Positions 1 through 64,000 of a DNA stretch of 64,000 nucleotides are shown piece by piece. Both the position numbers and the translations under genes were made by a program. How positions within the stretch are numbered: the stretch's first letter is position 1; every line of letters starts with the position of its first letter. A model generated the notes under the pieces. The model had not been told where the DNA came from. It saw only the letters and a program-made list of their open reading frames with translations, and did not search any database. This stretch comes from Thainema sp. (lineage in GTDB: Bacteria > Cyanobacteriota > Cyanobacteriia > Phormidesmidales > Phormidesmidaceae). The DNA is taken from positions 1-64,000 of the forward strand of contig JBQLZK010000028.1 in the NCBI GenBank assembly GCA_052168235.1, given 5' to 3'.

Positions 1-54
1 CTTCTTCTTTGTTAAACAGGGCGCTGCAGCCGTTTCCAAACCCCTACAGGATTA

Positions 55-83
55 GGCGGGAGAAGGGGCTGGGGGATGAGGGC
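55..83. repeat. Half of a dispersed cyanobacterial palindromic repeat (GGGGAGAAGGGGCTGGGGGATGAGGGC)
   Basis: Resembles the arms of the element inserted in hypF at 57526-57615. Confidence 0.55.
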
Positions 84-240
84 CGATTTCCTTCAACCTA
101 CCAATCACCGATGCTGCAACCGTCTATCGCTGGCAGGAAGTGATCAATTTCCAATCCTTAACCAACAACCTGTTAGTCCGCTGGGCAAAATGCCTATTCT
201 AAAAGTGCAGGTTTATTGACTCTGGGAGCGCGATCGCACT

Positions 241-1446
241 GTGTCTAGGCAACATTACTTGTATTACAGTCAGCACCTCTCGCTGCAGCCCGGTTCGGCG
301 CATGAAATTCATGATGTGCTCTGTGCCAATGCGGCAGCAAATTTGGGCTATTCAGCCATCTTGGTCTATCCCAATGCAGCAGCAAACTGGCTGAATCCCT
401 CAACCTGGCTGGCTCCGGCGCGTTCTCAGGCACCAGACACGTATTTCCAAGAGTTCTACAATACCGATGCCGCGCTGACCGTTGCGCCGTTACCTGTCCC
501 CGAACCAGCGCTGCAAAAGAAGAGCAAGTTTTTGGATGCCAATACGCTGGCCTGTAAGTACTATCTGCCTGTTTATTTGGCACGGAAAACTGCGATCGCG
601 CATACCCGCAACTGGAATTTTGTCAAAGCCTGCGTTCAATACAACCTGCCCGTCGTATTCGAGCAACACTACTATCGTAAGCAGCCATTTGAACCCGACA
701 TTGTCAATCATCCCTGCTTCCAGGTGGCGATTACTCAATCACCGCTGACTCGCGACAGTTTAATCGAGTGCGGCATGCCCGCTGAAAAAGCGGTCTGGAT
801 GCACAATGGTTTCAGCCCGTCATTCCTCCAGCGTCAACCCACCGAAGCGCAAAAGTGGCGAGATGAGCTGCTCAGCCCCAATCGACAAAAGCTGGTGCTG
901 TACTCTGGCGCATTGGAAAAGTTCAAAGGAATTGACGTGCTGATTGCGGCGGCGAAAGAGCTACCCGATGTGCAAGTGGCGATGACGGGCGGCACGCCGG
1001 AGCAGGTGGCGCACTATCAGCAAAAGGCGCAGAATTTAGGCGTAGATAATGTCAAATTCCTGGGCTGGATTCATCCCCGCAATCGGTTGATTAGCCTCTT
1101 CCAAGCCGCAGACGTGCTAGCGCATCCCCACTGTTCAGGCCATTCGGCAGATTTCACCAATCCGGTGAAGCTGTTCCAGTATTTCTCGTCCGGTACACCA
1201 ATTGCCGCCACGGAAATTCTACCGCTGAAGGAGTTTCAAACACCGCAGCTAGCTGTTACCTGGTGCCCACCGGATGATCCAATTCAGTTCGCCCAGTGTG
1301 TGCGGCAGGCGCTTGAAACTTATCCACGTCGGCAAGAAGGCTACGCCCAAAACATTGACTTTGCGGCCCAGTTCACCTGGGAGAATCGAATTGAGCGGAT
1401 CTTGAGCTACGTGGATGAGAAGGTGCGATCGCAGTTACAGCATTGA
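241..1446 (+). CDS. Glycosyltransferase family 4 (GT-B fold)
   Basis: LYSGALEKFKGIDVLI, ADVL, NPVKLFQY and FTWENR motifs typical of GT4. Confidence 0.85.
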   Translation: MSRQHYLYYSQHLSLQPGSAHEIHDVLCANAAANLGYSAILVYPNAAANWLNPSTWLAPARSQAPDTYFQEFYNTDAALTVAPLPVPEPALQKKSKFLDANTLACKYYLPVYLARKTAIAHTRNWNFVKACVQYNLPVVFEQHYYRKQPFEPDIVNHPCFQVAITQSPLTRDSLIECGMPAEKAVWMHNGFSPSFLQRQPTEAQKWRDELLSPNRQKLVLYSGALEKFKGIDVLIAAAKELPDVQVAMTGGTPEQVAHYQQKAQNLGVDNVKFLGWIHPRNRLISLFQAADVLAHPHCSGHSADFTNPVKLFQYFSSGTPIAATEILPLKEFQTPQLAVTWCPPDDPIQFAQCVRQALETYPRRQEGYAQNIDFAAQFTWENRIERILSYVDEKVRSQLQH

Positions 1447-1474
1447 TTCAATCAAGCCTCGGTAACATCAGGGT

Positions 1475-2356
1475 ATGTCTAGCGTGGCAAACCTTATGTT
1501 TAACCATCAAACCATCAGAACCAACGGCATCCAGCTCCACTACGTCACCGAAGGCGAAGGGCCGCTCATGCTCATGCTGCATGGGTTTCCTGAATTTTGG
1601 TACTCCTGGCGGCATCAGATTCCGGAATTTGCCTCACAGTACAAAGTCGTCGCGCTCGATATGCGGGGCTACAACGACAGCGACAAACCCTCCCAAACAT
1701 CTGATTACGACATCAGTGAACTCATCCAAGACGTGAAAGGGGTGATCACTGGCTTGGGATATGACCGTTGCGTTTTGGTGGGTCACGACTGGGGAGGTGC
1801 GATCGCATGGACATTTGCCGAAGCCTATCCCGCAATGGTCGAGCGGCTAATTGTGCTTAATCTGCCCCATCCAGCCAAGTTTGCCGAAGCCTTTCAGAAG
1901 TTCAATCTGCAACAAATTGGCCGCAGTTGGTACACGTTCTTCTTCCAGCTTCCCTGGCTACCAGAATTCTTATTTGAGCAAAATAACTATCAAGCTATTG
2001 CTGAAATGTTCAGTAACACCGCCGTACAAAAGGATACCTTCACCCCAGAAGACCTGAGTGCCTATCGCCAAGCAATGGCCAAACCTGGAGCCATCACCGC
2101 CGCGCTGAACTACTATCGCAGTGCCCTCTGGCCGATTTTGACCAAGCCGCGAGCTTGGTCAGTTCTCCCCATGCCCACGCTGCTGATCTGGGGCGAACAG
2201 GATGTGGCTTTAGGCAAAGAGCTTACCTACGGCACCGAGCAATATGTCCGCGATCTCCAAATCCGCTACATTCCCGATTCAGGCCACTGGGTACAACAAG
2301 AAAAACCCACCCTCGTCAACCAATATATGCACGAATTTCTAGCCGAGCCTTGTTAA
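1475..2356 (+). CDS. Alpha/beta hydrolase, epoxide hydrolase-like
   Basis: HGFPE, GHDWGG nucleophile motif, GHWVQQE catalytic His. Confidence 0.9.
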   Translation: MSSVANLMFNHQTIRTNGIQLHYVTEGEGPLMLMLHGFPEFWYSWRHQIPEFASQYKVVALDMRGYNDSDKPSQTSDYDISELIQDVKGVITGLGYDRCVLVGHDWGGAIAWTFAEAYPAMVERLIVLNLPHPAKFAEAFQKFNLQQIGRSWYTFFFQLPWLPEFLFEQNNYQAIAEMFSNTAVQKDTFTPEDLSAYRQAMAKPGAITAALNYYRSALWPILTKPRAWSVLPMPTLLIWGEQDVALGKELTYGTEQYVRDLQIRYIPDSGHWVQQEKPTLVNQYMHEFLAEPC

Positions 2357-2360
2357 CGCA

Positions 2361-2433
2361 ATCCATCCACCCATCCACCCACCTACCCACCACCCATCTA
2401 CCCATCTACCCGTCCACCCACCTATCCACCCAC
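2361..2433. repeat. Short tandem repeat tract (CCATCCAC/CCATCTAC)n
   Basis: Degenerate 8-bp units directly visible. Confidence 0.85.
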
Positions 2434-2515
2434 AGATAAACTCTTATTACCAAACCCCTTCGCCCCACAAATCCACCTCTTATAGTGGCAGTTGTCCTCT
2501 GTCTACCGTTGCGCT

Positions 2516-2893
2516 ATGCAGGATTCACTCAATCGCCCACCCCAGCGCCCTGCGGTTGTTATTTGGCTGAAGGTTTACTGCGGAGTATTGGCTGCGATCT
2601 ATTTATTGATTGCGCTGTTGTCACTGGTCTTTTTCTCCGTTAACCCAGCCGAGTTGGAAATGACTGCGGAGGAAGCAACCATCATTGGCACGATCTTTCT
2701 GTTGATCGGCGGTGCATTGTTCATTGTGTTCTTGATTCCAATTTTCCTCAGACCGCGACCGTGGCTCTGGATCTATGACATCGTTGTGATCTGTCTGGGC
2801 TTTACGAGTTTTTGTATTTTGCCGTTTTCAGTTGCCCTGCTAATTTTCTGGCTGAAGCCAGAAGTAAAACGATATTTCGGCATGACGACTTGA
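2516..2893 (+). CDS. Hypothetical membrane protein (3-4 TM helices)
   Basis: Hydrophobic segments; ATG at 2516 preferred over TTG 2492. Confidence 0.75.
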   Translation: MQDSLNRPPQRPAVVIWLKVYCGVLAAIYLLIALLSLVFFSVNPAELEMTAEEATIIGTIFLLIGGALFIVFLIPIFLRPRPWLWIYDIVVICLGFTSFCILPFSVALLIFWLKPEVKRYFGMTT

Positions 2894-2902
2894 TGCACAA
2901 CC

Positions 2903-2943
2903 CAACAAAAAAAGAGAGCGCATCGCGCTCTCTTTTTTTGTTG
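2903..2943. terminator. Inverted repeat with GCATCGC core and A/T tails; intrinsic terminator
   Basis: caacaaaaaaagagagcg-catcg-cgctctctttttttgttg. Confidence 0.75.
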
Positions 2944-3157
2944 TAGAGGAATTGCGATCGCTTTTCTCTGTTCAAGTAAAACAAATTAAGAAGCGTGGCG
3001 TTCTCTTACATTTGCCACCCAAATCTGAGCTGCAATGAAATTTCAGCCTTCTTTGACGCTAATTTTGAAGCATAAGCACCACAATATAGACATATAAGTG
3101 CCTATTGATACAAGTGCCTATTACTGCTTCTCATTTTCGCTTCAGAGGATGTTTGTG

Positions 3158-4435
3158 ATGGTTACTTACTACAGCAACGGGGCTATTTGGTATGGAGATA
3201 CCAATGGGGTTTTAAAACATACAGGCAAAAAACAAGAGGTGGCAGTCATTGGGAACGATAACACCCTCTTTGGTGATGCGACCTATCAAATGATTAAAAA
3301 TGCTAAAGGCGGCAACGACACGCTCTTCGCAGAGGGAGATTCTAATAAACTCTATGGCGATGCGGGTGGAACGTACCAAGACGATGGTGGAATGTATGAC
3401 CATGCCAAAGGCGGCAACGATACACTCACCGTAAACGGAAATAGCAACTGGCTAATTGGCGATGCCTATAGAATGTTCGACAAAAACAAAGGGGGCAATG
3501 ACATCTTTCATGTAGTTGGGGATACTAATGACTTTATCCTTGGCGACGCTTATGAAATGTCTGGTCAGGCCAAAGGAGGTAATGACACCTTCAACATAGT
3601 CGGGGATAGCAACAACGTCTACGGTGATGCAAGCTACATGAATGACACCGCCAAAGGGGGGAACGACAGGATCACGGTCATTGGTAATGACAGCTACTCC
3701 CTCAGTGGTGATGCGTTTGAATTCAACGGCAATAACCAAGGCGGCAACGACACCATTACTGTCATCGGCCATGACAACAGCTTTGCTGGCGATGCCGATG
3801 CCATATTGCATAATTCTCGCGGCGGAAATGATCGCCTCACTGCACAAGGAAATGGTAATTCTCTAGTTGGGGACGCTGCTAGCCTAGGGGTATTTGAAGA
3901 ATACGATAATCCTATTGGCGGAAATGACACTCTTGTAGCAGTTGGGAACTATAACTCCCTCAGTGGCGATGCCTGGTGGATGGAGGCCTTCGCTAAAGGA
4001 CGCAACGATATTTTGCTTGGCATTGGTGACGGCAATTACCTCTATGGCGATACGCAGGTCATGCGAGAAACAGCTAAAGGAGGGAATGATGTATTGATCG
4101 GTATTGGTGGTGTTAACTATCTCTATGGTGATGCTCAATCCGTATACAACATCGAATTAGAGGAAATTCCGGTTTGGGAGGCTCAAGGCGGAGCAGATAC
4201 GTTCGTCTTACAAAGAGGCCTCGGCTACAACATTATCGGGGATTTTGACCGTAGCGAAGGTGACGTACTGGCACTTTACAAAGATCTCTACCAAAGATTG
4301 GGCAGATTAGCGATCACTACAAATGGGGCAGATACAGAAATTAGCTATGGTCACGATCTACTGGCTATTGTCTTAGGAGTTACCGACATTACACCCGCAG
4401 ACTTCACTCGATTCACATCAACTATCTGCGGCTAA
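3158..4435 (+). CDS. RTX-like glycine/aspartate repeat protein, probably Ca-binding and secreted
   Basis: About 11 repeats of GDA..(AK)GGND(T/I)L..G..N.L; C-terminal GGADTF..DF..GD region typical of type I secretion substrates; GAGGA RBS before ATG 3158. Confidence 0.7.
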   Translation: MVTYYSNGAIWYGDTNGVLKHTGKKQEVAVIGNDNTLFGDATYQMIKNAKGGNDTLFAEGDSNKLYGDAGGTYQDDGGMYDHAKGGNDTLTVNGNSNWLIGDAYRMFDKNKGGNDIFHVVGDTNDFILGDAYEMSGQAKGGNDTFNIVGDSNNVYGDASYMNDTAKGGNDRITVIGNDSYSLSGDAFEFNGNNQGGNDTITVIGHDNSFAGDADAILHNSRGGNDRLTAQGNGNSLVGDAASLGVFEEYDNPIGGNDTLVAVGNYNSLSGDAWWMEAFAKGRNDILLGIGDGNYLYGDTQVMRETAKGGNDVLIGIGGVNYLYGDAQSVYNIELEEIPVWEAQGGADTFVLQRGLGYNIIGDFDRSEGDVLALYKDLYQRLGRLAITTNGADTEISYGHDLLAIVLGVTDITPADFTRFTSTICG

Positions 4436-4461
4436 ACATCTGCCACTGCGATCGCAACCCT

Positions 4462-5598
4462 TTAGGATCTAATTTGCACAGGCATCACCAAATACGTCAT
4501 CTTAATCCCACCCACGGGCGTCAAAATCGCCGGACTCGTCGCTGTATTACACTGCATCTGAATCTCAGACGTATCGAGCGCCTTCAAACCATCCAGCAGA
4601 TAGCGCACGTTGAATGCAATATCCAGATCATCACCGGAAATCTGAGCCGGAATCGTTTCGCGTCCGCTGCCCACATCTTGAGCTTCCACCGAAAGCGTCA
4701 GCGTACTCTTCGCTCCGTCAAACGTCAGCTTCACAATATTATTTTTCTGGTCAGCCAGCACCGCAATCCGCTCCAGCGCCACAATCAGCAAGCGGCGCTC
4801 CACGGTGATTTGGCGCGAAAACTGGGTCGGGATTAGCTGCCGATAGTTGGGATACTGTCCTTCCAGTAAACGACTGGTAATCCGCTGGTAGTTTAATTCA
4901 AAACTGACCTGCCCCGGATCATGGCGAAGTGCGATCGCATCGACCCCTTGAGCCTGCATCAACATCCGCTCCAGCTCCCGCAGCGCCTTGGCCGGAACCG
5001 TTACTTCCATTTCGGTGTCCGATGCACTGGCGGCATCATCATCTTGCTCAACTGCTTCGACAACCGCCAGACGATGACCATCCGTGGCCGCAAATTCCAT
5101 GCTGTCCGCTTTTGATGTGAGGTGAACCCCGGTTAACACCTGCTTCGATTCGTCGGTACTCGTGGCAAACAGCGCTCCTTTCAAACCGTCCACCAGCATA
5201 TCCACCGACAAATTGGCAGGCTGGCCATTTTCCAACGACGGTAGTTCCGGGTATTCTTCCGCACTGAGTCCACGTACTTGGTACTGACCCGAACTACAGG
5301 TCAGTGTCACCAACATCTCCTCTTCCGTCAGCGTCAGGTCTTCTTCCGGCAGGCGCGACACAATGTCATTCAGCAGCTTTGCGGGCAGCGTCAGCACGCC
5401 GCCTTCCTCCACGTTGGCCTCAAAGCTGGTTTGAATGCCAAGGCTCAAATCAAATCCCGTCAGGCTCACGCGCTGAGCTTTTTGATCCGCTTTGAGCAGC
5501 ACATTTCCCAAAACAGGCAAGCTGGGGCGAGACGGCACAATGCGGCTAACAATCGTCAGATTGGCGCTGAGGTCACTTTGTGAGCAGGTGAGCTTCAT
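4462..5598 (-). CDS. dnaN: DNA polymerase III beta clamp
   Basis: ATDGHRLA, GQYPNY, IAFNVRYL, YLVMPVQIR. Confidence 0.97.
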   Translation of the reverse strand: MKLTCSQSDLSANLTIVSRIVPSRPSLPVLGNVLLKADQKAQRVSLTGFDLSLGIQTSFEANVEEGGVLTLPAKLLNDIVSRLPEEDLTLTEEEMLVTLTCSSGQYQVRGLSAEEYPELPSLENGQPANLSVDMLVDGLKGALFATSTDESKQVLTGVHLTSKADSMEFAATDGHRLAVVEAVEQDDDAASASDTEMEVTVPAKALRELERMLMQAQGVDAIALRHDPGQVSFELNYQRITSRLLEGQYPNYRQLIPTQFSRQITVERRLLIVALERIAVLADQKNNIVKLTFDGAKSTLTLSVEAQDVGSGRETIPAQISGDDLDIAFNVRYLLDGLKALDTSEIQMQCNTATSPAILTPVGGIKMTYLVMPVQIRS

Positions 5599-5850
5599 AA
5601 GAAATAACGGTGAAGATGGAAAATCAGCGATATCGAAGCGAAAGCAGAATCACGTTTAGGAACAAACCCAACATCCAGATCGCTTAAACCGTTCAGACTT
5701 CAGATTCCAGCCAGCCAAAACCCGAAATCTAAACTCCAAAATCCAAAAGCGATCGAACCGGTTCGGAACGATATCGTAACACCGCCTTCTCCCAGATTCA
5801 ATCCGATGCAAATTTGGAATCACGCCTTTGTCTTTAAATCTTCTCTTCCG

Positions 5851-6107
5851 ATTATGTTTTAAACAGATCGTAGTAGTAGGGCCTGTGGAAAATGTGGAAA
5901 AGATCGGGAATGCCTATCCTATAAGCGATCCCAAGCCTACACAGCCTGTGGAAAACCTGTGGAAAACCAAAAGCTTTATCCACAGAGCAAACGTACCACC
6001 AGATCTTATCCACAATGTCTAAATAGTTTTCCACAGGTTTTCCACAGGTTTTCCACAGGTTTTCCCAAGGAAAAGCCGACTTTTCCACAGCCCAAGCAAG
6101 TGGAAAA
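5851..6107. other. Probable replication origin oriC (DnaA-box cluster plus DnaA-trios)
   Basis: Ten TT(A/T)TCCACA boxes (5884, 5893, 5947, 5958 reverse; 5976, 6006, 6027, 6038, 6049, 6081 forward), TAG repeats at 5871-5879, upstream of dnaN. Confidence 0.88.
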
Positions 6108-6932
6108 AATTTACGATCTAATCAGTTATGACACCTACTTTAAAGCTATTAAGCAATAAAGCGATGGTTGAGCAGTCTAACCGTCCTAGTACCGTCTTAA
6201 TCTAAACGAGCTGAAATCCTGGCAATCCTCAGTCTCAAACTGAGATTGCTAAAGGATTTAGCGTACTACAACTTGCTACGATCAGTTCTGTAAACGGAAC
6301 ATTCTGCTCCTGCGGTCTGGGTAGAATCCCTCCTTTTAGGAAGAGCAGGATTTGAATTTAATGTAACGAAAGCTGACCGATAGACTAAGTTTTGCTGCGA
6401 GACGCTTCAGATCACAGCGAAAAACTGAGACGATATAGGATATTAAAGAAGAGCTAATACCCAATATTCCTGCGGTTTCCGGCGTAACTGAGATGTTTCT
6501 GGCGTTTATACCGATGAGGTTGCTCATCGTTTACAGACGCTGAGTACGTAATCACATCCAGTGAAGAAAAGTGAACAACAAGTGAGCAACACTTTTTGAC
6601 GCAGGCTGGGGGTTAGCTTGTTGTTTTCAGTTCTGGAACTTAGCTCATAACGCTAAGAGAGCGTTCGCTATCTATTTCGGATGATTAAAGACGGGCAAAA
6701 TATCAGCCTATCTCTGTCATTGCGATACGGAAGGACTATTTCAGCAGATTGAAGACAGAAGCGTTCAAACTGTTTACGCTTCAAGTAACGAATCAAATAA
6801 CGAACTTGGTTTGCGCTTAGCAGCGATTCCCTACGTCTCTGAAATGCTCGGATTGCGATCTGTGCAGGGGCGTCGAATTTCTGCACAACGTATGACCAGT
6901 TTTTCCAAACCAAATACTTAATTGAATAATCT

Positions 6933-7565
6933 TTGCTTGGGAGGAGAAGTGCGGTGTTGAGTTTTCAAAATCAATTTACATCACGTTTAACATCACGTTC
7001 GATTCAGCCAGTCGTTAATTGGTTGCAGCGGCGTCGGTCGCTAGCGGGTTCGCTGCTGGCGCTAACGATTACAATTGGCACGATGTCGGTGGTTCAAGCC
7101 CAGCAATCTGAGGGCATGCTTGAGCTACAAACGCCGAATGAGATCGCAGATGTATCAAATCAGCCGGCTGAACAAGTCGCTCAACTGAGTAGCGACTCTT
7201 TACAAGATGGTGTTTATCTCTATGGGCAATCTCCCGAACCTGACCAGATCGGTTCTGGTTATGTGGTGTTCGAATCTCGTAATCAGCAGGTAATCGGCGC
7301 GCTGTATATGCCCCACTCGTCATTTGACTGTATGTATGGCTCAATTGCTGAAAATGAACTGGCGATGACCGTGATCAACAGCTATGGCGAAGGCGAATAT
7401 CCCTATGCGATCGCACGTGCCCAATCAGCCGAAATTGCTAATGCTGAAGGTGGTGCTGCACCTGGGCTACAGTTAGCAGGCATGCATCACATCTCTGACT
7501 TAAGTGAAATGGATCAAGACGTTTTGGCGGTCTGTGTTGATCGATTCCAAGACGAAATCTGGTAA
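6933..7565 (+). CDS. Conserved cyanobacterial hypothetical exported protein
   Basis: Signal/TM segment; DGVYLYGQSPEPDQIGSGYVVFE..GALYMPHSSFDC block; start uncertain. Confidence 0.7.
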   Translation: MLGRRSAVLSFQNQFTSRLTSRSIQPVVNWLQRRRSLAGSLLALTITIGTMSVVQAQQSEGMLELQTPNEIADVSNQPAEQVAQLSSDSLQDGVYLYGQSPEPDQIGSGYVVFESRNQQVIGALYMPHSSFDCMYGSIAENELAMTVINSYGEGEYPYAIARAQSAEIANAEGGAAPGLQLAGMHHISDLSEMDQDVLAVCVDRFQDEIW

Positions 7566-7616
7566 TTTCAAACTCCTCCTCACCTCCTCACCTCCTCAAT
7601 TCAACAAATTGATTAG

Positions 7617-7654
7617 AGAAAATCGGTAGTCTACTAGTAGACTACCGATTTTCT
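7617..7654. terminator. Perfect 38-bp palindrome between convergent genes; bidirectional terminator
   Basis: agaaaatcggtagtctact|agtagactaccgattttct. Confidence 0.7.
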
Positions 7655-7718
7655 TTTGTTTCCGATCTGATGGATGAATTCGATTCAGTGTTACATCGAT
7701 CAGCGTTACAGAGATGAC

Positions 7719-7937
7719 CTAGAAAAGCAGCATTACCAAGATGACAGCCAACAAAGCTGTAAAAACAGTACCTAATCCTGAAGAATTTTCTTGGTTTAGC
7801 TCCCGTTTAAAGTCGCAATTGATGCAGCTATAGAGCGAGTTGCTTTGCTGCACAATCGTGTGTTTGCCGCATTTTGGGCACTCCAAACTCGGATTTGGAA
7901 CTGAAACCAGCGACGACGAGTTGCTCATAGCGGTCAC
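7719..7937 (-). CDS. Small zinc-ribbon protein with C-terminal membrane anchor
   Basis: CPKC...CINC and hydrophobic C-terminus. Confidence 0.7.
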   Translation of the reverse strand: MTAMSNSSSLVSVPNPSLECPKCGKHTIVQQSNSLYSCINCDFKRELNQENSSGLGTVFTALLAVILVMLLF

Positions 7938-8374
7938 AGGGTAACGACGGCAAAGATTAATCCTCTGCTGCTGAAAACTTCAAGTTAACAATTGGATGTT
8001 CCTGAAAGTAGCGGGACAGCGCTAAGCCCAGTTTGCAAGATGTGTGGGCTTGATGATGAACCAACTTCATCGTTTCTTTACAAAACTGGACACCTGTCTT
8101 GATAATTCTCTTATAATACTGGTTGGGTGCTTGCTGACCATCTCATCTCAGACCACCTCGTAATTATGCGGATAGGTCGTCGGAGATGAGGGCTATCCAG
8201 CTTAAAAGTTCAGGAATTTAACTGTTTTGCAGCTAATCGGGTTTCTCGATAATGGAAACATTACGGAATCTTTAGCGTCTTCTTGCGGTAGAGCAAGCTG
8301 TCTTAAGCGACCGATGTTCTTGACCAGGGAAGTAAGCAAAAGCAGTTAGTTGAAGTAAGCATTAGGCAAACTAC

Positions 8375-8605
8375 ATGTTGATGATCATTTACTTACTTGG
8401 CGCTCTGACAACTGGTACTCTGCTACTGGTTGCGTTTTTGATGGATGAAACGACATCAATTACCCATGTTGGTTCGTGGTTGGTGGTGTTAGTTGCATCC
8501 CTGATTTGGCCCTTAGCGCTGCCATTATCTGGTGTTGAGCTATGGAAGTCTCGCCATCGTAATTTGCCCATTGTTGAATTTGAGCAAATTGAAGCATCAA
8601 GTTAG
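8375..8605 (+). CDS. Small hypothetical membrane protein
   Basis: Two TM segments, AFLMDETT..SW..ASLIWPL pattern. Confidence 0.65.
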   Translation: MLMIIYLLGALTTGTLLLVAFLMDETTSITHVGSWLVVLVASLIWPLALPLSGVELWKSRHRNLPIVEFEQIEASS

Positions 8606-8834
8606 TGCATGCCTACGTGATTGAAAAAATGATCAGGGTTTAGGCCAGTTTCTGAATAGCTTTGTTTCAGACATTGGACTTAAGCGGCTTATTTTATTGA
8701 AAGTATAGTTATGCCAGGGTGTGTGCAGTTCCCGAAAGTCGCTGTACATTACAGGTAGAAGCAAAGGTGATCCAAAATTGATTGCACAGTTTGGGTGTAT
8801 CACGAAAAGTTAAATTGTTAGAAATCTTGAAATT

Positions 8835-8875
8835 AAAACCTCCTCAGTGCTTTCTGGACATTGGGGAGGTTTTTT
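8835..8875 (+). terminator. Intrinsic terminator-like hairpin
   Basis: aaaacctcctcagtg...cattggggaggtttttt. Confidence 0.5.
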
Positions 8876-8997
8876 AAGGACAAGACGTGCGATCGCAGTG
8901 CTAAATTGGTTAAGATAGTTGGTCGAAGACCGAAGTCACTTCTGTTTATGTCTTATCTTGTTTGCGTATCAAATGTGAACTGAGCACAGACGGTTAG

Positions 8998-9070
8998 CCA
9001 GGGTTGGCCGAGCGGATTAGGCAGCGAACTCATAATTCGCCTTAGGCAGGTTCAACTCCTGCACCCTGGA
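8998..9070 (+). tRNA. tRNA with CAU anticodon, most likely tRNA-Ile2 (lysidine)
   Basis: CCAGGGT/ACCCTGG acceptor stem, GCGAA-CTCATAA-TTCGC anticodon arm, GGTTCAACTCC T arm; no encoded CCA. Confidence 0.92.
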
Positions 9071-9078
9071 TTTATCTT

Positions 9079-9137
9079 TGAAAGTTGAAAAGCGCTGGGT
9101 AGTCGTATTGTGGCTACCCAGCGCTTTTCAACTTTCA
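9079..9137. terminator. Long inverted repeat between the tRNA and a convergent gene
   Basis: tgaaagttgaaaagcgctgggtag...ctacccagcgcttttcaactttca. Confidence 0.75.
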
Positions 9138-9171
9138 ATTTTGGGAGGACAAGTCGGGCAAAGTGTTCAAC

Positions 9172-9666
9172 CTAGTAGAGCGCTCTGACAGCCGGATCTT
9201 CCTCTTGGATAACTGGACGGCGGAATTCAGGTACCAACTCAGGCCCGACGATATCGAAATTGGCACCATATGACGGTAGCAGTAGGAGTGAAGTGGCAAA
9301 CGGATTAGGTAAGTCCGGTGTCCGCAAAACGGGATCAGACGATGCCTGTAGTTCCAGCAGCTCTCTATACAGTTCATTGATATCTTCAGCATCGGCTTCG
9401 ATGGCCAATTCTGGGAAAGTGGCGGGTACGCCTAAGCCCAAGAGCGATCGCACTTGATCTGGAATGGTGCGCTGCCGATAGTAATCACCTGAGACATCAA
9501 AAAATTCGTCGTCTACAACTTCAGGAATCGGAACAACTTCGATCAAATTCACTTCAACAACATCGACCGCTTCCTGAGCATTAGCGGCTTGGGGAAGTGC
9601 AATTGAGGACGCAACTAACGCTGCCGCACCAGCCGCACCAAGGTAATGTTTTAATCCGATGCTCAT
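9172..9666 (-). CDS. Conserved cyanobacterial hypothetical exported protein
   Basis: Signal peptide (ANA-QE), FPELAIEAD and DPVLRTPDLPNPF block; GAGGAG RBS. Confidence 0.75.
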   Translation of the reverse strand: MSIGLKHYLGAAGAAALVASSIALPQAANAQEAVDVVEVNLIEVVPIPEVVDDEFFDVSGDYYRQRTIPDQVRSLLGLGVPATFPELAIEADAEDINELYRELLELQASSDPVLRTPDLPNPFATSLLLLPSYGANFDIVGPELVPEFRRPVIQEEDPAVRALY

Positions 9667-9927
9667 GGCCTCACTCCTCAAATTTTGTGTAGATTTTGCT
9701 GTCCATGTTAACGCATGAATGGTGAACGAACGAATGGACATAGAATTATTGTGGACAAAAGTGGAACAAAAATATCGCTCTTGGTGTATTTCTCAACATT
9801 TATAGCTGTTGCTACTAACATCAGGGCACTGAACGCTAAATACAGCGCTCTGCCGCCTTAATAGTTTTTTGATCTAGACGGCAAACGCTATACTATGACC
9901 GCTTCATTTTTTGCGAAGAATAGGCCC

Positions 9928-10512
9928 ATGAATGTGACGCAAGTTGATTTAGAAACCCTGCGGCAAATGCTGCTGGATTTGTTTTGTCAGAATGCCTACA
10001 AAGAAGGTGATTTTACTCTGTCTTCTGGGAAAAAAAGTACGTATTACATCAATGGAAAACAGGTCACGCTTCATCCGCTTGGTGCGGTGATGGTTGGGCG
10101 TTTAATGTTATCTAAATTACCGGATGATACAGTTGCGATCGCAGGTCTAACCTTGGGTGCCGATCCGATTGTTTCGTCGGTTAGTACCGTCGGCGTGTAT
10201 GAGAATCGAACGATTACGCCGCTGATTATTCGTAAAGAGGCGAAAGGGCATGGCACACGGGCTTATATCGAAGGCCCAGAGCTGCCGGAAGGAAGCAAAG
10301 TAGTTGTCCTGGAAGATGTCGTTACAACGGGGCAATCAGCTCTCAAAGCGGTGGAGCGGCTGCAGCAGGCTGGCTATACGGTTGAACGAGTTTTATCCTT
10401 AGTCGATCGTCAAGAAGGTGGCGCAGAACTCTATGCCGAAAAAGGTCTTCAGTTTGAGGCGATTTTCTCGATTCAAGATTTACAGCAGCACTGGGCCAAT
10501 TTAAAGGCATAA
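9928..10512 (+). CDS. pyrE: Orotate phosphoribosyltransferase
   Basis: FTLSSG, RKEAKGHG, VVLEDVVTTGQS. Confidence 0.95.
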   Translation: MNVTQVDLETLRQMLLDLFCQNAYKEGDFTLSSGKKSTYYINGKQVTLHPLGAVMVGRLMLSKLPDDTVAIAGLTLGADPIVSSVSTVGVYENRTITPLIIRKEAKGHGTRAYIEGPELPEGSKVVVLEDVVTTGQSALKAVERLQQAGYTVERVLSLVDRQEGGAELYAEKGLQFEAIFSIQDLQQHWANLKA

Positions 10513-10519
10513 AACCCAT

Positions 10520-10558
10520 AAAGCAGAATCGCCGCGCACTGCGCGGCGATTCTGCTTT
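10520..10558. terminator. Bidirectional terminator between pyrE and miaB
   Basis: aaagcagaatcgccgcgca-c-tgcgcggcgattctgcttt. Confidence 0.75.
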
Positions 10559-10566
10559 TGGACTGA

Positions 10567-11922
10567 TTAACCAACGGCTACGGGAACGTCAACCCGTTCT
10601 CCCGTCAGACTAAAGGCTCGCACTTCTGTGACTTTAATCTTGATCAACTGACCGCGCAGTTCGTCGATGTTGCCCGTGAAGAATGCAAGGCGATTAGTGC
10701 GGGTGCGGCCCATGACCTGAGTTGGGTCTTTCGGATTTGTGTCTTCCACCAGCACTTCTTCGATGCGATCGCGATAGCGTTGCGATCGCTCAGCGGCTTT
10801 GATGGCCACTAGATGATTGAGCTGCTGGAGACGATCGGCTTTCACCTCTTCTGATAGCTGATTGTCCCACAGTGCTGCTGGCGTACCGGGCCGAGGCGAG
10901 TAGGCTGCCGTATTGAGTTGATCAAAGCCAATATCGTCAACTAGCTGCAGTGTATTCTCAAACTGCTCCTCCGTTTCGCCAGGGAAGCCAACAATGGCAT
11001 CGGCACTGATGGCGGCATCCGGCATGTAGTGACGAATCGTATCAATGATGCGGCGATACTTTTCGTGGGTATAGCCACGCGCCATCGCCTTCAGCAGCTC
11101 ATTATCACCGGATTGGAAGGGAATGTGGAAATGTTCGCAGACTTTGGGTAGCTCGTTGCAGGCTTTAATCAGCCGCTCGGTGAAGTAGCGGGGATGGCTG
11201 GTGGCAAAGCGAATCCGCTCAATTCCCGGTATGTCATGCACGTAGTGCAGCAGGTCAGTCAGCGTGTGCTGATGGCGACCTGCCACCGTCGTTCCAGGTA
11301 GATCGCGCCCATAAGCATCAATGTTCTGTCCCAGCAGCGTCACTTCTTTGAAGCCCTGCCGTCCCAGTTCCTCCATTTCCGCTCGGATAGCTTCTGGGGT
11401 ACGTGACTGCTCGACGCCTCGCACATTGGGCACCACGCAGTAGGTGCAGCGCTCATTGCAGCCGTAAATCACATTCACCCAAGCTGAGACGGTACTATCA
11501 CGCCGGGGTTTGGTGATGTCTTCCACAATATGAATGGGTTCTGTCGCGACGATCTGATTGCCGTCAAATACCTGAGTCAGCAAATCCTGTAGCCGATTGG
11601 CATGTTGCGGCCCCATAACTAGATCCAGCTCTGGAACGCGACGCAGAAGCTGTTCGCCCTCTTGCTGAGCTACGCAGCCAGCCACAATCAGCGTCAGATC
11701 GGGTTCTTCATGCTTACGCTTGGCTTGCCGACCGAGATATGAGTAGACTTTTTGCTCGGCGTTGTCGCGAATGGTGCAGGTGTTGTAGAGAACCACCTTG
11801 GCATCGTTGGGGTCTTCTGTCCACTCGAAGCCCATCGTTTCCAAAATTCCGGCCATGCGTTCCGAGTCGGCCTTATTCATCTGGCAGCCGAAAGTAGTGA
11901 TGTGATAGCGACGAGCAGTCAT
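10567..11922 (-). CDS. miaB: tRNA i6A37 methylthiotransferase
   Basis: [16 protein letters not shown] radical SAM motif, TRAM domain. Confidence 0.95.
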
Positions 11923-12011
11923 AGGAAATAGCAAAACGAGGGGTAAACTTCAGGTGGCATTCGCATCGCGCAATTATTTATCATAACGCGCGGACTCGCT
12001 GTTGAGGGTTT

Positions 12012-12113
12012 TGAGTGATGGAGTGAATGGGTGATGGAGTGAGGAGTATTGAATGTTGAGTTTTGAATCGAGCAAGCGAATTCAAAACTCAACATTCAAA
12101 ATTAAAAACTTAA
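12012..12113. repeat. Heptamer-type short tandem and inverted repeats
   Basis: gagtgatg repeats and ttgaatgttgagttttgaat/attcaaaactcaacattcaa. Confidence 0.65.
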
Positions 12114-12158
12114 TCTTTACAGCCCTTGCTCTCCATACCTTATTGACAAGCAGCTCTG

Positions 12159-12719
12159 TTATAAATCGAGCCTGAAATCGGGTAGCACGTCTTCCCCAGA
12201 TAGCTGCGTCGGAACGGTTTGGCTCTCAATCGATTGATCTAAACGATAAATTTCGATTTGCTGATCTTGGGGATTGATTAGCCAGCCGAGGCGAACTCCA
12301 TTGGCCTGGTACTCTGCCATTTTGTTTCTGAGAACCGAAAGGTCATCCGTGCGCGATCGCAACTCAATCACAAAATCCGGTGCAAGCGGTGGAAATTTTT
12401 CCCGTTGCTCTGGAGTGAGCGCTAACCAGCGATCGCGAGTTACCCAAGCAACGTCGGGTGAGCGTTTTGCCCCATTGGGCAGCTGAAAAATGGTGGAGGA
12501 ACTAAACACAAATCCCAGCTGGCTCTGGCGATTCCACAGTTCAACGTCGGTAATTAGCCCGGCTTCACGATTGCCGCTTTCTCCACCCACTGGCGACATA
12601 ACAATGAGTTCTCCCTGTGCGGTCATTTCAAATCGCAGCGATTCGTTTTGCTGGCAGAGATGGTAAAACTGCTCGTCACTCAGTTGGGCTGTTGAGACAT
12701 CAATTGTGAGGATTTCCAT
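12159..12719 (-). CDS. Uma2 (DUF820) family endonuclease
   Basis: GELIVMSP, RSPDVAW, APDFVIEL, GVRLGWLINP. Confidence 0.92.
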   Translation of the reverse strand: MEILTIDVSTAQLSDEQFYHLCQQNESLRFEMTAQGELIVMSPVGGESGNREAGLITDVELWNRQSQLGFVFSSSTIFQLPNGAKRSPDVAWVTRDRWLALTPEQREKFPPLAPDFVIELRSRTDDLSVLRNKMAEYQANGVRLGWLINPQDQQIEIYRLDQSIESQTVPTQLSGEDVLPDFRLDL

Positions 12720-12788
12720 CGCGGCGATACCTCGATATGTGATGTGCGGCGTCATGTTTTTCAGTCTATTCGGTTTCTGTATAGAGAG

Positions 12789-13331
12789 CTATAAATCTGC
12801 GATCGCAGAATAATGCAGCTCAACTGCGCCAGATGAGAAAGACTGGGAGTTAATTAATTTCAGCTTGATTTCTGGGATGGACTGATAGAGAGAAATGCCT
12901 TCGCCTAACAGTATGGGAATAACAACGATGACGTACTCGTCGATTAAGCCCTGCTGCATGAACGCAGCGGCGACGCTGCCGCCGCCGACTAGCCAAATTC
13001 GTTGAAAGTTCTGTTGTTTAGCATCGCTGATGATGCTCTTGACATCGGGTTGAAGTGCGATCGCAGCTTTCGGATCAGTAGGCTGAGTGAGCTGATCGCG
13101 ATGAGTCAGCACGTAGGTCAGCTTGCCAGGGTAGGGCCATTCATCGCCAAAGCCTAAAACCTGCTCATAAGTGGTCGCGCCCATAACCAGTGCATCAACG
13201 GTTTCATAAAACTGGGTGTAGCTGTCCTCATCCTGCGCCTCGTCAGGAGTGGGTAGCCAGTCCAAGCTGCCATCACTGCGGGCGATGTACCCATCTAGAC
13301 TAGTTGCCACGTAGAGAACAAATTGAGCCAC
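12789..13331 (-). CDS. Dihydrofolate reductase/RibD C-terminal family protein
   Basis: ATSLDGYIA, VMGATTYE, IWLVGGG, PILLGEG. Confidence 0.88.
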   Translation of the reverse strand: MAQFVLYVATSLDGYIARSDGSLDWLPTPDEAQDEDSYTQFYETVDALVMGATTYEQVLGFGDEWPYPGKLTYVLTHRDQLTQPTDPKAAIALQPDVKSIISDAKQQNFQRIWLVGGGSVAAAFMQQGLIDEYVIVVIPILLGEGISLYQSIPEIKLKLINSQSFSSGAVELHYSAIADL

Positions 13332-13477
13332 TTCAGCACCCAATACAGGATAGTTTTTGTCGATTTTGTAGCCTACGTTAGGCGATAGTGATCATACCAG
13401 TTCTGCAATGATGCACTACCGATGAGTTCAGTGCTGAGTCGTCATTCGCCTCACTCCTCACTCCTCTCGCCTCGCAC

Positions 13478-14215
13478 CTAACTTGCATGTCCTGCACCTA
13501 AATACAGCTCACCTACTTTCGGATCGTTGAGTAGATCTTGGCCGGGGCCTTCAAAGCGATCGCGACCGGATTCGAGGACGTAGCCGCGATCGGCCATTTC
13601 CAGCGCTTTCTTCGCGTTCTGCTCCACGAGAACAATTGCCGTTCCGGTTTGATTAATTTGTCGCACCTGATCAAACACGTTATTTACCAGGATGGGGGAC
13701 AAAGCCGCAGAGGGTTCATCCAGCAGCAGCAGGCTCGGTTCTAGCATCAGCGCTCGACCCATCGCCAGCATTTGCCGTTCGCCACCGGAGAGCGTACCGG
13801 CCTTTTGACGACGACGTTCGGCTAAGACAGGAAACGTATCGTAAATGTTCTGCTTCAGCGCTTTCAGAGAACCGCCCCGGATGAACGCGCCCATTTCGAG
13901 GTTTTCTTCGACGGAAAGGGAACGGAACACATTGGCAATCTGGGGCACGTAGCACATGCCGCGCTCCACGATTTGGTTGGACTTGAGCTTGGTAATGTCC
14001 TCGCCTTTGAACGTAATCGTGCCCGTGTGCGGCGTGATTAGGCCAAAGATGGCTTTCGCCAATGTTGATTTCCCTGCACCATTGGGACCGATCACCGTGA
14101 CCAGTTCACCGGGGAAAATGCGGAAATTAATGCCCTGTAAAATGTCGAGATCTTTGATGTAGCCTGCATAGACATCTTGAACGTCAAGAAGGGGCTGATG
14201 AGAAGCTTCTACCAT
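13478..14215 (-). CDS. livF: Branched-chain/neutral amino acid ABC transporter ATPase (LivF/NatE-like)
   Basis: GPNGAGKS, LSGGERQMLAMGRAL, LLDEPS, LVEQN. Confidence 0.85.
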   Translation of the reverse strand: MVEASHQPLLDVQDVYAGYIKDLDILQGINFRIFPGELVTVIGPNGAGKSTLAKAIFGLITPHTGTITFKGEDITKLKSNQIVERGMCYVPQIANVFRSLSVEENLEMGAFIRGGSLKALKQNIYDTFPVLAERRRQKAGTLSGGERQMLAMGRALMLEPSLLLLDEPSAALSPILVNNVFDQVRQINQTGTAIVLVEQNAKKALEMADRGYVLESGRDRFEGPGQDLLNDPKVGELYLGAGHAS

Positions 14216-14311
14216 GTGGGCTACAAACAAGTGAAACTGCAACAAGACTATCAAACGTTTGCGCGGGATAGCTTTTGCACCCTACTCAAACGTCTATTTT
14301 TATCAGATTTT

Positions 14312-14413
14312 TATACTCACATCTTGCACTAAAACCCAGAAGGGTTGTTTGGCCGCCGCATCGCGGCGGCCAAACAACCTCTGCGGGTTTTCAAAGTGCA
14401 AGGTGCAAGTATA
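14312..14413. mobile_element. MITE-like inverted-repeat element with GCATCGC core
   Basis: Imperfect terminal IRs tatactcacatcttgcact/agtgcaaggtgcaagtata; internal hairpin ggttgtttggccgccg-catcg-cggcggccaaacaacc. Confidence 0.55.
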
Positions 14414-14489
14414 GGGATTGTATAGCACGAGTGGGTGCGATCGCAGTGTAACAACACCAGCAGACCATTGATCCTAGACACCTAAAACA

Positions 14490-14517
14490 TAGGGACACGG
14501 CATTGCCGTGTCCCTAC
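14490..14517. repeat. GTAG-type REP-like palindrome
   Basis: tagggacacggca-t-tgccgtgtccctac. Confidence 0.7.
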
Positions 14518-14550
14518 CCTAGTCATTCACTTACGCACAAGCGAATTGGC

Positions 14551-16554
14551 TTAGCCCATCAGCGCTTTAGCGCGGCTGATCACGTTGTCAACGGTGTAGC
14601 CAAACTCCTTCAAGCAGGTGCCGCCAGGAGCAGATGCACCGAAGCGCTCAATGCTGATCATGTCGCCTTCGAAGCCAATGTAGCGACACCAGCCGAAGCT
14701 CGAACCTGCTTCAACGACGAGACGCTTAGTGTTGGACTTCGGCAGAACGGATTCCTTATAGGCTGCGTCCTGTGCTTCAAACAGTTCCCAAGACGGCATG
14801 GAAACCACCCGAACCTTTTTGCCTTCTGCCCGTAGCTTTTCAGCTGCATCCACGCAAAGGGTTAGCTCACCACCTGTGCCGATCAGGATGATATCTGCAT
14901 CACCATCGCTGTCAGAAATAACATAAGCGCCCTTGGCTGTTCCCTCAATCGACGTACCCTCGATTTGGGGCAGATTCTGACGGGAGAATGCCATCAGGGT
15001 CGGAGCATCTTGCGTTTCGATCGCAACTTTGTACGCGCCGGAGGTTTCATTTCCATCTGCCGGACGAATCACCGTTAGGTTCGGAATTGCCCGCAGTGAT
15101 GCGATGGTTTCTACTGGCTGGTGAGTGGGGCCGTCTTCACCCAGTGCCACGGAGTCATGGGTCATGACATAGAGCACTTGGGCCTGAGACAGAGCGGAGA
15201 GGCGAATCGCGGCCCGCATGTAGTCAGCAAACACCAAGAAGGTTGCACAGTAGGGAATCAAACCACCGTGTAGAGCAATTCCATTACAAATGGCACCCAT
15301 GCCGTGCTCCCGCACGCCAAAGCGCAGGTTGCGGTTTTCATACGCGCCCTTCTGGAAGTCACCGGAGGACTTGAGCAGAGTTTTGTTAGACGGTGCTAGG
15401 TCAGCGGAACCACCCAGAAACTCGGGAACCACACCTGCGATCGCATTTAGCGTTGCACCGGACAGGTTACGAGTCGCGTCAGCTTTGTCAGCGGGGGTGT
15501 AGGTAGGCAGCGCATCAGCCCAGTTAGCAGGCAGCTTACCCGCCATCATCCGCTCTAGCTCAGCGGCATCTTCGGGATACTTGGACTTGTACTCTTCGAA
15601 CTTCTTGTTCCAAGCGGCCTCAGCTTCAGCACCCTTATCAACTGCCTTACGGAAGCGAGCCAGCGCATCTTCAGGCACTTCAAACGGCGCGTGGCTCCAG
15701 CCTAGGTGATCACGGGTGGCCTGTACTTCGTCAGTACCCAGAGCCGCGCCGTGAACGTCGTGGGTGTTGGCCTTATTGGGAGAACCAAAACCGATGGTGG
15801 TGGTGACTTTGATCAGCGAAGGCTTATCGGTAACGGCCTTCGCTTTCTCAATCGCAGCTGCGATCGCATCTAGATCGCTATTGCCGTTCTCAACATGCTG
15901 AACGTGCCAGCCATACGCTTCAAAACGCTTTGAAACATCTTCTGTGAAGGAGATGTCGGTGGAACCATCAATGGAGATATGGTTGTCATCGTAGAGAGCA
16001 ATCAGCTTACCCAAGCCCAGGTGGCCACCCAAGGAGCAAGCTTCGCCAGAAACCCCTTCCATGTTGCAGCCATCGCCCAAAATCACATAGGTGTAGTGGT
16101 CGATGATTTCGCAGTCGGGCTTGTTGAAGCGAGCAGCCAAATGAGCCTCAGCCATCGCTAAGCCAACGCCGTTACAAATGCCCTGACCCAGCGGGCCAGT
16201 GGTGACTTCGACACCTTCGGTTTCAAAGTTTTCGGGGTGTCCAGGCGTTCTTGAACCCCACTGACGGAACTGCTTGATATCCTCAATGGTGACGCTGTCG
16301 TAGCCCGTCAGGTACAGCATGGCATACTGCAACATGCAGCCATGACCCGCAGACAAGACAAAGCGATCGCGGTCGAACCACTTGGGGTTCTTGGGATTAA
16401 ATTTCATGAATTTATCCCAGAGCACAAAGGCCATCGGCGCTGCGCCCATCGGTAGACCGGGGTGACCAGAATTTGCCTTCTCAACCGCATCAATGGCTAA
16501 GAATCGAATCGAATTAATACAGAGTTCTTCAAGTGTTTGGGTTGCGACAGCCAT
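14551..16554 (-). CDS. tkt: Transketolase
   Basis: [16 protein letters not shown] motif, GEDGPTHQP. Confidence 0.97.
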
Positions 16555-16899
16555 AGTCTCTATCTACTCAACAACGGTGTGATGGTACGTTCCACCAGAT
16601 GAACCACAGCGATTTACAGCCAAGCACCACCTGTGGAGATAAGTCGCCGCATATAAATAACTGCAACACCTAAAGACCGGGGAAACTTCCCTCCGGGGCG
16701 TTCCCCCGGTCTTTAAAAGTGCATTTATTTATGCCAGCCTACTTAAATGTGAACACAAATTACCCTTGCAGTTCCCAAACATCTTCCCATTAGTCTGGAA
16801 TCCTGAGCAAGAGCAATTGAGGTATTCGGATAAACAAAATCAGGTAGGCAACCTCAGCAGCTACCGACCTGATCGATCTAATTCTGTAGGTTATTATAC

Positions 16900-18153
16900 C
16901 TACTCATCATATTTTCGGAAGGCTAACGTGACGTTATGTCCGCCAAAGCCAAACGAATTCGATAAAGCAACATTGACAACCTGCTCCCGACTTTGATGGG
17001 CGACGTAGTCTAGGTCGCACTCGTCATCAGGGTTTTCTAGGTTGATTGTGGGCGGTACTCGGTCATTTTTCACAGCCATCGCGGTGGCTACGGCCTCGAT
17101 ACCACCTGAGCCACCGAGTAGATGTCCTGTCATGGACTTGGTGGAACTGACCGTAATGTTGTGAGCATGGTCGCCCAGTGCTGTCTTGATGGCCTTGGTT
17201 TCAGTGGAATCATTAGCTGGCGTGCTAGTGCCGTGAGCATTGATATAGCTAACCTGGTCTGGGGCTAGTTCAGCATCCTTCAGGCACAGAGAAATGGCGC
17301 GAGCAGCGCCTTCTCCACCAGGAACGGGAGCCGTCATGTGGTAAGCATCGCAGGTCATTGCATAACCGACAATTTCACCGTAGATTTTGGCTCCTCGACT
17401 GAGTGCGTGCTCTAGCTCCTCTAGAACAAGCATGCCGGCTCCTTCTCCCATGACGAAGCCATCGCGATCGCGGTCGAACGGACGACAAGCGTGGGCTGGA
17501 TCATTATTGCGGAGTGACAATGCCCGACAGGCCGCAAATCCCGCTAGAGATAGCGGTGTAACAGCGGCTTCGGTGCCACCGCAGATCATGGCCTGAGCGT
17601 AGCCGCGCTGCACCAGCCGAAACGCATCGCCGACCGCATTGGAACCAGCGGCACAGGCCGTAACGGTACAGCAGTTTGGCCCTTTGGCTCCCACATGAAT
17701 CGCGGTTAATCCGGCTGCCATGTTGGCAATCATCATGGGAATCATGAATGGACTACAGCGATCGGGGCCACGGGTTAAATAGACCTCTTGCTGGTCTTCG
17801 AGGACTTTGAGTCCACCAATGCCAGTGCCAATTAGAACCCCAATTTGCTCAGCATTGAGGTCGGTGATTTCCAGTTTGGCATCGGCAATCGCTTGCTTAC
17901 TGGCTGCGATCGCAAATTGAGCAAACCGATCCATGCGCTTTGCATCTTTGCGATCCATATAGTCTTGTGGATCGAAGCCTTTGACCTCACCCGCAATTTT
18001 GCAGGCATGACGTGACGGATCAAAGTGAGTAATGGGGCCGATGCCATTTTTCCCACTGAGTAATCCATCCCAATAGTCCTGCAGGTTGTTTCCGAGCGGC
18101 GTAATGGCCCCCAACCCGGTGACAACAACACGTTTTAATTCTGAATTGGCCAT
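16900..18153 (-). CDS. fabF: Beta-ketoacyl-ACP synthase II
   Basis: [27 protein letters not shown]. Confidence 0.96.
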
Positions 18154-18306
18154 GATGATCTAACGTCAGCTCTTAGGATGTGCCTCCAACTCTATTTTCG
18201 CTTCCCTGCTCTGAATCTAGCGCTAATCTAAAATTATCTGAATTAGTGTCTAAAGTCCTGATGAGTCAGGGGCAGTGCAACACGCTTAGTCGTTTAGCAG
18301 ATGCGG

Positions 18307-18558
18307 TTAGGCCGAGGCAGCCGTTTTATCTTGAATGTAATCGACGGCAGCTTGAACAGTTGCAATGTTTTCAGCCGCTTCGTCTGGGATCTCAATGTTG
18401 AATTCTTCTTCAAGCGCCATTACGAGTTCGACTACGTCTAGCGAGTCGGCACCCAAGTCATTAGCAAAGCTAGCTTCAGGCTTAACTTCAGCTTCGTCAA
18501 CGCTCAGTTGATCAGCAACAATCTTAGAAACCTTTGCGTAAATGTCCTCTTGGCTCAT
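18307..18558 (-). CDS. acpP: Acyl carrier protein
   Basis: [12 protein letters not shown]; start at MSQEDI. Confidence 0.96.
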
Positions 18559-18790
18559 GATCTTTTCCTTGGTATCACTGCGGCAATAATATTGACTCAT
18601 TTTTGAGCATTTTCCCATCTTATCTGAAAGCGGGACGGGGTCAGCGTATCGAACTTCAAAAATGGGATGGCTGATATCCTGCGTTCAACCTGAAGAGGTG
18701 ACTCAGCTACCGTGGTGTAGCGGTCAAGTCACCTCTTCGAGTTTTGAATTGGCCAATTACAAGATATGAAATGGCTGACTTTAAGGCGGC

Positions 18791-18818
18791 AAAAAAAAAT
18801 CCTGGCAGCTGCCAGGAT
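18791..18818 (-). terminator. Intrinsic terminator on the minus strand
   Basis: atcctggcagctgccaggat followed by a T run on the minus strand. Confidence 0.75.
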
Positions 18819-18945
18819 CCTGAGGTTGCCCCATAAGGTTGCTAATCCCTATAGAGGAGGAGAAATCTACTCTTGCGACGTTGTCCTTGACTTAGAAGGA
18901 AAGCTGAATGCGTATTACTGATACGTGTTTCCCATGCGTGACTCA
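18791..18945 (-). ncRNA. Candidate 3'UTR sRNA, possibly PsrR1-like
   Basis: About 200 nt between the small ORF stop and a strong terminator, containing GCATGGGAAAC; assignment from memory only. Confidence 0.3.
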
Positions 18946-19001
18946 GTTGCGGTGTTACTGGTGCGATCGCGAGTTAACCATCTCACCGTTTTACGCTGGA
19001 A

Positions 19002-19241
19002 CTATTGCTCGGGCAGGAGTTGGCGACTGTAGCTGTCGGAGCGGAATCCAGGTGTTCTTTCGTTGAAGTCCAGTGCTTTGCCCGTCAAGCTTTCAGACAG
19101 GTTTGCAAAAGACTCGGAGCGCCAGTTGCGTTCGTGAATTGGCTTGCTTTGCTCACCGCGAAAATATGCTTGAGAACCGATCAGAGCTACGGCTACCCAA
19201 CCTGTAACGAAGAGAATCGCAAGAACAATTAGGTTAATCAT
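19002..19241 (-). CDS. Small single-TM protein, Psb35-related family (tentative)
   Basis: GWVAVALIGSQAYFRGEQSKPIHERNWRS conserved cyanobacterial motif; AGGAG RBS. Confidence 0.7.
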   Translation of the reverse strand: MINLIVLAILFVTGWVAVALIGSQAYFRGEQSKPIHERNWRSESFANLSESLTGKALDFNERTPGFRSDSYSRQLLPEQ

Positions 19242-19266
19242 GTTGAACTCCTAAGTATCCTGAGCT

Positions 19267-19284
19267 GTTGTAAATTAATGTAAC
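19267..19284 (-). promoter_or_regulatory. HLR1 (RpaB-binding) direct repeat
   Basis: Minus strand GTTACATT-AA-TTTACAAC, one mismatch to (G/T)TTACA(T/A)(T/A)-N2 repeat. Confidence 0.6.
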
Positions 19285-19769
19285 GCTAATATTACAAAAT
19301 GTCAAGATAGTTTGCGTGAAACGCGAGTCTATATTAACTACCCATGCAATTTAGGTGCGGCAGGTTAGACTACATACATCAAGCAGTCCGTATGCAGCGT
19401 AGATATAGGTGCGATAGTGGCTTTGTTGCCAGCAAAAAATCCTAAGGCTGCTATCAGTCATCTGTTTTCCATTCGTCTCTAGCCGTTCGACTTCTTTTAC
19501 GACTTACACCTACGACTCACACAGCATTCACAATTCAAGCAAAATAGCGTTTTGCTGCTGTCCTGGTTATGCTCGCTCCTGGTCAGTGGCAGCCTGTTTC
19601 ATGACATCGGAATAGCCTACTGTTCAGATCAAGTCAGATCGGATTTGCTTCATATCTGCGTCTGAATGATCTGCTTAACCTATTCTTGATGTTGGTACGG
19701 ATCAATAAGGATCAAGTGGTGCTGAGATAAACTGCATTGCGATCGCACTATCCCTGGGAGGAACTATCC

Positions 19770-20192
19770 ATGGCGACAAAATTAGTCAAGTTACACAAGT
19801 CCCACGATCATCAATGGGTTGGAGCTAATGCTGCAGGGAATACAATCGTTGTGGGCGATCCGGCAAAGGCGACATGGGGACCAATGGAAATGCTACTCGT
19901 GGCGCTTGGCTCCTGCGTCGCGCAGTACGTCCTCAGTTTGATGCAGGCTAACCCGCAGGCATTTGAAAATTATCAAATCGAAGTTGAAGCCGAGCAGGCT
20001 GAAAGCCAACCGCAGCGTTATACCTCAATTATGGTGCGGCATGTTGCTCAGGGTGAAGATTTGACAGAAGCTGAGTTTCAGCGTGTTGCAGAATTGGCGT
20101 TGACGCAATATTGCGCGGTTGCAGCCAGTTTGAATGCAGAGATTAAAACGGAAGTGGTCATTGAAAGCACCCCTGCACCAGTGGTTTCGTAG
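19770..20192 (+). CDS. OsmC/YhfA family protein
   Basis: PMEMLLVALGSC and YCAVAASL cysteine motifs; GGAGG RBS. Confidence 0.85.
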   Translation: MATKLVKLHKSHDHQWVGANAAGNTIVVGDPAKATWGPMEMLLVALGSCVAQYVLSLMQANPQAFENYQIEVEAEQAESQPQRYTSIMVRHVAQGEDLTEAEFQRVAELALTQYCAVAASLNAEIKTEVVIESTPAPVVS

Positions 20193-20292
20193 CGCCTGTG
20201 TAACGTTAACGTTTTATGAGGGGCTTGTTGCACAAGCCCCTCATTGTCTTTGATTGAACATGAGTTTGGCAAAGCTACAAGATAAATGAAGT

Positions 20293-20336
20293 GCGATCGC
20301 AGTTCACCAACCCTCGCGGCAAGAAAGTGCGATCGC
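20293..20336. repeat. 44-bp HIP1-28bp-HIP1 junction element, copy 1
   Basis: gcgatcgc-agttcaccaaccctcgcggcaagaaagt-gcgatcgc. Confidence 0.85.
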
Positions 20337-20396
20337 AAAAAACTGGGGTTCTGCTGACTGATTTGATAACACAACAGCAAAGGTATTGGCTTCACG

Positions 20397-20729
20397 CTAC
20401 ATCAACACCAGAAGGCTTTCTGTTTCGCTACGTTCAAACTGAAGGATTGTTTCCAAGTTGTTTCTCAGAATTTGAACAATTTTTGATGTTGGGCAATTGC
20501 CGACCCGCAGATAGATAAATTTAGGTGGATGACCATAGAGTAGACTGCGCTGATGAAAATCAGCATCTTTGGAAACAATCACAAACTCATTTGCCTTTGC
20601 GTATTCCCAGATCTCCGCATCCTCTGTATTAATCAATCCCAAGCTTTTTACATGTTGAGAATTTGGATACAAATCGGTAATTCTTGGAATTATTCGGTCT
20701 GATAGATTTTCATCCAGTAGCAGTTTCAC
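20397..20729 (-). CDS. DUF5615 PIN-like toxin (VapC45-like), copy 1
   Basis: MKLLLDENLS, IVSKDADF; overlaps DUF433 gene. Confidence 0.88.
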   Translation of the reverse strand: MKLLLDENLSDRIIPRITDLYPNSQHVKSLGLINTEDAEIWEYAKANEFVIVSKDADFHQRSLLYGHPPKFIYLRVGNCPTSKIVQILRNNLETILQFERSETESLLVLM

Positions 20730-20950
20730 AGCGGTGCCACAAATAGCTTTTTCTCACGATCTGCTGCAAATGCAAGGCAAGCTTTAATATCTTCCGAGGT
20801 AAGTTCAGAAAAGTCTTCCAGAATTTCCGTCTCGGTCATTCCACCAGCCAAGTATTCTAGGATGTCATAAACTGTGATTCTCATTCTACGAATACACGGT
20901 TTCCCACTGCGCTTTCCAGGCTCAATCGTGATGATGTGTTGGTAGTCCAT
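20726..20950 (-). CDS. DUF433 antitoxin, copy 1
   Basis: GKPCIRRMRITVYDILEYLAGG. Confidence 0.9.
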   Translation of the reverse strand: MDYQHIITIEPGKRSGKPCIRRMRITVYDILEYLAGGMTETEILEDFSELTSEDIKACLAFAADREKKLFVAPL

Positions 20951-21013
20951 AAGAGCTGGCCAAGAGAAAATAGCTGTCTACATTATGACATTTGGCACTC
21001 TTGCTGCTGAGTT

Positions 21014-21057
21014 GCGATCGCAGTTTGCCAACCCTCGCTGTGAAAAAGTGCGATCGC
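21014..21057. repeat. 44-bp HIP1-28bp-HIP1 junction element, copy 2
   Basis: gcgatcgc-agtttgccaaccctcgctgtgaaaaagt-gcgatcgc. Confidence 0.85.
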
Positions 21058-21106
21058 ACTAAAAATCTGGATTCTTGCCGATTGCAATGGAGGAACAGCA
21101 AGAACA

Positions 21107-21406
21107 TCAGTTGGATTCCTCAAAGAGAGAAGGAAAATCACGGCGACCACTCACAACTCTTAGGATTTCAATACCATCGTCGAGAATTCTGTAAAAGATG
21201 ATGTAACCATCTAGCGACAGTCCTCTGAGTTCAGGACGAATGGTTGCGTAGCTTTTGCCGCTGCTGGGAAATGCTACAAGCTGCTGGCACTTGCGATTGA
21301 AAGCACGGAAAAACTTTTCACCCGCTTCGAGGCTATTTGCGGCAAAGTAATCAGCAATTTCGTTCAGGTCTTGGCTAGCCAGAACGTTGATAACATAGCG
21401 ACTCAT
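21107..21406 (-). CDS. ParE/RelE family toxin
   Basis: A.QDL.EI.DY, FP.SG, YIIFYR..IEILRVVSG.RD. Confidence 0.9.
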   Translation of the reverse strand: MSRYVINVLASQDLNEIADYFAANSLEAGEKFFRAFNRKCQQLVAFPSSGKSYATIRPELRGLSLDGYIIFYRILDDGIEILRVVSGRRDFPSLFEESN

Positions 21407-21663
21407 TCCTGGTTTGCCTGCTGGAAGCGCTCCAAAATGCCGTTGACAAACGTTTCGCCATCAACCGGAGCCGTATGCTTTGAGGCTTCAATTGCTGCAT
21501 CAACCTTTGCCCGAATGTTTTCGACCCACTCCGCTTCGGAGCGATCGTACTCATCGAGCAACCGCAAAGCAATTTCTAGAACCTCTTCGGCGGAGTGATA
21601 TTTACCCGCTTGCAGCTTGGTTTGGATAAAGCGTTCTTGGTCAGGAGTGAGACTGATACTCAT
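21403..21663 (-). CDS. ParD-type ribbon-helix-helix antitoxin
   Basis: MSISLT..ERFIQ..GKY.SAEEVL..ALRLL; overlaps parE start. Confidence 0.88.
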   Translation of the reverse strand: MSISLTPDQERFIQTKLQAGKYHSAEEVLEIALRLLDEYDRSEAEWVENIRAKVDAAIEASKHTAPVDGETFVNGILERFQQANQE

Positions 21664-21698
21664 ATAAACCTCTTTGCCAAACTACCAATTATTTTAGT

Positions 21699-21742
21699 GC
21701 GATCGCAGTTTGCCAATCCTCGCTGTGAGAAAGTGAGATCGC
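21699..21742. repeat. 44-bp junction element, copy 3 (right HIP1 degenerate)
   Basis: gcgatcgc-agtttgccaatcctcgctgtgagaaagt-gagatcgc. Confidence 0.85.
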
Positions 21743-21802
21743 AAAAATCTAGGGTTCTGCTGACTGATTTAATAACACAACAGCAAAGGTATTGGCTTCA
21801 CG

Positions 21803-22135
21803 CTACATCAACACCAGAAGGCTTTCTGTTTCGCTACGTTCAAACTGAAGGATTGTTTCCAAGTTGTTTCTCAGAATTTGAACAATTTTTGATGTTGGGC
21901 AATTGCCGACCCGCAGATAGATAAATTTAGGTGGATGACCATAGAGTAGACTGCGCTGATGAAAATCAGCATCTTTGGAAACAATCACAAACTCATTTGC
22001 CTTTGCGTATTCCCAGATCTCCGCATCCTCTGTATTAATCAATCCCAAGCTTTTTACATGTTGAGAATTTGGATACAAATCGGTAATTCTTGGAATTATT
22101 CGGTCTGATAGATTTTCATCTAGTAGCAGTTTCAC
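21803..22135 (-). CDS. DUF5615 PIN-like toxin, copy 2
   Basis: Protein identical to 20397-20729. Confidence 0.88.
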   Translation of the reverse strand: MKLLLDENLSDRIIPRITDLYPNSQHVKSLGLINTEDAEIWEYAKANEFVIVSKDADFHQRSLLYGHPPKFIYLRVGNCPTSKIVQILRNNLETILQFERSETESLLVLM

Positions 22136-22356
22136 AGCGGTGCCACAAATAGCTTTTTCTCACGATCTGCTGCGAATGCAAGGCAGGCTTTAATATCTTC
22201 CGAGGTGAGTTCAGAGAAGTCTTCCAGAATTTCCGCCTCGGTCATTCCACCAGCCAAATATTCTAGGATGTCATAAACTGTGATTCTCATTCTCCGAATA
22301 CACGGTTTACCACTGCGCTTTCCGGGTTCAATCGTGATGATGTGTTGGTAGTCCAT
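22132..22356 (-). CDS. DUF433 antitoxin, copy 2
   Basis: One amino-acid difference from copy 1 (TET vs TEA). Confidence 0.9.
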   Translation of the reverse strand: MDYQHIITIEPGKRSGKPCIRRMRITVYDILEYLAGGMTEAEILEDFSELTSEDIKACLAFAADREKKLFVAPL

Positions 22357-22483
22357 AAGAGCTGGCCAAGAAAGAATAGCTGTCTACATTATTACATCTG
22401 GCACTCTTGCTGCTAAGGTGCGATCGCAGTCTGCTAACCCCCAACGAAATATGAGTTACTGTAACATCCGTTGCGCTGAGCAA

Positions 22484-23545
22484 TTAGTGTGCAAACAAGC
22501 CAGAGCTTTGAGCATGATAGATATAAGCAAAACTTGAGTCTCTCAATTTAGCTCGATTATCGGAAACTTTCTTTTGTATGGATAGTGCAGCTTCAATTGA
22601 ACCTACTAATGCCACACTACCTAAAGAAGAGCTGAGGGGGATGCTGCTTATACTTGAGACGTAGCGAGCAACTTCTGCTGAAGTCAAGAGAATAGGTAAG
22701 CGAGATATCATAAGACCTTTTGCTGATCCCATAATTGCAGCGATTCCAAAGCCATCTAAGGCCTTCTTAAGATTTATAACCTCACGTTCAGCTTTTTCCT
22801 TGAACTTTACTAGAGTGATAGCAATCTCTCTGTTTGATACAGCCTGTGATAGTTCATTTTCAAGATCAGAAAACACCTCTCTCAGCGCATACAATTCACT
22901 TACATAACGCTGTTTGAATTCTAGGATGTCTGAGTAAGAGACGCTCGAAATTGGCAATGGAAGGCAATCAAAAAATCTAATATCTAGGCATGGAATACCA
23001 TTTATTTCATGCTCACTGCTTTTTCCAAAAGCAAAATTTTCATCTAAGATATTATCGGTTCCAACTGTCACAAATTGATCATCGCTTAGAGCAATGTGTT
23101 TGGCCAATATAGACATCATTACCCTAGCTGTACGTTGTTCTACATTAAGCCAAGAAGAATCTTTTGTTTCTTTTGCTAAACCATGACGATGCAGATAGGG
23201 GAGTATATCATTTGTGACTTTGTCATAATGAATCTCAAAATTGAAGTTCCAGTTAATTTTAGATCCTAGTGAATCCTTAAAACTTTTGGAACCCACAATT
23301 GATTTCAATTCGTCATTGAATTCTCTAACTGCTTGCCGTTTATTCTTTAGCCTCTCTGGTGATATGGGACGATATACATCTTTCTCTAAAAGAAAGGCCA
23401 TATCTGGATCTAATGGTTGTTCCTCGCTGTAATAAGAATCGCTGGGAACAATAGAGCTTATCTGATCCCAATACAGCAGAGCATGTTTTATCCATGTACT
23501 GTTTAAAATATCAATACTTGGGTAATAAAGTATTGTTCTATTCAT
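22484..23545 (-). CDS. AT-rich hypothetical protein, DUF6236-like
   Basis: LYYPSI..W.K.ALLYWD.ISSIVP N-terminus; DILEFKQRY..EL..LR motif; no HIP1. Confidence 0.65.
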   Translation of the reverse strand: MNRTILYYPSIDILNSTWIKHALLYWDQISSIVPSDSYYSEEQPLDPDMAFLLEKDVYRPISPERLKNKRQAVREFNDELKSIVGSKSFKDSLGSKINWNFNFEIHYDKVTNDILPYLHRHGLAKETKDSSWLNVEQRTARVMMSILAKHIALSDDQFVTVGTDNILDENFAFGKSSEHEINGIPCLDIRFFDCLPLPISSVSYSDILEFKQRYVSELYALREVFSDLENELSQAVSNREIAITLVKFKEKAEREVINLKKALDGFGIAAIMGSAKGLMISRLPILLTSAEVARYVSSISSIPLSSSLGSVALVGSIEAALSIQKKVSDNRAKLRDSSFAYIYHAQSSGLFAH

Positions 23546-23555
23546 AGTGAGTACT

Positions 23556-23582
23556 CGCAGACGTGTCGCTGATAACAATCAC
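23556..23582 (-). pseudogene. N-terminal remnant of a DUF3368 PIN toxin (MIVISDTSA)
   Basis: GTG overlapping the UPF0175 stop (GTGA); sequence matches the usual DUF3368 start, then stops. Confidence 0.6.
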
Positions 23583-23827
23583 AATCGTCCCAACTCCTGT
23601 AGGTTTTTCAAATCCAGCTCAAAATCTTCAACATCATAGGAATACAGTGGAATATTTCGCTGCTTCAGCAGTTGGCGAAATTCATTAACTGGCACATCAG
23701 CCAAACGGCTAGCATAGCCAAGCGTTAACCGACCTGTTTGAAAGAAATGTATGGCAATTTCCTGGCGAAACTCGCTGGGTGTAAGCTGAGAAGCTTGCAA
23801 AATTTCATCCGAAATAACAACACTCAT
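23579..23827 (-). CDS. UPF0175 family antitoxin
   Basis: EIAIHFFQTGRLTLGYASRLA..F.QLL..RNI. Confidence 0.85.
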   Translation of the reverse strand: MSVVISDEILQASQLTPSEFRQEIAIHFFQTGRLTLGYASRLADVPVNEFRQLLKQRNIPLYSYDVEDFELDLKNLQELGRL

Positions 23828-23890
23828 AAGAGCCACCTGCCTGACACATCTTTAGCGTAACCTAAACAATTTTGATGCCGTGCAATCATC

Positions 23891-25066
23891 TTATAGAGGA
23901 TTCGTGGCCCAAATTCGTTGCTGGGTTTTGAGATAGCGTTCGATGGAGTTTCCGGCCATGATGGCCATGTCGCGATTGGTTTTCCAGACGTAATCGATGG
24001 GTTCTAGGTAAGCTCGATAAGATGCGATCGCATCTTCATGCGTTGCAAAACTGCGATGTAATCCTTCAGATTCCTCGGTGAAACAGCGGCGCATTAGATC
24101 TTTAGCGGCGGCATCGTCTAAATCAAATACAGGCGAGGTCAAAACCTGATAGATTGTGCCGTAAAGGGCTGGGTCATACCAGAAAATGCCGTTGATGGCG
24201 GCTGAAACATGGAAGTGGTCTTTTTGGCAGCCTTGAATACCGAGATTGGCGACCCAGGTTTCCCATTTCGTCGGTGCAGGTAAGCACTTAACTACCTCAT
24301 GGGACAAAATGGTCGAGCTGCTGAAGTGGAAGCTCTCATCCATAAAGTGATAGTAGGAAATCTGGCTGGGAATGGGTGCGTTCTCTGGATCGGGATGCTG
24401 CTGGTAGAAGTTGCTCAGCTTGTGCTGCACCAGCTTGCCGTTGAGCGTTCGCAGTCCCCGCACGGTGAAATACTGACAGGCCAGAAACGTATTATCCGCC
24501 GACATTAGGCTAAAGGCGTGGAGCTGGAGCTTTTTCCAGAACCGCTTGAACCGATTCGTATCGGCAAAAATCATCGTCTCCGTAAACAGCGATCGCATGG
24601 GATAAGAAAACACCCGTTGCCCAAACAGCGCCAGTTCCACTTGTTCCGAGACGGTTTTGAACGCACTAATATGTGCCCGTTCCTGGTTGGATTCCAAGTC
24701 CAGCATGTCGCACACCTGCCGAAAGTCGTCCTGGGCAAACAGTCCGGCGGCACTGGTCTGATTGAAGTAAATGGTGGCAATTTCGGCGGAGATGATTTGG
24801 CTGTAGTACGCCACCCAGTACAGATGGTTGAGCATTATGCGCTGGCTGCTGCTGGCCTGTTCCCAGACGGGCGTGCCGTAGAGCAGCGAAAACTCTTCAG
24901 CCTGCCAATACTGATCGCGACAGTCGGCATAGTTGAAGCGCTGAGCCGCTTGATCGAGGAGCTGTGTACGATCCTGGGCTTTGTTGCGCCGATAGTTAAT
25001 TTCAATCTTTTTGCAAAGACGGGGATGCTCGGTTAGGGTGTTGGACTGGGGGGGAAGGAGAGGCAT
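23891..25066 (-). CDS. AurF/CylC-like dimetal-carboxylate enzyme
   Basis: SLLYGTP.W, SAEIAT, ERAH and DESFH (EXXH) metal motifs. Confidence 0.75.
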   Translation of the reverse strand: MPLLPPQSNTLTEHPRLCKKIEINYRRNKAQDRTQLLDQAAQRFNYADCRDQYWQAEEFSLLYGTPVWEQASSSQRIMLNHLYWVAYYSQIISAEIATIYFNQTSAAGLFAQDDFRQVCDMLDLESNQERAHISAFKTVSEQVELALFGQRVFSYPMRSLFTETMIFADTNRFKRFWKKLQLHAFSLMSADNTFLACQYFTVRGLRTLNGKLVQHKLSNFYQQHPDPENAPIPSQISYYHFMDESFHFSSSTILSHEVVKCLPAPTKWETWVANLGIQGCQKDHFHVSAAINGIFWYDPALYGTIYQVLTSPVFDLDDAAAKDLMRRCFTEESEGLHRSFATHEDAIASYRAYLEPIDYVWKTNRDMAIMAGNSIERYLKTQQRIWATNPL

Positions 25067-25143
25067 GGGCTGTAGAGTGTTTTGAGGCTGTAGATAAAGT
25101 AAGGAGTGAAGCGTGAGGCGTAAGGACTGAAAGTAAAAGAGAA

Positions 25144-25199
25144 GTAGGCTGCTGTATAACCCTTCAGGTATGGCTACACTAAAGCGAAGCGTAACGCAC
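25144..25199. repeat. 56-bp composite GTAG REP-like element
   Basis: 50/56 identical to 55967-56022; contains GCGAAGC. Confidence 0.8.
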
Positions 25200-25408
25200 G
25201 GAACAGGGCTGTAGAAGGCTGTAAAGATTGAGTTTTTAATTTTGAATATTGCAATGATTCCCTAAACTCAAAACTTAACACTCTTCACTCCTCTCGCCTC
25301 TCGCCTCACTCTCCAAGCCGAGAATCTAAATTGTTGATTATCAGTGGGTGGCTAATAGATATACTGCGCTGAAATAGTGGGTAAAAGGCGTAATAGGAGA
25401 CAGAAAAG

Positions 25409-25756
25409 ATGGCGGCACTCAGCGGACAAAAATGCGTTCCTTGCGAGGGTGGGGTTCCTCCGGCGACGGAGGCGGAAATTGAGGAGATGAAGCAGCAGGT
25501 GCCGGATTGGCATATTACTCGTGTGGATGGTTCGCCTCGGCTGCATCGGGTGTTCTTTTTCAGTAATTTCCAGAAGGCGATGGAGTTTACGCAGCAGGTG
25601 GGTGATGTGGCGGAACAGGAAGGCCATCATCCGGTGCTGGTGACGGAGTGGGGTAAGGTGACGGTTACGTGGTGGACGCACGCGATCAATGGTCTACACC
25701 AGAACGATTTCATTATGGCTGCGAAAACGGATGAGGTGGCACAGCAGTTGAATTAG
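25409..25756 (+). CDS. phhB: Pterin-4-alpha-carbinolamine dehydratase
   Basis: CVPCEGG, AEQEGHHP, WTHAINGLHQNDFIMAAK. Confidence 0.9.
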   Translation: MAALSGQKCVPCEGGVPPATEAEIEEMKQQVPDWHITRVDGSPRLHRVFFFSNFQKAMEFTQQVGDVAEQEGHHPVLVTEWGKVTVTWWTHAINGLHQNDFIMAAKTDEVAQQLN

Positions 25757-25810
25757 TCTAGAAGGGTATTACTGTCCACTATTGCCCAATCATCCTAGAA
25801 GAGGTCGCTA

Positions 25811-26071
25811 ATGACTCAGCAACTGCTTGATCTAATTCAGCAAGCTGAAGCTCTCTCTATTGAAGATCAGCTTACTTTGATTGCTCACTTAGCTCAGAAT
25901 ATTAAAACCACAACCGATCAAACCAAATCGCTTAGAGAAGGCAAATCGCTCTGGCAAATTGCAGATGATTTTGTTGCTGATGTACCCGCAGAAACGCTGT
26001 CACAGCTTCCTAGGGATGGCGCTGTAGAACATGACCACTATATTTACGGCACAGACAGAGTTCAAGCATGA
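25811..26071 (+). CDS. Putative antitoxin of the downstream PIN toxin
   Basis: LPRDGAVEHDHYIYG C-terminus; ATGA overlap with PIN gene. Confidence 0.7.
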   Translation: MTQQLLDLIQQAEALSIEDQLTLIAHLAQNIKTTTDQTKSLREGKSLWQIADDFVADVPAETLSQLPRDGAVEHDHYIYGTDRVQA

Positions 26072-26572
26072 AGTTGCTGTTTGCTGATACCTTCTTCTGG
26101 ATTGCTTTTCTGAATCCAGCCGACGACTGGCATCATCAGGTTCGGCAAACGTTTGCTAGGCTTCAGCCTTGCCAACTGATCACCACCGATGAAGTACTTA
26201 CAGAGGTTTTAGCTTTCTATTCAAAGTCGGGGGTACAACTTCGAACAAAAGCTGCGAACCTAGTTCGCGATATTCTGGCCAGTCCTGATGTAGACGTTTA
26301 TCCTCAATCTCATCAGTCGTTTTTAGATGGGTTAACGCTATATGAACAACGGTTGGATAAGGGGTACAGCCTTGCTGACTGCATCTCAATGAATGTCATG
26401 AAGCGCCAAAATATTGCTGAAATTCTCACTCATGATAAACATTAGACTTTATCGGAAATTGTTTTGTAGCGCGGCTTCGCCGCGCTACAAAACAATTTCC
26501 AACCCCAAAAACTTTATTTCCAATAAAGTCTATTTCTCCCAGGAAGGATTCATAATTCTATTCCCCGATTAG
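26068..26572 (+). pseudogene. PIN-domain (VapC) toxin interrupted near its 3' end by a MITE
   Basis: FADTFFWIA..SLADCISM..LTHDKH then stop inside the insert; frame resumes FSQEGFIILFPD* at 26534-26572. Confidence 0.8.
26444..26531. mobile_element. 88-bp MITE with 3-bp ATT target duplication
   Basis: TIR agactttatcggaaat/atttccaataaagtct (15/16); ATT at 26441-26443 and 26532-26534; internal hairpin with GCTTCGC core. Confidence 0.85.
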
Positions 26573-26614
26573 GAAAAATGCGATCGCACATTCAATTGCT
26601 GCACCATCTCATAT

Positions 26615-28630
26615 TCACGATTGCACAACCACATATCGATTACGGCCCAACTGCTTAGCTTGGTAGAGAGCTTGGTCGGCTAGATGAACCAAGGCGTCTG
26701 TGCTGCCGTCGAGTTGAGGCACAATTTGAGCGATGCCCATACTGATGGTGACGGTTTGGCTAACTTCAGATTGAGCGTGAGCAATGGCTAAATCCCGAAT
26801 CGCATTTTGCAGCCGCTGAGCAACCCGAACTGCGCCGTTTTGGTCAGTATTGGGCAGAATGATGACGAATTCTTCTCCTCCATAGCGGGCCACTAGGTCA
26901 TCTGAACGTTTCACCGCTTGAGCAGCGGCCTGGGCCACTTTTACCAAACATTCATCTCCGGCCTGATGACCATAAAAGTCGTTATAGCGCTTGAAATAAT
27001 CGACATCGAGCAGAATGAGGGCCAGAGGTCGTTGCTCCCGCACCGATTTTTGCCATTCTTGTTGAAGTCGTTCATCAAAACAGCGTCTATTCGCAATGCG
27101 GGTTAGACCGTCAAGATTAACCAGTTGCTGTAGAGCCTGTACTGCGTCGTGGAGGGCGGCCTGAGCGCGTTCCCGCTGTTGAATTTCTCGCTGTAGCTGC
27201 TGGTTAGCGCTGGCCAGTTCGCGAGTTCGATGGCTGACTTCCTGCTCTAGTTCGTGAGTGTAGTTTGCCAAGATGGCCTCAGTGCGCTTGCGTTCAGTGA
27301 TATCCTGCAAAACCGCGATCGCAGATGTCACTGCACCCTGTTCATCCAAAATGGGGGTTCCCTGCACTTCGAGGGGAATCGTCCGGTCTGGATGCCGAAT
27401 TTCCAGGTCATCATCCAGTAGGTATTCGCCTTTCAACGCTCGGCTGATCGGCAGTTGTTCAGGGGGACATAGAGTGTTTGTGCCAGCCCGATAGATTAAA
27501 TTCTGTTCGCCTGATTGAGCGGTCTTCATGCTTTGATTGAGATGAATTTGACTGGACTGAAGCAGTTGTTCAGCCATCGGGTTCATATACAGAGCAGTTC
27601 CATCTGGGCTATGAACGCTGACCCCGACTGGCAAGGCGTTGAGAAACTGATTCAGCATTGCATTGGTTTGCTTCAAGTCAGCTTTAGCCCGATTGTTTTC
27701 GTTCAAAACAGCGCTCACAATCAAGGTTGTAATGCTGATGAAGGCGATGAAGGATTGCAGTAAGGTCAATGATGAGCTGAGGGAGCTTTGGGCGAAGAGG
27801 CTACGGTTGTGAATGGTGCCGATGATTGAGATCGCAGCTATCCCGACCATCAGCAAAGTGGCACCCACCTCGCCGAACCGAAAAGCTGCCCACAGGATTA
27901 ACGGCACCACCAGGTAAGCCACCGGATAGCCGTGACTAAAGGCGATCTGGCTGACAACCAGCATCAGGAAGACAATCAGCATTCCCTCCACGGGCTGTTG
28001 GTGGAGGAGACGCTTGAAGATGGATGCATCGTGATGCCAAGCCATGATTAAGGGCGTGACGGTCATGATCGCGAAGGCATCACCCATCCACAAGCTCAAA
28101 GCAAGGGGCAGGTAATACGCCCAGGCAAATTTGCCGAGTAGACAGAGCAGCAACGGCGTGAGCACGGCGGCAAACAGGGGGCTGAGAAAGCAGTTGCAGA
28201 TAATGAAGGCCGTCGTATCGCGGGCATGGCCCAAAATGTATCGCTTATGGGTTAAGGCGGTTGTCCCATACACGCCGAGCAGCGTGCCAATGGTGCCAAT
28301 GGTGATGATCAGGATCGTGAGCAGGGCATCGGTGAGGGTGGCGAGGCCGTTATAAAGAACCGCTTGCGTCAGCAGTACCCCAAGGAGTGAGCCTAACCAG
28401 GTAGGGTATCCCCAGATGTAGATGAGTCCGACGCTGACGCCAGTGGGGAGCCAAATCGCGCTAAAGCCAGATACCGGATCGACGGCCAAATTCGAGAGGT
28501 AAGCTAGACCGAAGTAGGCGATCGCTGCAATGGCTTGCTGCCAAAGGGAAACTTGGCGAAAGTCGAGCAGTTGCGTATACCAATTGGCATCGGTTTTATG
28601 CATAACGGGGCTGGTAGATGCTGCTATCAC
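26615..28630 (-). CDS. Diguanylate cyclase with MASE1 and PAS domains
   Basis: Multi-TM MASE1 region (WAAFRFG), QDITERK, DVDYFKRYND, RYGGEEF. Confidence 0.9.
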   Translation of the reverse strand: MIAASTSPVMHKTDANWYTQLLDFRQVSLWQQAIAAIAYFGLAYLSNLAVDPVSGFSAIWLPTGVSVGLIYIWGYPTWLGSLLGVLLTQAVLYNGLATLTDALLTILIITIGTIGTLLGVYGTTALTHKRYILGHARDTTAFIICNCFLSPLFAAVLTPLLLCLLGKFAWAYYLPLALSLWMGDAFAIMTVTPLIMAWHHDASIFKRLLHQQPVEGMLIVFLMLVVSQIAFSHGYPVAYLVVPLILWAAFRFGEVGATLLMVGIAAISIIGTIHNRSLFAQSSLSSSLTLLQSFIAFISITTLIVSAVLNENNRAKADLKQTNAMLNQFLNALPVGVSVHSPDGTALYMNPMAEQLLQSSQIHLNQSMKTAQSGEQNLIYRAGTNTLCPPEQLPISRALKGEYLLDDDLEIRHPDRTIPLEVQGTPILDEQGAVTSAIAVLQDITERKRTEAILANYTHELEQEVSHRTRELASANQQLQREIQQRERAQAALHDAVQALQQLVNLDGLTRIANRRCFDERLQQEWQKSVREQRPLALILLDVDYFKRYNDFYGHQAGDECLVKVAQAAAQAVKRSDDLVARYGGEEFVIILPNTDQNGAVRVAQRLQNAIRDLAIAHAQSEVSQTVTISMGIAQIVPQLDGSTDALVHLADQALYQAKQLGRNRYVVVQS

Positions 28631-28806
28631 AGGGTGTATACCGATATTGCCCCATTAGGTTACCCAATAGTGATGTCTGAATAGGACTGGGTTCGAAGGT
28701 CGTCACAGCAGATAATCGCTAGCACCGATAAGGATAGATGCGATCGCACTTCCCCTCTCAATGTAGCTGGCACTATATGATCGGGATACAGTGTCAAAAT
28801 TAAGCT

Positions 28807-28930
28807 GTGTCTGCGAGAGATATTTTTCACGAAGCCGTTAAACAAGCGCTGCAAAAAGAACAAACGATATCAGGTCTTGATAATTGTGTATGACCCAACC
28901 AACGAGGTGATTGTGCAATGGACAAGTTAG
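28807..28930 (+). pseudogene. xisH: xisH remnant with large internal deletion
   Basis: MSARDIFHEAVKQALQKEQ fused out of frame to KRYQVLIIVYDPTNEVIVQWTS*, overlapping xisI start. Confidence 0.75.
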
Positions 28931-29253
28931 ACCAGTATCGGGAATATGTTCAGGCATTGTTACGTCAGTACGCCGAGGAGGATGCTTCGGACAATGAGGT
29001 TGATGTTCAGCTTATCTTTGATGCTGAGCGAGATCATTACCAATGGATGAATGTGGGCTGGCAGGGATTGAGCCGGGTTTATCGTTGCATCATCTATTTC
29101 GATATTAAGGATGGGAAAATTTGGCTTCAGCAGAATCTAACGGATCAAAATCCGGCAGAAGAACTGGTCGAAATGGGTGTGCCGAGGGAAGATATTGTGC
29201 TGGGCTTACAGCCTCCTTATAAACGGCAATATACGGATTATGGTGCTGCTTGA
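28918..29253 (+). CDS. xisI: XisI family protein
   Basis: LIFD.ERDHYQW..VGW, DGKIWLQ, GVPREDIVLG. Confidence 0.9.
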   Translation: MDKLDQYREYVQALLRQYAEEDASDNEVDVQLIFDAERDHYQWMNVGWQGLSRVYRCIIYFDIKDGKIWLQQNLTDQNPAEELVEMGVPREDIVLGLQPPYKRQYTDYGAA

Positions 29254-29402
29254 GGTTTAAGATGCGATCGCAGAGTTGAGCTATGAGATTGCTGTTAAAA
29301 GATGCGATCGCACCTCTTCCCACCCGCGATCGCAGTATGGAAAGCCGCTTAGCTTGATTAAAATGCTGTGACCTGCTCTTGAGTCAAGTTTTGCTGTTGT
29401 TG

Positions 29403-29654
29403 AATAAGGATTAACGGCTCAGCAATGAGCAGTTGCTGGTTTTGCTTATGTGTTAAGGCCAAACCGATAAGCGTCAGCGGCTAAGCAATAAACGTTTTGA
29501 GGTTTTGCTTATACGTTAGCGTTAAACCTATAAGCGTTAGCTGCTGGGCAGTAAGCCTTTGCTGGTTTTGCTGATACATTAGCGGCAAACCTATAAGTGT
29601 TAGCTGCAAGTGAGATATGCTTTCCTGCTGAGGAATAAGCGATTGCTGCTGGGC
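29403..29654. repeat. Twelve degenerate 21-bp units with 63-bp higher-order period
   Basis: Units ending ..gc, ggttttg, aaacc cycle in threes. Confidence 0.75.
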
Positions 29655-29872
29655 AATCAAGGTTCGGCACTTGGCAATTGTGAGATCGCACCCTGTCTAC
29701 ATCTGGAGATAAGATATCGCTGAGCTGACAATGCTTCTTAGACTTCTCAGTTAAATTCTAATGTCAGGTTAAGCTGACATTCAGAGGGAATTAAGATTGG
29801 TCTTCCACCCTAGGAACTAGAGGACAGTAAATCGTTTGATTTCGCCTCAAGTTGCCTCAAGGAGAACTGAAT

Positions 29873-30067
29873 ATGAAACGCCTAATAGCAAAACTTAGTG
29901 TTCTTGCCGTTGCTGCTATCACAGCTCCCGTCCTTAGCGCTCCTAGTGCTACGGCACTTTCTTGCTCAAACTATCTACATGAACAACTCGGAGCAGAACA
30001 GATCGGGACTGAAACGCAACTAACTGAACGGTTTGAAGAGGAACGCTGTAGAACACTAGATGAATAG
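29873..30067 (+). CDS. Small secreted peptide
   Basis: AGGAG RBS, signal peptide MKRLIAK..ATA, C-terminal RFEEERCRTLDE; terminator downstream. Confidence 0.65.
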   Translation: MKRLIAKLSVLAVAAITAPVLSAPSATALSCSNYLHEQLGAEQIGTETQLTERFEEERCRTLDE

Positions 30068-30124
30068 ACCGAATACGCCATTAACTTTTTCTACAGGTAT
30101 GTTTCGGTTTAAAGACTAAAATAG

Positions 30125-30154
30125 GCGAGCCTCCAGACGGGGGCTCGCTTTCTT
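30125..30154 (+). terminator. Intrinsic terminator
   Basis: gcgagcctcc-agac-gggggctcgc-tttctt. Confidence 0.6.
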
Positions 30155-30428
30155 CAAAAGGTGTCTATGCTGCTCAGCCAATAGTCTTCATACGGAAGAT
30201 GCGATCGCATCTCTCAACCCAAAAAGCGCGATCTCACCTCCCTGCTAATACAATTGCACCTCTCAACCCCAAAAGAAAAAATTCTAAAAGGCATGATATT
30301 ACAAAGATTTGGGCGTGCCAACAGATAAATATAAAGCTTATGCTTTCAAACATTGGGTAACATTGCAGTTCAAGATTTCTTTGTTCCACAATGGAGTAAA
30401 TTTTTCTATCACGCTCCAATCTTAAATA

Positions 30429-31439
30429 ATGTCAGATATCTCTCAGCGTAATGCTAGCTTCAACACTGCTGCTAATTCAAAAGTCCATCATGCTCAGTTA
30501 TCCGATATCGCAGAGCATGTTCCAGAAAAATTAGGACATATAAAAAGGGGAGGTATTCGTAGTGGCCCTGGTCGAAATGAAGCTCAAGCTCAAACAATGG
30601 TTGAGAAAATCCCTCCATCTCAAAGAGCGGGCCATGATGGCAAATCTGCTGCTACTAAAGTTAAGGAGTATCTTGCCGATAAAGATGCAAGCCATGTAAA
30701 GCCTCACAGCAAAGGAGGCTCCAGTGATCCGAGTAATATCAAATGGGAGAGTAAAGCACACAATCGTGCTCGCGGTAATCGGGCGATGACTGCCAAAGAG
30801 CAGCGGCAACTTACAACACAAGCCAGAATCGATAATATTACTGGTGCAGTAGGTGCTGGTATAAAAGCTATGCCTAAAGGTGCCGCTATAGGCGTAATTA
30901 CCACAGCTCCTTTCTCCATGCTTCGCAATGGATTGCGAGTTATTCGAGGCGAAATCTCAGCGCAGGATGCTGCATTACAAACTACAAAGGAAACTATATT
31001 AGGTGGTGGTGTTGGTGCAGCTACAGCTTTTACTGTCACTACAGTTGCTGCTGCATGCCCTCCAATTGCTGTTGCATTAGCAGCAATCTCACCTGCTCTT
31101 CTTGCAGCTGGTGGAGCTGGAATGGTGTATGAATTTTTTAAGGTTTTGGATTATCACAAAGATGAAGTCCAGAAATATTATAGATCGTTAACACAACAAG
31201 ATTTGAATTCTCTCAAAGAAATAGAGTCTGAGCTGCTATACGAACATTCGAGACATCTAGAGTTTTTCGATGATATTAAAGAATTGAACAGTGAAATTAC
31301 AAATCGACCTCTCGCATCTGGTGTAGAAGGTGCATTAAACCGATATCTTGAGTCATCTGCCATTGCTCGTTCACTAGACGCAGAAACAGTTGGTACCAAG
31401 CAGTTATCTAAATTTCGGAAAGCTCTTCCATCACACTAA
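30429..31439 (+). CDS. Hypothetical protein with HNH-like motif and glycine-zipper membrane region
   Basis: DASHVKPHSKGGSSDPSNIKWESKAHNRARG, then G/A-rich hydrophobic segments; AT-rich. Confidence 0.7.
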   Translation: MSDISQRNASFNTAANSKVHHAQLSDIAEHVPEKLGHIKRGGIRSGPGRNEAQAQTMVEKIPPSQRAGHDGKSAATKVKEYLADKDASHVKPHSKGGSSDPSNIKWESKAHNRARGNRAMTAKEQRQLTTQARIDNITGAVGAGIKAMPKGAAIGVITTAPFSMLRNGLRVIRGEISAQDAALQTTKETILGGGVGAATAFTVTTVAAACPPIAVALAAISPALLAAGGAGMVYEFFKVLDYHKDEVQKYYRSLTQQDLNSLKEIESELLYEHSRHLEFFDDIKELNSEITNRPLASGVEGALNRYLESSAIARSLDAETVGTKQLSKFRKALPSH

Positions 31440-31456
31440 ATTTAACGAAAAAAGCT

Positions 31457-31972
31457 ATGTTTTTTTTGCTTCCCTTGGCAGGCGCTGCAGTTGGTGCTGT
31501 GGCTGGTGCTCTCATAACTCACGCTAGTGGAGAAAGACATCGACAGAAAGCAAAATACCAAGAAAAAATTGCTAATGAACTTACTAATCATTACTCTGAA
31601 CTACAAAATAAATATGATGAATTGGCAAGAATAAGCCAAGATGAAATTATTGGTTTGACTCGTCAGCATGCAGCAGATGAAGCCGAAAAAGATTTTCTAC
31701 GTTTAGCAGTTAGGTTGCAGCAGAATTTGTATTCATTAATGTGGGATCTTGATCAAAATCCTACACAAGAAACTATAGAAGAATTTAAAAACGCTGTTGC
31801 AATAACCAATCAGGTTTTAGCCGAATTAAATGAGGAAACAATAAAAGTTCCCCCAAAGTACTTCTCTCGAAACCTAGGTAGAGCCAAAGCTTATAAAAGT
31901 CTTGCTTCGTCAGTAGATAAACCAAAAATTAAGCGCAAGGCTGGACGTAGAAGACGTAGAAAGAATTATTAG
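31457..31972 (+). CDS. Hypothetical protein: N-terminal glycine zipper, coiled coil, basic tail
   Basis: AGAAVGAVAGAL; KRKAGRRRRRK tail; 17 bp after the upstream gene. Confidence 0.7.
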   Translation: MFFLLPLAGAAVGAVAGALITHASGERHRQKAKYQEKIANELTNHYSELQNKYDELARISQDEIIGLTRQHAADEAEKDFLRLAVRLQQNLYSLMWDLDQNPTQETIEEFKNAVAITNQVLAELNEETIKVPPKYFSRNLGRAKAYKSLASSVDKPKIKRKAGRRRRRKNY

Positions 31973-32295
31973 CGAGATCGCAACTTCTGTGGGTTGTAAG
32001 AACAAAATCCAACAGCCTATTCTTCCCATGCCTGTCAATGAACCTGTATTGACTCCACAGGTCAAATCTCGTACTGTGAAACGTTAAGTTGCGATCGCAA
32101 CTGGATACCAAAAATCTAGTCAGCGCTACCCAGAGTTGGTGCAAGCAACCCTGGATAGCTAACCGCTACGTTGAAACAGGCAACGCGACGGCTTGGGGAA
32201 TAATACCCCAGAGCCACCCTGCATTGCACTTCGAATTGCGGGCGTGGCTAGGTTTTTGGCTTTCCTCCCGAAAGTCCAAAACCAAAGGAAACACA

Positions 32296-32580
32296 ATGAC
32301 ATACCTCATCCTCGGTGCTGCCTCCAACGCAGCGCCACAACCTGCTGCGGCTCAGCCCAGCCAGCCAACTCGCGACGGTCGCCATCCCCTGCGGATTATC
32401 CTGCTCGGCTCCCGCCCCGACATCATTGTCACCATCAAAAACCTGCATCGGCGCGGCTTTGCCGAAGCCAACGACTGGAGCCAGCCCATCCCCTGTCCCA
32501 GTGCAGGCGACGTTGCCCGTATCCTTGCCCAGCGCCAACCCGATGACCAAATCAGCATCCTCACCCGCTATCTGAGCTGA
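32296..32580 (+). CDS. Small conserved cyanobacterial hypothetical protein
   Basis: LRIILLGS..TIKNLHRRGFAEANDWS..ISILTR pattern; AAGGA RBS. Confidence 0.7.
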   Translation: MTYLILGAASNAAPQPAAAQPSQPTRDGRHPLRIILLGSRPDIIVTIKNLHRRGFAEANDWSQPIPCPSAGDVARILAQRQPDDQISILTRYLS

Positions 32581-32593
32581 TCCGTTACGGGCC

Positions 32594-32626
32594 AGAAACC
32601 GGGTTTATTCAAGAAACTCGGTTTCT
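32594..32626. repeat. GAAACCGGGTTT-type dispersed palindromic repeat
   Basis: agaaaccgggttt-attcaag-aaactcggtttct. Confidence 0.6.
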
Positions 32627-32685
32627 AAAGCACGTGGAATTGAGAGGGAAAAGTGCGATCTCAGATTAACCTCTAATTCAGTCCT

Positions 32686-32736
32686 AACTGAAAAGGGCGA
32701 TTTTGCTACAGTGCAGCAAAATCGCCCTTTTCAGTT
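32686..32736. terminator. Inverted repeat downstream of clpP
   Basis: aactgaaaagggcgattttgct...agcaaaatcgcccttttcagtt. Confidence 0.7.
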
Positions 32737-32763
32737 TTAGTTCTGAGTTTTTAGCTCAAAAAA

Positions 32764-33372
32764 CTAGTCTTGATTCACTGCCGGACGGCTACCCACTGCA
32801 TGACGATCGATCACCTGATCGATGAGGCCATACTCCATCGCTTCGGTGGGTGACATGAAGAAATCGCGCTCCGTATCTTCCTGAATTTTGTCGAGTGGCT
32901 GATCCGTGTGATGCGCCAACGACGAATTGAGATAGCTCTTGAGATACAGGATTTCGCGAGCCTGAATTTCAATATCCGTTGCCTGCCCCTGCGCACCGCC
33001 AATCGGCTGGTGAATCATGATGCGGGAATTCGGCAGGCTCATCCGCTTGCCCTTGGCACCGCCGCTGAGTAGAAAAGCGCCCATGCTAGCGGCTAGTCCT
33101 ACACAAATCGTGCAGACATCCGGGCGGATGTGGTTCATTGTGTCGTAAATGCCGAGTCCGGCTAACACGGAACCACCCGGTGAATTGACATAGAGATAGA
33201 TGTCCTTCTCTGGATCTTCAGCTTCAAGGAACAGCATTTGCGCCACAATCAGATTCGCGACATCGGATGTGACCTGTTCACCTAAAAAGACAATGCGCTC
33301 TCGCAGGAGTCGAGAATAAATATCAAAGGCGCGCTCACCACGACCTGACTGCTCGATAACGGTTGGAATCAT
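32764..33372 (-). CDS. clpP: ATP-dependent Clp protease proteolytic subunit
   Basis: [28 protein letters not shown]. Confidence 0.96.
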
Positions 33373-33478
33373 GGAAGTTCTGCGTCCCCAAGTAAACGTT
33401 TCACTAATTCTAGCGATTTCCGGCCCAGAACGAGTACGGGCTCTACGATAAGCCTACTAGATGAAGTCTAGTGATATT

Positions 33479-34363
33479 TTAGTGATGAAACGGCACCGTC
33501 AAAAGCGGCAAGATGATCCAGGCCAGCCAGCACCATGTCCAGCCATTCAGCGGGCGCTGCCAGTCAAATTCGCTGGAATCCGACAGCAGGGCATTAATGC
33601 GCTCTTGCATCCGGTTGCCGACGGCTTGGCAGCTAAAGGCTGCGGATAACGAGCAGGTTTGCATCAGGGGTGCTTTGGCCACTTGAACGAGCGATTCTGC
33701 GAGTACGAGCTGATCGACCTGCTGAGTCGCCCACTGATCGGCCCGAATTTCGCGCAGGAGGAGCAACTCTTCCCAAAGTGCCTGCGTATTCGGTAGCCAA
33801 GCCGTCAGTCGCCGCAGCCAGCCCAGCCAGAAAAACCAGAAGGTATCGCGATAGGCATAGTGGCCCATCTCGTGTACCAGCACCGCCTGCAGCTGAGCAT
33901 CGGTCAACGATTCCATTAGTCCCCGGCTCACCATCAGCTCTGGCTCCCAGAAGCCAACTTGGGCGCTGTAAGGCAAATGGGTAGCCAAAACGCGGCATTG
34001 ATAACCGTAAAGTTCCTGGCAGGGCTGCGCTTTTGCCGATTGCACCGACTGCCAACCGGACACCCCAGACACCAGCCCCAGGCTGATCGCCAGCCCCACA
34101 AATCCCCAGGCCAAACTGTAAATGCTCCAGCCTTCCCAGTAGGTGACCATGTGCCCTGATGGCCCCATCAGAATAATTGCGATCGCAGTCATCACGGGTA
34201 AACAAGCGGGCACAAGAAAACGAATCAGCGCCTGCTGCCACCGCTGCTGATAGGAGTCAGCAACTCGCCAGCTTAGCCGGAGAATGATCGACACCATCAG
34301 CGTGGCAACAACTAAGCCCAGATGCATCCAGCCGAACTGCATCAACCCAGCGTGCATGGTCAT
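33479..34363 (-). CDS. M56 family (BlaR1-like) membrane metallopeptidase
   Basis: HEMGH, REIRAD, TM segments; overlaps the BlaI gene. Confidence 0.88.
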   Translation of the reverse strand: MTMHAGLMQFGWMHLGLVVATLMVSIILRLSWRVADSYQQRWQQALIRFLVPACLPVMTAIAIILMGPSGHMVTYWEGWSIYSLAWGFVGLAISLGLVSGVSGWQSVQSAKAQPCQELYGYQCRVLATHLPYSAQVGFWEPELMVSRGLMESLTDAQLQAVLVHEMGHYAYRDTFWFFWLGWLRRLTAWLPNTQALWEELLLLREIRADQWATQQVDQLVLAESLVQVAKAPLMQTCSLSAAFSCQAVGNRMQERINALLSDSSEFDWQRPLNGWTWCWLAWIILPLLTVPFHH

Positions 34364-34782
34364 GATTGCGCCTCCCGTCGTTGACGTGCCGCTTGAATCT
34401 GTTGTGCGATCGCATCTAGTTGTTCCAGGCTAGCCGCATCTAAGCTATCGGCAAAGGCGGCCACAATGTCGGGATTGCTGACCGCGAGGAATTTCTGTAG
34501 CTGATCATGGGAGTGCAGCACCTTGGCCTCTACCTGGGAAATGCGGGGCTGCCAGCAAAAGGCTTTGCCCTGCTTTTGGCGTCTCACCCAGCCTTTCTTG
34601 GCTAGCCGATTCAATACGGTGGTGACGGAGGCATAGGCCAGCTCCCGGTCAGGATCGGCCAAAATCTGGTCGTGAATGTCTTTCACAGTGGCGGTTTGGC
34701 GCTGCCAAAGAATACTCAGAATCTCGGCTTCGAGCGAGCCAAGACTGAGATGTTTGGGTGTGTAGTCCGGTAACGGCGGCAT
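34360..34782 (-). CDS. BlaI/MecI/CopY family repressor
   Basis: LGSLEAEILSILW, LAYASVTTVLNRLAKKG. Confidence 0.9.
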   Translation of the reverse strand: MPPLPDYTPKHLSLGSLEAEILSILWQRQTATVKDIHDQILADPDRELAYASVTTVLNRLAKKGWVRRQKQGKAFCWQPRISQVEAKVLHSHDQLQKFLAVSNPDIVAAFADSLDAASLEQLDAIAQQIQAARQRREAQS

Positions 34783-34930
34783 GATCTGTAGGCGTTACGA
34801 TTGTCAACTTTTACGGTCTTGCACATTTGAGGAATGTTTTTGATCAGGACAAGACACTGCTGTGTCCCTATGGTGGGCTTAGATTTGTGCAAGCCCAATG
34901 CAAGACCACTTTAACTGTACCAGGACAGTC

Positions 34931-34989
34931 AAACCGAGAGGAGTGATTTTGCCGCCGCATCGCGGCGGCAAAATCACTCCTCTCGGTTT
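34931..34989. repeat. Perfect 27-bp-arm inverted repeat with GCATCGC core
   Basis: aaaccgagaggagtgattttgccgccg-catcg-cggcggcaaaatcactcctctcggttt. Confidence 0.75.
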
Positions 34990-35103
34990 CCAGATTAACG
35001 AAAGGGCAAGAAATCTCAGATTCCTTGCCCTTGGACTAGGGGTATTCTGTGCATCGCTCTGGGTATGCAACAGCGCTCAGCGCTGCTAATCCGTTTAACG
35101 TTG

Positions 35104-36489
35104 CTAAACCTTGGCCACTGATTCTGTCAATCGTGATTCCGATTTATCGGGAATGTTCTGATCGGGGATAGAAGGCAGCTCGTCGTCGCCAGTAATTAAG
35201 CGTGCGCCCCGCTTGCGGGTGAAGTAGTTCCAGCCCCACTGGAGCATAACCAGCAGCTTGTTGTCGAACTCGATTAGATAATAGATGTGAACAAAGATCC
35301 AGATCAGCCAAGCGAAGAAGCCCTTCATCTTGACTCCTTTCATATTGACCACAGCAGCATGGCGACCGATCACGGCCAAACTGCCCATATCGTTATAGTG
35401 GAAGGGCTGAATTTGTTCACCTTTCAGCCGAGCGCGAATTGCCTTCGCAACATATTGACCTTGCTGCATTGCCACCGGAGCCACACCGGGTAGTGGACGA
35501 TTGTCCTGATGAGCATAATGAGCCAAGTCGCCAATCACAAAAATATTGGGGTAGGTCGGTAAGCTCAAGTCAGGGCTCACAATGACGCGACCAACTCGAT
35601 CCAGTTCTGCTCCCGTCCGCTCAGCAAGCTTGCGGCCCATGGGGGATGCTTTAACGCCAGCTGCCCATAGAACTGTACAGGAGCGCATCTCATCAACATC
35701 ATCGCCCCGTTTGATCGTGACCACATCGCCATCAATATTGGTTACTAGCGATCGCGTTTGCACCGTGACGCCAAGTTGAGCCAGTGATTTTTCAGCCTCT
35801 GCTGATAGTTCGGGTGGATAGGGAGGCAACACCCGATCCATTCCCTCTAAGAGCAAAATGCGCGTTTCGGACGTGTTGATCGACTGGAAATCATCGCGCA
35901 GAGTCCCATAGGCAAGTTCAGCTAAAGCACCAGCTAACTCAACTCCCGTTGGGCCACCACCCACGACGACAAAGGTTAGTAAGGCTTTGCGCTTTTCCGG
36001 ATCTGTTTCCTTTTCAGCTGCTTCAAATGCCAAGAAGATGCGGCGACGGACTTCCAAGGCATCTTCGATGGTTTTCATGCCTGGTGCAACGTCGGCCCAC
36101 TGATCGTTGCCAAAGTAGTGGTGGCTAACGCCTGTTGCCAGAATTAAGCTGTCGTAGCTCACCTCTTTGCCATCTTTGAGAATAACTTTCTTCTCATCGG
36201 CGTCAACGTCGATCACTTCACCCATCAGCACCTGCACATTCTTGTGATGATTCAGGACGGCGCGAATTGGCGAAGAAATATCACCCGCAGACAGTCCGCC
36301 TGTTGCCACTTGGTAGAGCAGCGGCTGGAAGAGGTGAAAATTGCGCTTATCAATTAGGGTTATTTGGACAGGCAAACCGCTTAACGCTTTCGCTGCATAG
36401 AGTCCGCCAAACCCTCCACCTACAATCACGATATGGTGAGAATTTGCGGTTGTTCGGCTTGATTGGCTAGAGAGTTGTTGCTGCGTCAT
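35104..36489 (-). CDS. Type II NADH dehydrogenase (NDH-2) family
   Basis: GGGFGG, FQPLLYQVATG, GGGPTGVELAG, LWAAGV. Confidence 0.9.
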   Translation of the reverse strand: MTQQQLSSQSSRTTANSHHIVIVGGGFGGLYAAKALSGLPVQITLIDKRNFHLFQPLLYQVATGGLSAGDISSPIRAVLNHHKNVQVLMGEVIDVDADEKKVILKDGKEVSYDSLILATGVSHHYFGNDQWADVAPGMKTIEDALEVRRRIFLAFEAAEKETDPEKRKALLTFVVVGGGPTGVELAGALAELAYGTLRDDFQSINTSETRILLLEGMDRVLPPYPPELSAEAEKSLAQLGVTVQTRSLVTNIDGDVVTIKRGDDVDEMRSCTVLWAAGVKASPMGRKLAERTGAELDRVGRVIVSPDLSLPTYPNIFVIGDLAHYAHQDNRPLPGVAPVAMQQGQYVAKAIRARLKGEQIQPFHYNDMGSLAVIGRHAAVVNMKGVKMKGFFAWLIWIFVHIYYLIEFDNKLLVMLQWGWNYFTRKRGARLITGDDELPSIPDQNIPDKSESRLTESVAKV

Positions 36490-37061
36490 GGCGGTCGTTT
36501 CCTTATTACCTAGTCCTGGATTGACGAATGACGAATAGCGAACTCGACTACTCGTCTTGTTGCAAAAGTTAACCTAATCACTCCGAATATTTTACACAAG
36601 TTTATGTTCGTCGTTATAAAAGGTGGGTATTAACCGATACGGTGCGATTTAACTTTATGAGGTGTATCGTTTCTTCACAAAATTGTTACACACTACAGCT
36701 AGCCGGATGACAGACCAAACTTGCAGTTGGGAACACTGGATAACAAAGGTTCGTCTTGGTTGACATTCGTCTGAAAGAGTGGCGAATTCAGATCACAGCA
36801 ACAAAGACGTATCAATCATCACCATGTAAATAGGTTGTGGCTACTACGTTGTCTATAACCTTAGCCTCGATCTAATTGAGTGCGCATCTACAATCATGCA
36901 GAATCCGATTGAAGTAGACTTTCATGTGTCGAACTGCCGAATTCTGCGGTAGTGATGAATTTCAGGCCCCCGGAAGCTCGTTTATGCGCAAACGTCGAAA
37001 TACACAAGATTCGATGTAAACACGGTGCTGTTTAGCTTAGGGATGCGTCAGGCTGAATATT

Positions 37062-38996
37062 ATGCTGGGTGACACAATTGGTGGACGATATCAAATTCAG
37101 GAGTATTTGGGAGGTGGAGGTTTTGGGCAGACCTATCTGGCTCAGGATATTCACTTACCAGGCTGTCCGAAATGTGTCATCAAGCAACTGAAACCGAAGG
37201 TTGCAGATCCGATTACATTACAATCAGCCCGTCGTCTATTCGATACAGAGGCGCAGGCGCTATATGCATTGGGCAGTCACGATCGCATTCCCCGGCTGCT
37301 AGCGCACTTTGAGGAAAATCAGCAGTTTTATCTGGCCCAAGAACTGATTGAAGGCCAACTGCTGAGCCAAGAATTGGGTTCGGGCCGCTGCTGGAGCGAG
37401 GCCAAAGTGATTGATGTGCTCGACGATTTGCTGAGTACATTGGCCTTTGTGCATGAGCAGGGGGTAATTCATCGCGATATCAAGCCGTCGAATCTGATTC
37501 GGCGACAAGTGGATCAAAAGATTGTGATGATTGACTTTGGCTCTGTCAAACAGGTGGGCCATTTATCTGCGATCGCACAAGAGCAGGGTCAGGTGAGTAT
37601 TACCATCGCCGTCGGTTCACTGGGCTATATGCCGAATGAGCAACTAGCGGGGCAGCCCTGTTTGAGTAGTGATATCTATGCGGTGGGGATGCTAGCGATT
37701 CAGGCGCTGACGGGGATTGATCCCAAAACGCTGAAGAAAGATGTGCGCACCAGCGAAATTCTGTGGCGCGATCAGGCCGTGGTCAGCGACTGGCTGGCCG
37801 ACATTATCGACCGCATGGTGCGCTATGACTTTCGCCAACGGTATTCGTCAGCCGCAGAAGCGCTCTTTGCCCTACGTCAAGCTCAGGACGATGATGAATT
37901 TGAGGCTGATGAAACTATTGCGATCGCACCAGCGGTATCGCCGCCATTAGCGGCTGTCTGTTCAACTGATGAATCTGAGCAAGATACCGAACTGGAGCAT
38001 ATTGGGCTGGATGAGGCTGCATCAGAGGATGAGCAGACGCTGGAACTGTATCAGGGCAGCGTGGTGTTCAACCAGTCGGAGGGCCATCTGCTGGTCTGGA
38101 TGGAGCGGGGTGACGAGCTGTTTCAGAGCCAGCGATTTGGGGCGGCGCTGGCCTGCTATGAGCGGATTACCCAGGCGCGGCCAGAGGACTACTTGGCCTG
38201 GTTTAAACAAGCGATCGCACTGGAAAATATGCAGCAGTATGCCAGCGCCGCAGAGTCCTATCAGCAAGTGATTCGGTTGCGTCCCAATGACTATCTGGCC
38301 TGGTATCGGCAGGGCAAAGCGCTGGAAGTCCTCGAACGCTGGCAAGAGGCTTTAGCAGCCTATAGGGAAGTTACCCGCCTCCAGCCTAATAACTACTGGG
38401 TGTGGCACGATCGCGGTCAGGTTTTGGAACAGTTACAGAATCAGGAAGCCGCGATCGCAGCTTACACAAAAGCGGTGCAGATTAAACCCGACTTTCAACT
38501 AGCCATCGATAGCCGTAAGCGCTTGCTGAACCGTCTAGAACGGGTCGAGCAGCTCTATCAGTTGCAGCATTACGAAGATGCGATCGCATCTTGTGATCAG
38601 CTGATTGAGCAGGAGCCAGATAACTCGCTGGCTTGGCTGATGCGCGGTATGGCAATGGAGAACTTGGGCCAGCTTAAAGCCGCTGTCTCTTCCTACGCTA
38701 GGGTGACGCGCTTGCAGCCCTCGGATCACCTGGCTTGGTACAAGCAAGCCTCGGTGCTGGAAAAAATCGACCGCTATGCGGACGCACTGGCCGCCTATAA
38801 CCAGGTGGTGGAACTCCAGCCTGAAAACTGTTGGGCTTGGCACGATCGCGGTCGCATGTTGGAACAGATTGGTCAACTGGAAGAAGCAGTAGTTTCCTAC
38901 GATCGGGCTGTACAGCTTAAATCCGGTTTCCAGGAAGCACTACAAAGCTGCGAACGCGTCATGAATCGGCTCAAGCACCGTCAGGTGTTGCGGTAG
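37062..38996 (+). CDS. Ser/Thr protein kinase with TPR repeats
   Basis: LGGGGFG, HRDIKPSN, DFG; C-terminal AW..G TPR repeats. Confidence 0.92.
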   Translation: MLGDTIGGRYQIQEYLGGGGFGQTYLAQDIHLPGCPKCVIKQLKPKVADPITLQSARRLFDTEAQALYALGSHDRIPRLLAHFEENQQFYLAQELIEGQLLSQELGSGRCWSEAKVIDVLDDLLSTLAFVHEQGVIHRDIKPSNLIRRQVDQKIVMIDFGSVKQVGHLSAIAQEQGQVSITIAVGSLGYMPNEQLAGQPCLSSDIYAVGMLAIQALTGIDPKTLKKDVRTSEILWRDQAVVSDWLADIIDRMVRYDFRQRYSSAAEALFALRQAQDDDEFEADETIAIAPAVSPPLAAVCSTDESEQDTELEHIGLDEAASEDEQTLELYQGSVVFNQSEGHLLVWMERGDELFQSQRFGAALACYERITQARPEDYLAWFKQAIALENMQQYASAAESYQQVIRLRPNDYLAWYRQGKALEVLERWQEALAAYREVTRLQPNNYWVWHDRGQVLEQLQNQEAAIAAYTKAVQIKPDFQLAIDSRKRLLNRLERVEQLYQLQHYEDAIASCDQLIEQEPDNSLAWLMRGMAMENLGQLKAAVSSYARVTRLQPSDHLAWYKQASVLEKIDRYADALAAYNQVVELQPENCWAWHDRGRMLEQIGQLEEAVVSYDRAVQLKSGFQEALQSCERVMNRLKHRQVLR

Positions 38997-39006
38997 TCGC
39001 TACTCT

Positions 39007-41382
39007 TTATCCACGTATCGCCAAATAGCCCCAGGTGTAAGCCGTGGGCGCGATGGTATCCATCACCGTAAACTCGGTGGCGGCCAAGAATTTGTAGACA
39101 TCAAAATAAGCTTCTGCGGTTGGCCATTCTCGCGGGTCAGGAAAGGTTTCATCTTCAAATAGCTGAACCGTCCAATAATCACCAAACTGAGTCAAATCCA
39201 GAGGGCCAAAGACGGTGATGCCGGGCGGTGGTGGTTCGCCAATAACGCGCTGATCGATAGCGTTTGGATGCTGCACACTCTGCTGACCTAAACCCGTTGT
39301 GTAGACAAGATTTTGGGGATTGGCACCAGCGACAAATTGGGTGCCGAGAAGTGCGGCCTTTAGATACTTGTCATCTTGAGTCAGAGCATGGGCACGTAGA
39401 ATCGGCAGGACTTGTGGGGTACCGATGCTCTGACCCCAGCCGATGGGAGCATAAGGATTCGTTTTCACCCAGCGGAAAGCGGTATCTTGACCAAATTTCA
39501 CCAACTGATCGGCTTCTCGCAGGAGGGCTTGGTAGGCGTGCTCGTGAATCGCTTCTGCGCCTGCAACAGGTTCGAGCTGAGCATACACATAAGCCGCATC
39601 TCGTTGATCATGGCTTCTCCACTCGCGCGTCGGCACATCGGCATCGGTATACACCGTTGTTTCTAGGAAAATACCGTGCCAGAGATTATCACCCGTCAGG
39701 CGATACAGTTCGACGGCTGCGAGGTTGCGTTCATCGCGAATCCGGTAATCATCAGCGTAATCTTCTTGCTGATAAACCTGTTCGGCATAGGCCATTGCCC
39801 GTTGCGCACTATCTTGATACTCCGCTGCTAAATCCGGCTGTCGTGACTGGAGCCAGTGAGCGGCGCGGGCTGCAACACCCGCATACATGTAGCTTGACCA
39901 TATATCTGGCGCGTAGGCCATCACGTCTAACGAAGACTGCCAGCTAGTTTCGCCATACTCGGGGTGTTCTGCTGTTTCAATGCCTCCACGGATACCCCCA
40001 TCGGGCGTTTGTAGTCGTTTAAAGAAATCGAGGCTCCAAAGCGCTTCGTCAATTACATCCGGTAAGGCATTGTCTGATTCAGGAATATTCAGGCTGATTG
40101 AGCTGAGCTGAGTGGGAAACTGCTCCGCCAGTTCAAACAGCAGCCGGGGAATCTGCAAGTGCTGAATCCGTCGATCCCAATCACCAGCGTCGAAATAGCC
40201 ACCCCAGGCATTGGGTACAACCTCATTCGTCTTACCCTCTAAGAGGGCTGCAAAGGCATTTTGCTCACCAATACCCATATTGGTGTCCATCAGCTTCGCG
40301 TCGGACTGATACACCACGACGCCATCATCAGGATGGAAGGGGCGAGGGCGCTTAACTGTGGTGTATGGTGGGCTGAGTTCAATGCCGCTGCGCTGATGAT
40401 AAAGACCGCGCGTAGAGGTGATAAATGCCTGCTGCCAAGCGCCCATTTCAATGGGAAAGGAGAATGAGCAGCCCACGGTATCGACACAAACGCGATACTC
40501 GCCTGGTTGGTTGAACTCGCTGAAGTCGAGGGTATAAACATCCGTTAGGGTATAGTCGCGATCGCGCGGATCTTCCTTGGCGTCTTTTCGATGCGTCAGC
40601 TGGGCTTGTCCGGTATAGACTGCTTGGTCGGTTGCCTCGTCAACCAAGGAAAATGATGGCGTGTTCGGATAGCCTAAGCTGCCGCCGTTGCCCATCCAGA
40701 GGGAGAGAAACGCCACCTTTGCCGGATCATCGGGCCGAAAGCCAATTTGGGAGACATGCACCGCTTCGCTACGGATAGACTGCGGCTGATAGTCAAACGT
40801 GATGTTTTGCAAGCGCCCGTCTTGAAACTGCACATCATAGGTATTGCCCGGTGTCAGATCGGTGGGCAACTGTAAGTAAATGCGGTGCTCAAGCGGCCAT
40901 TCATGTGTATTTGGCCCAGTTTGTGCCCAGTCGGTTGGGCGAGTTTTACGGTAGACCGCTGTGGGTGTCATCGGTTGACGGTAGGCCGGATCAGTGCGGG
41001 AAACAATCTGATAGCTACTGGTGCGATCGGCCCAGTTGGGACTGAGAAACTCACCTTCCACCCGGTCATAGGTATACAAAATATCCTCATCTTTACCAAT
41101 CAGCGTGCCGATCGTTTGGCCGTTACGCTGAACCTGTGGCTGTAGCTGGTCATCTTTCGTCGGGCGCTGGTCGCCGGGCTGAGGCTGATAGGGAAGCTGT
41201 TCGGCATAGTTCACTTCACCATTTTCAACTGCGATCGCAAGTACATCTTGCCGGACGGTATACACCTGCTGCACAGGTAAGCGGTCGGTTTGCTGCAAGA
41301 AAGACAAAGCACAAGATCCTGTCATTACAATCAGCAGCGTGGCAAAAGCGAGTCTAATAAACCAACGACGTCCTCGGCGCAT
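39007..41382 (-). CDS. Glycoside hydrolase family 9 with Ig-like domain
   Basis: VSQIGFRP, LYHQRSG, GGYFDAGD, GANP..YTTGLG, terminal EFT; signal peptide. Confidence 0.85.
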   Translation of the reverse strand: MRRGRRWFIRLAFATLLIVMTGSCALSFLQQTDRLPVQQVYTVRQDVLAIAVENGEVNYAEQLPYQPQPGDQRPTKDDQLQPQVQRNGQTIGTLIGKDEDILYTYDRVEGEFLSPNWADRTSSYQIVSRTDPAYRQPMTPTAVYRKTRPTDWAQTGPNTHEWPLEHRIYLQLPTDLTPGNTYDVQFQDGRLQNITFDYQPQSIRSEAVHVSQIGFRPDDPAKVAFLSLWMGNGGSLGYPNTPSFSLVDEATDQAVYTGQAQLTHRKDAKEDPRDRDYTLTDVYTLDFSEFNQPGEYRVCVDTVGCSFSFPIEMGAWQQAFITSTRGLYHQRSGIELSPPYTTVKRPRPFHPDDGVVVYQSDAKLMDTNMGIGEQNAFAALLEGKTNEVVPNAWGGYFDAGDWDRRIQHLQIPRLLFELAEQFPTQLSSISLNIPESDNALPDVIDEALWSLDFFKRLQTPDGGIRGGIETAEHPEYGETSWQSSLDVMAYAPDIWSSYMYAGVAARAAHWLQSRQPDLAAEYQDSAQRAMAYAEQVYQQEDYADDYRIRDERNLAAVELYRLTGDNLWHGIFLETTVYTDADVPTREWRSHDQRDAAYVYAQLEPVAGAEAIHEHAYQALLREADQLVKFGQDTAFRWVKTNPYAPIGWGQSIGTPQVLPILRAHALTQDDKYLKAALLGTQFVAGANPQNLVYTTGLGQQSVQHPNAIDQRVIGEPPPPGITVFGPLDLTQFGDYWTVQLFEDETFPDPREWPTAEAYFDVYKFLAATEFTVMDTIAPTAYTWGYLAIRG

Positions 41383-41786
41383 AAGTAAAACCCAGTTAGT
41401 AAATCCGGATAGCAAAGCTAGTGGTTGGCCCCAGTGTGTTGGGTGATGTGAATTCCCCTAGGAGTTCATGCCACCCAACACACTGGACGCTGTACTAGAG
41501 TGGCGTGTTGCCTTTCCTACACTGCCACATCTTTTAATCTGCTGTAGCGTTAGGCGAATGAGAACCGTAAAACGGTTGATTCGTCTAGATTTCACGATTT
41601 GAGCTATAGGAGTTTACGGTGCCTTAAAAATTATTGCCGAAGGCTTTGTGAAGGGTTTTACTCGTGCGTGACTTAACGATCTGATGACAGATAGACCTCA
41701 CATAACCCTAACAATTTATAGTTCTGTAAAACTTGTCTACATACGCCGTGATAAATCAGATACCGTGAGGTTGTAGGAACAGTTTG

Positions 41787-42021
41787 GAAGAGAGACTAAA
41801 ACAACATTTTCTGAACAAAAATCAGCTTGGAAAATATGTTCACAAAAATAGCCCTTTGATGGAGCTAAATGGACTTAAACAATTTGGCTATTTCTCTGCT
41901 CAGCTTTCTCAGTATTGATATCAAATTCCGCATGAATCATAGATTGACACGTGTTGGTGAGTATCAAAAATATGGGCAGACTAGAATTGGCTCAAGGATC
42001 TGAAGAGAGACTAAAACAACA
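41787..42021. repeat. Exact 20-bp direct repeat in the hox upstream region (41787-41806, 42002-42021)
   Basis: gaagagagactaaaacaaca twice. Confidence 0.8.
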
Positions 42022-42397
42022 CAAATCGAGCAAAAGTCGCTGTAGCAAAATCTTGACATCATCCTGACATTGATGCGATCGCAATTAGATAGAAAAGCGA
42101 CTGAATAGAAGAGCAGATTGCTCACTTTTGGGCCAGTTAAATGTCACGCATTGATTCACAAAAAGCAGTTCAGATTTTATTTTTTCTTAAGGCAGTTGGT
42201 ACTCTTTAGAGCTTTAGTTGGCGATTAGAATATTCGTGTCTTGTCAATGCTCGCTTTAAGACGATTAACAGCTCAGATTCGGAGATATTGGGGTGATCCA
42301 ATCTTGGCTTTAGCCTGCGTTTCAAATGTAAATAATTGCTTAAGTCTGACTGCTCCTTACATCCCTGCTCCCTTCGTTGCTTCATGAGGAAATGTTT

Positions 42398-42940
42398 ATG
42401 ATTGCCACCTCTAGCACCACGCCCACAGACGAAACCAACGCCAAGACCTCACTGAATAAACCCGATCAACCTGCTGCCGATCGTCGTTTTAAGCGGCTCG
42501 ATATGACGATGAAGCGGCATCAACACCGAGGGGATGCCCTGATTGAAGTTTTGCATGCGGCACAGGATGCCTTTGGTTATCTCGAAGAAGATGTGCTGGC
42601 CTATATCGCTCAGGGCCTGAAGCTGCCGCTGAGCCGGGTGTACGGCGTTGCCACGTTTTACCATCTGTTTTCGCTGAAGCCCAGCGGTGCCCATAGCTGC
42701 GTCGTCTGTATGGGCACCGCCTGCTATGTCAAAGGCAGCGGCAAGGTGATGGATGCACTGCAGGCTGAGCTGGGTGTCGAGGCTGGAGAAACTACGCCGG
42801 ATGGTCAGGTTTCGCTGATGGCGGCCCGCTGCTTGGGAGCCTGTGGTATTGCTCCGGCGGCTGTATTTGATGGCACAGTGGCGGGCAAGTTGGATGCCAA
42901 TACTGCCTTGGCGAAGGTTAAAGCCTGGGAGCAGGAATAA
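42398..42940 (+). CDS. hoxE: Bidirectional hydrogenase diaphorase subunit E
   Basis: VYGVATFYH, CMGTACYVKG, RCLGACG. Confidence 0.95.
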   Translation: MIATSSTTPTDETNAKTSLNKPDQPAADRRFKRLDMTMKRHQHRGDALIEVLHAAQDAFGYLEEDVLAYIAQGLKLPLSRVYGVATFYHLFSLKPSGAHSCVVCMGTACYVKGSGKVMDALQAELGVEAGETTPDGQVSLMAARCLGACGIAPAAVFDGTVAGKLDANTALAKVKAWEQE

Positions 42941-43067
42941 CGAGTCAAGAAAACGAGTCAAGACGATCTGCATCAACGCGAACGGCTGACGTTATGACAC
43001 CACCCCACCTATCGGCATGATTCTCGACATGATGAGTCTGCAACGGTGAACAAGGAGAATTTTGATT

Positions 43068-44717
43068 ATGGATTTAACCGAATTAAGAGAAGTTGCTGCG
43101 GCTGAGAGAGCGCGCCAAAAGCCGATTCGAATTCACTGCTGCACCTCCACAGGTTGTCGAGCTGCCCAGTCCACAGCGGTGATGGCGAATATGCAGGCGG
43201 CTGTGGAAGAAGCTGAATTGTGCGATCGCATCGAAGTGGTGGGTGTGGGCTGCATGGGGTTCTGTGGACGGGGGCCACTGGTGCAGGTTGATCCCAGTGA
43301 TGATTTGTATGAGGAAGTGGTACCGGAGGATGCGGCCAGTATCATTAGCGCCCTGAATGGCGGCGAGGCTAAGCCGATCAAGGGCGACCCGCAGCACCCC
43401 TTCTTTGCCCGCCAGCAGAAGATTGTGCGGAAGCACAGCGGCAAGGTTGATCCGGAGCGGATTGAAGAGTATATCGCCGTCGGTGGCTACGAGTCGCTGT
43501 ATAAAGCGCTGTATGAGATGACGCCAGCAGAGGTGGTGGCGGAAATCAGCAATAGCGGTCTGCGTGGGCGGGGCGGCGGTGGCTATCCCACGGGCCTGAA
43601 GTGGGCGACGGTGGCCAAAATGCCCGGCGATCAGAAGTACGTCATCTGCAATGGTGACGAGGGCGATCCCGGTGCGTTTATGGATCGGAGCGTCTTGGAG
43701 AGCGATCCCCACCTGGTTCTGGAAGGAATGGCGATCGCAGGCTATGCGATTGGGGCTAATCACGGCTACATCTACGTGCGGGCCGAGTATCCCCTGGCGA
43801 TTAAGCGGCTGCAAAAAGCGATTCAGCAGGCGAAAAAGTATGGCCTGATGGGTAGCCAGATTTTCGACTCGCCCTTTGACTTCAAGGTAGACATTCGGAT
43901 TGGCGCAGGCGCATTTGTCTGTGGAGAAGAAACGGCGCTGATCTTCTCGATTGAAGGCAAGCGCGGCAATCCGCGTCCCCGTCCGCCCTATCCGGCTCAG
44001 TCCGGTTTGTGGGACTGCCCGACGCTGATTAACAACGTCGAAACCTTTGCCAATATTGCCACCATCGTCCAGAAAGGCGCTGACTGGTACGCCAGCATTG
44101 GCACCGAAAAGAGCAAGGGCACCAAGATCTTTGCGCTGACGGGCAAGATTCTCAACAATGGCCTGATTGAAGTGCCAATGGGGATCACGCTGCGGGAAAT
44201 TGTGGAGGAAATGGGCGGCGGCGTGCCCGATGGCGAAGTGAAGGCGGTGCAGACAGGCGGCCCGTCCGGTGGCTGCATTCCGGCTTCCATGCTAGATACG
44301 CCAGTGGACTATGACTCCCTGATGCAGATTGGCTCAATGATGGGTTCTGGCGGCATGGTGGTGATGGATCAAACCACCAGCATGGTTGAGGTAGCTCGCT
44401 TCTATATGGAGTTCTGCCGGGGTGAAACCTGCGGTAAGTGCGTTCCCTGCCGGACGGGGACGGTACAGCTTTATGCCATGCTGACCAAGCTGGTGAATGG
44501 AGACGCCACCGAAGCGGATTTGGAGCGGATGAAAGCCCTTTGCTACATGGTGAAAGAAACCAGCCTCTGTGGCTTAGGCATGACGGCTCCCAACCCGATT
44601 CTGAGTACGCTGCACTTTTTTCCCGAAGAATATCAAGTGCTGTTGCGATCGCCTGCCTATCTGGACGCTACGCATAATGGCAAATCCGCCGATGCCGCGA
44701 CCGTTTCAGCCTCCTAA
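43068..44717 (+). CDS. hoxF: Bidirectional hydrogenase diaphorase subunit F
   Basis: [38 protein letters not shown]. Confidence 0.95.
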
Positions 44718-44740
44718 CTGTTTTCCCTACGAAACGCCTG

Positions 44741-44807
44741 GTAGGGGCGGGTTTAGCCCATAAATGGGAATTTCGATTCAAATCTGATCCACAAAACCCC
44801 CTCTTAC
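44741..44807. repeat. GTAG-type REP-like element
   Basis: gtaggggcgggttt...aaaaccccctcttac. Confidence 0.55.
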
Positions 44808-44887
44808 GATACGCACGACATAACCTTTCGCGTTCGATATATCCAGCGTTGTTTCAACGCCTATCGCTAAAACGGGATTCTTTAATC

Positions 44888-47563
44888 ATGAAGGTCAACA
44901 CTATCGACGATCTCAATGCCCTGGTTGCTCAAGTCAAAGCGGCGCAGGCGCAATATGCCAACTTTACTCAGAACCAAGTTGATCAAATCTTCAAGCGGGC
45001 GGCGCTCAAAGCGAATGATGCTCGTATCGCTCTGGCCAAACTGGCTGTCGCTGAAACTCAGATGGGCATCGTGGAGGACAAGGTGATCAAGAATCACTTT
45101 GCGTCTGAGTACATCTACAACAAATACAAGAACGAGAAAACTTGTGGAGCCATCGAAACGGATAACACCTACGGCTTCCAGAAAATTGCTGAACCAATTG
45201 GGGTTCTAGCAGGAATCATCCCGGTGACGAATCCCACCTCGACGACGATTTTCAAGGCATTACTGGCGCTGAAAACCCGCAACGCAATTATTTTTTCGCC
45301 CCATCCCCGCGCCAAGGGCTGTACGGCGGAAGCTGCTCGCATCGTGCTCGAAGCGGCAGTAGAAGCGGGTGCGCCGGAGCATATTATCGCCTGGATGGAT
45401 GATCCGACGATTGAGCTGTCCCAGGCGCTGATGCAGCATCCGGAAGTGAAGCTGATTCTGGCGACGGGCGGCCCCGGCATGGTGAAAGCAGCTTATTCTT
45501 CAGGCCACCCGGCTTTAGGCGTCGGGGCGGGCAACACGCCAGCGGTGATTGACGAAACGGCGCACCTGAAGATGGCGGTGTCGTCGATTCTGCTCAGCAA
45601 AACCTTTGACCACGGCATGATCTGCGCCTCGGAGCAGTCCATCGTCGTCGTCGATGAAATTTACGATGAAGTGAAACAGGAACTGTGCGATCGCGGCGCT
45701 TATATCTTGACTACCGATGAAAAAGAAAAGGTAGGCCAGCAGATTATCGTCAACGGACGGTTAAATGCCGGAATTGTGGGTCAATCGGTATCTGGTATTG
45801 CAGATTTAGCGGGAATTACGATTCCGGATCACGTCAAGGTGCTGGTGGGCGAAGTCGATGCAATTGACCACGACGAACCCTTTGCCTACGAAAAGCTATC
45901 GCCGATCCTGGCCATGTACCGAGCCAAGTCCTTTGATGATGCGGTCAGCAAGGCGCAAAAGCTGGTGGATTTGGGCGGTCGGGGCCACACGTCGGTGCTC
46001 TATACCGCGCCCGCTAATCAGCAGCGGATTGAGAAGTTTGAGCAGGCGGTGCAGACGGCACGGGTGCTAATCAATACGCCGTCTTCGCAAGGAGCAATTG
46101 GCGACCTGTATAACTTCCGACTCGATCCCTCGCTCACCCTGGGCTGCGGCACCTGGGGCGGCAACTCCGTCAGCGAAAACGTGGGGCCAAAGCACCTGCT
46201 CAATATCAAGAGCGTGTCCGAGCGGCGAGAAAACATGCTGTGGTTCCGCATTCCGCCCAAGATTTACTTCAAGTACGGCTGCTTACCCGTGGCACTGCGG
46301 GATCTGGCGGGCAAACAGCGGGCGCTGATCGTGACCGACAAACCGCTCTATGAGCTAGGCATGACTCGCACCGTGGAAGCCGTGCTGGACGACATCGGCA
46401 TCAAATACGACATCTTCTACGATGTCGAACCCGATCCCTCGCTCGATACCGTGAATCGGGGACTGGCGCTGATGAATCGCTTCAATCCCGATGTGATTAT
46501 TGCTTTTGGCGGCGGGTCGCCGATGGATGCGGCCAAGGTGATGTGGCTGATGTATGAACAGCCGGACATCGAATTTGAAGGGATGGCCATGCGGTTTATG
46601 GATATCCGCAAGCGGGTGTATGAGTTCCCGACGACGCTGGGCGCAAAAGCTACGCTGGTCTGCATTCCCACTACCTCTGGCACGGGTTCCGAGGTGACGC
46701 CGTTTGCCGTTGTGACCGACAACCGGACGGGGATCAAGTATCCCATTGCCGACTATGCGCTGACGCCCCACATGGCGATCGTTGATCCCCAGTTGGTGAT
46801 GAACATGCCCAAGTCGCTGACGGCCTTTGGCGGCATTGATGCGCTGACTCATGCGCTGGAAGCCTACGTGTCGGTCTGTGCCTCGGAATTCACGAATGGG
46901 CAAGCCCTGGAAGCGATTCGCCTGCTGTTCAAATATCTGCCCAGTGCCTACAAAAACGGAGCCAACGATCCGAAGGCGCGGGAGAAGGTTCACTATGCCG
47001 CGACGATGGCGGGGATGGCCTTTGCCAACGGCTTCCTAGGTATCTGCCACTCGCTGGCCCACAAGCTGGGTTCCACGTTCCACATTCCCCACGGCTTGGC
47101 CAATGCGCTGATGATTTCGCACGTCATCCGCTACAACGCCACCGATGCGCCGTTTAAGCAGGCCATCTTCCCGCAGTACAAGTATCCCAATGCCAAGTGG
47201 CGCTACGCCCGGATTGCCGATTACCTGCAGCTCGGCGGAGCCGACGAGGATGAAAAAGTGGATCGCTTAATCGCCGCCATTGAGCAGCTTAAGGCTGCTG
47301 TTGACATTCCCACCGCCATCCGCGATGTGATTCCGGCTAAGACAGCAGACTTTTACCAGATGGTGCAGGATATGGCCGAGCAAGCCTTTGACGACCAATG
47401 CACGGGCACCAATCCCCGCTATCCGCTGATTGAAGACCTGAAGCAGTTATATATTCAAGCCTTTGAAGGAGAACGCCCCGTGGCCGTGATCGATCTGAAT
47501 CAGGTGCTGCAGTTGAGCAATGGTCACGCCTCAGACTGGACGCATGAGGAGGTCAAGATTTAG
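44888..47563 (+). CDS. adhE: Bifunctional acetaldehyde-CoA/alcohol dehydrogenase
   Basis: ICASEQ, EKLSP, LGCGTWGGNS linker, GGGSPMD, GICHSLAHKLG. Confidence 0.95.
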   Translation: MKVNTIDDLNALVAQVKAAQAQYANFTQNQVDQIFKRAALKANDARIALAKLAVAETQMGIVEDKVIKNHFASEYIYNKYKNEKTCGAIETDNTYGFQKIAEPIGVLAGIIPVTNPTSTTIFKALLALKTRNAIIFSPHPRAKGCTAEAARIVLEAAVEAGAPEHIIAWMDDPTIELSQALMQHPEVKLILATGGPGMVKAAYSSGHPALGVGAGNTPAVIDETAHLKMAVSSILLSKTFDHGMICASEQSIVVVDEIYDEVKQELCDRGAYILTTDEKEKVGQQIIVNGRLNAGIVGQSVSGIADLAGITIPDHVKVLVGEVDAIDHDEPFAYEKLSPILAMYRAKSFDDAVSKAQKLVDLGGRGHTSVLYTAPANQQRIEKFEQAVQTARVLINTPSSQGAIGDLYNFRLDPSLTLGCGTWGGNSVSENVGPKHLLNIKSVSERRENMLWFRIPPKIYFKYGCLPVALRDLAGKQRALIVTDKPLYELGMTRTVEAVLDDIGIKYDIFYDVEPDPSLDTVNRGLALMNRFNPDVIIAFGGGSPMDAAKVMWLMYEQPDIEFEGMAMRFMDIRKRVYEFPTTLGAKATLVCIPTTSGTGSEVTPFAVVTDNRTGIKYPIADYALTPHMAIVDPQLVMNMPKSLTAFGGIDALTHALEAYVSVCASEFTNGQALEAIRLLFKYLPSAYKNGANDPKAREKVHYAATMAGMAFANGFLGICHSLAHKLGSTFHIPHGLANALMISHVIRYNATDAPFKQAIFPQYKYPNAKWRYARIADYLQLGGADEDEKVDRLIAAIEQLKAAVDIPTAIRDVIPAKTADFYQMVQDMAEQAFDDQCTGTNPRYPLIEDLKQLYIQAFEGERPVAVIDLNQVLQLSNGHASDWTHEEVKI

Positions 47564-47599
47564 GCAAGTTGCGGTGGAAGATGCGATCGCACTCTGTCA

Positions 47600-47675
47600 A
47601 TGAGTCAATGCCGATGAGTCAATGCCGATGAGTCAATGCCGATGAGTCAATGCGGGTGGGCACTGCCCACCCTAC
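47600..47675. repeat. 14-bp tandem repeat (ATGAGTCAATGCCG) x3.9 followed by a REP palindrome
   Basis: Directly visible; gggtgggca-c-tgcccaccctac at 47654-47675. Confidence 0.85.
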
Positions 47676-47755
47676 CCGAAAACGGTCCAATACAAGGTTG
47701 GCAAACACGGTGAACATCTACATGCCCCACACTGAATATCGTTTGGGAGGACTGC

Positions 47756-48775
47756 ATGATGTATAGACATGTCATCATTACCCAGCACGGTGGCTCCGAG
47801 GTTTTGCAGCTAGTTGAAGATGAGTTGCCGGAACCCGCCGCTGATCAAGTCCGGGTGCGAGTGTTGGCGACCGGAGCGGCCTTCACGGATGTGCTGATTC
47901 GGGAGGGACTGTATCCCGGTGTGCCCAAACCGCCATTTTCACCCGGATATGAAGTGGTTGGCCTGGTGGATCAGGTTGGGGCGAACGTAACCAATGTGCA
48001 GCCAGGGCAGCGGGTTGCGGCTCTCACTGTCACGGGTGGCTACAGCGAGTTTATCTGCTTGCCAGCCGAGGAACTGGTGCCCGTCCCCGACGGCGTAGAC
48101 TCTGCCGAAGTAGCCTGTTTAGTGTTGCAATATGTGACGGCGTATCAACTCCTGCATCGGGTGGCGCACGTGCAGCCAGGGCAGCGGCTGCTGATTCACG
48201 GGGCGGCGGGCGGTGTCGGGACGGCGCTACTTGAACTCGGCCAGTCGTTGAACCTAGAGATGTACGGCACGGCGTCGGCTGGCAAGCACGACTTGGTGCG
48301 GCAACTGGGCGGCACTCCCATTGACTATCGCCACGAGGACTTTTGCGATCGCATTCGTGAACTGACGACCGACGGGGTTGATGTCGTGTTCGACGGCATT
48401 GGCGGCACGCATTTACTGGCCTCACACCGAGCCTTGGCACCTAAAGGGCAACTCGTTTGCTACGGCTTTTCAGCAGCATTGAAATCCACCCAGCGCTGGC
48501 GCTCACTGGCGACCACGTTTGCGCTGATTGCAGGGCTGAAGCTTTGGCCCGATGGTCGCCAGCTCTCGTTTTACAGCATCACGGGCATGAAACAGGCGCA
48601 TCCTGACTGGTTCAAAGCCGATCTGACCACTTTGATGGATGAGCTGAAAGCGGGCACCATCCGCCCGATTATTGCCCAGCGCTTGCCGCTACAGGAGGCA
48701 CCCGCCGCCCATCGGCTGCTGGAGCAGTCTGCCGTTCAGGGACAACTGGTGCTGATGTGCGATCGCAATCTCTAA
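47756..48775 (+). CDS. Medium-chain dehydrogenase/reductase (quinone oxidoreductase-like)
   Basis: PGYEVVG, HGAAGGVG, DVVFDGIGG; no Zn cysteine cluster. Confidence 0.85.
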   Translation: MMYRHVIITQHGGSEVLQLVEDELPEPAADQVRVRVLATGAAFTDVLIREGLYPGVPKPPFSPGYEVVGLVDQVGANVTNVQPGQRVAALTVTGGYSEFICLPAEELVPVPDGVDSAEVACLVLQYVTAYQLLHRVAHVQPGQRLLIHGAAGGVGTALLELGQSLNLEMYGTASAGKHDLVRQLGGTPIDYRHEDFCDRIRELTTDGVDVVFDGIGGTHLLASHRALAPKGQLVCYGFSAALKSTQRWRSLATTFALIAGLKLWPDGRQLSFYSITGMKQAHPDWFKADLTTLMDELKAGTIRPIIAQRLPLQEAPAAHRLLEQSAVQGQLVLMCDRNL

Positions 48776-48797
48776 TTAACGTTCGAGGGGAAATGGT

Positions 48798-49514
48798 ATG
48801 GCAGTTAAAACACTCAAAATTGACGATCAGGATATTGCGATCGCAGAAGGCGCGTCTATCCTGGAGGCCGCCAAAGAAGCGGGCGTACGGATTCCAACTC
48901 TGTGCTTTTTGGAAGGGGTCAGCTCCGTGGGAGCCTGCCGTCTCTGCCTGGTGGAAATCGAAGGCAGCAATAAACTTTTGCCCGCCTGCGTCACCGAAGT
49001 GGCCGAAGGCATGGTGGTGCATACCCAAACGCCCAAGCTGCAAGAGTATCGCCGCATGGCCGTGGAGCTGATTTTTGCCGAGGGCAATCACGTCTGCTCA
49101 ATCTGCGTGGCCAACGGCAACTGCGAACTGCAAGATGTCGCCATCGAAGTCGGCATGGATCACTCCCGCTTTGCCTATCGCTTCCCGGATCGGGGCGTGG
49201 ACTTGTCTCACGACCTGTTTGGCATTGATCACAACCGCTGCATCCTCTGCACCCGCTGCGTCCGCGTCTGCGACGAGATTGAGGGGGCACACGTTTGGGA
49301 TGTGGCCAATCGGGGCGCGGCTTGCTATATCGTCTCCGGTCTGAATCAGCCCTGGGGCGATGTCAGCGCCTGCACCTCCTGCGGCAAATGCGTCGATGCC
49401 TGCCCCACCGGATCGATTTTCCACAAGGGCGAAACCACAGGCGAAAAAATCCGCGATCGCGACAAGTTCGCTTTCCTATCTACCGCACGGGAGAAACACG
49501 AATGGACAAGATAA
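48798..49514 (+). CDS. hoxU: Bidirectional hydrogenase subunit U
   Basis: IPTLC, GACRLC, HVCSIC, CILCTRC, CTSCGKC. Confidence 0.95.
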   Translation: MAVKTLKIDDQDIAIAEGASILEAAKEAGVRIPTLCFLEGVSSVGACRLCLVEIEGSNKLLPACVTEVAEGMVVHTQTPKLQEYRRMAVELIFAEGNHVCSICVANGNCELQDVAIEVGMDHSRFAYRFPDRGVDLSHDLFGIDHNRCILCTRCVRVCDEIEGAHVWDVANRGAACYIVSGLNQPWGDVSACTSCGKCVDACPTGSIFHKGETTGEKIRDRDKFAFLSTAREKHEWTR

Positions 49515-50053
49515 AGTTTGCCACGGTTTGGCTAGCGGGCTGTTCCGGTTGCCACATGTCATTTCTCGATCTGGATGAGTTTCTGATTGAGCTGGCGGGT
49601 TTAGTAGACGTGGTCTACAGTCCGGTCGCCTCGGATCTGAAAGACTATCCCGACGGCGTGGATGTTTGCCTGGTGGAAGGCGCAGTAGCCAACGAAGAAA
49701 ACCTGGAGCTGATTTACCAAGTGCGCCGCCGCACCAAACTGCTGATTTCCTTTGGTGACTGCGCGGTGACGGCTAACGTGCCCGCCATGCGGAACCTGCT
49801 GCGGGAGGGAGCCAAGCCCGTCCTGGAGCGTGGCTATTTGGAACTGGCGGACGAAAATCCCCATTTACCCCACGCACCAGGCATCGTGCCGGAACTGCTA
49901 GATCGCGTTTTGCCAGTGCATGAAGTGGTGCCCATTGATATTTTCATGCCCGGTTGTCCACCCTCAGCAGATCGGATTCGCGCCACGTTGGAGCCGCTGC
50001 TCCAGGGGCAGGCACCGGAAATGGTAGGCCGCGACATGATCAAATTTGGTTAA
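49502..50053 (+). CDS. hoxY: Bidirectional hydrogenase small subunit
   Basis: LAGCSGCHMS, GDCA, PGCPP. Confidence 0.95.
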   Translation: MDKIKFATVWLAGCSGCHMSFLDLDEFLIELAGLVDVVYSPVASDLKDYPDGVDVCLVEGAVANEENLELIYQVRRRTKLLISFGDCAVTANVPAMRNLLREGAKPVLERGYLELADENPHLPHAPGIVPELLDRVLPVHEVVPIDIFMPGCPPSADRIRATLEPLLQGQAPEMVGRDMIKFG

Positions 50054-50106
50054 TTTAGTTAATTTAATGATTTCACTTGACTGGGAGAAGCAAAGGAGAA
50101 TTGGCC

Positions 50107-50340
50107 ATGAGCGTTGACAGTACAAAATTCCAAGCCGAACTCGATTCTGCGATCGCAGAAGCCCATCGCATCCAGGCCGAAAAAGGAGCGGACTCACCGG
50201 AATGTGCCGCCGCCTGGGATGCCGTTGAAGAAATGCGGGCTGAGGTATCGCACCAGCATCAAGCGTCGCCAACGTCTAATTTCCAAAAATATGTAGACGA
50301 GCATCCCGATGCGCCGGAAGCTCGCATGTACGACGACTGA
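50107..50340 (+). CDS. cp12: CP12 variant with a single cysteine
   Basis: AAAWDAVEE core, YVDEHPDAPEARMYDD C-terminus; AAGGAG RBS. Confidence 0.85.
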   Translation: MSVDSTKFQAELDSAIAEAHRIQAEKGADSPECAAAWDAVEEMRAEVSHQHQASPTSNFQKYVDEHPDAPEARMYDD

Positions 50341-50415
50341 ACCGCGACTCACCGATCTATCTATGCTCACAAGCCATACCCCGTGTTTGACCAGGGGTGA
50401 AGGGAGGTTTACGAA

Positions 50416-51843
50416 ATGTCTAAAACGGTTGTGATTGATCCCGTCACTCGGATTGAGGGTCACGCCAAGATCTCCGTCTTTCTCAACGATGCCGGAGAGG
50501 TCGATAAAGCACAGTTTCACGTGGTGGAATATCGGGGATTCGAGAAGTTTTGCGAAGGCCGCCCCTTCACCGAAATGGCCGGAATTACGGCGCGCATCTG
50601 CGGCATTTGTCCCGTAAGCCACCTGATTTGCGCTGCCAAAACGGGCGATAAAATCCTGGCGGTGAAAGTGCCAGTGGCGGCAGACAAACTGCGGCGCTTG
50701 ATGAACTTGGCCCAAATTACCCAATCCCATGCGCTCTCGTTTTTCCACTTGAGCAGTCCCGATTTTCTACTCGGCTGGGATAGCGATCCGGCCAAGCGCA
50801 ATGTGTTTGGACTAATCGCCGCTGATCCAGAGCTGGCTAGAGCGGGCATTCGCCTGCGTCAGTTCGGTCAAAAAATTATCGAAATTCTGGGTGGGCGCAA
50901 GATTCACGCCGCTTGGACTGTCCCCGGTGGAGTGCGATCGCCGCTGAGTGAAGAGGGTCGCGCTTGGATTGTCGATCGGCTACCGGAATCCCTCGATACC
51001 GTCCGTAAAGCCCTGGATATCTTCAAGGGGCTAATCAACGGCCCGATGCAGGAAGAAGTGAACGTGTTTGGCGAATTCCCGTCGCTATTCATGAGTCTGG
51101 TTGGTAAAGATGGCGAATGGGAGCATTACGACGGCTATCTGCGCTTTACCGACAGCAACGGCAATATCGTTGCCGATCACCTGAGCGAGGACGACTACCA
51201 GGACTTCCTGGGTGAAGCGGTGGAAGACTGGTCATACCTGAAATTCCCCTATTACAAGCCCCTGGGCTATCCCGGCGGCATCTATCGGGTGGGGCCACTG
51301 GCGCGGTTGAACAACTGTAGCCACATTGGCACGCCCAGCGCCAATGCTGAACTGCAAGCCTTCCGGGAATATGCGGGCGGCGTGCCTACCTCGTCGTTCC
51401 TCTACCACTATGCGCGGCTAATTGAAATTCTGGCCTGTCTCGAAAAAATTCAGGTGCTGATGGACGATCCGGATATGATGTCCAGCCGAGTCCGCTCCGA
51501 AGCGGGCGTGAACTCCCTGGTCGGCATCGGCGTCAGCGAAGCACCGCGCGGCACCCTGTTCCATCACTATCAGGTGGATGAAAATGGCCTAATCAAAAAG
51601 GTCAACCTGATTATTGCCACGGGGCACAACAATCTGGCCATGAACAAAACCGTCACCCAGATTGCCCAGCACTACATCCACGGCGAAGACATTCCCGAAG
51701 GCTTCCTGAACCGAGTCGAAGCAGGCATCCGCTGTTATGATCCCTGCCTCTCCTGCTCCACCCATGCGGTGGGCCAAATGCCGCTGCACATTCAGCTGGT
51801 GAAGCCGGACGGTTCCGTCGCGAAAGAGGTGTATCGGGATTAA
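50416..51843 (+). CDS. hoxH: Bidirectional [NiFe] hydrogenase large subunit
   Basis: [30 protein letters not shown] plus cleavable extension. Confidence 0.97.
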
Positions 51844-51940
51844 TTGAGAGTGAAGGAGAAGTGCGATCGCACTTTTAATCACTATGCTGATCGCACTTGT
51901 CTGAATCTGCCCATGTTGCTACTAGGGAGGGAAAAGCCAG

Positions 51941-52213
51941 ATGGCCAAAGAAAACTTATTTCTCTGTATGGGATCGGCCTGCCATCAACTGGGTGTCTAC
52001 GACGTGCTGCCCAAACTGCAAGCTCTAATCCAAAAGCACGGTCTTGAACAGGAGATTGAGCTGAAGGGATCATTCTGCCTGGAAACCTGTAGCCAAGGCA
52101 TCGTCATGAAGTTCCACGACACCTGCTTTTCCAACATCAGCCCTCAAAATGTCGAATCCAAATTCGAAGCCGAAATTCTGCCGAAAATTCAGTCAGCTCT
52201 GTCGGCAGTTTAG
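51941..52213 (+). CDS. Thioredoxin-like [2Fe-2S] ferredoxin (HfsA-like)
   Basis: CMGSACH..G and ELKGSFCLETC motifs; GGAGG RBS. Confidence 0.8.
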   Translation: MAKENLFLCMGSACHQLGVYDVLPKLQALIQKHGLEQEIELKGSFCLETCSQGIVMKFHDTCFSNISPQNVESKFEAEILPKIQSALSAV

Positions 52214-52218
52214 GTCAA

Positions 52219-52250
52219 GCGTAGGGGCGAATGGCCATTCGCCCCTACGC
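52219..52250. repeat. Perfect 32-bp GTAG REP palindrome
   Basis: gcgtaggggcgaatgg|ccattcgcccctacgc. Confidence 0.85.
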
Positions 52251-52290
52251 AATTTAACGCTCCCAGTCCCCATTCTCAGCTTGTTGCACC

Positions 52291-52851
52291 ATGCTGATCC
52301 CTACCGTGACTGCTAACGTACCCAATCACCTCTGGCAAATCCTCTGGGAATACGACCCCAATGGTCTAATCGTGGTCGATGCCGATTTGTATATCAAGCT
52401 GGTGAATCCGGCCTTTTGTGAGATGTTTGGCATCAAGCCGGACGATGCCATCGGCCAGCCAGCGGAAACGATTTTAGACGATGTCAGCGACTTTAAGCGG
52501 GTGTGGGAAACGGGCACGGTGATTCGCAATCAGCTCAAGCAGTATACGCAGCCGCCGCTGTTGCTCAACCAGGTGATTTTCTCCATTGAGGATGAGGGCA
52601 TCATTGCCTGCATCATGACCGACTTCAGCCATCAGCTAGCGCAAAAGCAGGCGCTCACCAAGCTGAAGCACGAGACGATTAAGCAGGTGAACGAAGTGGT
52701 CGATCACCAAATGAAAGTGGTGCAGGAAATCGCCGGACTGCTGGGCGAAACGACTGCCGAAACCAAAGTCAGCCTGCTGAAAATTATTCAGATGCTACAG
52801 CAGGAAGCGAGCGATTCTTTGCCGTTGTTGAATCCCGATGAGCAGCCGTGA
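52291..52851 (+). CDS. PAS-domain protein resembling the C-terminus of sensory [FeFe] hydrogenase HfsB/HydS
   Basis: PNGLIVVD..VNPAF..F PAS start; QMKVVQEIAGLLGETTAETKVSL tail. Confidence 0.8.
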   Translation: MLIPTVTANVPNHLWQILWEYDPNGLIVVDADLYIKLVNPAFCEMFGIKPDDAIGQPAETILDDVSDFKRVWETGTVIRNQLKQYTQPPLLLNQVIFSIEDEGIIACIMTDFSHQLAQKQALTKLKHETIKQVNEVVDHQMKVVQEIAGLLGETTAETKVSLLKIIQMLQQEASDSLPLLNPDEQP

Positions 52852-54091
52852 CATGGAACAGATTTTGTCTTCAACGCGGACTGATGTGGATGCCACCGTT
52901 CGTTCTTCGCCTCTGATTGCTGTGATGGAAGCCGACAATTTTCTCGATATTGCAGTCAGCAGTTTGAATAAGCAGGGCGAGGAATTGTGCGGTGACAAGG
53001 TGAAGTATCTGAAAACCGATGATCAGGTGATTATCGTCCTGTCAGACGGTTTGGGCAGCGGCGTGAAGGCAAATATTTTGGCCACGCTCACCACTGAAAT
53101 TCTGATCACGATGCTGAATGCGGATGTGCCGCTGGAAGAAGTCCTGAAGACAGTAATTGCGACGCTGCCGATCTGCCAGGTGCGGAAGATTGCCTACTCC
53201 ACGTTCACGATTTTGCGGATCAATCCGGCCAATAACCACTTCCGCGTGATTAATTTTGACAATCCGGCTCCGTTCTATTTCCACCAGGGTAAGGCCGTCA
53301 AGCTAGAGCTGAAAACGCAGGAAATCCTCGGTCGCAAAATTCAAATTGGTGAAGGCTATCTGCAACGGGGCGATTTTCTGGGCGCGATTAGTGACGGGGT
53401 ACTCTATGCCGGGATGGGCATTACGCTGAATTTTGGCTGGGGCTGGGAGAATATCGCGAGTCACATTGAGCAGGTGTTGGTGAATCGCGCTCACACGGCT
53501 CGCACCATTATTCGCGAGGTGATTCGGCATACCCATGAGCTGTATCAAGGCGCAACCGGGGATGATGCCACGTTTGTTGGGGTGTATGTTCGCCAACGCA
53601 ATCCGCTGCTGATTTTTACGGGGCCACCGCTGGATGCGGAGCAGGATGAAGCCTACGTCAGCCGCTTTCTGGAATTTGAAGGGCGCAAGGTGATTTGCGG
53701 CGGTACGACTGGCAACATCGTGGCAAATTTCCTGGGCGAAATGATTGACATGGATCTGTCCACCATGCGGCGGGAACTGCCACCCATTGGCATGTTGAGC
53801 TGCGTAGATCTGGTCACGGAAGGGATTTTGACGCTCTCGAAGGCTACCGAGTATATCCGCAACTGTCACTGCGATGTCAGCCAGCTCCAGTTTGACAATA
53901 ACGGTGCTTACTTGCTCAGCAAAGAGATTTTGCAGGCGGATTCGATTCACTTTCTGGTTGGCCAAAGCATCAACGAGTTCTATCAAAATCCGCTGCTGCC
54001 CAAGAACATCTCAATTCGGCGCAGTCTCGTTGAAACATTGGTAGACGTGCTGAGGGCGGGGCAGAAGGAGGTGATGGTGGAGTATTGCTAG
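52838..54091 (+). CDS. SpoIIE/PP2C-type Ser/Thr phosphatase (HfsC-like); start may be 52925
   Basis: LNKQGEELCGD, SDGLGSGVKANILATLT, SDGV, GDDAT, ICGGTT, DLVTEGILTL. Confidence 0.85.
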   Translation: MSSRDMEQILSSTRTDVDATVRSSPLIAVMEADNFLDIAVSSLNKQGEELCGDKVKYLKTDDQVIIVLSDGLGSGVKANILATLTTEILITMLNADVPLEEVLKTVIATLPICQVRKIAYSTFTILRINPANNHFRVINFDNPAPFYFHQGKAVKLELKTQEILGRKIQIGEGYLQRGDFLGAISDGVLYAGMGITLNFGWGWENIASHIEQVLVNRAHTARTIIREVIRHTHELYQGATGDDATFVGVYVRQRNPLLIFTGPPLDAEQDEAYVSRFLEFEGRKVICGGTTGNIVANFLGEMIDMDLSTMRRELPPIGMLSCVDLVTEGILTLSKATEYIRNCHCDVSQLQFDNNGAYLLSKEILQADSIHFLVGQSINEFYQNPLLPKNISIRRSLVETLVDVLRAGQKEVMVEYC

Positions 54092-54240
54092 GGGGGAGTA
54101 GGGGAGAGAGGGTGGATGGGTGGATGGGTGGATGGGTGGATGAGTGGATGGGTAAGGAGTAGGGAGTAGGGAGTAGGTGAGAAAGGGGGTGGGAGTGGGG
54201 ATGGGTGTTGGTTGCGATGTAGGGAGTAAGGGGGGGAAGG
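54092..54240. repeat. G-rich short tandem repeats (GGATGGGT)n and (GGGAGTA)n
   Basis: Directly visible; reverse complement of the 2361-2433 unit. Confidence 0.85.
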
Positions 54241-54242
54241 AG

Positions 54243-54722
54243 ATGGTGGGGATGTTGGTGGTTGGGTATGGCAATACGTTGCGGGGGGATGATGCGGTGG
54301 GGTATGAGATTGCGGAGGTGGTGCAGGATTGGGGGTTGGCTGGTGTGGAGGCGGTAGCTTGCCATCAGTTGACGCCGGAATTGGCAGATGCGATCGCAAC
54401 TTTCCAATCCATTATTTTCGTAGATGCTGCGATCGCATCTGTCACCACCTCATCGGATATCACGCTGGAGCGGGTGGAACCGAGTGAGCAAAATCCGTTT
54501 ACGACCCATGCGTCTACGCCAGCGGCGTTGCTGACCTTAGCGAAGTGGCTCTATGACGCGACCCCTGTTGCCTATCAGCTGACGATTCCAGCGATTGAGT
54601 TTGAGTTTACGGAAAGCCTGTCGCCTGTGACGGCTGAGGGCAAACGGCTGGCGCTGATGCAGTTACGCCGCATGTGTGAAGACACGCCATCCTCTGCAAT
54701 GGGAGGCTACGCGAATGCATGA
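54243..54722 (+). CDS. hoxW: Hydrogenase maturation protease
   Basis: VGYGNTLRGDDAVG, HQLTPEL, FVDA, TH..TP. Confidence 0.9.
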   Translation: MVGMLVVGYGNTLRGDDAVGYEIAEVVQDWGLAGVEAVACHQLTPELADAIATFQSIIFVDAAIASVTTSSDITLERVEPSEQNPFTTHASTPAALLTLAKWLYDATPVAYQLTIPAIEFEFTESLSPVTAEGKRLALMQLRRMCEDTPSSAMGGYANA

Positions 54723-55056
54723 AGTGAGCATCATGGAAAGCACGCTGGAACTGGCGGAGCAGTCGGCCCAGCAGCAGGGCGCAACGCGGATTCACCAGTT
54801 GACGCTGCGGGTGGGTGAGCTGTCGGGAGTGATTCCGGAGGCGCTGCGGTTTGCCTTTGATGTGGTGGCCCAGGGCACGATGGCGGCAGCGGCCAAGTTA
54901 ACCATTGAATCGGTGCCTGCGGTGTGTCATTGCCCCGTTTGCGATCGCGACTTTCAGCCACCGGACATCATCTATGAATGTCCCCACTGCCACGGGCTAG
55001 CGACGGAACTGCGGCAGGGCAAAGAACTAGAACTTGTATCGTTGGAGGTGTCTTAA
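54715..55056 (+). CDS. hypA: Hydrogenase nickel metallochaperone
   Basis: MHE start, CPVC/CPHC, GKELEL. Confidence 0.95.
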
Positions 55057-55057
55057 G

Positions 55058-56005
55058 ATGTGTCAGAACTGCGGCTGTAGCCAAGTTGGCGCGGTGACGA
55101 TTGACGGCATAGAAATGCCCGCGCATTCACATGAGGATACGCATGGTCACGCCCACGATCACATGCATGATCATCCTCATATCCATTCACCCTCCCACTC
55201 TCCTACCCTCCCACCCGATCACCCATCTACCCATCCACCCATCCACCCTCATACTCACCCACCCGATCACAACCATTCCCACACGCTAACAGTGCATCAG
55301 GGAATTCTGAGCAAAAATGATCGTTTAGCTGCCCAAAATCGCGAATCTTTTAAAGCGGCGGGTGTGTTGGTACTCAACGTTCTCTCCTCCCCAGGAGCCG
55401 GAAAAACGGCGCTTATTGAACGCTTAGCTCAAGATTTAGCCGCGCAAACGCCTCAAGATGGGCCGCAGTCTCTCAAAATGGGCGTTGTTGTGGGCGATTT
55501 AGCGACGGACAATGATGCTCAGCGGTTACGGCAGGCGGGTGCGCCAGCGGTGCAGATCACGACGGGTAATGCCTGTCATCTAGAAGCGGAAATGGTAGCG
55601 CAGTCGCTAACCCGATTAGACCAGTGGCCGGAGTTCGATCTGCTGGTAATTGAAAATGTGGGTAATCTGGTGTGCCCGACCAGCTATGACCTGGGCGAAA
55701 CGCTGCGGGTGGTGTTGCTGTCTACGACCGAGGGAGAAGATAAGCCGCTGAAGTATCCGGCCACGTTTAAGAGTGCGGATGTGGTGTTGTTGACGAAGGT
55801 GGATATTGCCGAAGCCGTGGGTTGCGATCGCACTTTAGCTCTCTCAAATATTCAACGAGTTGCACCACAGGCCAAAGTGTTTGAAGTCTCAGCCCGAACG
55901 GGGGCAGGGTTGTCGGATTGGTATGAGTATTTGGTGGGTCAGCTTGTGCTGCTGGAAAACAAACCAGTAGGGTGCTGTATAGCCCTTCGGGCATGGCTGC
56001 GCTAA
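55058..56005 (+). CDS. hypB: Hydrogenase nickel incorporation GTPase
   Basis: MCQNCGC, His-rich segment, [27 protein letters not shown]. Confidence 0.95.
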
Positions 56006-56022
56006 AGCGAAGCGTAACGCAC
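55967..56022. repeat. 56-bp composite REP-like element overlapping the hypB 3' end
   Basis: 50/56 identical to 25144-25199. Confidence 0.8.
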
Positions 56023-56195
56023 CGTTCATGGATTTACCTTGATGTAGTTGAGGTGTGGGAAAAAACCCGTTTGTGGTGGTGCTTGCCCCCACGCCCCCGC
56101 TGGAGGACGAGTCGCTTCCCCCAGACCCCCTCCGAAAAAATAACCTGTTGGGTTAGTTAAACGTTAAGGAACGTGGATTGAATTAATCCGCAACT

Positions 56196-56261
56196 GTAGG
56201 GGCAGGTTTAGCAGACCAATTTGCATCTTGTAATCGATTTGACGGCGAAACCTGCCCCTAC
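56196..56261. repeat. GTAG-type REP-like element
   Basis: gtaggggcaggttt...aaacctgcccctac. Confidence 0.75.
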
Positions 56262-56290
56262 GAGATGTCGAATTTAATTCACAATCCCAA

Positions 56291-58969
56291 ATGAAGGGTG
56301 TGGTTATGGTTGCAGTACCTTATCCCAAATCGAATATCCCTCAGCGTTTGAGTCTCCATGTGGAGGGGATTGTGCAGGGTGTGGGCTTTCGGCCTTTTGT
56401 GTATACGCTGGCGCGGTCGGTGGGGGTGACAGGTTGGGTGCAGAATACGGCGCAGGGTGTGTTTATTGAAATTGAAGGAACGGCGGCGCAACTGCAATCG
56501 TTTCAGCAGCGGTTGGAGGCCGAGAAACCGGAACATGCGTTGCTTCAGCGAGTGGAGGTAACGCAGTTAGAGAGTATGGGCGATCAGGACTTTCGTATCC
56601 TCCCGTCTTCTCAAACAGCGGCGAAAACGGCTTTAATTCTGCCCGATCTGGCCACCTGTCCTACCTGTCTCGCAGAAATGTGGGAGCCGACGAATCGCCG
56701 CTATCGCTATCCGTTTATCAACTGCACCCACTGCGGCCCCCGGTTCAGCATTGTGCGATCGCTACCCTATGATCGACCGCATACGACAATGGCAGGATTT
56801 CCGCTTTGTCCTGACTGTCGGCGAGAGTATGAAGACCCCTGCGATCGCAGATTTCACGCGCAGCCCAATGCTTGCTCAACCTGCGGCCCGCATGTGGAAC
56901 TGTGGGATCGAGAAGGTAACTGTTTAGAGCAATCTGATCCAGCGCTTCGGCAGGCAGCAGTGGCACTTGAACAGGGGCAAGTCCTGGCGCTGAAGGGACT
57001 GGGCGGATTTCATCTGATGGTGGATGCCACTAACGAAGCGGCGGTGCAAACGCTGCGGCAGCGGAAGCATCGACCGGATAAGCCGTTAGCGGTGATATTT
57101 CCGTCGTTGGCGATGCTGCGCGATTACTGTGAGGTATCCGATGCCGCCGTGCAGGTGATGCAATCGGCGGCGGCTCCGATTGTGCTGTTGCCGTTGCGCA
57201 CGGATGGCGTAATGCTTGCGCCTGGGGTAGCTCCGGGCAATCCCTCTATCGGCGCGATGTTGCCCTATACGCCGCTGCATCATTTGCTGCTGGCGGAGGT
57301 GAATCGCCCCATTGTGGCGACGAGCGGTAATTTATCCGGTGAACCAATTTGTATTGATGAGCGGGACGCTCTGGAGCGCCTGGGCCAGATTGCCGATAGC
57401 TTTCTAGTGCACAATCGCCCGATTGCCCGTCCGGTGGACGATTCCATTGTGCAGATGGTGCAGGATCAGCCCGTGACGCTGCGACGAGCCAGGGGCTATG
57501 CGCCATTTCCGGTAATGCCGCCTGTGCTCTCATCCCCAGCTCTTCTTCCTCAGGGAGAAGGGAGCAATTCTCCGGAAGTCCCTCTCCCACGGGGAGAGGG
57601 ATTTAGGGTGAGGGCCACAAACGCCGAACGACAACAAGATGTAGTTATGCTGGACGTTCCGCTTCCTGACGATACGAAGACTTTGGGTTCTAGTTCGGCG
57701 TTGAGATCCCCCCTAGCCCCCCTTAAAAAGGGGGGAATTGGTTCAAAGTTCCCCCTTTTTAAGGGGGATTTAGGGGGATCGGTTTGGGGTGTTGAAAAAC
57801 AATTGCAAGATGCCGTTATTTTGTCCGTTGGTAGTCACCTGAAAAATACCGTCGCCCTACATTTACATGGTCAAACGTTGATTAGTCAGCATTTAGGCGA
57901 TTTAGATACGCCGCAAGGGTGCGATCGCTTTAAAGAAACAATTCAGCATCTCTGTGGTTTGTACGATTTGCAGCCCACGGATGTAGATGCGATCGCACAT
58001 GACGCTCACCCGGATTACTACTCGACCCAGTTTGCTAAGGCGTTGCTCAGCCAAACCGATAAGTCCCCGCAACTCATACCTGTCCAGCATCACTACGCTC
58101 ATGTCCTGTCCTGCATGGTCGATAACCAGTGGCAGCCGCCTGTGTTGGGCGTTGCCTGGGACGGCACGGGCTATGGGCTAGACGGCACAATTTGGGGAGG
58201 TGAGCTGCTGTGGATTCCGTCCGCTCACGTGCCCGCACCGGGATTTGAGCGGGTGGGGCACGTAAAGCCGTTTCCGCTGCCGGGGAGTGAACGGGCGACG
58301 GTGGAGCCGCGCCGATCGGCGATTGGATTACTCTACAGTTGCCTGGGCGATCGCGCGTTTGACTATACGCATCTGCCCTGCTTCCAGACGTTTACCGCTC
58401 AAGAGCAGACGGTGCTGCACCAAATGCTCCAGCGGGGCTTAAATGCGCCGCTCACGTCCAGCATGGGACGGCTGTTTGATGCCGTTGCCTCGCTGGTAGG
58501 ACTCCGCCAGCAGGCCAGTTTTGAGGGACAGGCGGCGATGGCGCTGGAATTTGCGATCGCACATCCCACAGACCAACTCACAGATCAGATCTATCCCTAT
58601 GCGCTGCATCACTTGCCGGATTCCTCGCTTCAGTTTGATCCAAAGCCAATGGTGCTGGCGATTTTGGATGACTTGGCGAATCAAGAGTTAACGGCGGACA
58701 TTGCGATAACATTTCACAATACTTTAATTGCCGCATTAGTGGAAATCATTCAGCATTTATGTAAGCGGTATCCAGAACTACAGAAAGTCGCTCTTACGGG
58801 TGGATGTTTTCAAAATCGCTATTTGTTGAACCGCGCCATTCAGCAGCTCCAGGCCATAAATCTATCGGTTGGTTGGCATCAAACCATTCCCACCAATGAC
58901 GGCGGCATTTCGGCTGGGCAAACAATGGCAGCACTGATTGAGTTAAACAATCAGTTAGTTGTCAAATAG
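56291..58969 (+). CDS. hypF: Carbamoyltransferase with an in-frame repeat-derived insertion
   Basis: GIVQGVGFRP, CTHCGPR, KGLGGFH, RRARGY, QHHYAH, DGTGYG, NDGGISAGQ. Confidence 0.95.
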   Translation: MKGVVMVAVPYPKSNIPQRLSLHVEGIVQGVGFRPFVYTLARSVGVTGWVQNTAQGVFIEIEGTAAQLQSFQQRLEAEKPEHALLQRVEVTQLESMGDQDFRILPSSQTAAKTALILPDLATCPTCLAEMWEPTNRRYRYPFINCTHCGPRFSIVRSLPYDRPHTTMAGFPLCPDCRREYEDPCDRRFHAQPNACSTCGPHVELWDREGNCLEQSDPALRQAAVALEQGQVLALKGLGGFHLMVDATNEAAVQTLRQRKHRPDKPLAVIFPSLAMLRDYCEVSDAAVQVMQSAAAPIVLLPLRTDGVMLAPGVAPGNPSIGAMLPYTPLHHLLLAEVNRPIVATSGNLSGEPICIDERDALERLGQIADSFLVHNRPIARPVDDSIVQMVQDQPVTLRRARGYAPFPVMPPVLSSPALLPQGEGSNSPEVPLPRGEGFRVRATNAERQQDVVMLDVPLPDDTKTLGSSSALRSPLAPLKKGGIGSKFPLFKGDLGGSVWGVEKQLQDAVILSVGSHLKNTVALHLHGQTLISQHLGDLDTPQGCDRFKETIQHLCGLYDLQPTDVDAIAHDAHPDYYSTQFAKALLSQTDKSPQLIPVQHHYAHVLSCMVDNQWQPPVLGVAWDGTGYGLDGTIWGGELLWIPSAHVPAPGFERVGHVKPFPLPGSERATVEPRRSAIGLLYSCLGDRAFDYTHLPCFQTFTAQEQTVLHQMLQRGLNAPLTSSMGRLFDAVASLVGLRQQASFEGQAAMALEFAIAHPTDQLTDQIYPYALHHLPDSSLQFDPKPMVLAILDDLANQELTADIAITFHNTLIAALVEIIQHLCKRYPELQKVALTGGCFQNRYLLNRAIQQLQAINLSVGWHQTIPTNDGGISAGQTMAALIELNNQLVVK
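57526..57615. repeat. Dispersed palindromic element in frame within hypF
   Basis: gctctcatccccagctcttctt...ccctctcccacggggagagggatttagggtgagggc. Confidence 0.75.
57705..57780. repeat. Second dispersed palindromic element within hypF
   Basis: gatcccccctagccccccttaaaaagggggg...ccccctttttaagggggatttagggggatc. Confidence 0.8.
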
Positions 58970-59075
58970 AGTTGAAGATTAAGACGTTCAGGCGCTGAGC
59001 AAATTAAACAATCATTTGGTTGCTAAATAGACCATTTCATTCGCATTAATTACGACATTTTTAGGGCATTTAATT

Positions 59076-59339
59076 ATGTGTCTTTCAGTACCCGGAAAGC
59101 TTGTTAGTATTACTGATCAAATCAGCAGTCAAAATCAGGACTCTGACGACTCATCGCTGTGGCGCATGGGCAAGGTTAGCTTTAGCGGTGTGCTGCGAGA
59201 GGTCAGTCTGGCCTACGTTCCAGAGGCTAAGGTGGGGGACTATGTGCTGGTGCATGTTGGCTTTGCCCTCAGCGTCATTGATGAAACAGAAGCTGCCGAA
59301 ACATTAAGTTACTTGGATCAGCTCAATCCGACTAATTAA
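59076..59339 (+). CDS. hypC: Hydrogenase assembly chaperone
   Basis: MCLSVPG, VGDYVLVHVGFA. Confidence 0.95.
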   Translation: MCLSVPGKLVSITDQISSQNQDSDDSSLWRMGKVSFSGVLREVSLAYVPEAKVGDYVLVHVGFALSVIDETEAAETLSYLDQLNPTN

Positions 59340-59864
59340 TCAGAACTATAGTGGAAGTATGGCTGAGTTGGTTGATCTTTTTATTGATACGAGGTTAGTT
59401 GAAGTATTAAGGGTCAATTAACTGTTTGCTGTTGTCGTTATTGATTTTTGCCAGGATTTTTGCCAGCTTCTGTCAATCATTTCTTAATTATTATTCTTGG
59501 CAGATGAGCCATTTAATGTATTGGATGGAACGATATAAAGCCCAATCCCGATCTAAGATTTTGTTGCAAGAAGACTGAATCAAGGAAAAATTTCAGACTC
59601 AATCCTGACTTGATCAAGACTGATTCAGTGTATTCACTAGCCCGATTTACTGGCCCGATTCATAGCCGACTTATAGATTGATAGTTTCGCAGGTCATTCA
59701 AAGATTTTTCGCAATTTATTTGTCGCTTGCACCACTGCGATATGGCAGAGTTTGCCAAAGAGTTTACCAACTCGTTTGCAGCGACAACCACCAGATGTAG
59801 CCGGGTGAGTCTAACTCATCCTGTGCATCCATTCATCGTCAAGCTTTCTCGCGAGGAAAGAGCC

Positions 59865-62800
59865 ATGCTATCTCAAACCTTTGCCACGCTGGATGGGAAC
59901 GAAGCCGTTGCCCGCGTTGCCTATCGCCTCAGTGAAGTCATCGCCATCTACCCGATCACCCCCGCTTCACCCATGGGCGAATGGGCCGATGCTTGGGCAT
60001 CCGCAGACCAACCCAACCTATGGGGATCGACTCCATCAGTGGTTGAGATGCAGAGCGAAGCGGGTGCAGCCGGAGCCGTTCACGGGGCACTTCAGGCGGG
60101 CACGCTGACCACGACGTTTACCGCTTCCCAGGGGTTGCTGTTGATGATCCCCAACCTCTACAAAATTGCGGGAGAGTTAACCCCAGCCGTGATTCACATC
60201 GCCGCTCGTTCCCTGGCCGCGCAGGGATTGTCCATCTTTGGCGACCACAGTGACGTAATGGCCGTGCGGTCTACGGGCTGTGCGCTGCTCTGCTCTGCGT
60301 CGGTGCAAGAAGCTCAGGATTTAGCTGCGATCGCAACTCGGGCCACGCTGGAATCGCGCATTCCCTTCCTGCATTTCTTTGATGGTTTCCGCACCTCCCA
60401 CGAAATTCAGAAGGTGTCGCTGCTGCCGGATGAGATCCTGCGGGAGTTCATTTCGGATGGCTATGTGCTAGCGCATCGGGCACGGGCGCTCACGCCGGAT
60501 CGCCCCGTGATTCGCGGCACGGCTCAGAACCCGGATGTTTACTTCCAGGCGCGGGAAAGCGTCAACACCTACTACAACGCTGCCAGCGAAATCGTGCAGC
60601 AGGCAATGGATGACTTTGCCAAGCTGACCGGACGGCAGTATCGTCTGTACGACTATCACGGTGCGCCCGATGCCGAGCGAGTGGTAGTGCTGATGGGTTC
60701 CGGCTGCGAAACGGCCCATGAAGCGGTGGATGCGCTGGTGGCTCAGGGTGAGAAAGTGGGCGTTCTGAAAGTGCGGCTCTATCGTCCATTTGATTTGCAA
60801 AGCTTTGTCGATGCCCTACCCAGCACTGTGAAGGCTTTGGCCGTCTTGGATCGCACCAAGGAACCGGGCAGCACGGGCGAACCGCTCTATTTGGATGTGG
60901 TGGGAGCGTTAGCTGAAGCGCAGCGGTCAGCGGTGAAAGTCGTGGGCGGTCGCTATGGCTTGTCCTCCAAGGAATTCACGCCTGCAATGGTCAAGGCTGT
61001 CTTTGATAATTTGGCGGCTGACACTCCCAAGAATCACTTCACGCTCGGCATCAACGACGATGTTACCCACACCTCGCTTGCCGTTGATCCCAGCTTCTCG
61101 ACAGAGTCAGATCAAGTGGTGCGGGCCATCTTCTACGGCCTCGGTTCGGACGGTACCGTTGGAGCCAACAAGAACTCAATCAAGATCATCGGTGAAGAAA
61201 CCGATAACTACGCCCAGGGCTACTTCGTCTATGACTCGAAGAAGTCCGGCTCCGTGACCGTGTCGCACCTGCGCTTTGGCCCAGAGCTGATTCGCTCCAC
61301 CTACCTGGTGTCTAGCGCCAACTTTGTCGCCTGTCACCAGTGGCAGTTCCTGGAAAAATTTGACCTGCTCTCAGCAGCGAATCCCCAGGGCACATTCCTG
61401 CTTAACAGTCCCTACAGCCCGGAAGAAACCTGGCAGCGACTGCCAGAGTTCCAGCGAGAAGCGATTATCCGCAAACAGCTCCGCGTCTACGTGATCAACG
61501 CCTCCCAAGTGGCCAAAGACGCAGGCATGGGTCAGCGAATCAACACCGTCATGCAGGTGTGCTTTTTTGCGATCGCAGGTGTCCTCCCTAGAGACGAAGC
61601 GATTGCTCAAATTAAGCAGTCCATCCGCAAGACCTACGGCAAGAAGGGCGAAGCGGTGGTGCAGATGAACCTGAATGCCGTCGATCAAACCCTGGATAAC
61701 CTGTACGAAGTCGATTACCAGAGCTACGCAGCGATTCCCGCTGCCGACGGTGCGGCTCCCGGGTCCTGGGTGCCCGACACTGCACCCGCCTTTGTGCGAG
61801 ACGTGCTCGGTAAGATGATGGCGCGTCAGGGCGACGAGATTCCGGTCAGCGCCCTGCCCGTAGATGGCACCTATCCCTGCGGTACGGCCAAGTGGGAAAA
61901 ACGCAATATCGCCGATGAAATTCCGGTTTGGGACCCTGATGTCTGCGTCCAGTGCGGCAAGTGTGTCATGGTTTGTCCCCACGCGGTCATTCGGGCCAAA
62001 GTCTATGAACCCGCTGCGCTAGACGGCGCACCCGCCACGTTCAAGAGCACCGATGCCCGCGATCGCGATTGGTCAGGCGAGAAATTCACCATTCAAGTCG
62101 CTGCCGAAGACTGTACGGGCTGCACCCTCTGCGTCGATGTTTGCCCCGCTAAGAACAAGGCGGAACCGCGCAAGAAAGCGCTAAATATGGAGCCGCAGCT
62201 ACCCTTGCGAGAGCAAGAGCGGGAAAACTGGGATTTCTTCCTGAATCTCCCCAATCCTGACCGTCAAGACTTGAATCTGCATAAAATTGCTCACCAGCAA
62301 ATGCAGGAGCCGCTGTTTGAATTCTCTGGTGCCTGTGCGGGCTGTGGCGAAACGCCGTACATCAAACTGGCGACCCAGCTCTTTGGCGATCGCATGTTGG
62401 TGGCCAATGCCACGGGCTGCTCCTCTATCTACGGCGGCAACCTGCCCACCACGCCCTGGAGCTACAACGCCGAAGGACGGGGGCCAGCCTGGTCGAACTC
62501 CCTGTTTGAAGATAATGCCGAGTTTGGCATGGGCTTCCGCGTTGCGGTAGACAAGCAGACGGAATATGCCCGCGAGCTAGTGCAGCAGCTTGCCCTGACC
62601 GATACTGGCCCGATTCCCCGCGATTTGGCAACGGCCATCCTGGCTACCAACCAAACGGACGAAGCCGAAATCTTTGAACAGCGGCAGCGGGTCGCCACGC
62701 TGAAGCAACAGATTGAACAAGCACTGGCCGCTACCACCGATGCCAGTCAGCGCCAGAAACTGATGGCTCTGAAAGCGGTGGCCGACTACCTGGTCAAGAA

Positions 62801-63542
62801 GAGCGTTTGGCTGATTGGCGGTGACGGCTGGGCCTATGACATCGGCTACGGTGGCCTTGATCATGCCTTGGCCAGCGGACGCAATATCAATGTCCTGGTG
62901 CTTGATACGGAGGTGTACTCGAATACAGGCGGACAGATGTCCAAGTCCACCCCACGGGGAGCAGTGGCCAAATTTGCGGCGGGCGGCAAACCTGCGCCCA
63001 AGAAGGATCTGGGCCTGATGGCGATGACCTACGGCAACGTCTACGTGGCCAGCGTGGCGATGGGTGCTCGCGATGAGCATACCCTGCGCGCCTTTATGGA
63101 AGCCGAAGCTTATGAGGGGCCATCCCTGATCATTGCCTACTCGCACTGTATCGCCCACGGTATTAACCTGGCGGACGGTCTGAAGCAGCAAAAAGCAATG
63201 GTGGATTCCGGTCGCTGGCTGCTCTACCGCTACGACCCCCGCCGCACAGAGCAGGGCGAAAATCCATTGGTGATTGACTCCCGTTCGCCCAAGCTGCCTG
63301 TTCAGCAAGCAATGTACAGCGAAAACCGCTTCAAGCTGCTGACCCGCACCAAGCCGGAAGCCGCCAAGCAACTGGCCGAACTGGCCCAGTCCGACGTAGA
63401 CACTCGCTGGCAACTGTATCAGTCCCTGGCGGCTCGGCACATGCAAACCAATGGTCACGATGCCGGACAGGAATCGGGTAACGGTCACAAACCCGCCCCA
63501 GATTCGTCCTCATCCGCACCGCCAACGGGTTCAACCGTTTAG
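59865..63542 (+). CDS. nifJ: Pyruvate:ferredoxin/flavodoxin oxidoreductase
   Basis: YPITP, GSDGTVG, two 4Fe-4S motifs, GACAGCGE, GGDGWAYDIG. Confidence 0.96.
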   Translation: MLSQTFATLDGNEAVARVAYRLSEVIAIYPITPASPMGEWADAWASADQPNLWGSTPSVVEMQSEAGAAGAVHGALQAGTLTTTFTASQGLLLMIPNLYKIAGELTPAVIHIAARSLAAQGLSIFGDHSDVMAVRSTGCALLCSASVQEAQDLAAIATRATLESRIPFLHFFDGFRTSHEIQKVSLLPDEILREFISDGYVLAHRARALTPDRPVIRGTAQNPDVYFQARESVNTYYNAASEIVQQAMDDFAKLTGRQYRLYDYHGAPDAERVVVLMGSGCETAHEAVDALVAQGEKVGVLKVRLYRPFDLQSFVDALPSTVKALAVLDRTKEPGSTGEPLYLDVVGALAEAQRSAVKVVGGRYGLSSKEFTPAMVKAVFDNLAADTPKNHFTLGINDDVTHTSLAVDPSFSTESDQVVRAIFYGLGSDGTVGANKNSIKIIGEETDNYAQGYFVYDSKKSGSVTVSHLRFGPELIRSTYLVSSANFVACHQWQFLEKFDLLSAANPQGTFLLNSPYSPEETWQRLPEFQREAIIRKQLRVYVINASQVAKDAGMGQRINTVMQVCFFAIAGVLPRDEAIAQIKQSIRKTYGKKGEAVVQMNLNAVDQTLDNLYEVDYQSYAAIPAADGAAPGSWVPDTAPAFVRDVLGKMMARQGDEIPVSALPVDGTYPCGTAKWEKRNIADEIPVWDPDVCVQCGKCVMVCPHAVIRAKVYEPAALDGAPATFKSTDARDRDWSGEKFTIQVAAEDCTGCTLCVDVCPAKNKAEPRKKALNMEPQLPLREQERENWDFFLNLPNPDRQDLNLHKIAHQQMQEPLFEFSGACAGCGETPYIKLATQLFGDRMLVANATGCSSIYGGNLPTTPWSYNAEGRGPAWSNSLFEDNAEFGMGFRVAVDKQTEYARELVQQLALTDTGPIPRDLATAILATNQTDEAEIFEQRQRVATLKQQIEQALAATTDASQRQKLMALKAVADYLVKKSVWLIGGDGWAYDIGYGGLDHALASGRNINVLVLDTEVYSNTGGQMSKSTPRGAVAKFAAGGKPAPKKDLGLMAMTYGNVYVASVAMGARDEHTLRAFMEAEAYEGPSLIIAYSHCIAHGINLADGLKQQKAMVDSGRWLLYRYDPRRTEQGENPLVIDSRSPKLPVQQAMYSENRFKLLTRTKPEAAKQLAELAQSDVDTRWQLYQSLAARHMQTNGHDAGQESGNGHKPAPDSSSSAPPTGSTV

Positions 63543-63641
63543 TCCTCGCGTCCCGGTGCGATCGCAGGTGGATAAATATGCGATCGCACCTTTCCCTTCA
63601 TTGATTCGCTCGCTATTTATCAATTGGTCAGGAGAAACCAC

Positions 63642-64000
63642 ATGGATTTAACGACTACCTATCTGGGATTAAACTTGCGATCGCCCCTGGTTGTGGGTGC
63701 AGCGGCTATCCTCTCCGAAGACCTGGATAATCTGAAGCGGATGGAAGACGCTGGCGCAGCGGCGGTTGTGCTGCATTCTCTGTTTGAAGAGCAAATTGAG
63801 CAAGACATGTTCGATCTGCATCACCACATGCAGCAGGGCACCGACAGCTTTGCCGAAGCCCTCACCTACTTCCCCGAACCCGACGTGTTTCACGTTGGCC
63901 CGTCGCTGTATCTGGAGCATATCCGCCGTGCCAAAGAAATGGTGCAGATGCCGATTATCGCCAGCCTCAATGGCACCAGCATGGGCGGCTGGACAGACTA
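63642..64000 (+). CDS. Dihydroorotate dehydrogenase-like protein (partial, runs off the window)
   Basis: [43 protein letters not shown]; usual partner of cyanobacterial nifJ; not in the ORF track. Confidence 0.88.

Follow-up and report, generated by a model that had tools for sequence, protein, structure and literature searches.

HIP1-framed repeats between toxin-antitoxin cassettes of a cyanobacterium as candidate joints for cassette exchange

In the chromosome of a Thainema species, toxin-antitoxin (TA) operons stand in a row with the same short repeat between them. The question raised by this locus is whether the repeat, framed by the octamer HIP1, serves as a joint at which cassettes are exchanged or has some other origin or function. 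In the three decades that HIP1 has been known, no agreed function has, to our knowledge, been assigned to it; recent work on it points toward recombination and transformation.

Anatomy of the array and its junction element

The window (the whole 64,000-nt stretch of contig JBQLZK010000028.1 that was analysed) contains three predicted type II TA operons, DUF433/DUF5615, ParD/ParE and DUF433/DUF5615 again, with the junction element, E, in between (Table 1); their assignment to type II relies on family signatures and on 4-nt overlaps between antitoxin and toxin genes. All lie on the minus strand, in keeping with the co-orientation described in the initial annotation, which had also recognized a HIP1-spacer-HIP1 arrangement at the TA module boundaries, with HIP1 starts 36 bp apart and a half copy at 22420. 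This arrangement stands: the layout GCGATCGC-28 nt-GCGATCGC begins at 20293, 21014, and 21699, the HIP1 pairs 20293/20329 and 21014/21050 are each 36 nt apart from start to start, the third pair joins the HIP1 at 21699 to a degenerate GAGATCGC at 21735, and the lone HIP1 at 22420 belongs to a half copy of E. The length of 44 bp given to the element holds for its HIP1-28 nt-HIP1 core, but the conserved segment is longer, ~66-70 nt in total, taking in ~22 nt of toxin 3' UTR beyond one HIP1, so that one border of E is without HIP1. All copies of E are direct repeats.

Because HIP1 is hyperabundant (the window has 83 copies where 1.84 would be expected, and the genome has 8,979, with 14 neighboring pairs exactly 36 apart), the octamers alone carry little meaning, and the informative feature is the spacer that the copies share. 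The E2 44-mer matches E3 with 3 mismatches, where 0 matches were expected (100 shuffles), and a repeat search of the window returned a 56-nt repeat in three copies (82% to E1) as well as the 23-nt left part of E in four copies at spacings of 721, 685, and 721. The spacers of E1 and E2 differ at 6 of 28 bases and those of E2 and E3 at 2; in the rest of this genome the spacer has 0 copies, even with up to 7 substitutions allowed. Purifying selection on E was considered and dropped, E3 differing from its counterpart in the congener at 6 of 44 nt and being no better kept than the genes. An Rfam search gave one match (E = 0.83) and none of relevance. The sole PADLOC result was a weak match of the UPF0175 protein in the array flank to PDC-S70.

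Table 1. Coordinates of the array, its junction elements, and its flanks in the window
Feature	Position	Strand	Remarks
Terminator-like hairpin	20216..20244	+	3' of OsmC-like gene (19737-20192); distal border of array
E1 (HIP1-28 nt-HIP1)	20293..20336	-	most diverged copy; conserved extension to ~20362
Cassette A toxin, DUF5615 (PIN-like), 110 aa	20397..20729	-	2.5e-34
Cassette A antitoxin, DUF433, 74 aa	20726..20950	-	2.6e-24
E2	21014..21057	-	conserved extension to ~21085; ssDNA hairpin -11.8 to -13.8 kcal/mol
Cassette B toxin, ParE, 99 aa	21107..21406	-	1e-15
Cassette B antitoxin, ParD-like, 86 aa	21403..21663	-	2.9e-07
E3	21699..21742	-	second HIP1 is GAGATCGC; TTGGCA is -35 of promoter-like site for cassette B
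Cassette A' toxin, DUF5615	21803..22135	-	same as A over 20366-20714
Cassette A' antitoxin, DUF433	22132..22356	-	1 site differs from congener copy in ~250 nt
E4, half/diverged	22420..22446	-	one HIP1 and ~20 similar bases; proximal border of array; orthologous in congener
Two-gene unit, UPF0175 (23579-23836) and DUF6236 (22484-23578)	22484..23836	-	array flank in both congeners

Cassettes A and A' lie at a spacing of 1,406 nt and show 96% similarity over 745 nt, as would be expected if the repeats were roleless remnants of one tandem duplication of element plus cassette. However, their toxin halves show 0 differences and their antitoxin halves 15 in ~280 nt, and from their sequences A/A' is to be read as a mosaic in which an orthologue is joined to a converted tract, not as a simple fresh duplicate. 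In addition, E3 is nearer to E2 (2 spacer differences) than to E1, its supposed duplicate (6), and E borders unrelated cassettes, ParDE here and PIN and Fic pairs in the congener. The spacer comparison, the unrelated cassettes, and the mosaic contradict a tandem-duplication origin, which we regard as extremely unlikely, and they bear out the statement in the initial annotation that E is no mere by-product of the 1406-bp duplication.

The same element beside other cassettes

The comparison set consisted of two draft genomes, this one (G000) and a metagenome-assembled genome of the sole congener compared (G001), together with a few short-read contigs. The congener array reads DUF6236 - half element - DUF433/DUF5615 - E - PIN pair - E - Fic pair, against ... 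- E - ParDE - E - DUF433/DUF5615 - E in the window; array contents therefore differ slot by slot, and E is retained. The congener cassettes beside E are VapBC-like (the PIN pair) and Fic/Doc-like, and neither has a blastn match of at least 150 nt in this genome; one of its 28-nt spacers is identical to that of E2 and the other is 1 base off. Contigs from public runs also place E beside other sequence. For example, a 5,604-nt DNA contig (X5) carries E, ~800 nt foreign to the window stretch, E with the A cassette, 292 other nt, and E again; a contig from an RNA library (X3) runs from the 5' end of A through E to 21040, followed by 286 other nt and E; and a 169-nt contig (X1) has E between sequences that are unrelated on both sides. 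A further run (X2) gave two short contigs only, both inside the toxin gene, and no public sequencing run shared as much as half of its words with the stretch. Misassembly across the repeats, or mosaics of strains there, may have entered these comparisons, a risk that is limited because the units are shorter than the reads and the copies differ.

The search for the 44-mer and its flanking genes in this genome and its relatives, proposed in the initial annotation, thus finds E beside other cassettes in the congener and in metagenome contigs. As to distribution, an E pattern matched in 31 of 173 family genomes, the reversed control pattern in 8 of the 173, and true E occurred solely in the congener's array; outside the genus all pattern matches stood at the maximum of 3 mismatches, 12 of them being one conserved string in one genus. 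A degenerate 18-mer scan of metagenome and genome contigs left, among the matches listed and after filtering, the congener contig as the only real one. Viral contigs gave 0 E matches, and five plasmid records have homologues of the DUF433 gene (H1 also of DUF5615), none with E among the matches listed. A TA array on an Anabaena cylindrica plasmid was not counted as a case, since it shares just a 19-nt stretch by one HIP1 at two junctions.

Further HIP1-framed arrays and the position of breakpoints

A second array in this genome (F, contig C127) is built on a HIP1-loop-HIP1 unit of its own and carries cassettes in the order 1-2-3-4-5-6, against x-5-3-2-6 in the congener, where cassettes 1 and 4 were not found. 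All 4 internal junctions of the congener's F array are confined to the unit: in each, the cassette's own 3' end runs until the first HIP1, and its own leader starts from the second HIP1 onward. At a YoeB/Phd locus, HIP1-delimited non-coding modules stand in the order P-Q in this genome and Q-P in the congener, and downstream Q is found here where the congener has P. This exchange requires crossing over at the HIP1 borders, and the sequence in common there amounts to no more than the octamer and a few bases. Eight further repeat pairs in this genome are flanking direct repeats that start or end at HIP1 or degenerate HIP1. The breakpoints at GCGATCGC expected of HIP1-mediated recombination sites thus appear at 4/4 F junctions, in the P/Q exchange, and at repeat borders. 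The initial annotation had named an invariant cassette order with breakpoints outside the element as speaking against its reading; instead, content and order vary and breakpoints fall in the element.

The association extends to part of the TA complement: 8 of 40 TA-domain hits have a HIP1-containing direct repeat within 1,300 nt, against 2 of 600 random places, with 3 of the 8 being the window array itself, and the other 32 hits are without such a flanking repeat. In other genera the same layout was seen at 2 of 10 loci with homologues of the window-array cassettes. An inversion breakpoint between the two congeners (contig C8) has no HIP1.

Units set precisely between the stop of a toxin gene and the leader that follows would also suit transcriptional punctuation, that is, a terminator, mRNA-stabilizing hairpin, insulator, or promoter module selected between TA operons, with cassette differences arising through unrelated generic processes. 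Unit hairpins of -7.5 to -16.3 kcal/mol (z -1.9 to -6.5) fit such a role, as do the first HIP1, set in a small palindrome (5-bp mini-hairpin) followed by TTTTT on the coding strand, and a promoter-like site in E3 matching at 10 of 12 positions (TTGGCA, 17 nt, AATAAT). However, a terminator scan made no call at any E copy, and the hairpin is nearly automatic because any two palindromic HIP1s pair; moreover, punctuation explains neither one array-specific unit common to unrelated cassettes nor breakpoints within the unit between genomes and the P/Q exchange at HIP1. We consider this account unlikely, and a transcriptional role could exist instead of, or alongside, a recombinational one.

The loop families bear on mobility. 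If the 28-nt spacer and one HIP1 formed a tiny SDR5-like or MITE-like insert that landed independently in HIP1 at existing junctions, insertion into GCG^ATCGC with complementary ends would give the exact HIP1-loop-HIP1, and SDR5 in Nostoc is described as inserting so as to give this structure (PMC4390886). Yet the E spacer is without copies outside the array, it is restricted among the family genomes to the array of one congener, and each of the 10 loop families tested stays within its own locus, no more than one weak copy occurring elsewhere. The families are therefore no dispersed mobile repeats of the REP/REPIN or MITE/SDR kind, and independent insertion is very unlikely.

Known parallels and a model of exchange

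The initial annotation had noted the absence of an integrase nearby and of attC sites, and both observations were upheld. Phage_integrase (PF00589) gave no hit on the array contig; the ORFs of 90 aa or more within 8-36 kb, and the surroundings of the second array, yielded no recombinase or transposase family; and the genome's matches to Phage_integrase (5), Y1_Tnp (2), and Resolvase (1) are all on other contigs, as is the best match to the IntI profile TIGR02249 (69.6 bits against a cut-off of 265). By sequence reading, attC R''/R' core sites (RYYYAAC ... GTTRRRY) with L''/L' pairing are absent; GTTGGCA and GGCAAAC, the closest strings, do not fit the consensus, and the unit ends are HIP1. An attC-like alternative stem, AACCCTAG/CGAGGGTT, was dropped, as copies break the stem without compensation. 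The integrase and recombinase searches weigh against a dedicated enzyme that would act on paired HIP1 or its hairpin and insert cassettes site-specifically with duplication of the unit, like an integron integrase with attC or CRISPR integration, and so does the lack of a neighbor gene common to the arrays. Such an enzyme would account for the full unit present at all junctions inside the E and F arrays, for the HIP1 or degenerate-HIP1 bounds of the F, C4, C43, and C46 units, and for degenerate HIP1s that resemble octamer-centre scars, e.g. GCGATTATC at two unrelated junctions; we hold it to be improbable.

The term "integron-like" is apt as an analogy of architecture and behavior, but there is neither IntI nor attC core sites. 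In the Vibrio superintegron, TA cassettes are numerous and the attC sites (VCR) nearly identical. Sedentary chromosomal integrons share with the present arrays co-oriented small cassettes, a homogeneous array-specific repeat 3' of each, TA cassettes with their own promoters, and content that varies among relatives (PMC4889954, PMC5371416). In contrast, intI and attI/attC core sites are lacking here, HIP1-framed units of 29-80 nt take their place, and several independent arrays per genome have a unit each. As architecture only, the arrays also match a CALIN, in which co-oriented cassettes each have a recombination site on their 3' side and content varies between strains. The pdif modules of Acinetobacter plasmids are bounded by XerC/XerD sites (28-bp, 11-6-11, in alternating inverted orientation), and many flank TA systems. 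As here, they are discrete modules, often TA pairs, with short bounding sites (host-recognized in pdif) and shuffled without a dedicated recombinase gene, whereas our units are chromosomal, cyanobacterial direct repeats with HIP1 at both ends, and none alternates in orientation as the XerC-6 nt-XerD sites do.

HIP1 increases homologous integration and transformation in Synechococcus 7002 (Kamoku & Nielsen 2024; bioRxiv 10.1101/2024.09.10.611283), and HIP1-linked site-specific and illegitimate recombination is attributed to Akiyama 1998 (plasmid recombination) and Robinson 1997 (excision) in PMC4390886 and PMC9239245. In these and related accounts (PMC4390886, PMC5861425, PMC9239245, 10.1101/2024.09.10.611283) HIP1 is, as proposed here, a crossover or recombination-enhancing site, although the cases described are laboratory constructs or single rearrangements and not natural arrays. 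Our literature search found no description of natural cassette arrays punctuated by HIP1-bounded units. In Microcystis aeruginosa, a ParE/ParD module lies between two identical 152-bp direct repeats (PMC7935541); this is likewise a cyanobacterial type II TA system with direct repeats containing an inverted repeat, but a single module, and the account of it in PMC7935541 mentions neither HIP1 framing nor an array or inter-strain comparison. REP/BIME and REPIN sequences likewise form palindromic hairpins in extragenic spaces, between genes that converge or share an orientation, but have tens to hundreds of dispersed, RAYT-linked copies, against one locus per unit here, with the two Y1_Tnp matches lying elsewhere. 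CRISPR arrays share the repeat-insert-repeat plan, with a partly palindromic repeat at every junction; here, on the other hand, the inserts are putatively expressed operons of 550-830 nt, the units are imperfect, and adjacent Cas genes are lacking.

HIP1-bounded, array-specific units stand between cassettes that differ or are permuted in relatives, and for this reason the repeats look like swap joints. We consider it reasonably probable that addictive cassettes are gained, lost, duplicated, and reordered through recombination at or between the HIP1 octamers that frame the junction module specific to each array, and the proposal that HIP1-bounded units act as recombination sites is supported; exchange at HIP1 itself, and the enzymes acting there, we infer from the comparison of genomes. 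A chromosomal array would consist of self-contained type II TA operons, each with its own leader and promoter, joined via a junction module with a HIP1 octamer frame. Exchange would take place at HIP1 and the few identical bases around it, with the loop in between, and the junction modules that serve as its partners may sit on sister copies of the chromosome, excised circles, or DNA acquired from relatives. Whole cassettes would be deleted, duplicated, inserted, or reordered, and small non-coding modules multiplied or permuted via unequal HIP1-to-HIP1 exchange; being addictive, cassettes would persist and accumulate. A dedicated integrase would not be involved, the likely agents being HIP1-stimulated host recombination or short-repeat (RecA-independent) recombination at palindromes. 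A bolder version, which we judge quite unlikely and a shade more so than an unspecified dedicated enzyme, is that paired HIP1 constitutes an integrase-free cassette-capture system widespread in HIP1-rich cyanobacteria, in which HIP1-directed cutting at two neighboring octamers, or hairpin action, would insert a cassette and regenerate HIP1-loop-HIP1 on both sides, a regeneration resembling the repeat duplication of CRISPR integration. If HIP1-directed capture of this kind did occur, HIP1 would have a concrete role in the assembly of accessory-gene arrays.

If exchange at the junction modules is correct, the arrays would be evidence from nature, at the sequence level, that modules framed by HIP1 act as joints for accessory-cassette exchange, with an integron-like outcome reached without an integron integrase. 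They make the question of HIP1 function directly testable, using intact and mutated units around cassettes. Exchange at HIP1-framed joints would also explain how TA cassettes, and comparable small cassettes of a selfish or defence kind, come to cluster in cyanobacterial chromosomes.

HIP1-framed junctions of the toxin–antitoxin array

The three type II toxin–antitoxin (TA) cassettes A, B and A' are two-gene operons all on the minus strand, co-oriented as the initial annotation had claimed. Between them lies a junction element, E, made of the cyanobacterial palindromic octamer HIP1 in the form GCGATCGC-28 nt-GCGATCGC, with copies confirmed at 20293 (E1), 21014 (E2) and 21699 (E3, second octamer GAGATCGC) and a half copy at 22420, where one HIP1 stands next to some 20 bases resembling those of E. 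Because HIP1 is so abundant in the window (83 observed against 1.84 expected) and in the genome (8,979, with a spacing of exactly 36 in 14 neighbouring pairs), the octamers alone prove little. The spacer common to the E copies goes far beyond chance, with 0 matches in shuffled sequence; even with as many as 7 substitutions allowed it recurs nowhere else in the genome (7.54 Mb), and E is not a dispersed repeat. In a coding-strand alignment, conservation sets in about 22 nt ahead of the first HIP1, inside the toxin 3' UTR, and stops exactly at the second HIP1, from where the leader is cassette-specific; the unit measures about 66–70 nt in all. The paired palindromes are predicted to form a hairpin (10+3 bp; -7.5 to -13.8 kcal/mol for E, -12.5 to -16.3 kcal/mol for the unit of a second array in this genome, z -1.9 to -6.5 across both arrays' units), which is weak evidence by itself because any two HIP1s would pair. 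The hairpin may at the same time have a transcriptional role, given the T run that follows the first HIP1 and the -35 in E3.

Features of the two arrays and their surroundings (window positions unless a contig is named)
Feature	Position	Strand	Remark
OsmC-like gene	19737-20192		one border of array block
Terminator-like hairpin	20216-20244		accompanies OsmC-like gene
A toxin, DUF5615 (PIN-like)	20397-20729	minus	family match
A antitoxin, DUF433	20726-20950	minus	family match
B toxin, ParE	21107-21406	minus	family match
B antitoxin, ParD-like	21403-21663	minus	family match
A' toxin, DUF5615	21803-22135	minus	same two-gene layout as A
A' antitoxin, DUF433	22132-22356	minus	same two-gene layout as A
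UPF0175/DUF6236 gene pair	22484-23836	minus	opposite border of array block
Uma2-family gene	12159-12752	minus	9.3e-46
Further TA-like pair	25811-26445	plus	86-aa ORF without family and 125-aa PIN protein (1.3e-07), 4-nt overlap
XisI gene	28918-29250	plus	9.9e-46; three HIP1s directly after (29264, 29304, 29326)
Second array	contig C127	plus	PIN pair, pair without family, DUF433/DUF5615, ParE-like pair, further unnamed pair, HigB/HTH

The neighbourhood of the array consists of housekeeping genes, e.g. transketolase, FabF-like and ACP. In the bordering pair, an 85-aa UPF0175 protein comes immediately before DUF6236 (364 aa), and both congeners keep the two genes beside the array. The UPF0175 protein has a weak PADLOC match (PDC-S70, 9.6e-06), and the pair may serve as a TA-like or defence system. 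The genome-wide screen showed no HIP1-containing direct repeat around the further TA-like pair of the window. Genes of the Uma2 and XisI families also occur between HIP1-framed repeats at other loci of this genome.

Under a plain 1,406-nt duplication, E1 would be the partner of E3, yet the E3 spacer is closer to that of E2 (2 differences) than to that of E1 (6), and the element is therefore not just a by-product of this duplication, in agreement with the initial annotation. Cassettes A and A' form a mosaic, with 0 differences in the toxin gene (20366–20714 vs 21772–22120) and 15 in the antitoxin and leader together (about 280 nt; about 5% of sites in the antitoxin genes), and the antitoxin half of A' differs from the copy in the congener, G001, at 1 site in about 250 nt. 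Because of this mosaic and the nearness of A' to G001, A' is the orthologue of the G001 cassette and A a diverged second copy, with part homogenised by gene conversion.

Cassette content and order in relatives

The congener comparison covers one genome of the genus, G001, a MAG by its record. Cassette content varies between these relatives, G001 carrying PIN (2.5e-10) and Fic (8.7e-20) cassettes beside E copies in the order DUF6236, half element, DUF433/DUF5615, E, 80-aa ORF/PIN, E, DUF6290-like/Fic, single HIP1 and photolyase-like gene. Of its two E spacers, one is identical to that of E2 over all 28 bases and the other differs at 1. In this genome, blastn gave no match of 150 nt or longer to the PIN and Fic cassettes, and ParDE has at most a 92-nt, 71% match in G001. 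On the distal flank, an inversion or translocation, placed at window ~20200–20290, parts the OsmC-like gene from the array in G001; its other breakpoint, at ~68120 of contig C8 here, is without HIP1. True E copies occur in 2 of 173 family genomes, this one and G001, every other match to the E pattern in the 173 having 3 mismatches, the most that were allowed. Contigs of public sequencing runs were compared against window 20900–23400. A DNA contig of 5,604 nt from run X5 carries E, about 800 nt absent from the compared stretch, E with an A-type cassette (~96% alike), 292 other nt and E, and an X3 contig (RNA library, related study) runs through the A leader into E as far as 21040, then has 286 other nt and E; these two runs possibly represent one community and were counted once. 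In run X1, E is flanked on both sides by unrelated sequence in a 169-nt contig, and in other contigs of that run an E variant comes after ParDE.

The second array has its own separating unit, GCGATCGC-25 to 27 nt-GCGATCGC, and homology from junction to junction starts and stops at octamers. Its cassettes run 1-2-3-4-5-6 here vs x-5-3-2-6 in G001, where cassettes 1 and 4 were not found. Alignment blocks between the genomes join inside the unit, and at 4/4 internal junctions a cassette's own 3' end reaches the first HIP1 and its own leader begins from the second. Cassette order is thus permuted, not invariant, with breakpoints inside the unit, as the claim of HIP1-bounded recombination units would have it. 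In G001, the second array (C16:46000-58000, 845–4567 of the extracted stretch L308) has as neighbours a DUF6883/DUF4926 pair, a gene resembling GIY-YIG nucleases and a protein of 731 aa whose PAZ domain is Argonaute-like (PAZ_3), a setting that looks like a defence island.

At the YoeB/Phd locus, two HIP1-delimited non-coding modules read P-Q here and Q-P in G001. Past the cassette, on its downstream side, one genome carries Q and the other P; the G001 cassette is part of a three-cassette array at a different genomic site. These swaps require exchange at octamers, with little beyond HIP1 in common there. The UPF0175/DUF3368 locus has, beside HIP1-framed modules, an aspartyl-protease-like pair here that is absent in G001. 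The same degenerate octamer, GCGATTATC, stands at two unrelated junctions (L013 14578–14586; L285 ~1940–1950) and may be the footprint of an event at the HIP1 centre. Array-specific HIP1-framed junction modules thus separate cassettes by which relatives differ or permute as wholes, with breakpoints inside the modules.

HIP1-framed repeats across genomes

Local direct repeats that include a HIP1 were screened for blindly, which yielded 21 pairs. Beyond this array's pair and the C127 pairs, 7 loci were judged intergenic (ParE and BrnT pairs, Uma2, XisH/XisI, YoeB/Phd, UPF0175/DUF3368, DUF433/DUF5615 and one unknown), their repeats starting or stopping at HIP1 or degenerate HIP1; the rest resembled intragenic repeats, one of which (C5, in a CobO-like ORF) was compared with an ORF. 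Among 40 TA Pfam matches (PIN 12, ParE 6, DUF433 17, Phd 5), 8 are flanked within 1,300 nt by a HIP1-containing direct repeat, against 2/600 random places; 3 of the 8 belong to this array, and 32 matches are without such a repeat. A stricter genome-wide version gave 5/40 vs 31/20,000. Loop families are restricted to their own locus (10/10). Of 10 loci in other genera that carry homologues of these cassettes, 2 are laid out alike, one instance being three copies of G-HIP1-TCCCAAYAACTGG-HIP1 around two cassettes. Six HIP1-framed modules lie in tandem at C18:25234–25453, two loop types alternating (periods 35 and 38–39 nt), and the C43 locus has tandem HIP1 modules too.

Self-comparison of this genome also brought out three CRISPR arrays (C9:~55600–58550, C55:~23090–24075, C150:~1000–1730), the C55 repeat ending in HIP1-like GTGATCGCGAC. 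On Anabaena cylindrica PCC 7122 plasmid pANACY.01 (NC_019772.1 101299–107839), five annotated TA pairs or fragments, four co-oriented, follow in a run, with a 19-nt stretch beside a single HIP1 common to two junctions.

Integron analogy and proposed exchange at HIP1

The description of the array as integron-like stands as an analogy of behaviour and fails as integron membership, with no IntI and no attC core sites. The integron-integrase model reached 69.6 bits against a cut-off of 265, Phage_integrase (5), Y1_Tnp (2) and Resolvase (1) matches were all on other contigs, and no recombinase or transposase family occurs in 26 ORFs of at least 90 aa at 8–36 kb, bearing out the reported lack of an integrase nearby. 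The E unit is likewise no attC, the core sites being absent on reading of the sequence; an Rfam search returned nothing relevant, and the arrays have no neighbour gene in common. A dedicated HIP1-directed enzyme might regenerate the unit whenever a cassette inserts, though no gene is a candidate for it. We infer that exchange happens at or between HIP1 octamers, in line with a report of increased homologous integration and transformation with HIP1 (10.1101/2024.09.10.611283) and with earlier accounts of plasmid recombination and excision linked to HIP1, as cited in PMC4390886, PMC5861425 and PMC9239245. The full-text literature, apart from subscription journals and supplements, gave no description of HIP1-framed units punctuating arrays of TA or other cassettes; closest among the papers found is Microcystis ParDE, described in PMC7935541 as a single module between direct repeats of 152 bp.

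The feature itself is confirmed and, in this small sample of genomes, is classed as repeat-mediated cassette exchange, a mechanism proposed from sequence comparison. If chromosome copies exchanged unequally from one HIP1 to another, a loop would be multiplied in tandem, and tandem HIP1 modules do occur (C18:25234–25416 and the C43 locus); a circle excised between two HIP1s, or a relative's DNA taken up, could then enter at HIP1 or across the unit; and TA addiction would retain the cassette. Together, these three steps would reproduce every layout seen.

Follow-up and report, generated by a model that had tools for sequence, protein, structure and literature searches.

The 64,000-nucleotide stretch of Thainema sp. 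DNA analyzed here (the window) carries a [NiFe] Hox hydrogenase cluster in which three consecutive open reading frames (ORFs) on the plus strand are flanked by hoxH and hoxW: a small ferredoxin (Fdx90), a PAS protein (PAS186), and a PP2C phosphatase (Table 1). ORF calls, Pfam matches, and translations agree with an earlier note on this DNA, which had placed a thioredoxin-like 2Fe-2S protein, a PAS protein, and a PP2C phosphatase at this position, and the motifs it quoted from the phosphatase (SDGLGSGVKANIL, CGGTT, and DLVTEG) are all found in the translation. The 3' side of hoxW is occupied by hypA, hypB, hypF, and hypC, followed by a pyruvate:ferredoxin oxidoreductase gene (PFOR). The hoxY gene probably starts near position 49505, since related proteins are ~182 amino acids (aa) long. 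A genome of the same genus (G465) has a collinear hox cluster without the adhE/ADH pair and without the three-gene cassette. A promoter/terminator scan from 41.4 to 59.8 kb returned fewer hits than shuffled sequences did (7 versus 12 and 13 versus 18) and is uninformative on operons.

Table 1. Genes of the hox region in the window, with the evidence for each assignment
Feature	Position	Strand	Evidence
hoxE, diaphorase subunit, thioredoxin-like 2Fe-2S	42377..42940	+	Pfam PF01257, E 1.3e-45
hoxF, NuoF-like FMN/NAD subunit	43062..44717	+	Pfam Complex1_51K, NADH_4Fe-4S
adhE, bifunctional acetaldehyde-CoA/alcohol dehydrogenase, between hoxF and hoxU	44849..47563	+	NCBIfam NF010378, 1410 bits (cutoff 951)
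Zn-dependent alcohol dehydrogenase family gene, between hoxF and hoxU	47756..48775	+	Pfam ADH_N, ADH_zinc_N
hoxU	48798..49514	+	Pfam Fer2_4, NADH-G_4Fe-4S_3
hoxY, small subunit	49295..50053	+	Pfam Oxidored_q6
hoxH, [NiFe] large subunit	50416..51843	+	Pfam NiFeSe_Hases; same-genus HoxH 96% identical
Fdx90, small thioredoxin-like [2Fe-2S] ferredoxin, 90 aa, hfsA position	51941..52213	+	Four invariant Cys; identity to anaerobe ferredoxins
PAS186, PAS domain and conserved signaling helix, 186 aa	52291..52851	+	Pfam PAS_9; BLASTP versus HydS C terminus
HfsC-type PP2C (SpoIIE/RsbU class) with unnamed C-terminal domain, 417 aa	52838..54091	+	Pfam PF07228
hoxW, HoxH C-terminal endopeptidase	54177..54722	+	NCBIfam TIGR00072, E 5.6e-18
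hypA	54676..55056	+	Pfam HypA, E 9.4e-34
hypB	55034..56005	+	Pfam cobW/HypB
hypF	56291..58969	+	Pfam HypF domains
hypC	59076..59339	+	Pfam HupF_HypC
Pyruvate:ferredoxin/flavodoxin oxidoreductase (nifJ/PFOR)	59727..63542	+	Pfam POR_N, POR, EKR, TPP_enzyme_C

Fdx90 matches the Pfam family 2Fe-2S_thioredx (PF01257) below the family cutoff (E = 6.4e-4; 20.0 bits against 24.8), and relatives of the protein pass it (39.6 bits at locus L057 and 44.9 bits at L044). All 22 sequences in the alignment retain its four cysteines, C9, C14, C46, and C50. The protein is 29 to 60% identical to the small ferredoxin encoded at position -2 from the PP2C gene in anaerobes; the hfsA position is assigned by comparison with these anaerobe ferredoxins.

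PAS186 matches PAS families only (PAS_9, PAS_4, and PAS_8; E = 1.7e-8 to 2e-6) and consists of a PAS domain followed by a conserved C-terminal helix of ~60 residues. Residues 14 to 172 align with the C-terminal 150 to 170 residues of HydS proteins of ~570 aa (29 to 38% identity; BLASTP E = 1e-15 to 1e-27), and PAS-only proteins of anaerobes are 36 to 50% identical. The motif QEIAGLLGETTAETK is nearly invariant in the alignment, and all 24 sequences, five HydS proteins included, share helix residues M141, I147, A148, L151, G152, E153, A156, T158, K159, and L162. Pfam detects neither an H-cluster domain nor an N-terminal 2x[4Fe-4S] domain in PAS186, and the PF04060 cysteine cluster is likewise missing. 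Neither of its two cysteines is conserved and the 24-sequence alignment contains no conserved Cys or His pointing to a cofactor, so the route by which a signal might pass from the ferredoxin to PAS186 is conjectural. Prediction of a complex between PAS186 and the phosphatase scored 0.03 against a mark of 0.32, which is not evidence either way.

Residues 61 to 249 of the 417-aa phosphatase match the Pfam SpoIIE family (PF07228; E = 2.2e-19; 70.6 bits, cutoff 25). Because relatives are 386 to 395 aa long and their alignments begin at residues 30 to 36 of the window protein, translation most likely starts at M30 (~52925), without overlap with the PAS gene. The protein comprises a PP2C domain (residues ~36 to 250) and an unnamed alpha/beta C-terminal domain (residues 255 to 417). 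The metal-binding aspartates of PP2C are intact (D53, D70, D186, D242, and D243): among 18 sequences, D70, G71, and D243 never vary, and at least 90% of the sequences retain D53, D186, and D242. The fold matches SpoIIE, RsbX, and Rv1364c (E = 1e-14 to 1e-11), with a Foldseek E value of 2.2e-14 to PDB entries 3pu9 and 5mqh. Full-length members of this family (~385 to 395 aa) are found in 362 representative clusters at E ≤ 1e-30, with named members from Bellilinea, Acidobacteriota, Geotoga, Bacteroidota, and Bacillota. The catalytic fold and metal aspartates are shared with the SpoIIE/RsbU/RsbX partner-switching phosphatases (PDB 5mqh, 5ucg, 3w40, and 3ke6), but, unlike these, the window protein lacks an N-terminal regulatory domain of its own and has a distinctive C-terminal domain. 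No gene for a STAS-domain substrate or an anti-sigma-type kinase lies in the window cluster or beside the cassette in its relatives.

The C-terminal domain is modeled with confidence as an alpha/beta structure (pLDDT 91), with an invariant C-G-G-T at a strand-to-helix turn and an invariant T-E-G close by. Its best Foldseek match is a weak one to methylglyoxal synthase (E = 1.3e-2; probability 0.96), and a PDB profile search yields a weak match to a SIS-domain phosphoheptose isomerase (E = 0.004) in which vCGGtt is aligned with VCGNGSS. The top VIA Z scores (9.9 to 8.0) belong to Rossmann-like domains of NuoG (9.9), FhcB, and formate dehydrogenases, none of them decisive. Pfam searches of 26 C-terminal domains at E ≤ 10 gave only noise and no meaningful family match, and the ESM Atlas returned only unnamed clusters of 151 to 156 aa (scores of 0.91 to 0.92). 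That this domain is a STAS-like phospho-acceptor seems less likely, as no STAS structure appears among the Foldseek and VIA matches listed.

Much as the earlier note proposed, the three genes are homologous to the genes for the small ferredoxin, HydS/HfsB, and the HfsC-type PP2C of anaerobes and stand in the same order, with the qualification from BLASTP and locus comparisons that PAS186 corresponds only to the output part of HydS/HfsB. The closest described systems are those of Thermoanaerobacterium, with HfsA-HfsB-HfsC(-HfsD), and of Ruminococcus albus 7, with a rex-adhE-kinase-Fdx-HydS-PP2C-HydA2 cluster (PMC5707799, PMC11837493, PMC6776011). These group C cassettes and the window share a four-Cys ferredoxin, a PAS domain with its helix, a PP2C with a matching C-terminal domain, an identical gene order, a frequent adhE neighbor, and a hydrogenase setting. 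They differ in that the window PAS protein lacks the 4Fe-4S ferredoxin-like, H-cluster, and PF04060 domains, that the partner is the [NiFe] Hox enzyme of an oxygenic phototroph, and that neither an APH/RIO-like kinase gene nor a Rex gene lies beside the window cassette. In line with the earlier note, according to which oxygenic cyanobacteria are not known to have [FeFe] hydrogenases, nowhere in the 99.99%-complete genome is there a match to the H-cluster family PF02906 (Thermotoga and Bacteroides controls matched), and no HydF scores above the family cutoff. With neither an H-cluster domain in PAS186 nor an [FeFe] hydrogenase in the genome, the cassette itself cannot sense H2 directly.

Outside cyanobacteria and Melainabacteria-like genomes, 47 of 64 loci have, directly upstream of PP2C, an ORF with matches to PAS186 as well as to the HydS hydrogenase domain; Pfam places Fer4x2, Fe_hyd_lg_C, and PF04060 in all nine such HydS ORFs searched and PAS in eight of them. 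A PAS-only ORF precedes PP2C in eight further loci of the 64, and six of the seven true PAS-only cassettes of anaerobes adjoin hydrogenase diaphorase genes of the NuoE/NuoF type, which resemble HoxEF and HydBC. The window layout (a ferredoxin, a PAS protein of 166 to 208 aa, and a PP2C of ~388 aa, by a NuoE/NuoF-type hydrogenase operon) is repeated at L040, L067, L076, L087, L089, and L095. Such hydrogenase-less cassettes, from KSB3/Moduliflexota, Bellilinea and other Chloroflexota, Pirellulales, and a Thermotogota metagenome-assembled genome (MAG), contain the same three genes; their PP2C, PAS, and ferredoxin proteins are, respectively, 52 to 57%, 36 to 50%, and 44 to 60% identical to the cyanobacterial ones, and the PP2Cs fall in the same clade. 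Their hosts are strict or facultative anaerobes and their usual neighbor is a NuoE/NuoF-type [FeFe] HydABC operon or a hox-like diaphorase, whereas the cyanobacterial cassette sits between hoxH and hoxW in oxygenic hosts. Our literature search, which was aimed at the cyanobacterial setting, found no paper on the anaerobe cassettes.

The Clostridial origin suggested by the earlier note is not supported. The nearest PP2C relatives belong to hydrogenase-less cassettes of Moduliflexota/KSB3, Chloroflexota, and a Chthonomonadaceae MAG, and Bacillota copies are only 36 to 44% identical and form a separate clade. In the PP2C tree, which is midpoint rooted and says nothing on the direction or date of transfer, the cyanobacterial sequences form one clade among the hydrogenase-less cassettes of Moduliflexota, Chloroflexota, and Acidobacteriota (an Acidobacteriales MAG) (SH-aLRT 97), apart from Clostridia and from Melainabacteria-like genomes; a Clostridial donor was rejected on this tree. 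No kinase travels with the cassette in the cyanobacterial loci, and a search of this genome with the APH/RIO-like kinase of Clostridial/Ruminococcus-type loci as query found no counterpart. A Pkinase-TPR gene (positions 37062 to 38996) lies 3.4 kb upstream of hoxE; it was rejected as a cassette partner, being conserved nearby in 0 of 11 long-flank cyanobacterial loci.

The earlier note described the trio as grafted into a cyanobacterial Hox operon; a graft peculiar to this operon is not supported, and the trio is a widespread accessory of cyanobacterial hox clusters. The cassette was found in 32 of 401 sampled species genomes of the class, corresponding to 32 of the 132 species that bear HoxH (about a quarter) and 0 of the 269 that do not. 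As to synteny with hox, which the earlier note had listed as a check, in 28 of the 32 genomes the cassette follows hoxH at a distance of no more than 4.3 kb and shares its contig and strand, and the order hoxH-Fdx-PAS-PP2C is found in 9 of 11 named loci (Planktothrix, Limnospira, Geitlerinema, Dapis, Okeania, Floridaenema, an Elainellaceae MAG, and others). Among Hox-bearing genera, 23 of 79 carry it, a patchy pattern. Phosphatases from 12 cyanobacterial families are 62 to 84% identical to the window protein, and the cassette reading frames are either open or broken by nothing more than read-through stops upstream of the ~388-aa ORF, with the exception of genome G438, where the phosphatase is reduced to a 110-residue fragment. 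In one family (f14) the cluster is split, with Fdx-PAS at one site and PP2C-hoxW at another; loss of the cassette in this family was rejected, as the ferredoxin and PAS genes occur elsewhere in three of the four genomes and PAS alone lies within the examined locus of the fourth. In genome G296, the Fdx-PAS pair remains with hoxH. Recurrence of the trio, with its gene order unchanged, in dozens of genomes is far beyond chance.

The note had also pointed to adhE in the same cluster, and this association extends well beyond the window. Of the cassette genomes, 30 of 32 have adhE, as against 32 of 100 Hox-bearing genomes without the cassette (22 of 23 versus 18 of 56 genera); these co-occurrence counts are drawn from related genomes and so overstate independence. 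With the adhE query used, it was not found in cassette genomes G158 and G437. It is also present in 99 of 269 Hox-negative species, and the cassette is therefore not needed for having adhE. In Spirulina subsalsa, genomes G571 and G505, and a Thermotogota MAG, the gene immediately precedes the cassette, and in 17 of the 47 HydS-type loci it is at most five genes away. The cassette is genuinely linked with adhE, by co-occurrence as well as by adjacency.

Taken with these comparisons, the locus suggests, with a probability that we put at roughly 60%, that the trio is a single cassette, the output half of a group C (HydS/HfsB-type) system without its hydrogen-binding domain, set in the Hox operon as a putative fermentation phospho-switch. 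We infer that this switch would be redox responsive and tied to both hydrogenase and ethanol fermentation. During dark, anoxic fermentation, the [2Fe-2S] cluster of Fdx90 would be poised by the electron pool common to Hox, PFOR, and AdhE (reduced ferredoxin together with NAD(P)H), perhaps with direct access via the iron-sulfur chain of HoxEFU. PAS186 would read the redox state of Fdx90, its C-terminal helix would switch the phosphatase, and the phosphatase would dephosphorylate a putative Ser/Thr phosphoprotein, shifting the split of electrons between H2 (Hox) and ethanol (AdhE), as hfsB genetics in Thermoanaerobacterium suggests. Deletion of hfsA or hfsB reportedly raised ethanol yield and adhE transcript (PMC5707799), and the adhE/HydS/phosphatase/HydA2 cluster of R. 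albus was 111-fold down in coculture (PMC6776011). Conceptually, a hydrogenase-linked signal that controls hydrogen metabolism through protein phosphorylation is shared with the regulatory [NiFe] hydrogenase system HoxBC-HoxJ-HoxA of Cupriavidus/Ralstonia, but that system works through a histidine kinase and a response regulator, which are unrelated to the Ser/Thr phosphatase here; no significant homology between HoxBC-HoxJ-HoxA and hfs is reported (PMC5707799).

A bolder extension, which we regard as doubtful, is that Hox took over the sensing role of the lost H-cluster domain: Fdx90 would plug into the HoxEFU chain, and H2 partial pressure and NAD(P)H/ferredoxin poise would be read out through PAS186 and the phosphatase to set a nightly choice between H2 and ethanol. 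If so, oxygenic cyanobacteria would gain an H2/redox-responsive Ser/Thr phospho-switch, in which phosphorylation could fall on the invariant GETTAETK threonines in the helix of PAS186 or on the CGGTT loop of the phosphatase. To our knowledge, genetic work on the putatively sensory [FeFe] hydrogenases has been confined to thermophilic anaerobes that are hard to handle. The cassette indicates that the output half of such a system exists alone, coupled to a [NiFe] enzyme in roughly one in four of the Hox-bearing cyanobacterial species sampled, among them Limnospira/Arthrospira, Planktothrix, and Spirulina, which are of applied interest. Traveling with adhE, it points to an unrecognized regulator of the H2 and ethanol that cyanobacteria form by fermentation in the dark and offers a simpler system for dissecting the ferredoxin-PAS-phosphatase relay. 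The earlier note knew of no description of it in cyanobacteria, our literature searches turned up none, and the word "phosphatase" is absent from two surveys of cyanobacterial hydrogenase loci (PMC5186783, PMC3858816).

Among other explanations, the cassette might regulate Hox itself (its activity, assembly, maturation, or transcription) rather than fermentation or AdhE, the association with adhE reflecting a shared dark-anoxic lifestyle. Placement between hoxH and the gene for its HoxH-specific protease in most genomes, confinement to HoxH-bearing genomes, the diaphorase neighbors of the PAS-only anaerobe cassettes, and the way in which PP2C stays with hoxW in f14 and Fdx-PAS with hoxH in G296 would all be expected on this account. 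We nevertheless consider it unlikely, given the enrichment of adhE by genome and by genus, its repeated position as immediate cassette neighbor in three phyla, and the sister species that is without both adhE and cassette. Regulation of Hox and control of fermentation are compatible with each other.

Less probable still is that the cassette mainly senses a phosphorylated metabolite, with the C-terminal domain of the phosphatase binding a glycolytic or fermentative intermediate that sets its activity and with the ferredoxin and PAS protein playing secondary parts. The confident alpha/beta model, its invariant C-G-G-T turn and nearby T-E-G, and best matches to the phosphate-binding folds of methylglyoxal synthase and phosphoheptose isomerase are consistent with such a role. 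These matches are all weak, however, the Rossmann-like hits with the top Z scores are not decisive, Pfam offers no meaningful match in 26 members, and retention of the ferredoxin and PAS genes would be left unexplained.

Finally, it is highly improbable that the trio is a functionless, drifting relic or hitchhiker of horizontal transfer, or a generic RsbU/PAS pair beside hox by accident: its patchiness among genera, the G438 fragment, and the same-genus species without the cassette would fit such a history, but the frames are otherwise open and well conserved across the 12 families, catalytic and cluster-binding residues are invariant, gene order is constant across phyla, the genes are retained after the cluster was split in f14, and the best relatives, which the earlier note had proposed to check, are hydrogenase linked and not generic RsbU proteins.

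The three-gene module that the earlier note placed between hoxH and hoxW is real and was largely read correctly: from sequence comparison, it appears to be a variant, widespread in cyanobacteria, of a known signalling system whose mechanism has yet to be solved. The forward strand of the window carries a single long fermentative/hydrogenase cluster running from hoxE through PFOR, and open reading frames (ORFs) and translations bear out the coordinates and motifs previously given for the cassette of ferredoxin (Fdx90), PAS protein (PAS186) and PP2C phosphatase. The true start of the window phosphatase is probably Met30, because its relatives are 386 to 395 residues long and align from residue 30 to 36 onward. 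Six genes of the photosystem II reaction-centre type mark the Thainema genome as belonging to an oxygenic phototroph. As the earlier note anticipated, this genome has no [FeFe] hydrogenase; the domain is absent, and no HydF was detected above the family cut-off.

Genes of the hydrogenase/fermentation cluster in the window
Feature	Position	Strand
hoxE	42377-42940	+
hoxF	43062-44717	+
adhE	44849-47563	+
Zn-ADH	47756-48775	+
hoxU	48798-49514	+
hoxY	ends 50053	+
hoxH	50416-51843	+
90-aa ferredoxin (Fdx90)	51941-52213	+
186-aa PAS protein (PAS186)	52291-52851	+
417-aa PP2C protein	52838-54091	+
hoxW	54177-54722	+
hypA, hypB, hypF, hypC	3' of hoxW	+
PFOR	59727-63542	+

The ferredoxin and PAS genes are 77 nt apart, and a perfect, GC-rich 32-nt palindrome (16+16; 52219-52250) takes up much of that gap; a HIP1-type GCGATCGC palindrome lies just 3' of hoxH (approximately 51864-51871). 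Both are candidates for RNA hairpins or for cyanobacterial repeat elements.

Searching the whole library with the window phosphatase returned 362 representative clusters at E≤1e-30, and nearly all of the 150 listed align end to end over about 390 residues. Named relatives come from Bellilinea (57%), Acidobacteriota, Geotoga, Bacteroidota, and Bacillota. We fetched 80 named loci and typed their neighbours by Pfam (76 proteins) and BLAST, counting over the 64 non-cyanobacterial, non-Melainabacteria-like loci at which the ORF caller found the phosphatase. At 47 of these, the ORF directly upstream of the phosphatase gene, about 570 residues long where complete, has matches to PAS186 and to the hydrogenase domain of HydS, and its sequence identifies it as HydS/HfsB, the PAS-bearing group C "sensory" [FeFe] hydrogenase. 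Pfam analysis of nine of these upstream ORFs detected two [4Fe-4S] domains, Fe_hyd_lg_C, and PF04060 in every one and PAS in eight. The 47 HydS-type loci also include a small ferredoxin within five genes (29 loci), a second [FeFe] hydrogenase directly downstream (25), adhE (17), an APH/RIO-like kinase (10), and Rex (7). This is the cluster described for Ruminococcus albus and for hfsABCD (PMC6776011, PMC5707799, PMC11837493); HfsD is the HydA2-like hydrogenase according to a 2025 paper.

The proposed likeness to the hfs-type cassette extends to all three genes and to their order. PAS186 corresponds to the C terminus of HydS, its residues 14 to 172 aligning with the last 150 to 170 residues of the hydrogenase at 29 to 38% identity (E 1e-15 to 1e-27), and the two have in common a nearly invariant helix motif, QEIAGLLGETTAETK. 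Fdx90 is 29 to 60% identical to the upstream ferredoxin of the anaerobe loci, with four invariant cysteines, and the phosphatase matches over its full length.

All cyanobacterial counts are based on 401 species genomes drawn evenly from the window's class. The phosphatase occurs in 32 of them (23 of 169 genera), in one case as a fragment only (genome G438) and in another split by contig ends (G555); HoxH occurs in 132 and adhE in 161. HoxH is present in all 32 cassette genomes, and the cassette is found in none of the 269 genomes without HoxH. Synteny with hox extends across cyanobacteria: in 28 of the 32, hoxH has the phosphatase gene no more than 4.3 kb downstream, with both genes on the same contig and strand, and in the remaining four the two genes are on different contigs, two under 3 kb. 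A one-off graft into the Hox operon is not supported: 32 of the 132 HoxH-bearing species carry the cassette. The order hoxH-Fdx-PAS-PP2C is found at nine of the 11 named long-flank loci, with hoxW within the next three genes in five. Represented among the named loci are Planktothrix, Limnospira, Geitlerinema, Dapis, Okeania, Floridaenema, and an Elainellaceae MAG, as well as Spirulina subsalsa, where adhE stands ahead of the trio. One family (f14) has a split cluster, with Fdx-PAS (after hoxH in G296) apart from PP2C-hoxW; the PAS gene is present in all four of its genomes and adjoined by the ferredoxin gene in three. The G438 fragment (G438:C64:1331-1660) is a 110-residue piece (residues 150 to 259, 65% identity) located 191 bp downstream of hoxH and looks like a decayed cassette. 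The same hox cluster contains the closest relative of the window adhE (88%).

Cassette genomes are also rich in adhE, which is present in 30 of 32, versus 32 of 100 Hox-positive genomes lacking the cassette and 99 of 269 Hox-negative genomes; by genus, the figures are 22 of 23 versus 18 of 56 for cassette and Hox-positive, cassette-less genera. A Fisher test of adhE against the cassette on species gives 2.7e-10, which overstates the case because related genomes are not independent. A same-genus genome (G465) has a hox cluster collinear with that of the window, with HoxH 96% identical, and contains neither the adhE/ADH pair nor the cassette there, hoxF leading straight into hoxU and hoxH into hoxW. 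Identity between window positions 42377-51843 and this locus (L139; G465:C137) is uneven: 96% for HoxU, 89% for HoxY, and 96% for HoxH versus 81% for HoxE and 72% for HoxF, suggesting that the hoxEF end, which adjoins the adhE insertion, may have passed between cyanobacteria through recombination or transfer.

We placed 129 phosphatases in a midpoint-rooted tree, made by a quick IQ-TREE run with SH-aLRT as the only measure of support; one clade with support of 99 takes in all 47 cyanobacterial sequences. The enclosing clade (97) adds KSB3/Moduliflexus, Bellilinea and other Chloroflexota, an Acidobacteriales MAG, and locus L089; Bacillota, Bacteroidota, and Treponema fall outside it. Eighteen small-genome relatives from another class of the same phylum, which we infer to be Melainabacteria-like, have complete HydS genes, show about 34% identity, and form a separate long branch (support 100). 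Judged by this topology, the cyanobacterial cassette has one origin, neither Clostridial, as the earlier note had it, nor co-inherited with the Melainabacteria-like copies.

Hydrogenase-less cassettes also occur outside cyanobacteria. Typing yielded eight PAS-only loci, one of which (L084) was rejected, its HydS being split into two ORFs. At the other seven (Bellilinea, KSB3, Moduliflexus, Pirellulales, Anaerolineales, a Thermotogota MAG, and one further MAG), the PAS protein has 166 to 208 residues and no hydrogenase domain. NuoE/NuoF-like (HoxEF/HydBC-like) genes lie beside the cassette at six of the seven, and adhE is directly upstream in the Thermotogota locus. Most likely, the hydrogenase domain was already missing when the cassette reached cyanobacteria. 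In the Pirellulales (L087) and Anaerolineales (L095) MAGs, hoxE-like and hoxF-like genes follow the cassette, joined in L087 by a 260-aa hoxU-like gene; these could be Hox-type [NiFe] or diaphorase-only operons outside cyanobacteria. Their phosphatases form a clade of their own, apart from the cyanobacterial one.

The full-length phosphatase model (mean pLDDT 85) has an N-terminal SpoIIE/RsbU/RsbX-type PP2C fold (Foldseek E 2e-14 to 1e-11), and the metal-binding aspartates are conserved. The C-terminal 163 residues (255-417), modelled alone (pLDDT 91), make up a three-layer alpha/beta domain that no Pfam family matches. Its likenesses are weak: Rossmann-like domains of NuoG, FhcB, and formate dehydrogenases (top Z 9.9 to 8.0), methylglyoxal synthase (Foldseek E 1.3e-2), and a SIS-domain isomerase (PDB profile E 0.004), the last match aligning the invariant CGGTT loop with the isomerase's phosphate-binding loop. 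Binding of phosphate or a metabolite by this domain is a lead only.

Because it has no H-cluster, the cassette itself is predicted to be incapable of sensing H2. The [2Fe-2S] ferredoxin is the only redox-active part that it keeps, a regulatory domain is lacking from the phosphatase itself, and conservation within the PAS protein is highest in its output helix. The simplest reading would be a relay from ferredoxin through PAS to phosphatase, which would report the state of the electron pool common to PFOR, Hox, and AdhE and act on a putative phosphoprotein. What the comparisons show is the homology, the order of the genes, their distribution, and the conservation of residues; the relay itself we infer. 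The main rival is that the cassette regulates Hox itself and not AdhE.

No description of the cassette was found in open full-text literature on hydrogenase or Hox with PP2C, SpoIIE, or PAS, in line with the earlier note's statement that none was known for cyanobacteria. The word "phosphatase" is absent from the main texts of two surveys of cyanobacterial hydrogenase loci (PMC5186783, PMC3858816).

Upstream of hoxE, at a distance of 3.4 kb, is a gene for a Hanks-type Ser/Thr protein kinase with TPR repeats (37062-38996, +), conceivable as the partner kinase of the cassette; the 11 long-flank cyanobacterial cassette loci contain no homologue of it. Farther away, a MASE1-PAS-GGDEF diguanylate cyclase gene (26615-28630, -) has no relation to PAS186. 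The upstream flank of the hox cluster also includes genes for a type-2 NADH dehydrogenase (NDH-2; 35104-36489, -) and a GH9 cellulase-family protein (39007-41415, -), and the same-genus genome likewise has a GH9 gene upstream of its hox cluster.

Follow-up and report, generated by a model that had tools for sequence, protein, structure and literature searches.

Judged from alignments, a free-standing protein of 186 aa encoded in the hox gene cluster of the 64-kb stretch of cyanobacterial DNA that we analysed (the window) is homologous over its full length to the C-terminal PAS domain and tail of PAS-bearing [FeFe] hydrogenases. We refer to it as the PAS-tail protein. Together with a ferredoxin gene on its 5' side and a phosphatase gene on its 3' side it forms a module that we regard as a variant of the HydS and HfsB system, itself known but not well understood. 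The explanation we prefer, with a probability of about 0.6, is that the PAS-tail protein is a free-standing form of the signalling end of putative H2-sensing group C [FeFe] hydrogenases and controls the neighbouring phosphatase, which in turn tunes fermentation. The features of the window on which the argument draws are listed below.

42377..51843, forward strand: upstream context, hoxE, hoxF, adhE, Zn-ADH, hoxU, hoxY, CP12 and hoxH (Pfam)
51941..52213, forward strand: thioredoxin-like [2Fe-2S] ferredoxin of 90 aa in the HfsA position (cysteine pattern; PF01257 below cutoff)
52214..52290, no strand: spacer of 77 bp between the ferredoxin and PAS-tail ORFs
52219..52250, no strand: perfect palindrome of 32 nt (16+16) in the spacer (inverted repeat, 100% complementary)
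52291..52851, forward strand: PAS-tail gene, 186 aa, with N-cap helix, PAS core, long helix, loop and second helix (ORF list; PAS_9)
52324..52353, forward strand: N-cap helix with the stand-alone signature L14 W15 ... W19. Y21, or LW..W.Y (conservation over 81 rows)
52708..52776, forward strand: hairpin tip, residues 140-162, QMKVVQEIAGLLGETTAETKVSL, pattern QM.V.QEIAGLLGETTAETK..L (alignments of 16 sequences and 81 rows)
52838..54091, forward strand: SpoIIE/PP2C-family phosphatase with a 160-aa C-terminal alpha/beta domain (PF07228; AF2)
54177..63542, forward strand: downstream context, hoxW, hypA, hypB, hypF and PFOR (nifJ) (Pfam, except hoxW)

The PAS-tail protein and its neighbours

PAS_9 matched residues 23-111 of the 186-aa protein (E 1.7e-8, 35.1 bits against a cutoff of 27), PAS_4, PAS_8 and PAS also exceeded their own cutoffs, and Pfam returned no domain other than PAS. 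An AF2 model with a pLDDT of 86.6 overall and above 90 in the PAS core, which has five strands plus helices, matched PAS/LOV structures in Foldseek with a probability of 1.00. With a profile above cutoff and a PAS fold, the protein belongs to the PAS domain superfamily. The model places a helix at residues 12-21, PAS strands up to residue 111, a long helix at 113-150, a loop at 151-154 and a second helix at 155-175, the last with a pLDDT of just 59-77. No solved structure covers the tail, as PDB matches of the PAS-tail profile stop at about profile position 126, and an Atlas search with the tail alone gave scores below 0.9 and unnamed clusters only.

The original prediction described the ORF as a PAS domain and a helix with neither FeS nor H-cluster motifs, and both the Pfam search and a check of the cysteines agree with it. 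PF02906, PF04060 and Fer4 found no match in the protein, and the only cysteines, C43 and C107, lie outside the conserved columns of the alignments. The protein thus has neither the H-cluster-binding H-domain (PF02906) of group C hydrogenases nor the N-terminal two-[4Fe-4S] domain and C-terminal Cx2Cx4Cx16C cluster (PF04060), which the available text of one source counts among the defining parts of group C (PMC8163306). No Cys or His was found among the invariant or near-invariant columns of the PAS core, which places it outside the LOV and heme-binding classes, with their flavin-adduct Cys motif and heme-ligating His. The tail had no HisKA match in Pfam and does not class with histidine-kinase DHp domains; relatives have K, N or R in place of its sole His, H139.

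The ferredoxin has its cysteines in the arrangement C9-x4-C14-x31-C46-x3-C50 (Cx4Cx31Cx3C) and matched PF01257 weakly (E 6e-4, below cutoff), as it did NuoE/HoxE-type NCBIfam models, also below cutoff. The gap of 77 bp originally reported between ferredoxin and PAS gene was confirmed at 52214-52290. Its palindrome, which had been called a REP element, is real and perfect, and as RNA it folds as a hairpin (z -3.4), but the repetitive label does not fit a sequence with a single copy in the window when up to three mismatches are allowed. It has no T-run and was not called a terminator. A search for promoters and terminators from 51700 to 54300 gave nothing above shuffled expectation, and the only Rfam match in the window was a tRNA at 8998-9070.

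The phosphatase ORF starts at 52838 in its longest form or at 52925 in a form of 388 aa, the length typical of the family, and the latter is likely the true start. Its match to the SpoIIE profile PF07228 (E 2e-19, 70.6 bits) assigns the predicted product to the SpoIIE/PP2C phosphatase family. The nearest solved relative is RsbX by sequence and SpoIIE by profile, and the AF2 model has a pLDDT of 91.2. Of its acidic positions, D24 and D214 do not vary across 61 sequences, and conservation reaches at least 90% at D41, D157 and D213; we take D24, D41, D157 and D213/D214 to be the metal-binding positions. The C-terminal domain shared no Pfam family among more than four of the 61 members at E values up to 10, a PDB profile search gave one match at chance level (the SIS protein 3trj, E 0.88), all Atlas matches were unnamed clusters about 150 aa long, and Foldseek with the whole model listed PP2C matches only. 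Nor was a PAS domain fused to this domain found among the best 120 of 899 relatives. An invariant CGGTTG junction between strand and helix could, speculatively, mark the domain as STAS-like or as a phosphate loop. Further downstream, hoxW has no Pfam match and was assigned from its position and from phmmer matches to the gene that follows the phosphatase in 18 cyanobacterial loci.

Relatives, gene order and lineages

A search for relatives of the PAS-tail protein retrieved 1241 of near its own length and 1771 longer ones. The best 120 of the longer relatives all carry PF02906 and PF04060 and align at 34-43% identity over 80-100% of the query (E 1e-29 to 8e-21). Among 150 cluster representatives, 129 cover both PAS and tail; these comprise 33 stand-alone proteins, 34 with a partial extension at the N-terminus and 62 as long as a hydrogenase. 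In the alignment the window protein starts right behind the fourth Cys of the Cx2Cx4Cx16C motif of its fused relatives. We assign those relatives to group C because of their domain architecture and operon order; the PAS-bearing architecture is termed group C or M2f in the literature available to us. The claim that the tail aligns with the C-termini of sensory hydrogenases is upheld for these fused relatives, none of which is an experimentally characterised HydS or HfsB, with a tail core invariant in 16/16 sequences. On these alignments, the 186-aa protein appears to contain the group C-type C-terminal PAS domain and tail.

To examine gene order we sampled 80 loci: 27 cyanobacterial, 22 other stand-alone and 31 fused. 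By phmmer, a ferredoxin gene lies directly 5' of the PAS-tail or HydS gene in all 27 cyanobacterial loci, 10/22 other stand-alone loci and 19/31 fused loci. The phosphatase gene follows on the 3' side in every cyanobacterial locus with room for it (25/25) and adjoins the PAS-tail gene in 19/22 other stand-alone and 28/31 fused loci, for an overall count of 72 of the 74 loci with room, plus one fragment. Stop and start codons of the module genes commonly overlap by 1 or 4 nt. The order of an hfsABC-type operon, with an HfsA-like ferredoxin, the sensor and an HfsC-like Ser phosphatase, is kept in the window, in 27/27 cyanobacterial loci and in most fused loci. Chance falls far short of explaining either the E-values or the synteny. 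As the pair of PAS-tail protein and phosphatase is common to almost all loci, the proposal that it is a minimal signalling unit is a fair comparative inference. Ferredoxin is absent near 12 of the 22 non-cyanobacterial stand-alone loci and is therefore not a universal input.

In cyanobacteria the triad sits mostly between hoxH and hoxW; hoxH is present in 23/27 loci and an [FeFe] gene in 0/27, and the accessible text of a phylum-wide survey reports no [FeFe] hydrogenase homologs in cyanobacteria (PMC5186783). The gene adhE occurs in the hox cluster of the window and in six of the sampled loci (L003, L005, L007, L046, L068 and L079). An all-against-all clustering of ORFs over the 80 loci found Rex as a recurrent neighbour in 18 non-cyanobacterial loci; clusters of ABC transporters, two-component proteins and antisense shadow ORFs recurred as well.

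The position of the module between hoxH and the hoxW/hyp maturation genes, and the resemblance of its ferredoxin to NuoE/HoxE, would also suit a set of accessory, maturation or electron-transfer factors for NuoEF-type hydrogenases with no role in signalling. We regard this as very improbable, since a PAS domain and a PP2C that conserves its catalytic acidic positions belong to signalling and the hfs genetics, as far as the available text goes, indicate regulation (PMC5707799). Moreover, hoxW is described as lying directly 3' of hoxH in many Hox-bearing cyanobacteria (PMC3858816) and as flanked by unrelated genes in Nostoc PCC 7120 (PMC2670836). The ORFs between hoxH and hoxW of Nostoc PCC 7120 were considered as the same module and rejected, as hoxW is there flanked by genes for acetyl-CoA synthetase and 4-hydroxyphenylpyruvate dioxygenase, according to the same partly available source.

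Cyanobacteria are not alone in having the short form. At least seven further named phyla, Chloroflexota, Armatimonadota and Planctomycetota among them, have it as well, and stand-alone genes there several times adjoin [FeFe] HydABC genes. A short ORF that aligns only with the C-terminus of longer proteins might be a decaying hydrogenase remnant or an annotation artefact. To this we give practically no credence, since dN/dS was 0.03-0.2 in the 40 listed of 57 cyanobacterial pairs with dS<1.5, the form is kept across cyanobacterial families and other phyla with an N-terminal motif of its own, and the PAS model is confident (AF2). The expectation that cyanobacterial homologs share the short form under purifying selection was thus borne out by the 27 loci and the 40 listed pairs, and a strain-specific fragment in decay, which would have spoken against the prediction, is ruled out.

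The N-terminal motif is LW..W.Y. Conservation at its positions is 86-100% among 28 cyanobacterial rows (one for each of the 27 loci and one for the window) and 82-91% among the 22 other stand-alone rows; in the 31 fused rows no residue exceeds 45% there. In a PAS-tail tree (quick search, unrooted) the split of fused from stand-alone proteins has an SH-aLRT support of 99 and cyanobacteria form one group with 92, and a phosphatase tree repeats both splits with supports of 1.0 and 0.957. The matching splits of the two trees show co-diversification of PAS-tail protein and phosphatase. Locus L071 lacks the LW..W.Y signature, and its short form is likely one separate truncation. The main stand-alone clade could equally be ancestral or have arisen by truncation.

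These data bear on a further explanation, that the PAS domain, in line with the original prediction, binds a small molecule or cofactor directly and has its output to something other than the phosphatase, such as the Hox enzyme or a transcription factor. Ligand binding is frequent among PAS domains, short stand-alone PAS proteins form a known class, and two loci have no adjacent phosphatase; in the Anaerolineae loci L029 and L030 the PAS-tail gene has neither partner within 10 kb. However, the PAS core has no conserved Cys or His and no LOV- or heme-type residues, and the phosphatase adjoins and co-diversifies with the PAS-tail protein as described above, so we find direct ligand sensing of this kind quite improbable.

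The conserved tip of the tail

The hairpin tip is conserved across all three groups of the 81-row alignment. In the alignment of 16 sequences (seven cyanobacterial and nine fused), Q140, M141, V143, Q145-A156, T158, K159 and L162 are invariant. Over 99 instances of the motif, residue 158 is always T or S, and residue 159 is K in 98. The original prediction of a conserved Thr-rich tail stands as regards this near-invariant tip and the Thr/Ser at position 158, but not as regards the first two threonines of the tail, T154 and T155, which differ among clusters. The tail showed no measurable covariation with the phosphatase because it is too invariant.

The conserved Thr/Ser beside a near-invariant K159 raises the question of whether the tail is itself the substrate of the phosphatase, with a distant Ser/Thr kinase phosphorylating position 158 and the PP2C reversing it, such that the PAS-tail protein would be a phospho-switch like a partner-switching antagonist. 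The modelled tip is an exposed loop followed by the N-terminus of a helix (AF2), and RsbX, the closest solved relative of the phosphatase by sequence, dephosphorylates small regulatory proteins. For R. albus, the available text of a previous study relates a proposal by which the PAS signal reaches an adjacent Ser/Thr kinase (PMC5707799). However, no conserved kinase, STAS protein or obvious phosphatase substrate was found near the module in the 80 loci, and the hox cluster of the window has no kinase; nor was there a STAS antagonist or GHKL anti-sigma kinase among the 49 non-overlapping window ORFs with a length of 90 aa or more. T154 and T155 vary, and at least 15 consecutive invariant residues fit an interface better than a single phosphosite. 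We therefore consider it unlikely that the tail serves as a phosphatase substrate.

We favor the reading in which the tail acts on the phosphatase. The PAS-tail protein would dimerise via the N-cap helix and the long helix, as short PAS/LOV proteins do. Its PAS domain may receive a redox- or H2-linked input, most likely through contact with the neighbouring ferredoxin or a NuoE/NuoF-type hydrogenase complex, given that the protein itself lacks a cofactor motif. The near-invariant tip (QEIAGLLGETTAETK) would then dock on the cognate phosphatase and toggle it on or off, thereby doing in trans what in RsbP-type PP2C phosphatases the PAS and coiled-coil region does in cis. The phosphatase, in turn, would alter the phosphorylation of a target protein that tunes the fermentative electron sinks (hox, adhE and nifJ).

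Known systems and implications for cyanobacterial fermentation

The closest comparison is with the group C (M2f) protein HydS of Thermotoga maritima and Ruminococcus albus and with HfsB of Thermoanaerobacterium (hfsABCD), to whose PAS domain and tail the module's appear homologous. Both kinds of operon have a small [2Fe-2S] ferredoxin on the 5' side and a SpoIIE-type Ser phosphatase on the 3' side, and both are tied to NuoE/NuoF-type hydrogenases and adhE, as the loci described above and the accessible parts of two studies indicate (PMC5707799; PMC6776011). The two studies state that deletion of hfsA or hfsB raises adhE expression and that hfsC and hfsD are needed for a high ethanol yield (PMC5707799), and that in R. 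albus HydS, the phosphatase, HydA2 and AdhE are encoded in one cluster whose expression tracks the H2 level (PMC6776011). In contrast to HydS and HfsB, the PAS-tail protein has no N-terminal [4Fe-4S] domain, H-domain or Cx2Cx4Cx16C cluster domain, its lineage has the N-cap motif LW..W.Y, and the cyanobacterial module is embedded in a [NiFe] hox operon.

The neighbouring enzyme shares its SpoIIE family (PF07228) with the partner-switching PP2Cs RsbP, RsbU and SpoIIE. RsbP carries a PAS domain and a helical linker on its PP2C, and the logic we propose, a PAS domain and helices controlling a PP2C, is alike. Here, however, these parts are on a separate polypeptide, and the phosphatase has an uncharacterised C-terminal domain in place of an N-terminal regulatory one. 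As neither a STAS protein nor an anti-sigma kinase was found among the conserved neighbours in the 80 loci or the 49 scanned ORFs of the window, the module does not belong to canonical partner switching.

The top fold matches of the PAS-tail model in Foldseek (E about 4e-7, TM about 0.5-0.7) were short LOV proteins and LOV-histidine-kinase chimeras. Like PpSB1-LOV, PF5-LOV, MrLOVe and the chimera YF1, it consists of a PAS core between an N-cap helix and a long helix at the C-terminal end, with no enzymatic effector attached. Unlike them, at an identity of 15-19%, it has no flavin-binding LOV signature (by inspection of the sequence), and its tail turns back on itself to form a hairpin whose tip is conserved. 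A likeness in concept exists to HoxBC-HoxJ-HoxA of Cupriavidus (Ralstonia), a hydrogenase-linked PAS module with phosphorylation-based control of hydrogenase genes, as outlined in the available text (PMC5707799; PMC8163306). No sequence homology was found between the two, and the Cupriavidus system relies on a histidine kinase together with a dedicated sensor [NiFe] hydrogenase, whereas the present one has a PP2C phosphatase and no dedicated sensor enzyme.

It is possible, if rather doubtful, that the PAS-tail/PP2C pair is a portable cassette able to read any NAD(P)H- or ferredoxin-linked (NuoE/NuoF-type) hydrogenase, whether [FeFe] or [NiFe], by docking on the hydrogenase or on a satellite ferredoxin. 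If so, the cyanobacterial Hox enzyme would double as an H2 or redox sensor, dark fermentation in cyanobacteria (hox, adhE and nifJ) would be under an unrecognised phosphorylation-based control, and the more basic part of HydS would be a redox-signalling core to which the H-domain is an addition.

In the main texts of open-access papers we found neither a free-standing PAS protein of the HydS type described for the hox clusters of cyanobacteria nor a pairing of PAS with SpoIIE there. The available part of a 2026 review on redox signalling in cyanobacteria (PMC13421787) names RpaA and CyAbrB1/2 as hox regulators, and a text search of that part found no occurrence of 'SpoIIE' or 'PP2C'. The module is suggestive of a regulator of the bidirectional hydrogenase of cyanobacteria that has so far not been listed and, by its place in a [NiFe] hydrogenase operon, of an undescribed circuit that controls fermentation and hydrogen metabolism. 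Its stand-alone form (PAS, tail, phosphatase and often ferredoxin) isolates the output side of the putative sensory [FeFe] hydrogenase pathway, and makes that side available as small soluble proteins from oxygen-tolerant cyanobacteria instead of strict anaerobes. Because deletion of hfsB in thermophilic anaerobes raises ethanol yield, a module beside adhE and hox is also of practical interest for the production of hydrogen and ethanol.

Gene content of the hydrogen and fermentation cluster

A cyanobacterial gene cluster for hydrogen metabolism and fermentation lies on the plus strand of the window; within it, an ORF for a 186-aa protein with a PAS domain and a conserved tail (the PAS-tail protein) is found between a ferredoxin gene and a phosphatase gene.

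Genes of the cluster (window coordinates, strand, product)
start 42377, plus, hoxE (Pfam)
start 43062, plus, hoxF
44849-47563, plus, adhE (bifunctional aldehyde/alcohol dehydrogenase, 904 aa)
start 47756, plus, Zn-dependent dehydrogenase
start 48798, plus, hoxU
start 49505, plus, hoxY
50077-50340, plus, CP12 gene, 87 aa (PF02672, E 1e-23)
50416-51843, plus, hoxH
51941-52213, plus, ferredoxin gene, 90 aa
52291-52851, plus, PAS-tail ORF, 186 aa
52838 or 52925 to 54091, plus, SpoIIE-family phosphatase gene
3' of the phosphatase gene, plus, hoxW, hypA, hypB and hypF, in that order
59727-63542, plus, pyruvate:ferredoxin oxidoreductase gene

The sole Pfam match of the PAS-tail protein is PAS_9 (residues 23-111, E 1.7e-8, over the cutoff); residues 140-162 read QMKVVQEIAGLLGETTAETKVSL, and neither of its two cysteines is conserved. 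A 77-bp spacer separates it from the ferredoxin gene and holds a perfect 32-nt palindrome (52219-52250) that folds well (z -3.4). This palindrome has no further copy in the window, even with 3 mismatches allowed, and therefore the original prediction, which described an ORF with only a PAS domain and tail behind a spacer containing a REP palindrome, is confirmed in every factual element except the term REP. The ferredoxin has the cysteine spacing of thioredoxin-like [2Fe-2S] proteins (Cx4Cx31Cx3C), and it matches profiles of NuoE/HoxE-type families only weakly, with scores under the cutoff.

Several other features of the window were recorded. The adhE and Zn-dependent dehydrogenase genes (44849-48775) separate hoxF from hoxU. 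A G-rich tandem repeat with an 8-nt period, resembling GGGTGGAT, occupies the interval from the phosphatase gene to hoxW (54089-54260); the reverse complement of this GGGTGGAT-like repeat (47 nt, 85% complementary) occurs inside hypB (55169-55264), where it encodes a His/Pro-rich N-terminal stretch. The octamer GCGATCGC, which we take to be the HIP1 palindrome typical of many cyanobacteria, is present in several copies around the module (51863, 54390, 54429 and 54941). Elsewhere, two DUF5615 ORFs (20400-20729 and 21806-22135) with equal Pfam scores (E 2.5e-34 each) lie 1.4 kb apart with a ParE-toxin ORF (21110-21406) between them, which looks like a duplicated toxin-antitoxin-like cassette.

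Relation to sensory [FeFe] hydrogenases

A search limited to longer proteins returned 1771 matches. Each of the 120 listed combines the large-subunit domain of [FeFe] hydrogenases (PF02906) with a PF04060 Fe-S domain, usually alongside PAS models; they are 420-650 aa long and 34-43% identical across 80-100% of the query (E 1e-29 to 8e-21), and the sources named among them are Bacillota and Armatimonadota. In these fused relatives, [4Fe-4S] motifs at the N-terminus are followed by an H-domain, a Cx2Cx4Cx16C cluster and a PAS domain, the layout by which the literature defines the M2f subclass of the group C "putative sensory" hydrogenases, including TmHydS (PMC8163306, PMC13104023). When 7 stand-alone proteins from cyanobacteria are aligned with 9 hydrogenases of the fused type, the window protein begins directly past the fourth Cys of the Cx2Cx4Cx16C motif, and Q140, M141, V143, Q145 through A156, T158, K159 and L162 are identical in 16/16 sequences. 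Because the tail core is shared in this way, the predicted homology to sensory hydrogenases stands. The PAS-tail protein is not itself a group C hydrogenase, because three defining features are missing; it is a homolog of the group C signalling module and very probably works in a similar way. Its putative relation to the named HydS/HfsB proteins draws on domain architecture and operon order. The fused system (HydS/HfsB plus phosphatase) has been recognised as a recurring genomic arrangement and through genetic work, but how it signals has yet to be established.

A search for proteins of similar length retrieved 1241 relatives. The top 120 are 157-242 aa long with 63-99% identity, and those named span cyanobacteria of many genera, among them Leptolyngbya, Phormidium, Cyanothece PCC 7425, Spirulina, Scytonema, Stanieria, Hydrococcus and Pleurocapsales. 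For 57 cyanobacterial gene pairs with unsaturated dS, dN/dS was 0.03-0.2 in the 40 listed, in keeping with purifying selection. An exhaustive search of representatives gave 1574 matches, and 129 of the 150 best cluster representatives span the full PAS-plus-tail profile (62 of hydrogenase length, 34 with a partial N-terminal extension and 33 stand-alone). Five partially extended representatives (54-204 residues before the match) were compared with Pfam: the PF04060 Fe-S domain is present in four, of which one also has part of the H-domain, and the fifth has PAS only. Other partially extended representatives may be contig-edge fragments.

From at least 566 relatives in a genome scan we kept 80 loci: 27 cyanobacterial, 22 stand-alone elsewhere and 31 fused (mostly Bacillota). 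Titles of the 22 name Chloroflexota/Anaerolineae, Armatimonadota, Omnitrophota, candidate division KSB3, Acidobacteriota, Desulfobacteraceae, Planctomycetota and Bacteriovoracaceae, so the stand-alone form is not confined to cyanobacteria. Gene decay, which would make the ORF a strain-specific fragment, is already refuted by relatives in many cyanobacterial genera and other phyla, and the description of the protein as a minimal unit holds. In Thermoanaerobacter thermocopriae JCM 7501 (locus L054, 3347-5087), the HydS-type gene is split into three ORFs of 83, 238 and 272 aa, either a frameshifted pseudogene or a sequencing error.

Operon context and the phosphatase partner

All ORFs of the 80 loci were searched by phmmer with the window's own proteins. 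In cyanobacteria the ferredoxin gene lies immediately 5' of the PAS-tail gene in 27/27 loci, and the phosphatase gene immediately 3' in 25/25 with enough contig (L011 and L013 end too early). hoxH is within the locus in 23/27; of the remaining loci, two are missing the sequence upstream (L008, L013), and in two the ferredoxin, PAS-tail and phosphatase triad stands beside adhE and/or hoxW-hyp genes (L007, L009). hoxW comes next in 18 cyanobacterial loci, and none of the 27 contains an [FeFe] hydrogenase gene. At the other stand-alone loci, the phosphatase gene adjoins in 19/22 (L043 has only a fragment; L029 and L030 have none) and the ferredoxin gene in 10/22; HydA-type [FeFe] genes occur in five, and NuoE/NuoF-like genes in those five plus three more. 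The orphan PAS-tail genes of L029 (5860-6390) and L030 (576-1091), both in Anaerolineae genomes, have no ferredoxin or phosphatase gene within 10 kb; neighbours in L029 encode a GNAT-domain protein, an AzlC protein, a dehydroquinase and an RCC1-repeat protein.

The phosphatase gene adjoins 28/31 fused genes, and lies 5.8 kb downstream in L057, while two contigs end too early; a ferredoxin gene is upstream in 19/31. A second [FeFe] hydrogenase, either of the trimeric HydABC type or monomeric and past the phosphatase, is present in 21/31. The monomeric enzymes 3' of the phosphatase in L069, L072 and L073 (303, 486 and 487 aa) reproduce the published hfsABCD order, in which hfsB encodes a PAS-bearing [FeFe] hydrogenase, hfsC a serine phosphatase and hfsD a hydrogenase linked to ferredoxin (PMC11837493). 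The PAS-tail/HydS stop and phosphatase start codons often overlap by 1 or 4 nt.

The sole additional conserved neighbour is a Rex-type redox-sensing repressor (PF06971 plus CoA_binding) in 18 non-cyanobacterial loci (L031, L034, L036, L039, L046, L048, L055, L059-L064, L066, L068, L070, L074 and L079); it was found in 0/27 cyanobacterial loci. The 87-aa CP12-domain gene, encoding a Calvin cycle redox-switch protein, sits in the hoxY-hoxH gap of the hox operon in the window, and L001 and L016 have a CP12-domain gene at the corresponding place. CP12-containing ORFs of 203-221 aa lie 3' of hoxW in six cyanobacterial loci (L003, L005, L017, L018, L025 and L026), and a staphylococcal-nuclease-like gene (PF00565) occupies the hoxY-hoxH gap of seven (L010, L014, L015, L017, L018, L025 and L026).

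Read as its longest ORF, the phosphatase gene begins at 52838, with its first 14 nt inside the PAS gene; a length of 388 aa, typical of the family, puts the start at 52925. In the structural model (pLDDT 91.2), a PP2C domain akin to those of SpoIIE and RsbX occupies residues 1-225; its expected acidic positions, presumably metal-binding sites, are at least 90% conserved. Residues 226-388 (window 53600-54088) fold as an alpha/beta domain in which GPP and CGG are invariant and the TT after CGG is nearly so; CGGTTG lies at a strand-helix junction. This domain matched no Pfam family or PDB sequence, only unnamed Atlas clusters. It is joined to SpoIIE in all 120 best of 899 relatives, and among cyanobacteria (74-100%) is more conserved than the PAS protein.

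A quick, unrooted maximum-likelihood tree of 81 PAS-tail regions separated the 31 fused proteins plus stand-alone L071 from 49 stand-alone proteins (SH-aLRT 99), with the 28 cyanobacterial rows as one group in the latter set (support 92). A FastTree analysis of 61 phosphatases likewise separated neighbours of fused from neighbours of stand-alone genes (support 1.0) and grouped the 19 cyanobacterial phosphatases (0.957). Because the partitions are equal, the two genes have travelled together. The stand-alone lineage has an N-cap helix signature (L14, W15, W19 and Y21) conserved at 86-100% in cyanobacterial and 82-91% in other stand-alone rows, and not conserved in fused proteins. L071 (Planctomycetaceae) lacks it and clusters with a fused protein, with a long-branch warning from the tree tool there; it looks like a separate, recent truncation. 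As the tree is unrooted, either the main stand-alone clade arose by truncation or the fused form by later fusion.

A proposed regulatory subunit

An AF2 model of the PAS-tail protein built from 56 sequences (mean pLDDT 86.6) has an N-cap helix (12-21), a PAS core to residue 111 (pLDDT mostly > 90), a 38-residue helix (113-150), a four-residue break (L151-T154) and a second helix (155-175; pLDDT 59-77). The invariant motif therefore runs from the end of helix 1 across the turn into helix 2, and is modelled as the tip of a helical hairpin. Among PDB structures, Foldseek matched the model to short LOV proteins and to LOV-histidine-kinase chimeras (E about 4e-7); these have a PAS core bearing N-cap and J-alpha helices and act as dimers. 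By sequence, no solved structure covering the tail was found. The tail has no conserved His, which rules it out as a DHp phospho-acceptor.

Conservation is higher at the tip than in the PAS core, both between phyla and between fused and stand-alone forms. Of 99 motif instances taken from cluster representatives, 61 contain the 10-mer LLGETTAETK unchanged; variation is seen at 154 and 155 (A, N, R, S, V), T or S occupies position 158 in 99/99, and K occupies 159 in 98/99. In the main rival explanation T/S158 is itself a phosphosite and the PAS-tail protein a phosphatase substrate, but this is unlikely, as no kinase is conserved: no kinase or STAS gene recurs near the module among the 80 loci. 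A eukaryotic-type Ser/Thr kinase gene with TPR repeats lies 3.4 kb 5' of hoxE (37062-38996); a tie to the phosphatase is unsupported, because such a kinase does not recur at the other loci. Direct ligand sensing by the PAS domain, as originally predicted, with another output appears quite improbable; the PAS core has no conserved Cys or His, and no cofactor motif was found within the protein. The phosphatase is the single partner almost always adjoining the PAS-tail gene. An accessory role without signalling is very improbable.

We favor, with a probability of roughly 0.6, a PAS-tail dimer that would act as a regulatory subunit of the adjoining phosphatase, with the tip as its docking surface. 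The PAS domain would receive its input through contact with another protein, either the satellite ferredoxin, at loci that have one, or the hydrogenase complex, and the phosphatase would dephosphorylate a protein that adjusts fermentative electron sinks. The regulatory-subunit model is offered to explain the conservation of the tip, the adjacency and co-diversification of the phosphatase, the dispensability of the H-domain and its Fe-S clusters, the lack of a cofactor motif, and the association with hydrogenases that share NuoE/NuoF-type subunits, whether the catalytic subunit is [FeFe] or [NiFe]. The proposed output agrees with genetics in anaerobes, where adhE expression rises when hfsA or hfsB is lost and hfsC and hfsD are required for high ethanol yield (PMC5707799), and where, in R. 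albus, the regulation of a cluster of HydS, phosphatase, HydA2 and AdhE follows the H2 level (PMC6776011). The reported R. albus HydS-AdhE linkage is echoed here: adhE is in or beside the module in the window, L003, L005 and L007 have it immediately 5' of the ferredoxin gene, and in L046, L068 and L079 it lies close to the module.

In the open literature, outside subscription journals and supplements, we found no description of a hydrogenase-less HydS-type form or of its presence in cyanobacterial hox operons. A phylum-wide survey identified no [FeFe] homologs in cyanobacteria, and searches of it for 'PAS', 'phosphatase' and 'ORF' gave nothing about extra genes in hox clusters (PMC5186783). 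A Lyngbya hox cluster comparison discusses additional ORFs and leaves the ferredoxin, PAS-tail and phosphatase unnamed (PMC3858816), and a 2026 review on redox signalling in cyanobacteria lists RpaA and CyAbrB1/2 as regulators of hox, with neither 'SpoIIE' nor 'PP2C' in its text (PMC13421787). A HydS output module inside the [NiFe] Hox operon of an oxygenic phototroph would surprise a specialist, and the stand-alone module provides a simple, soluble system in which to ask how HydS-type sensors signal.
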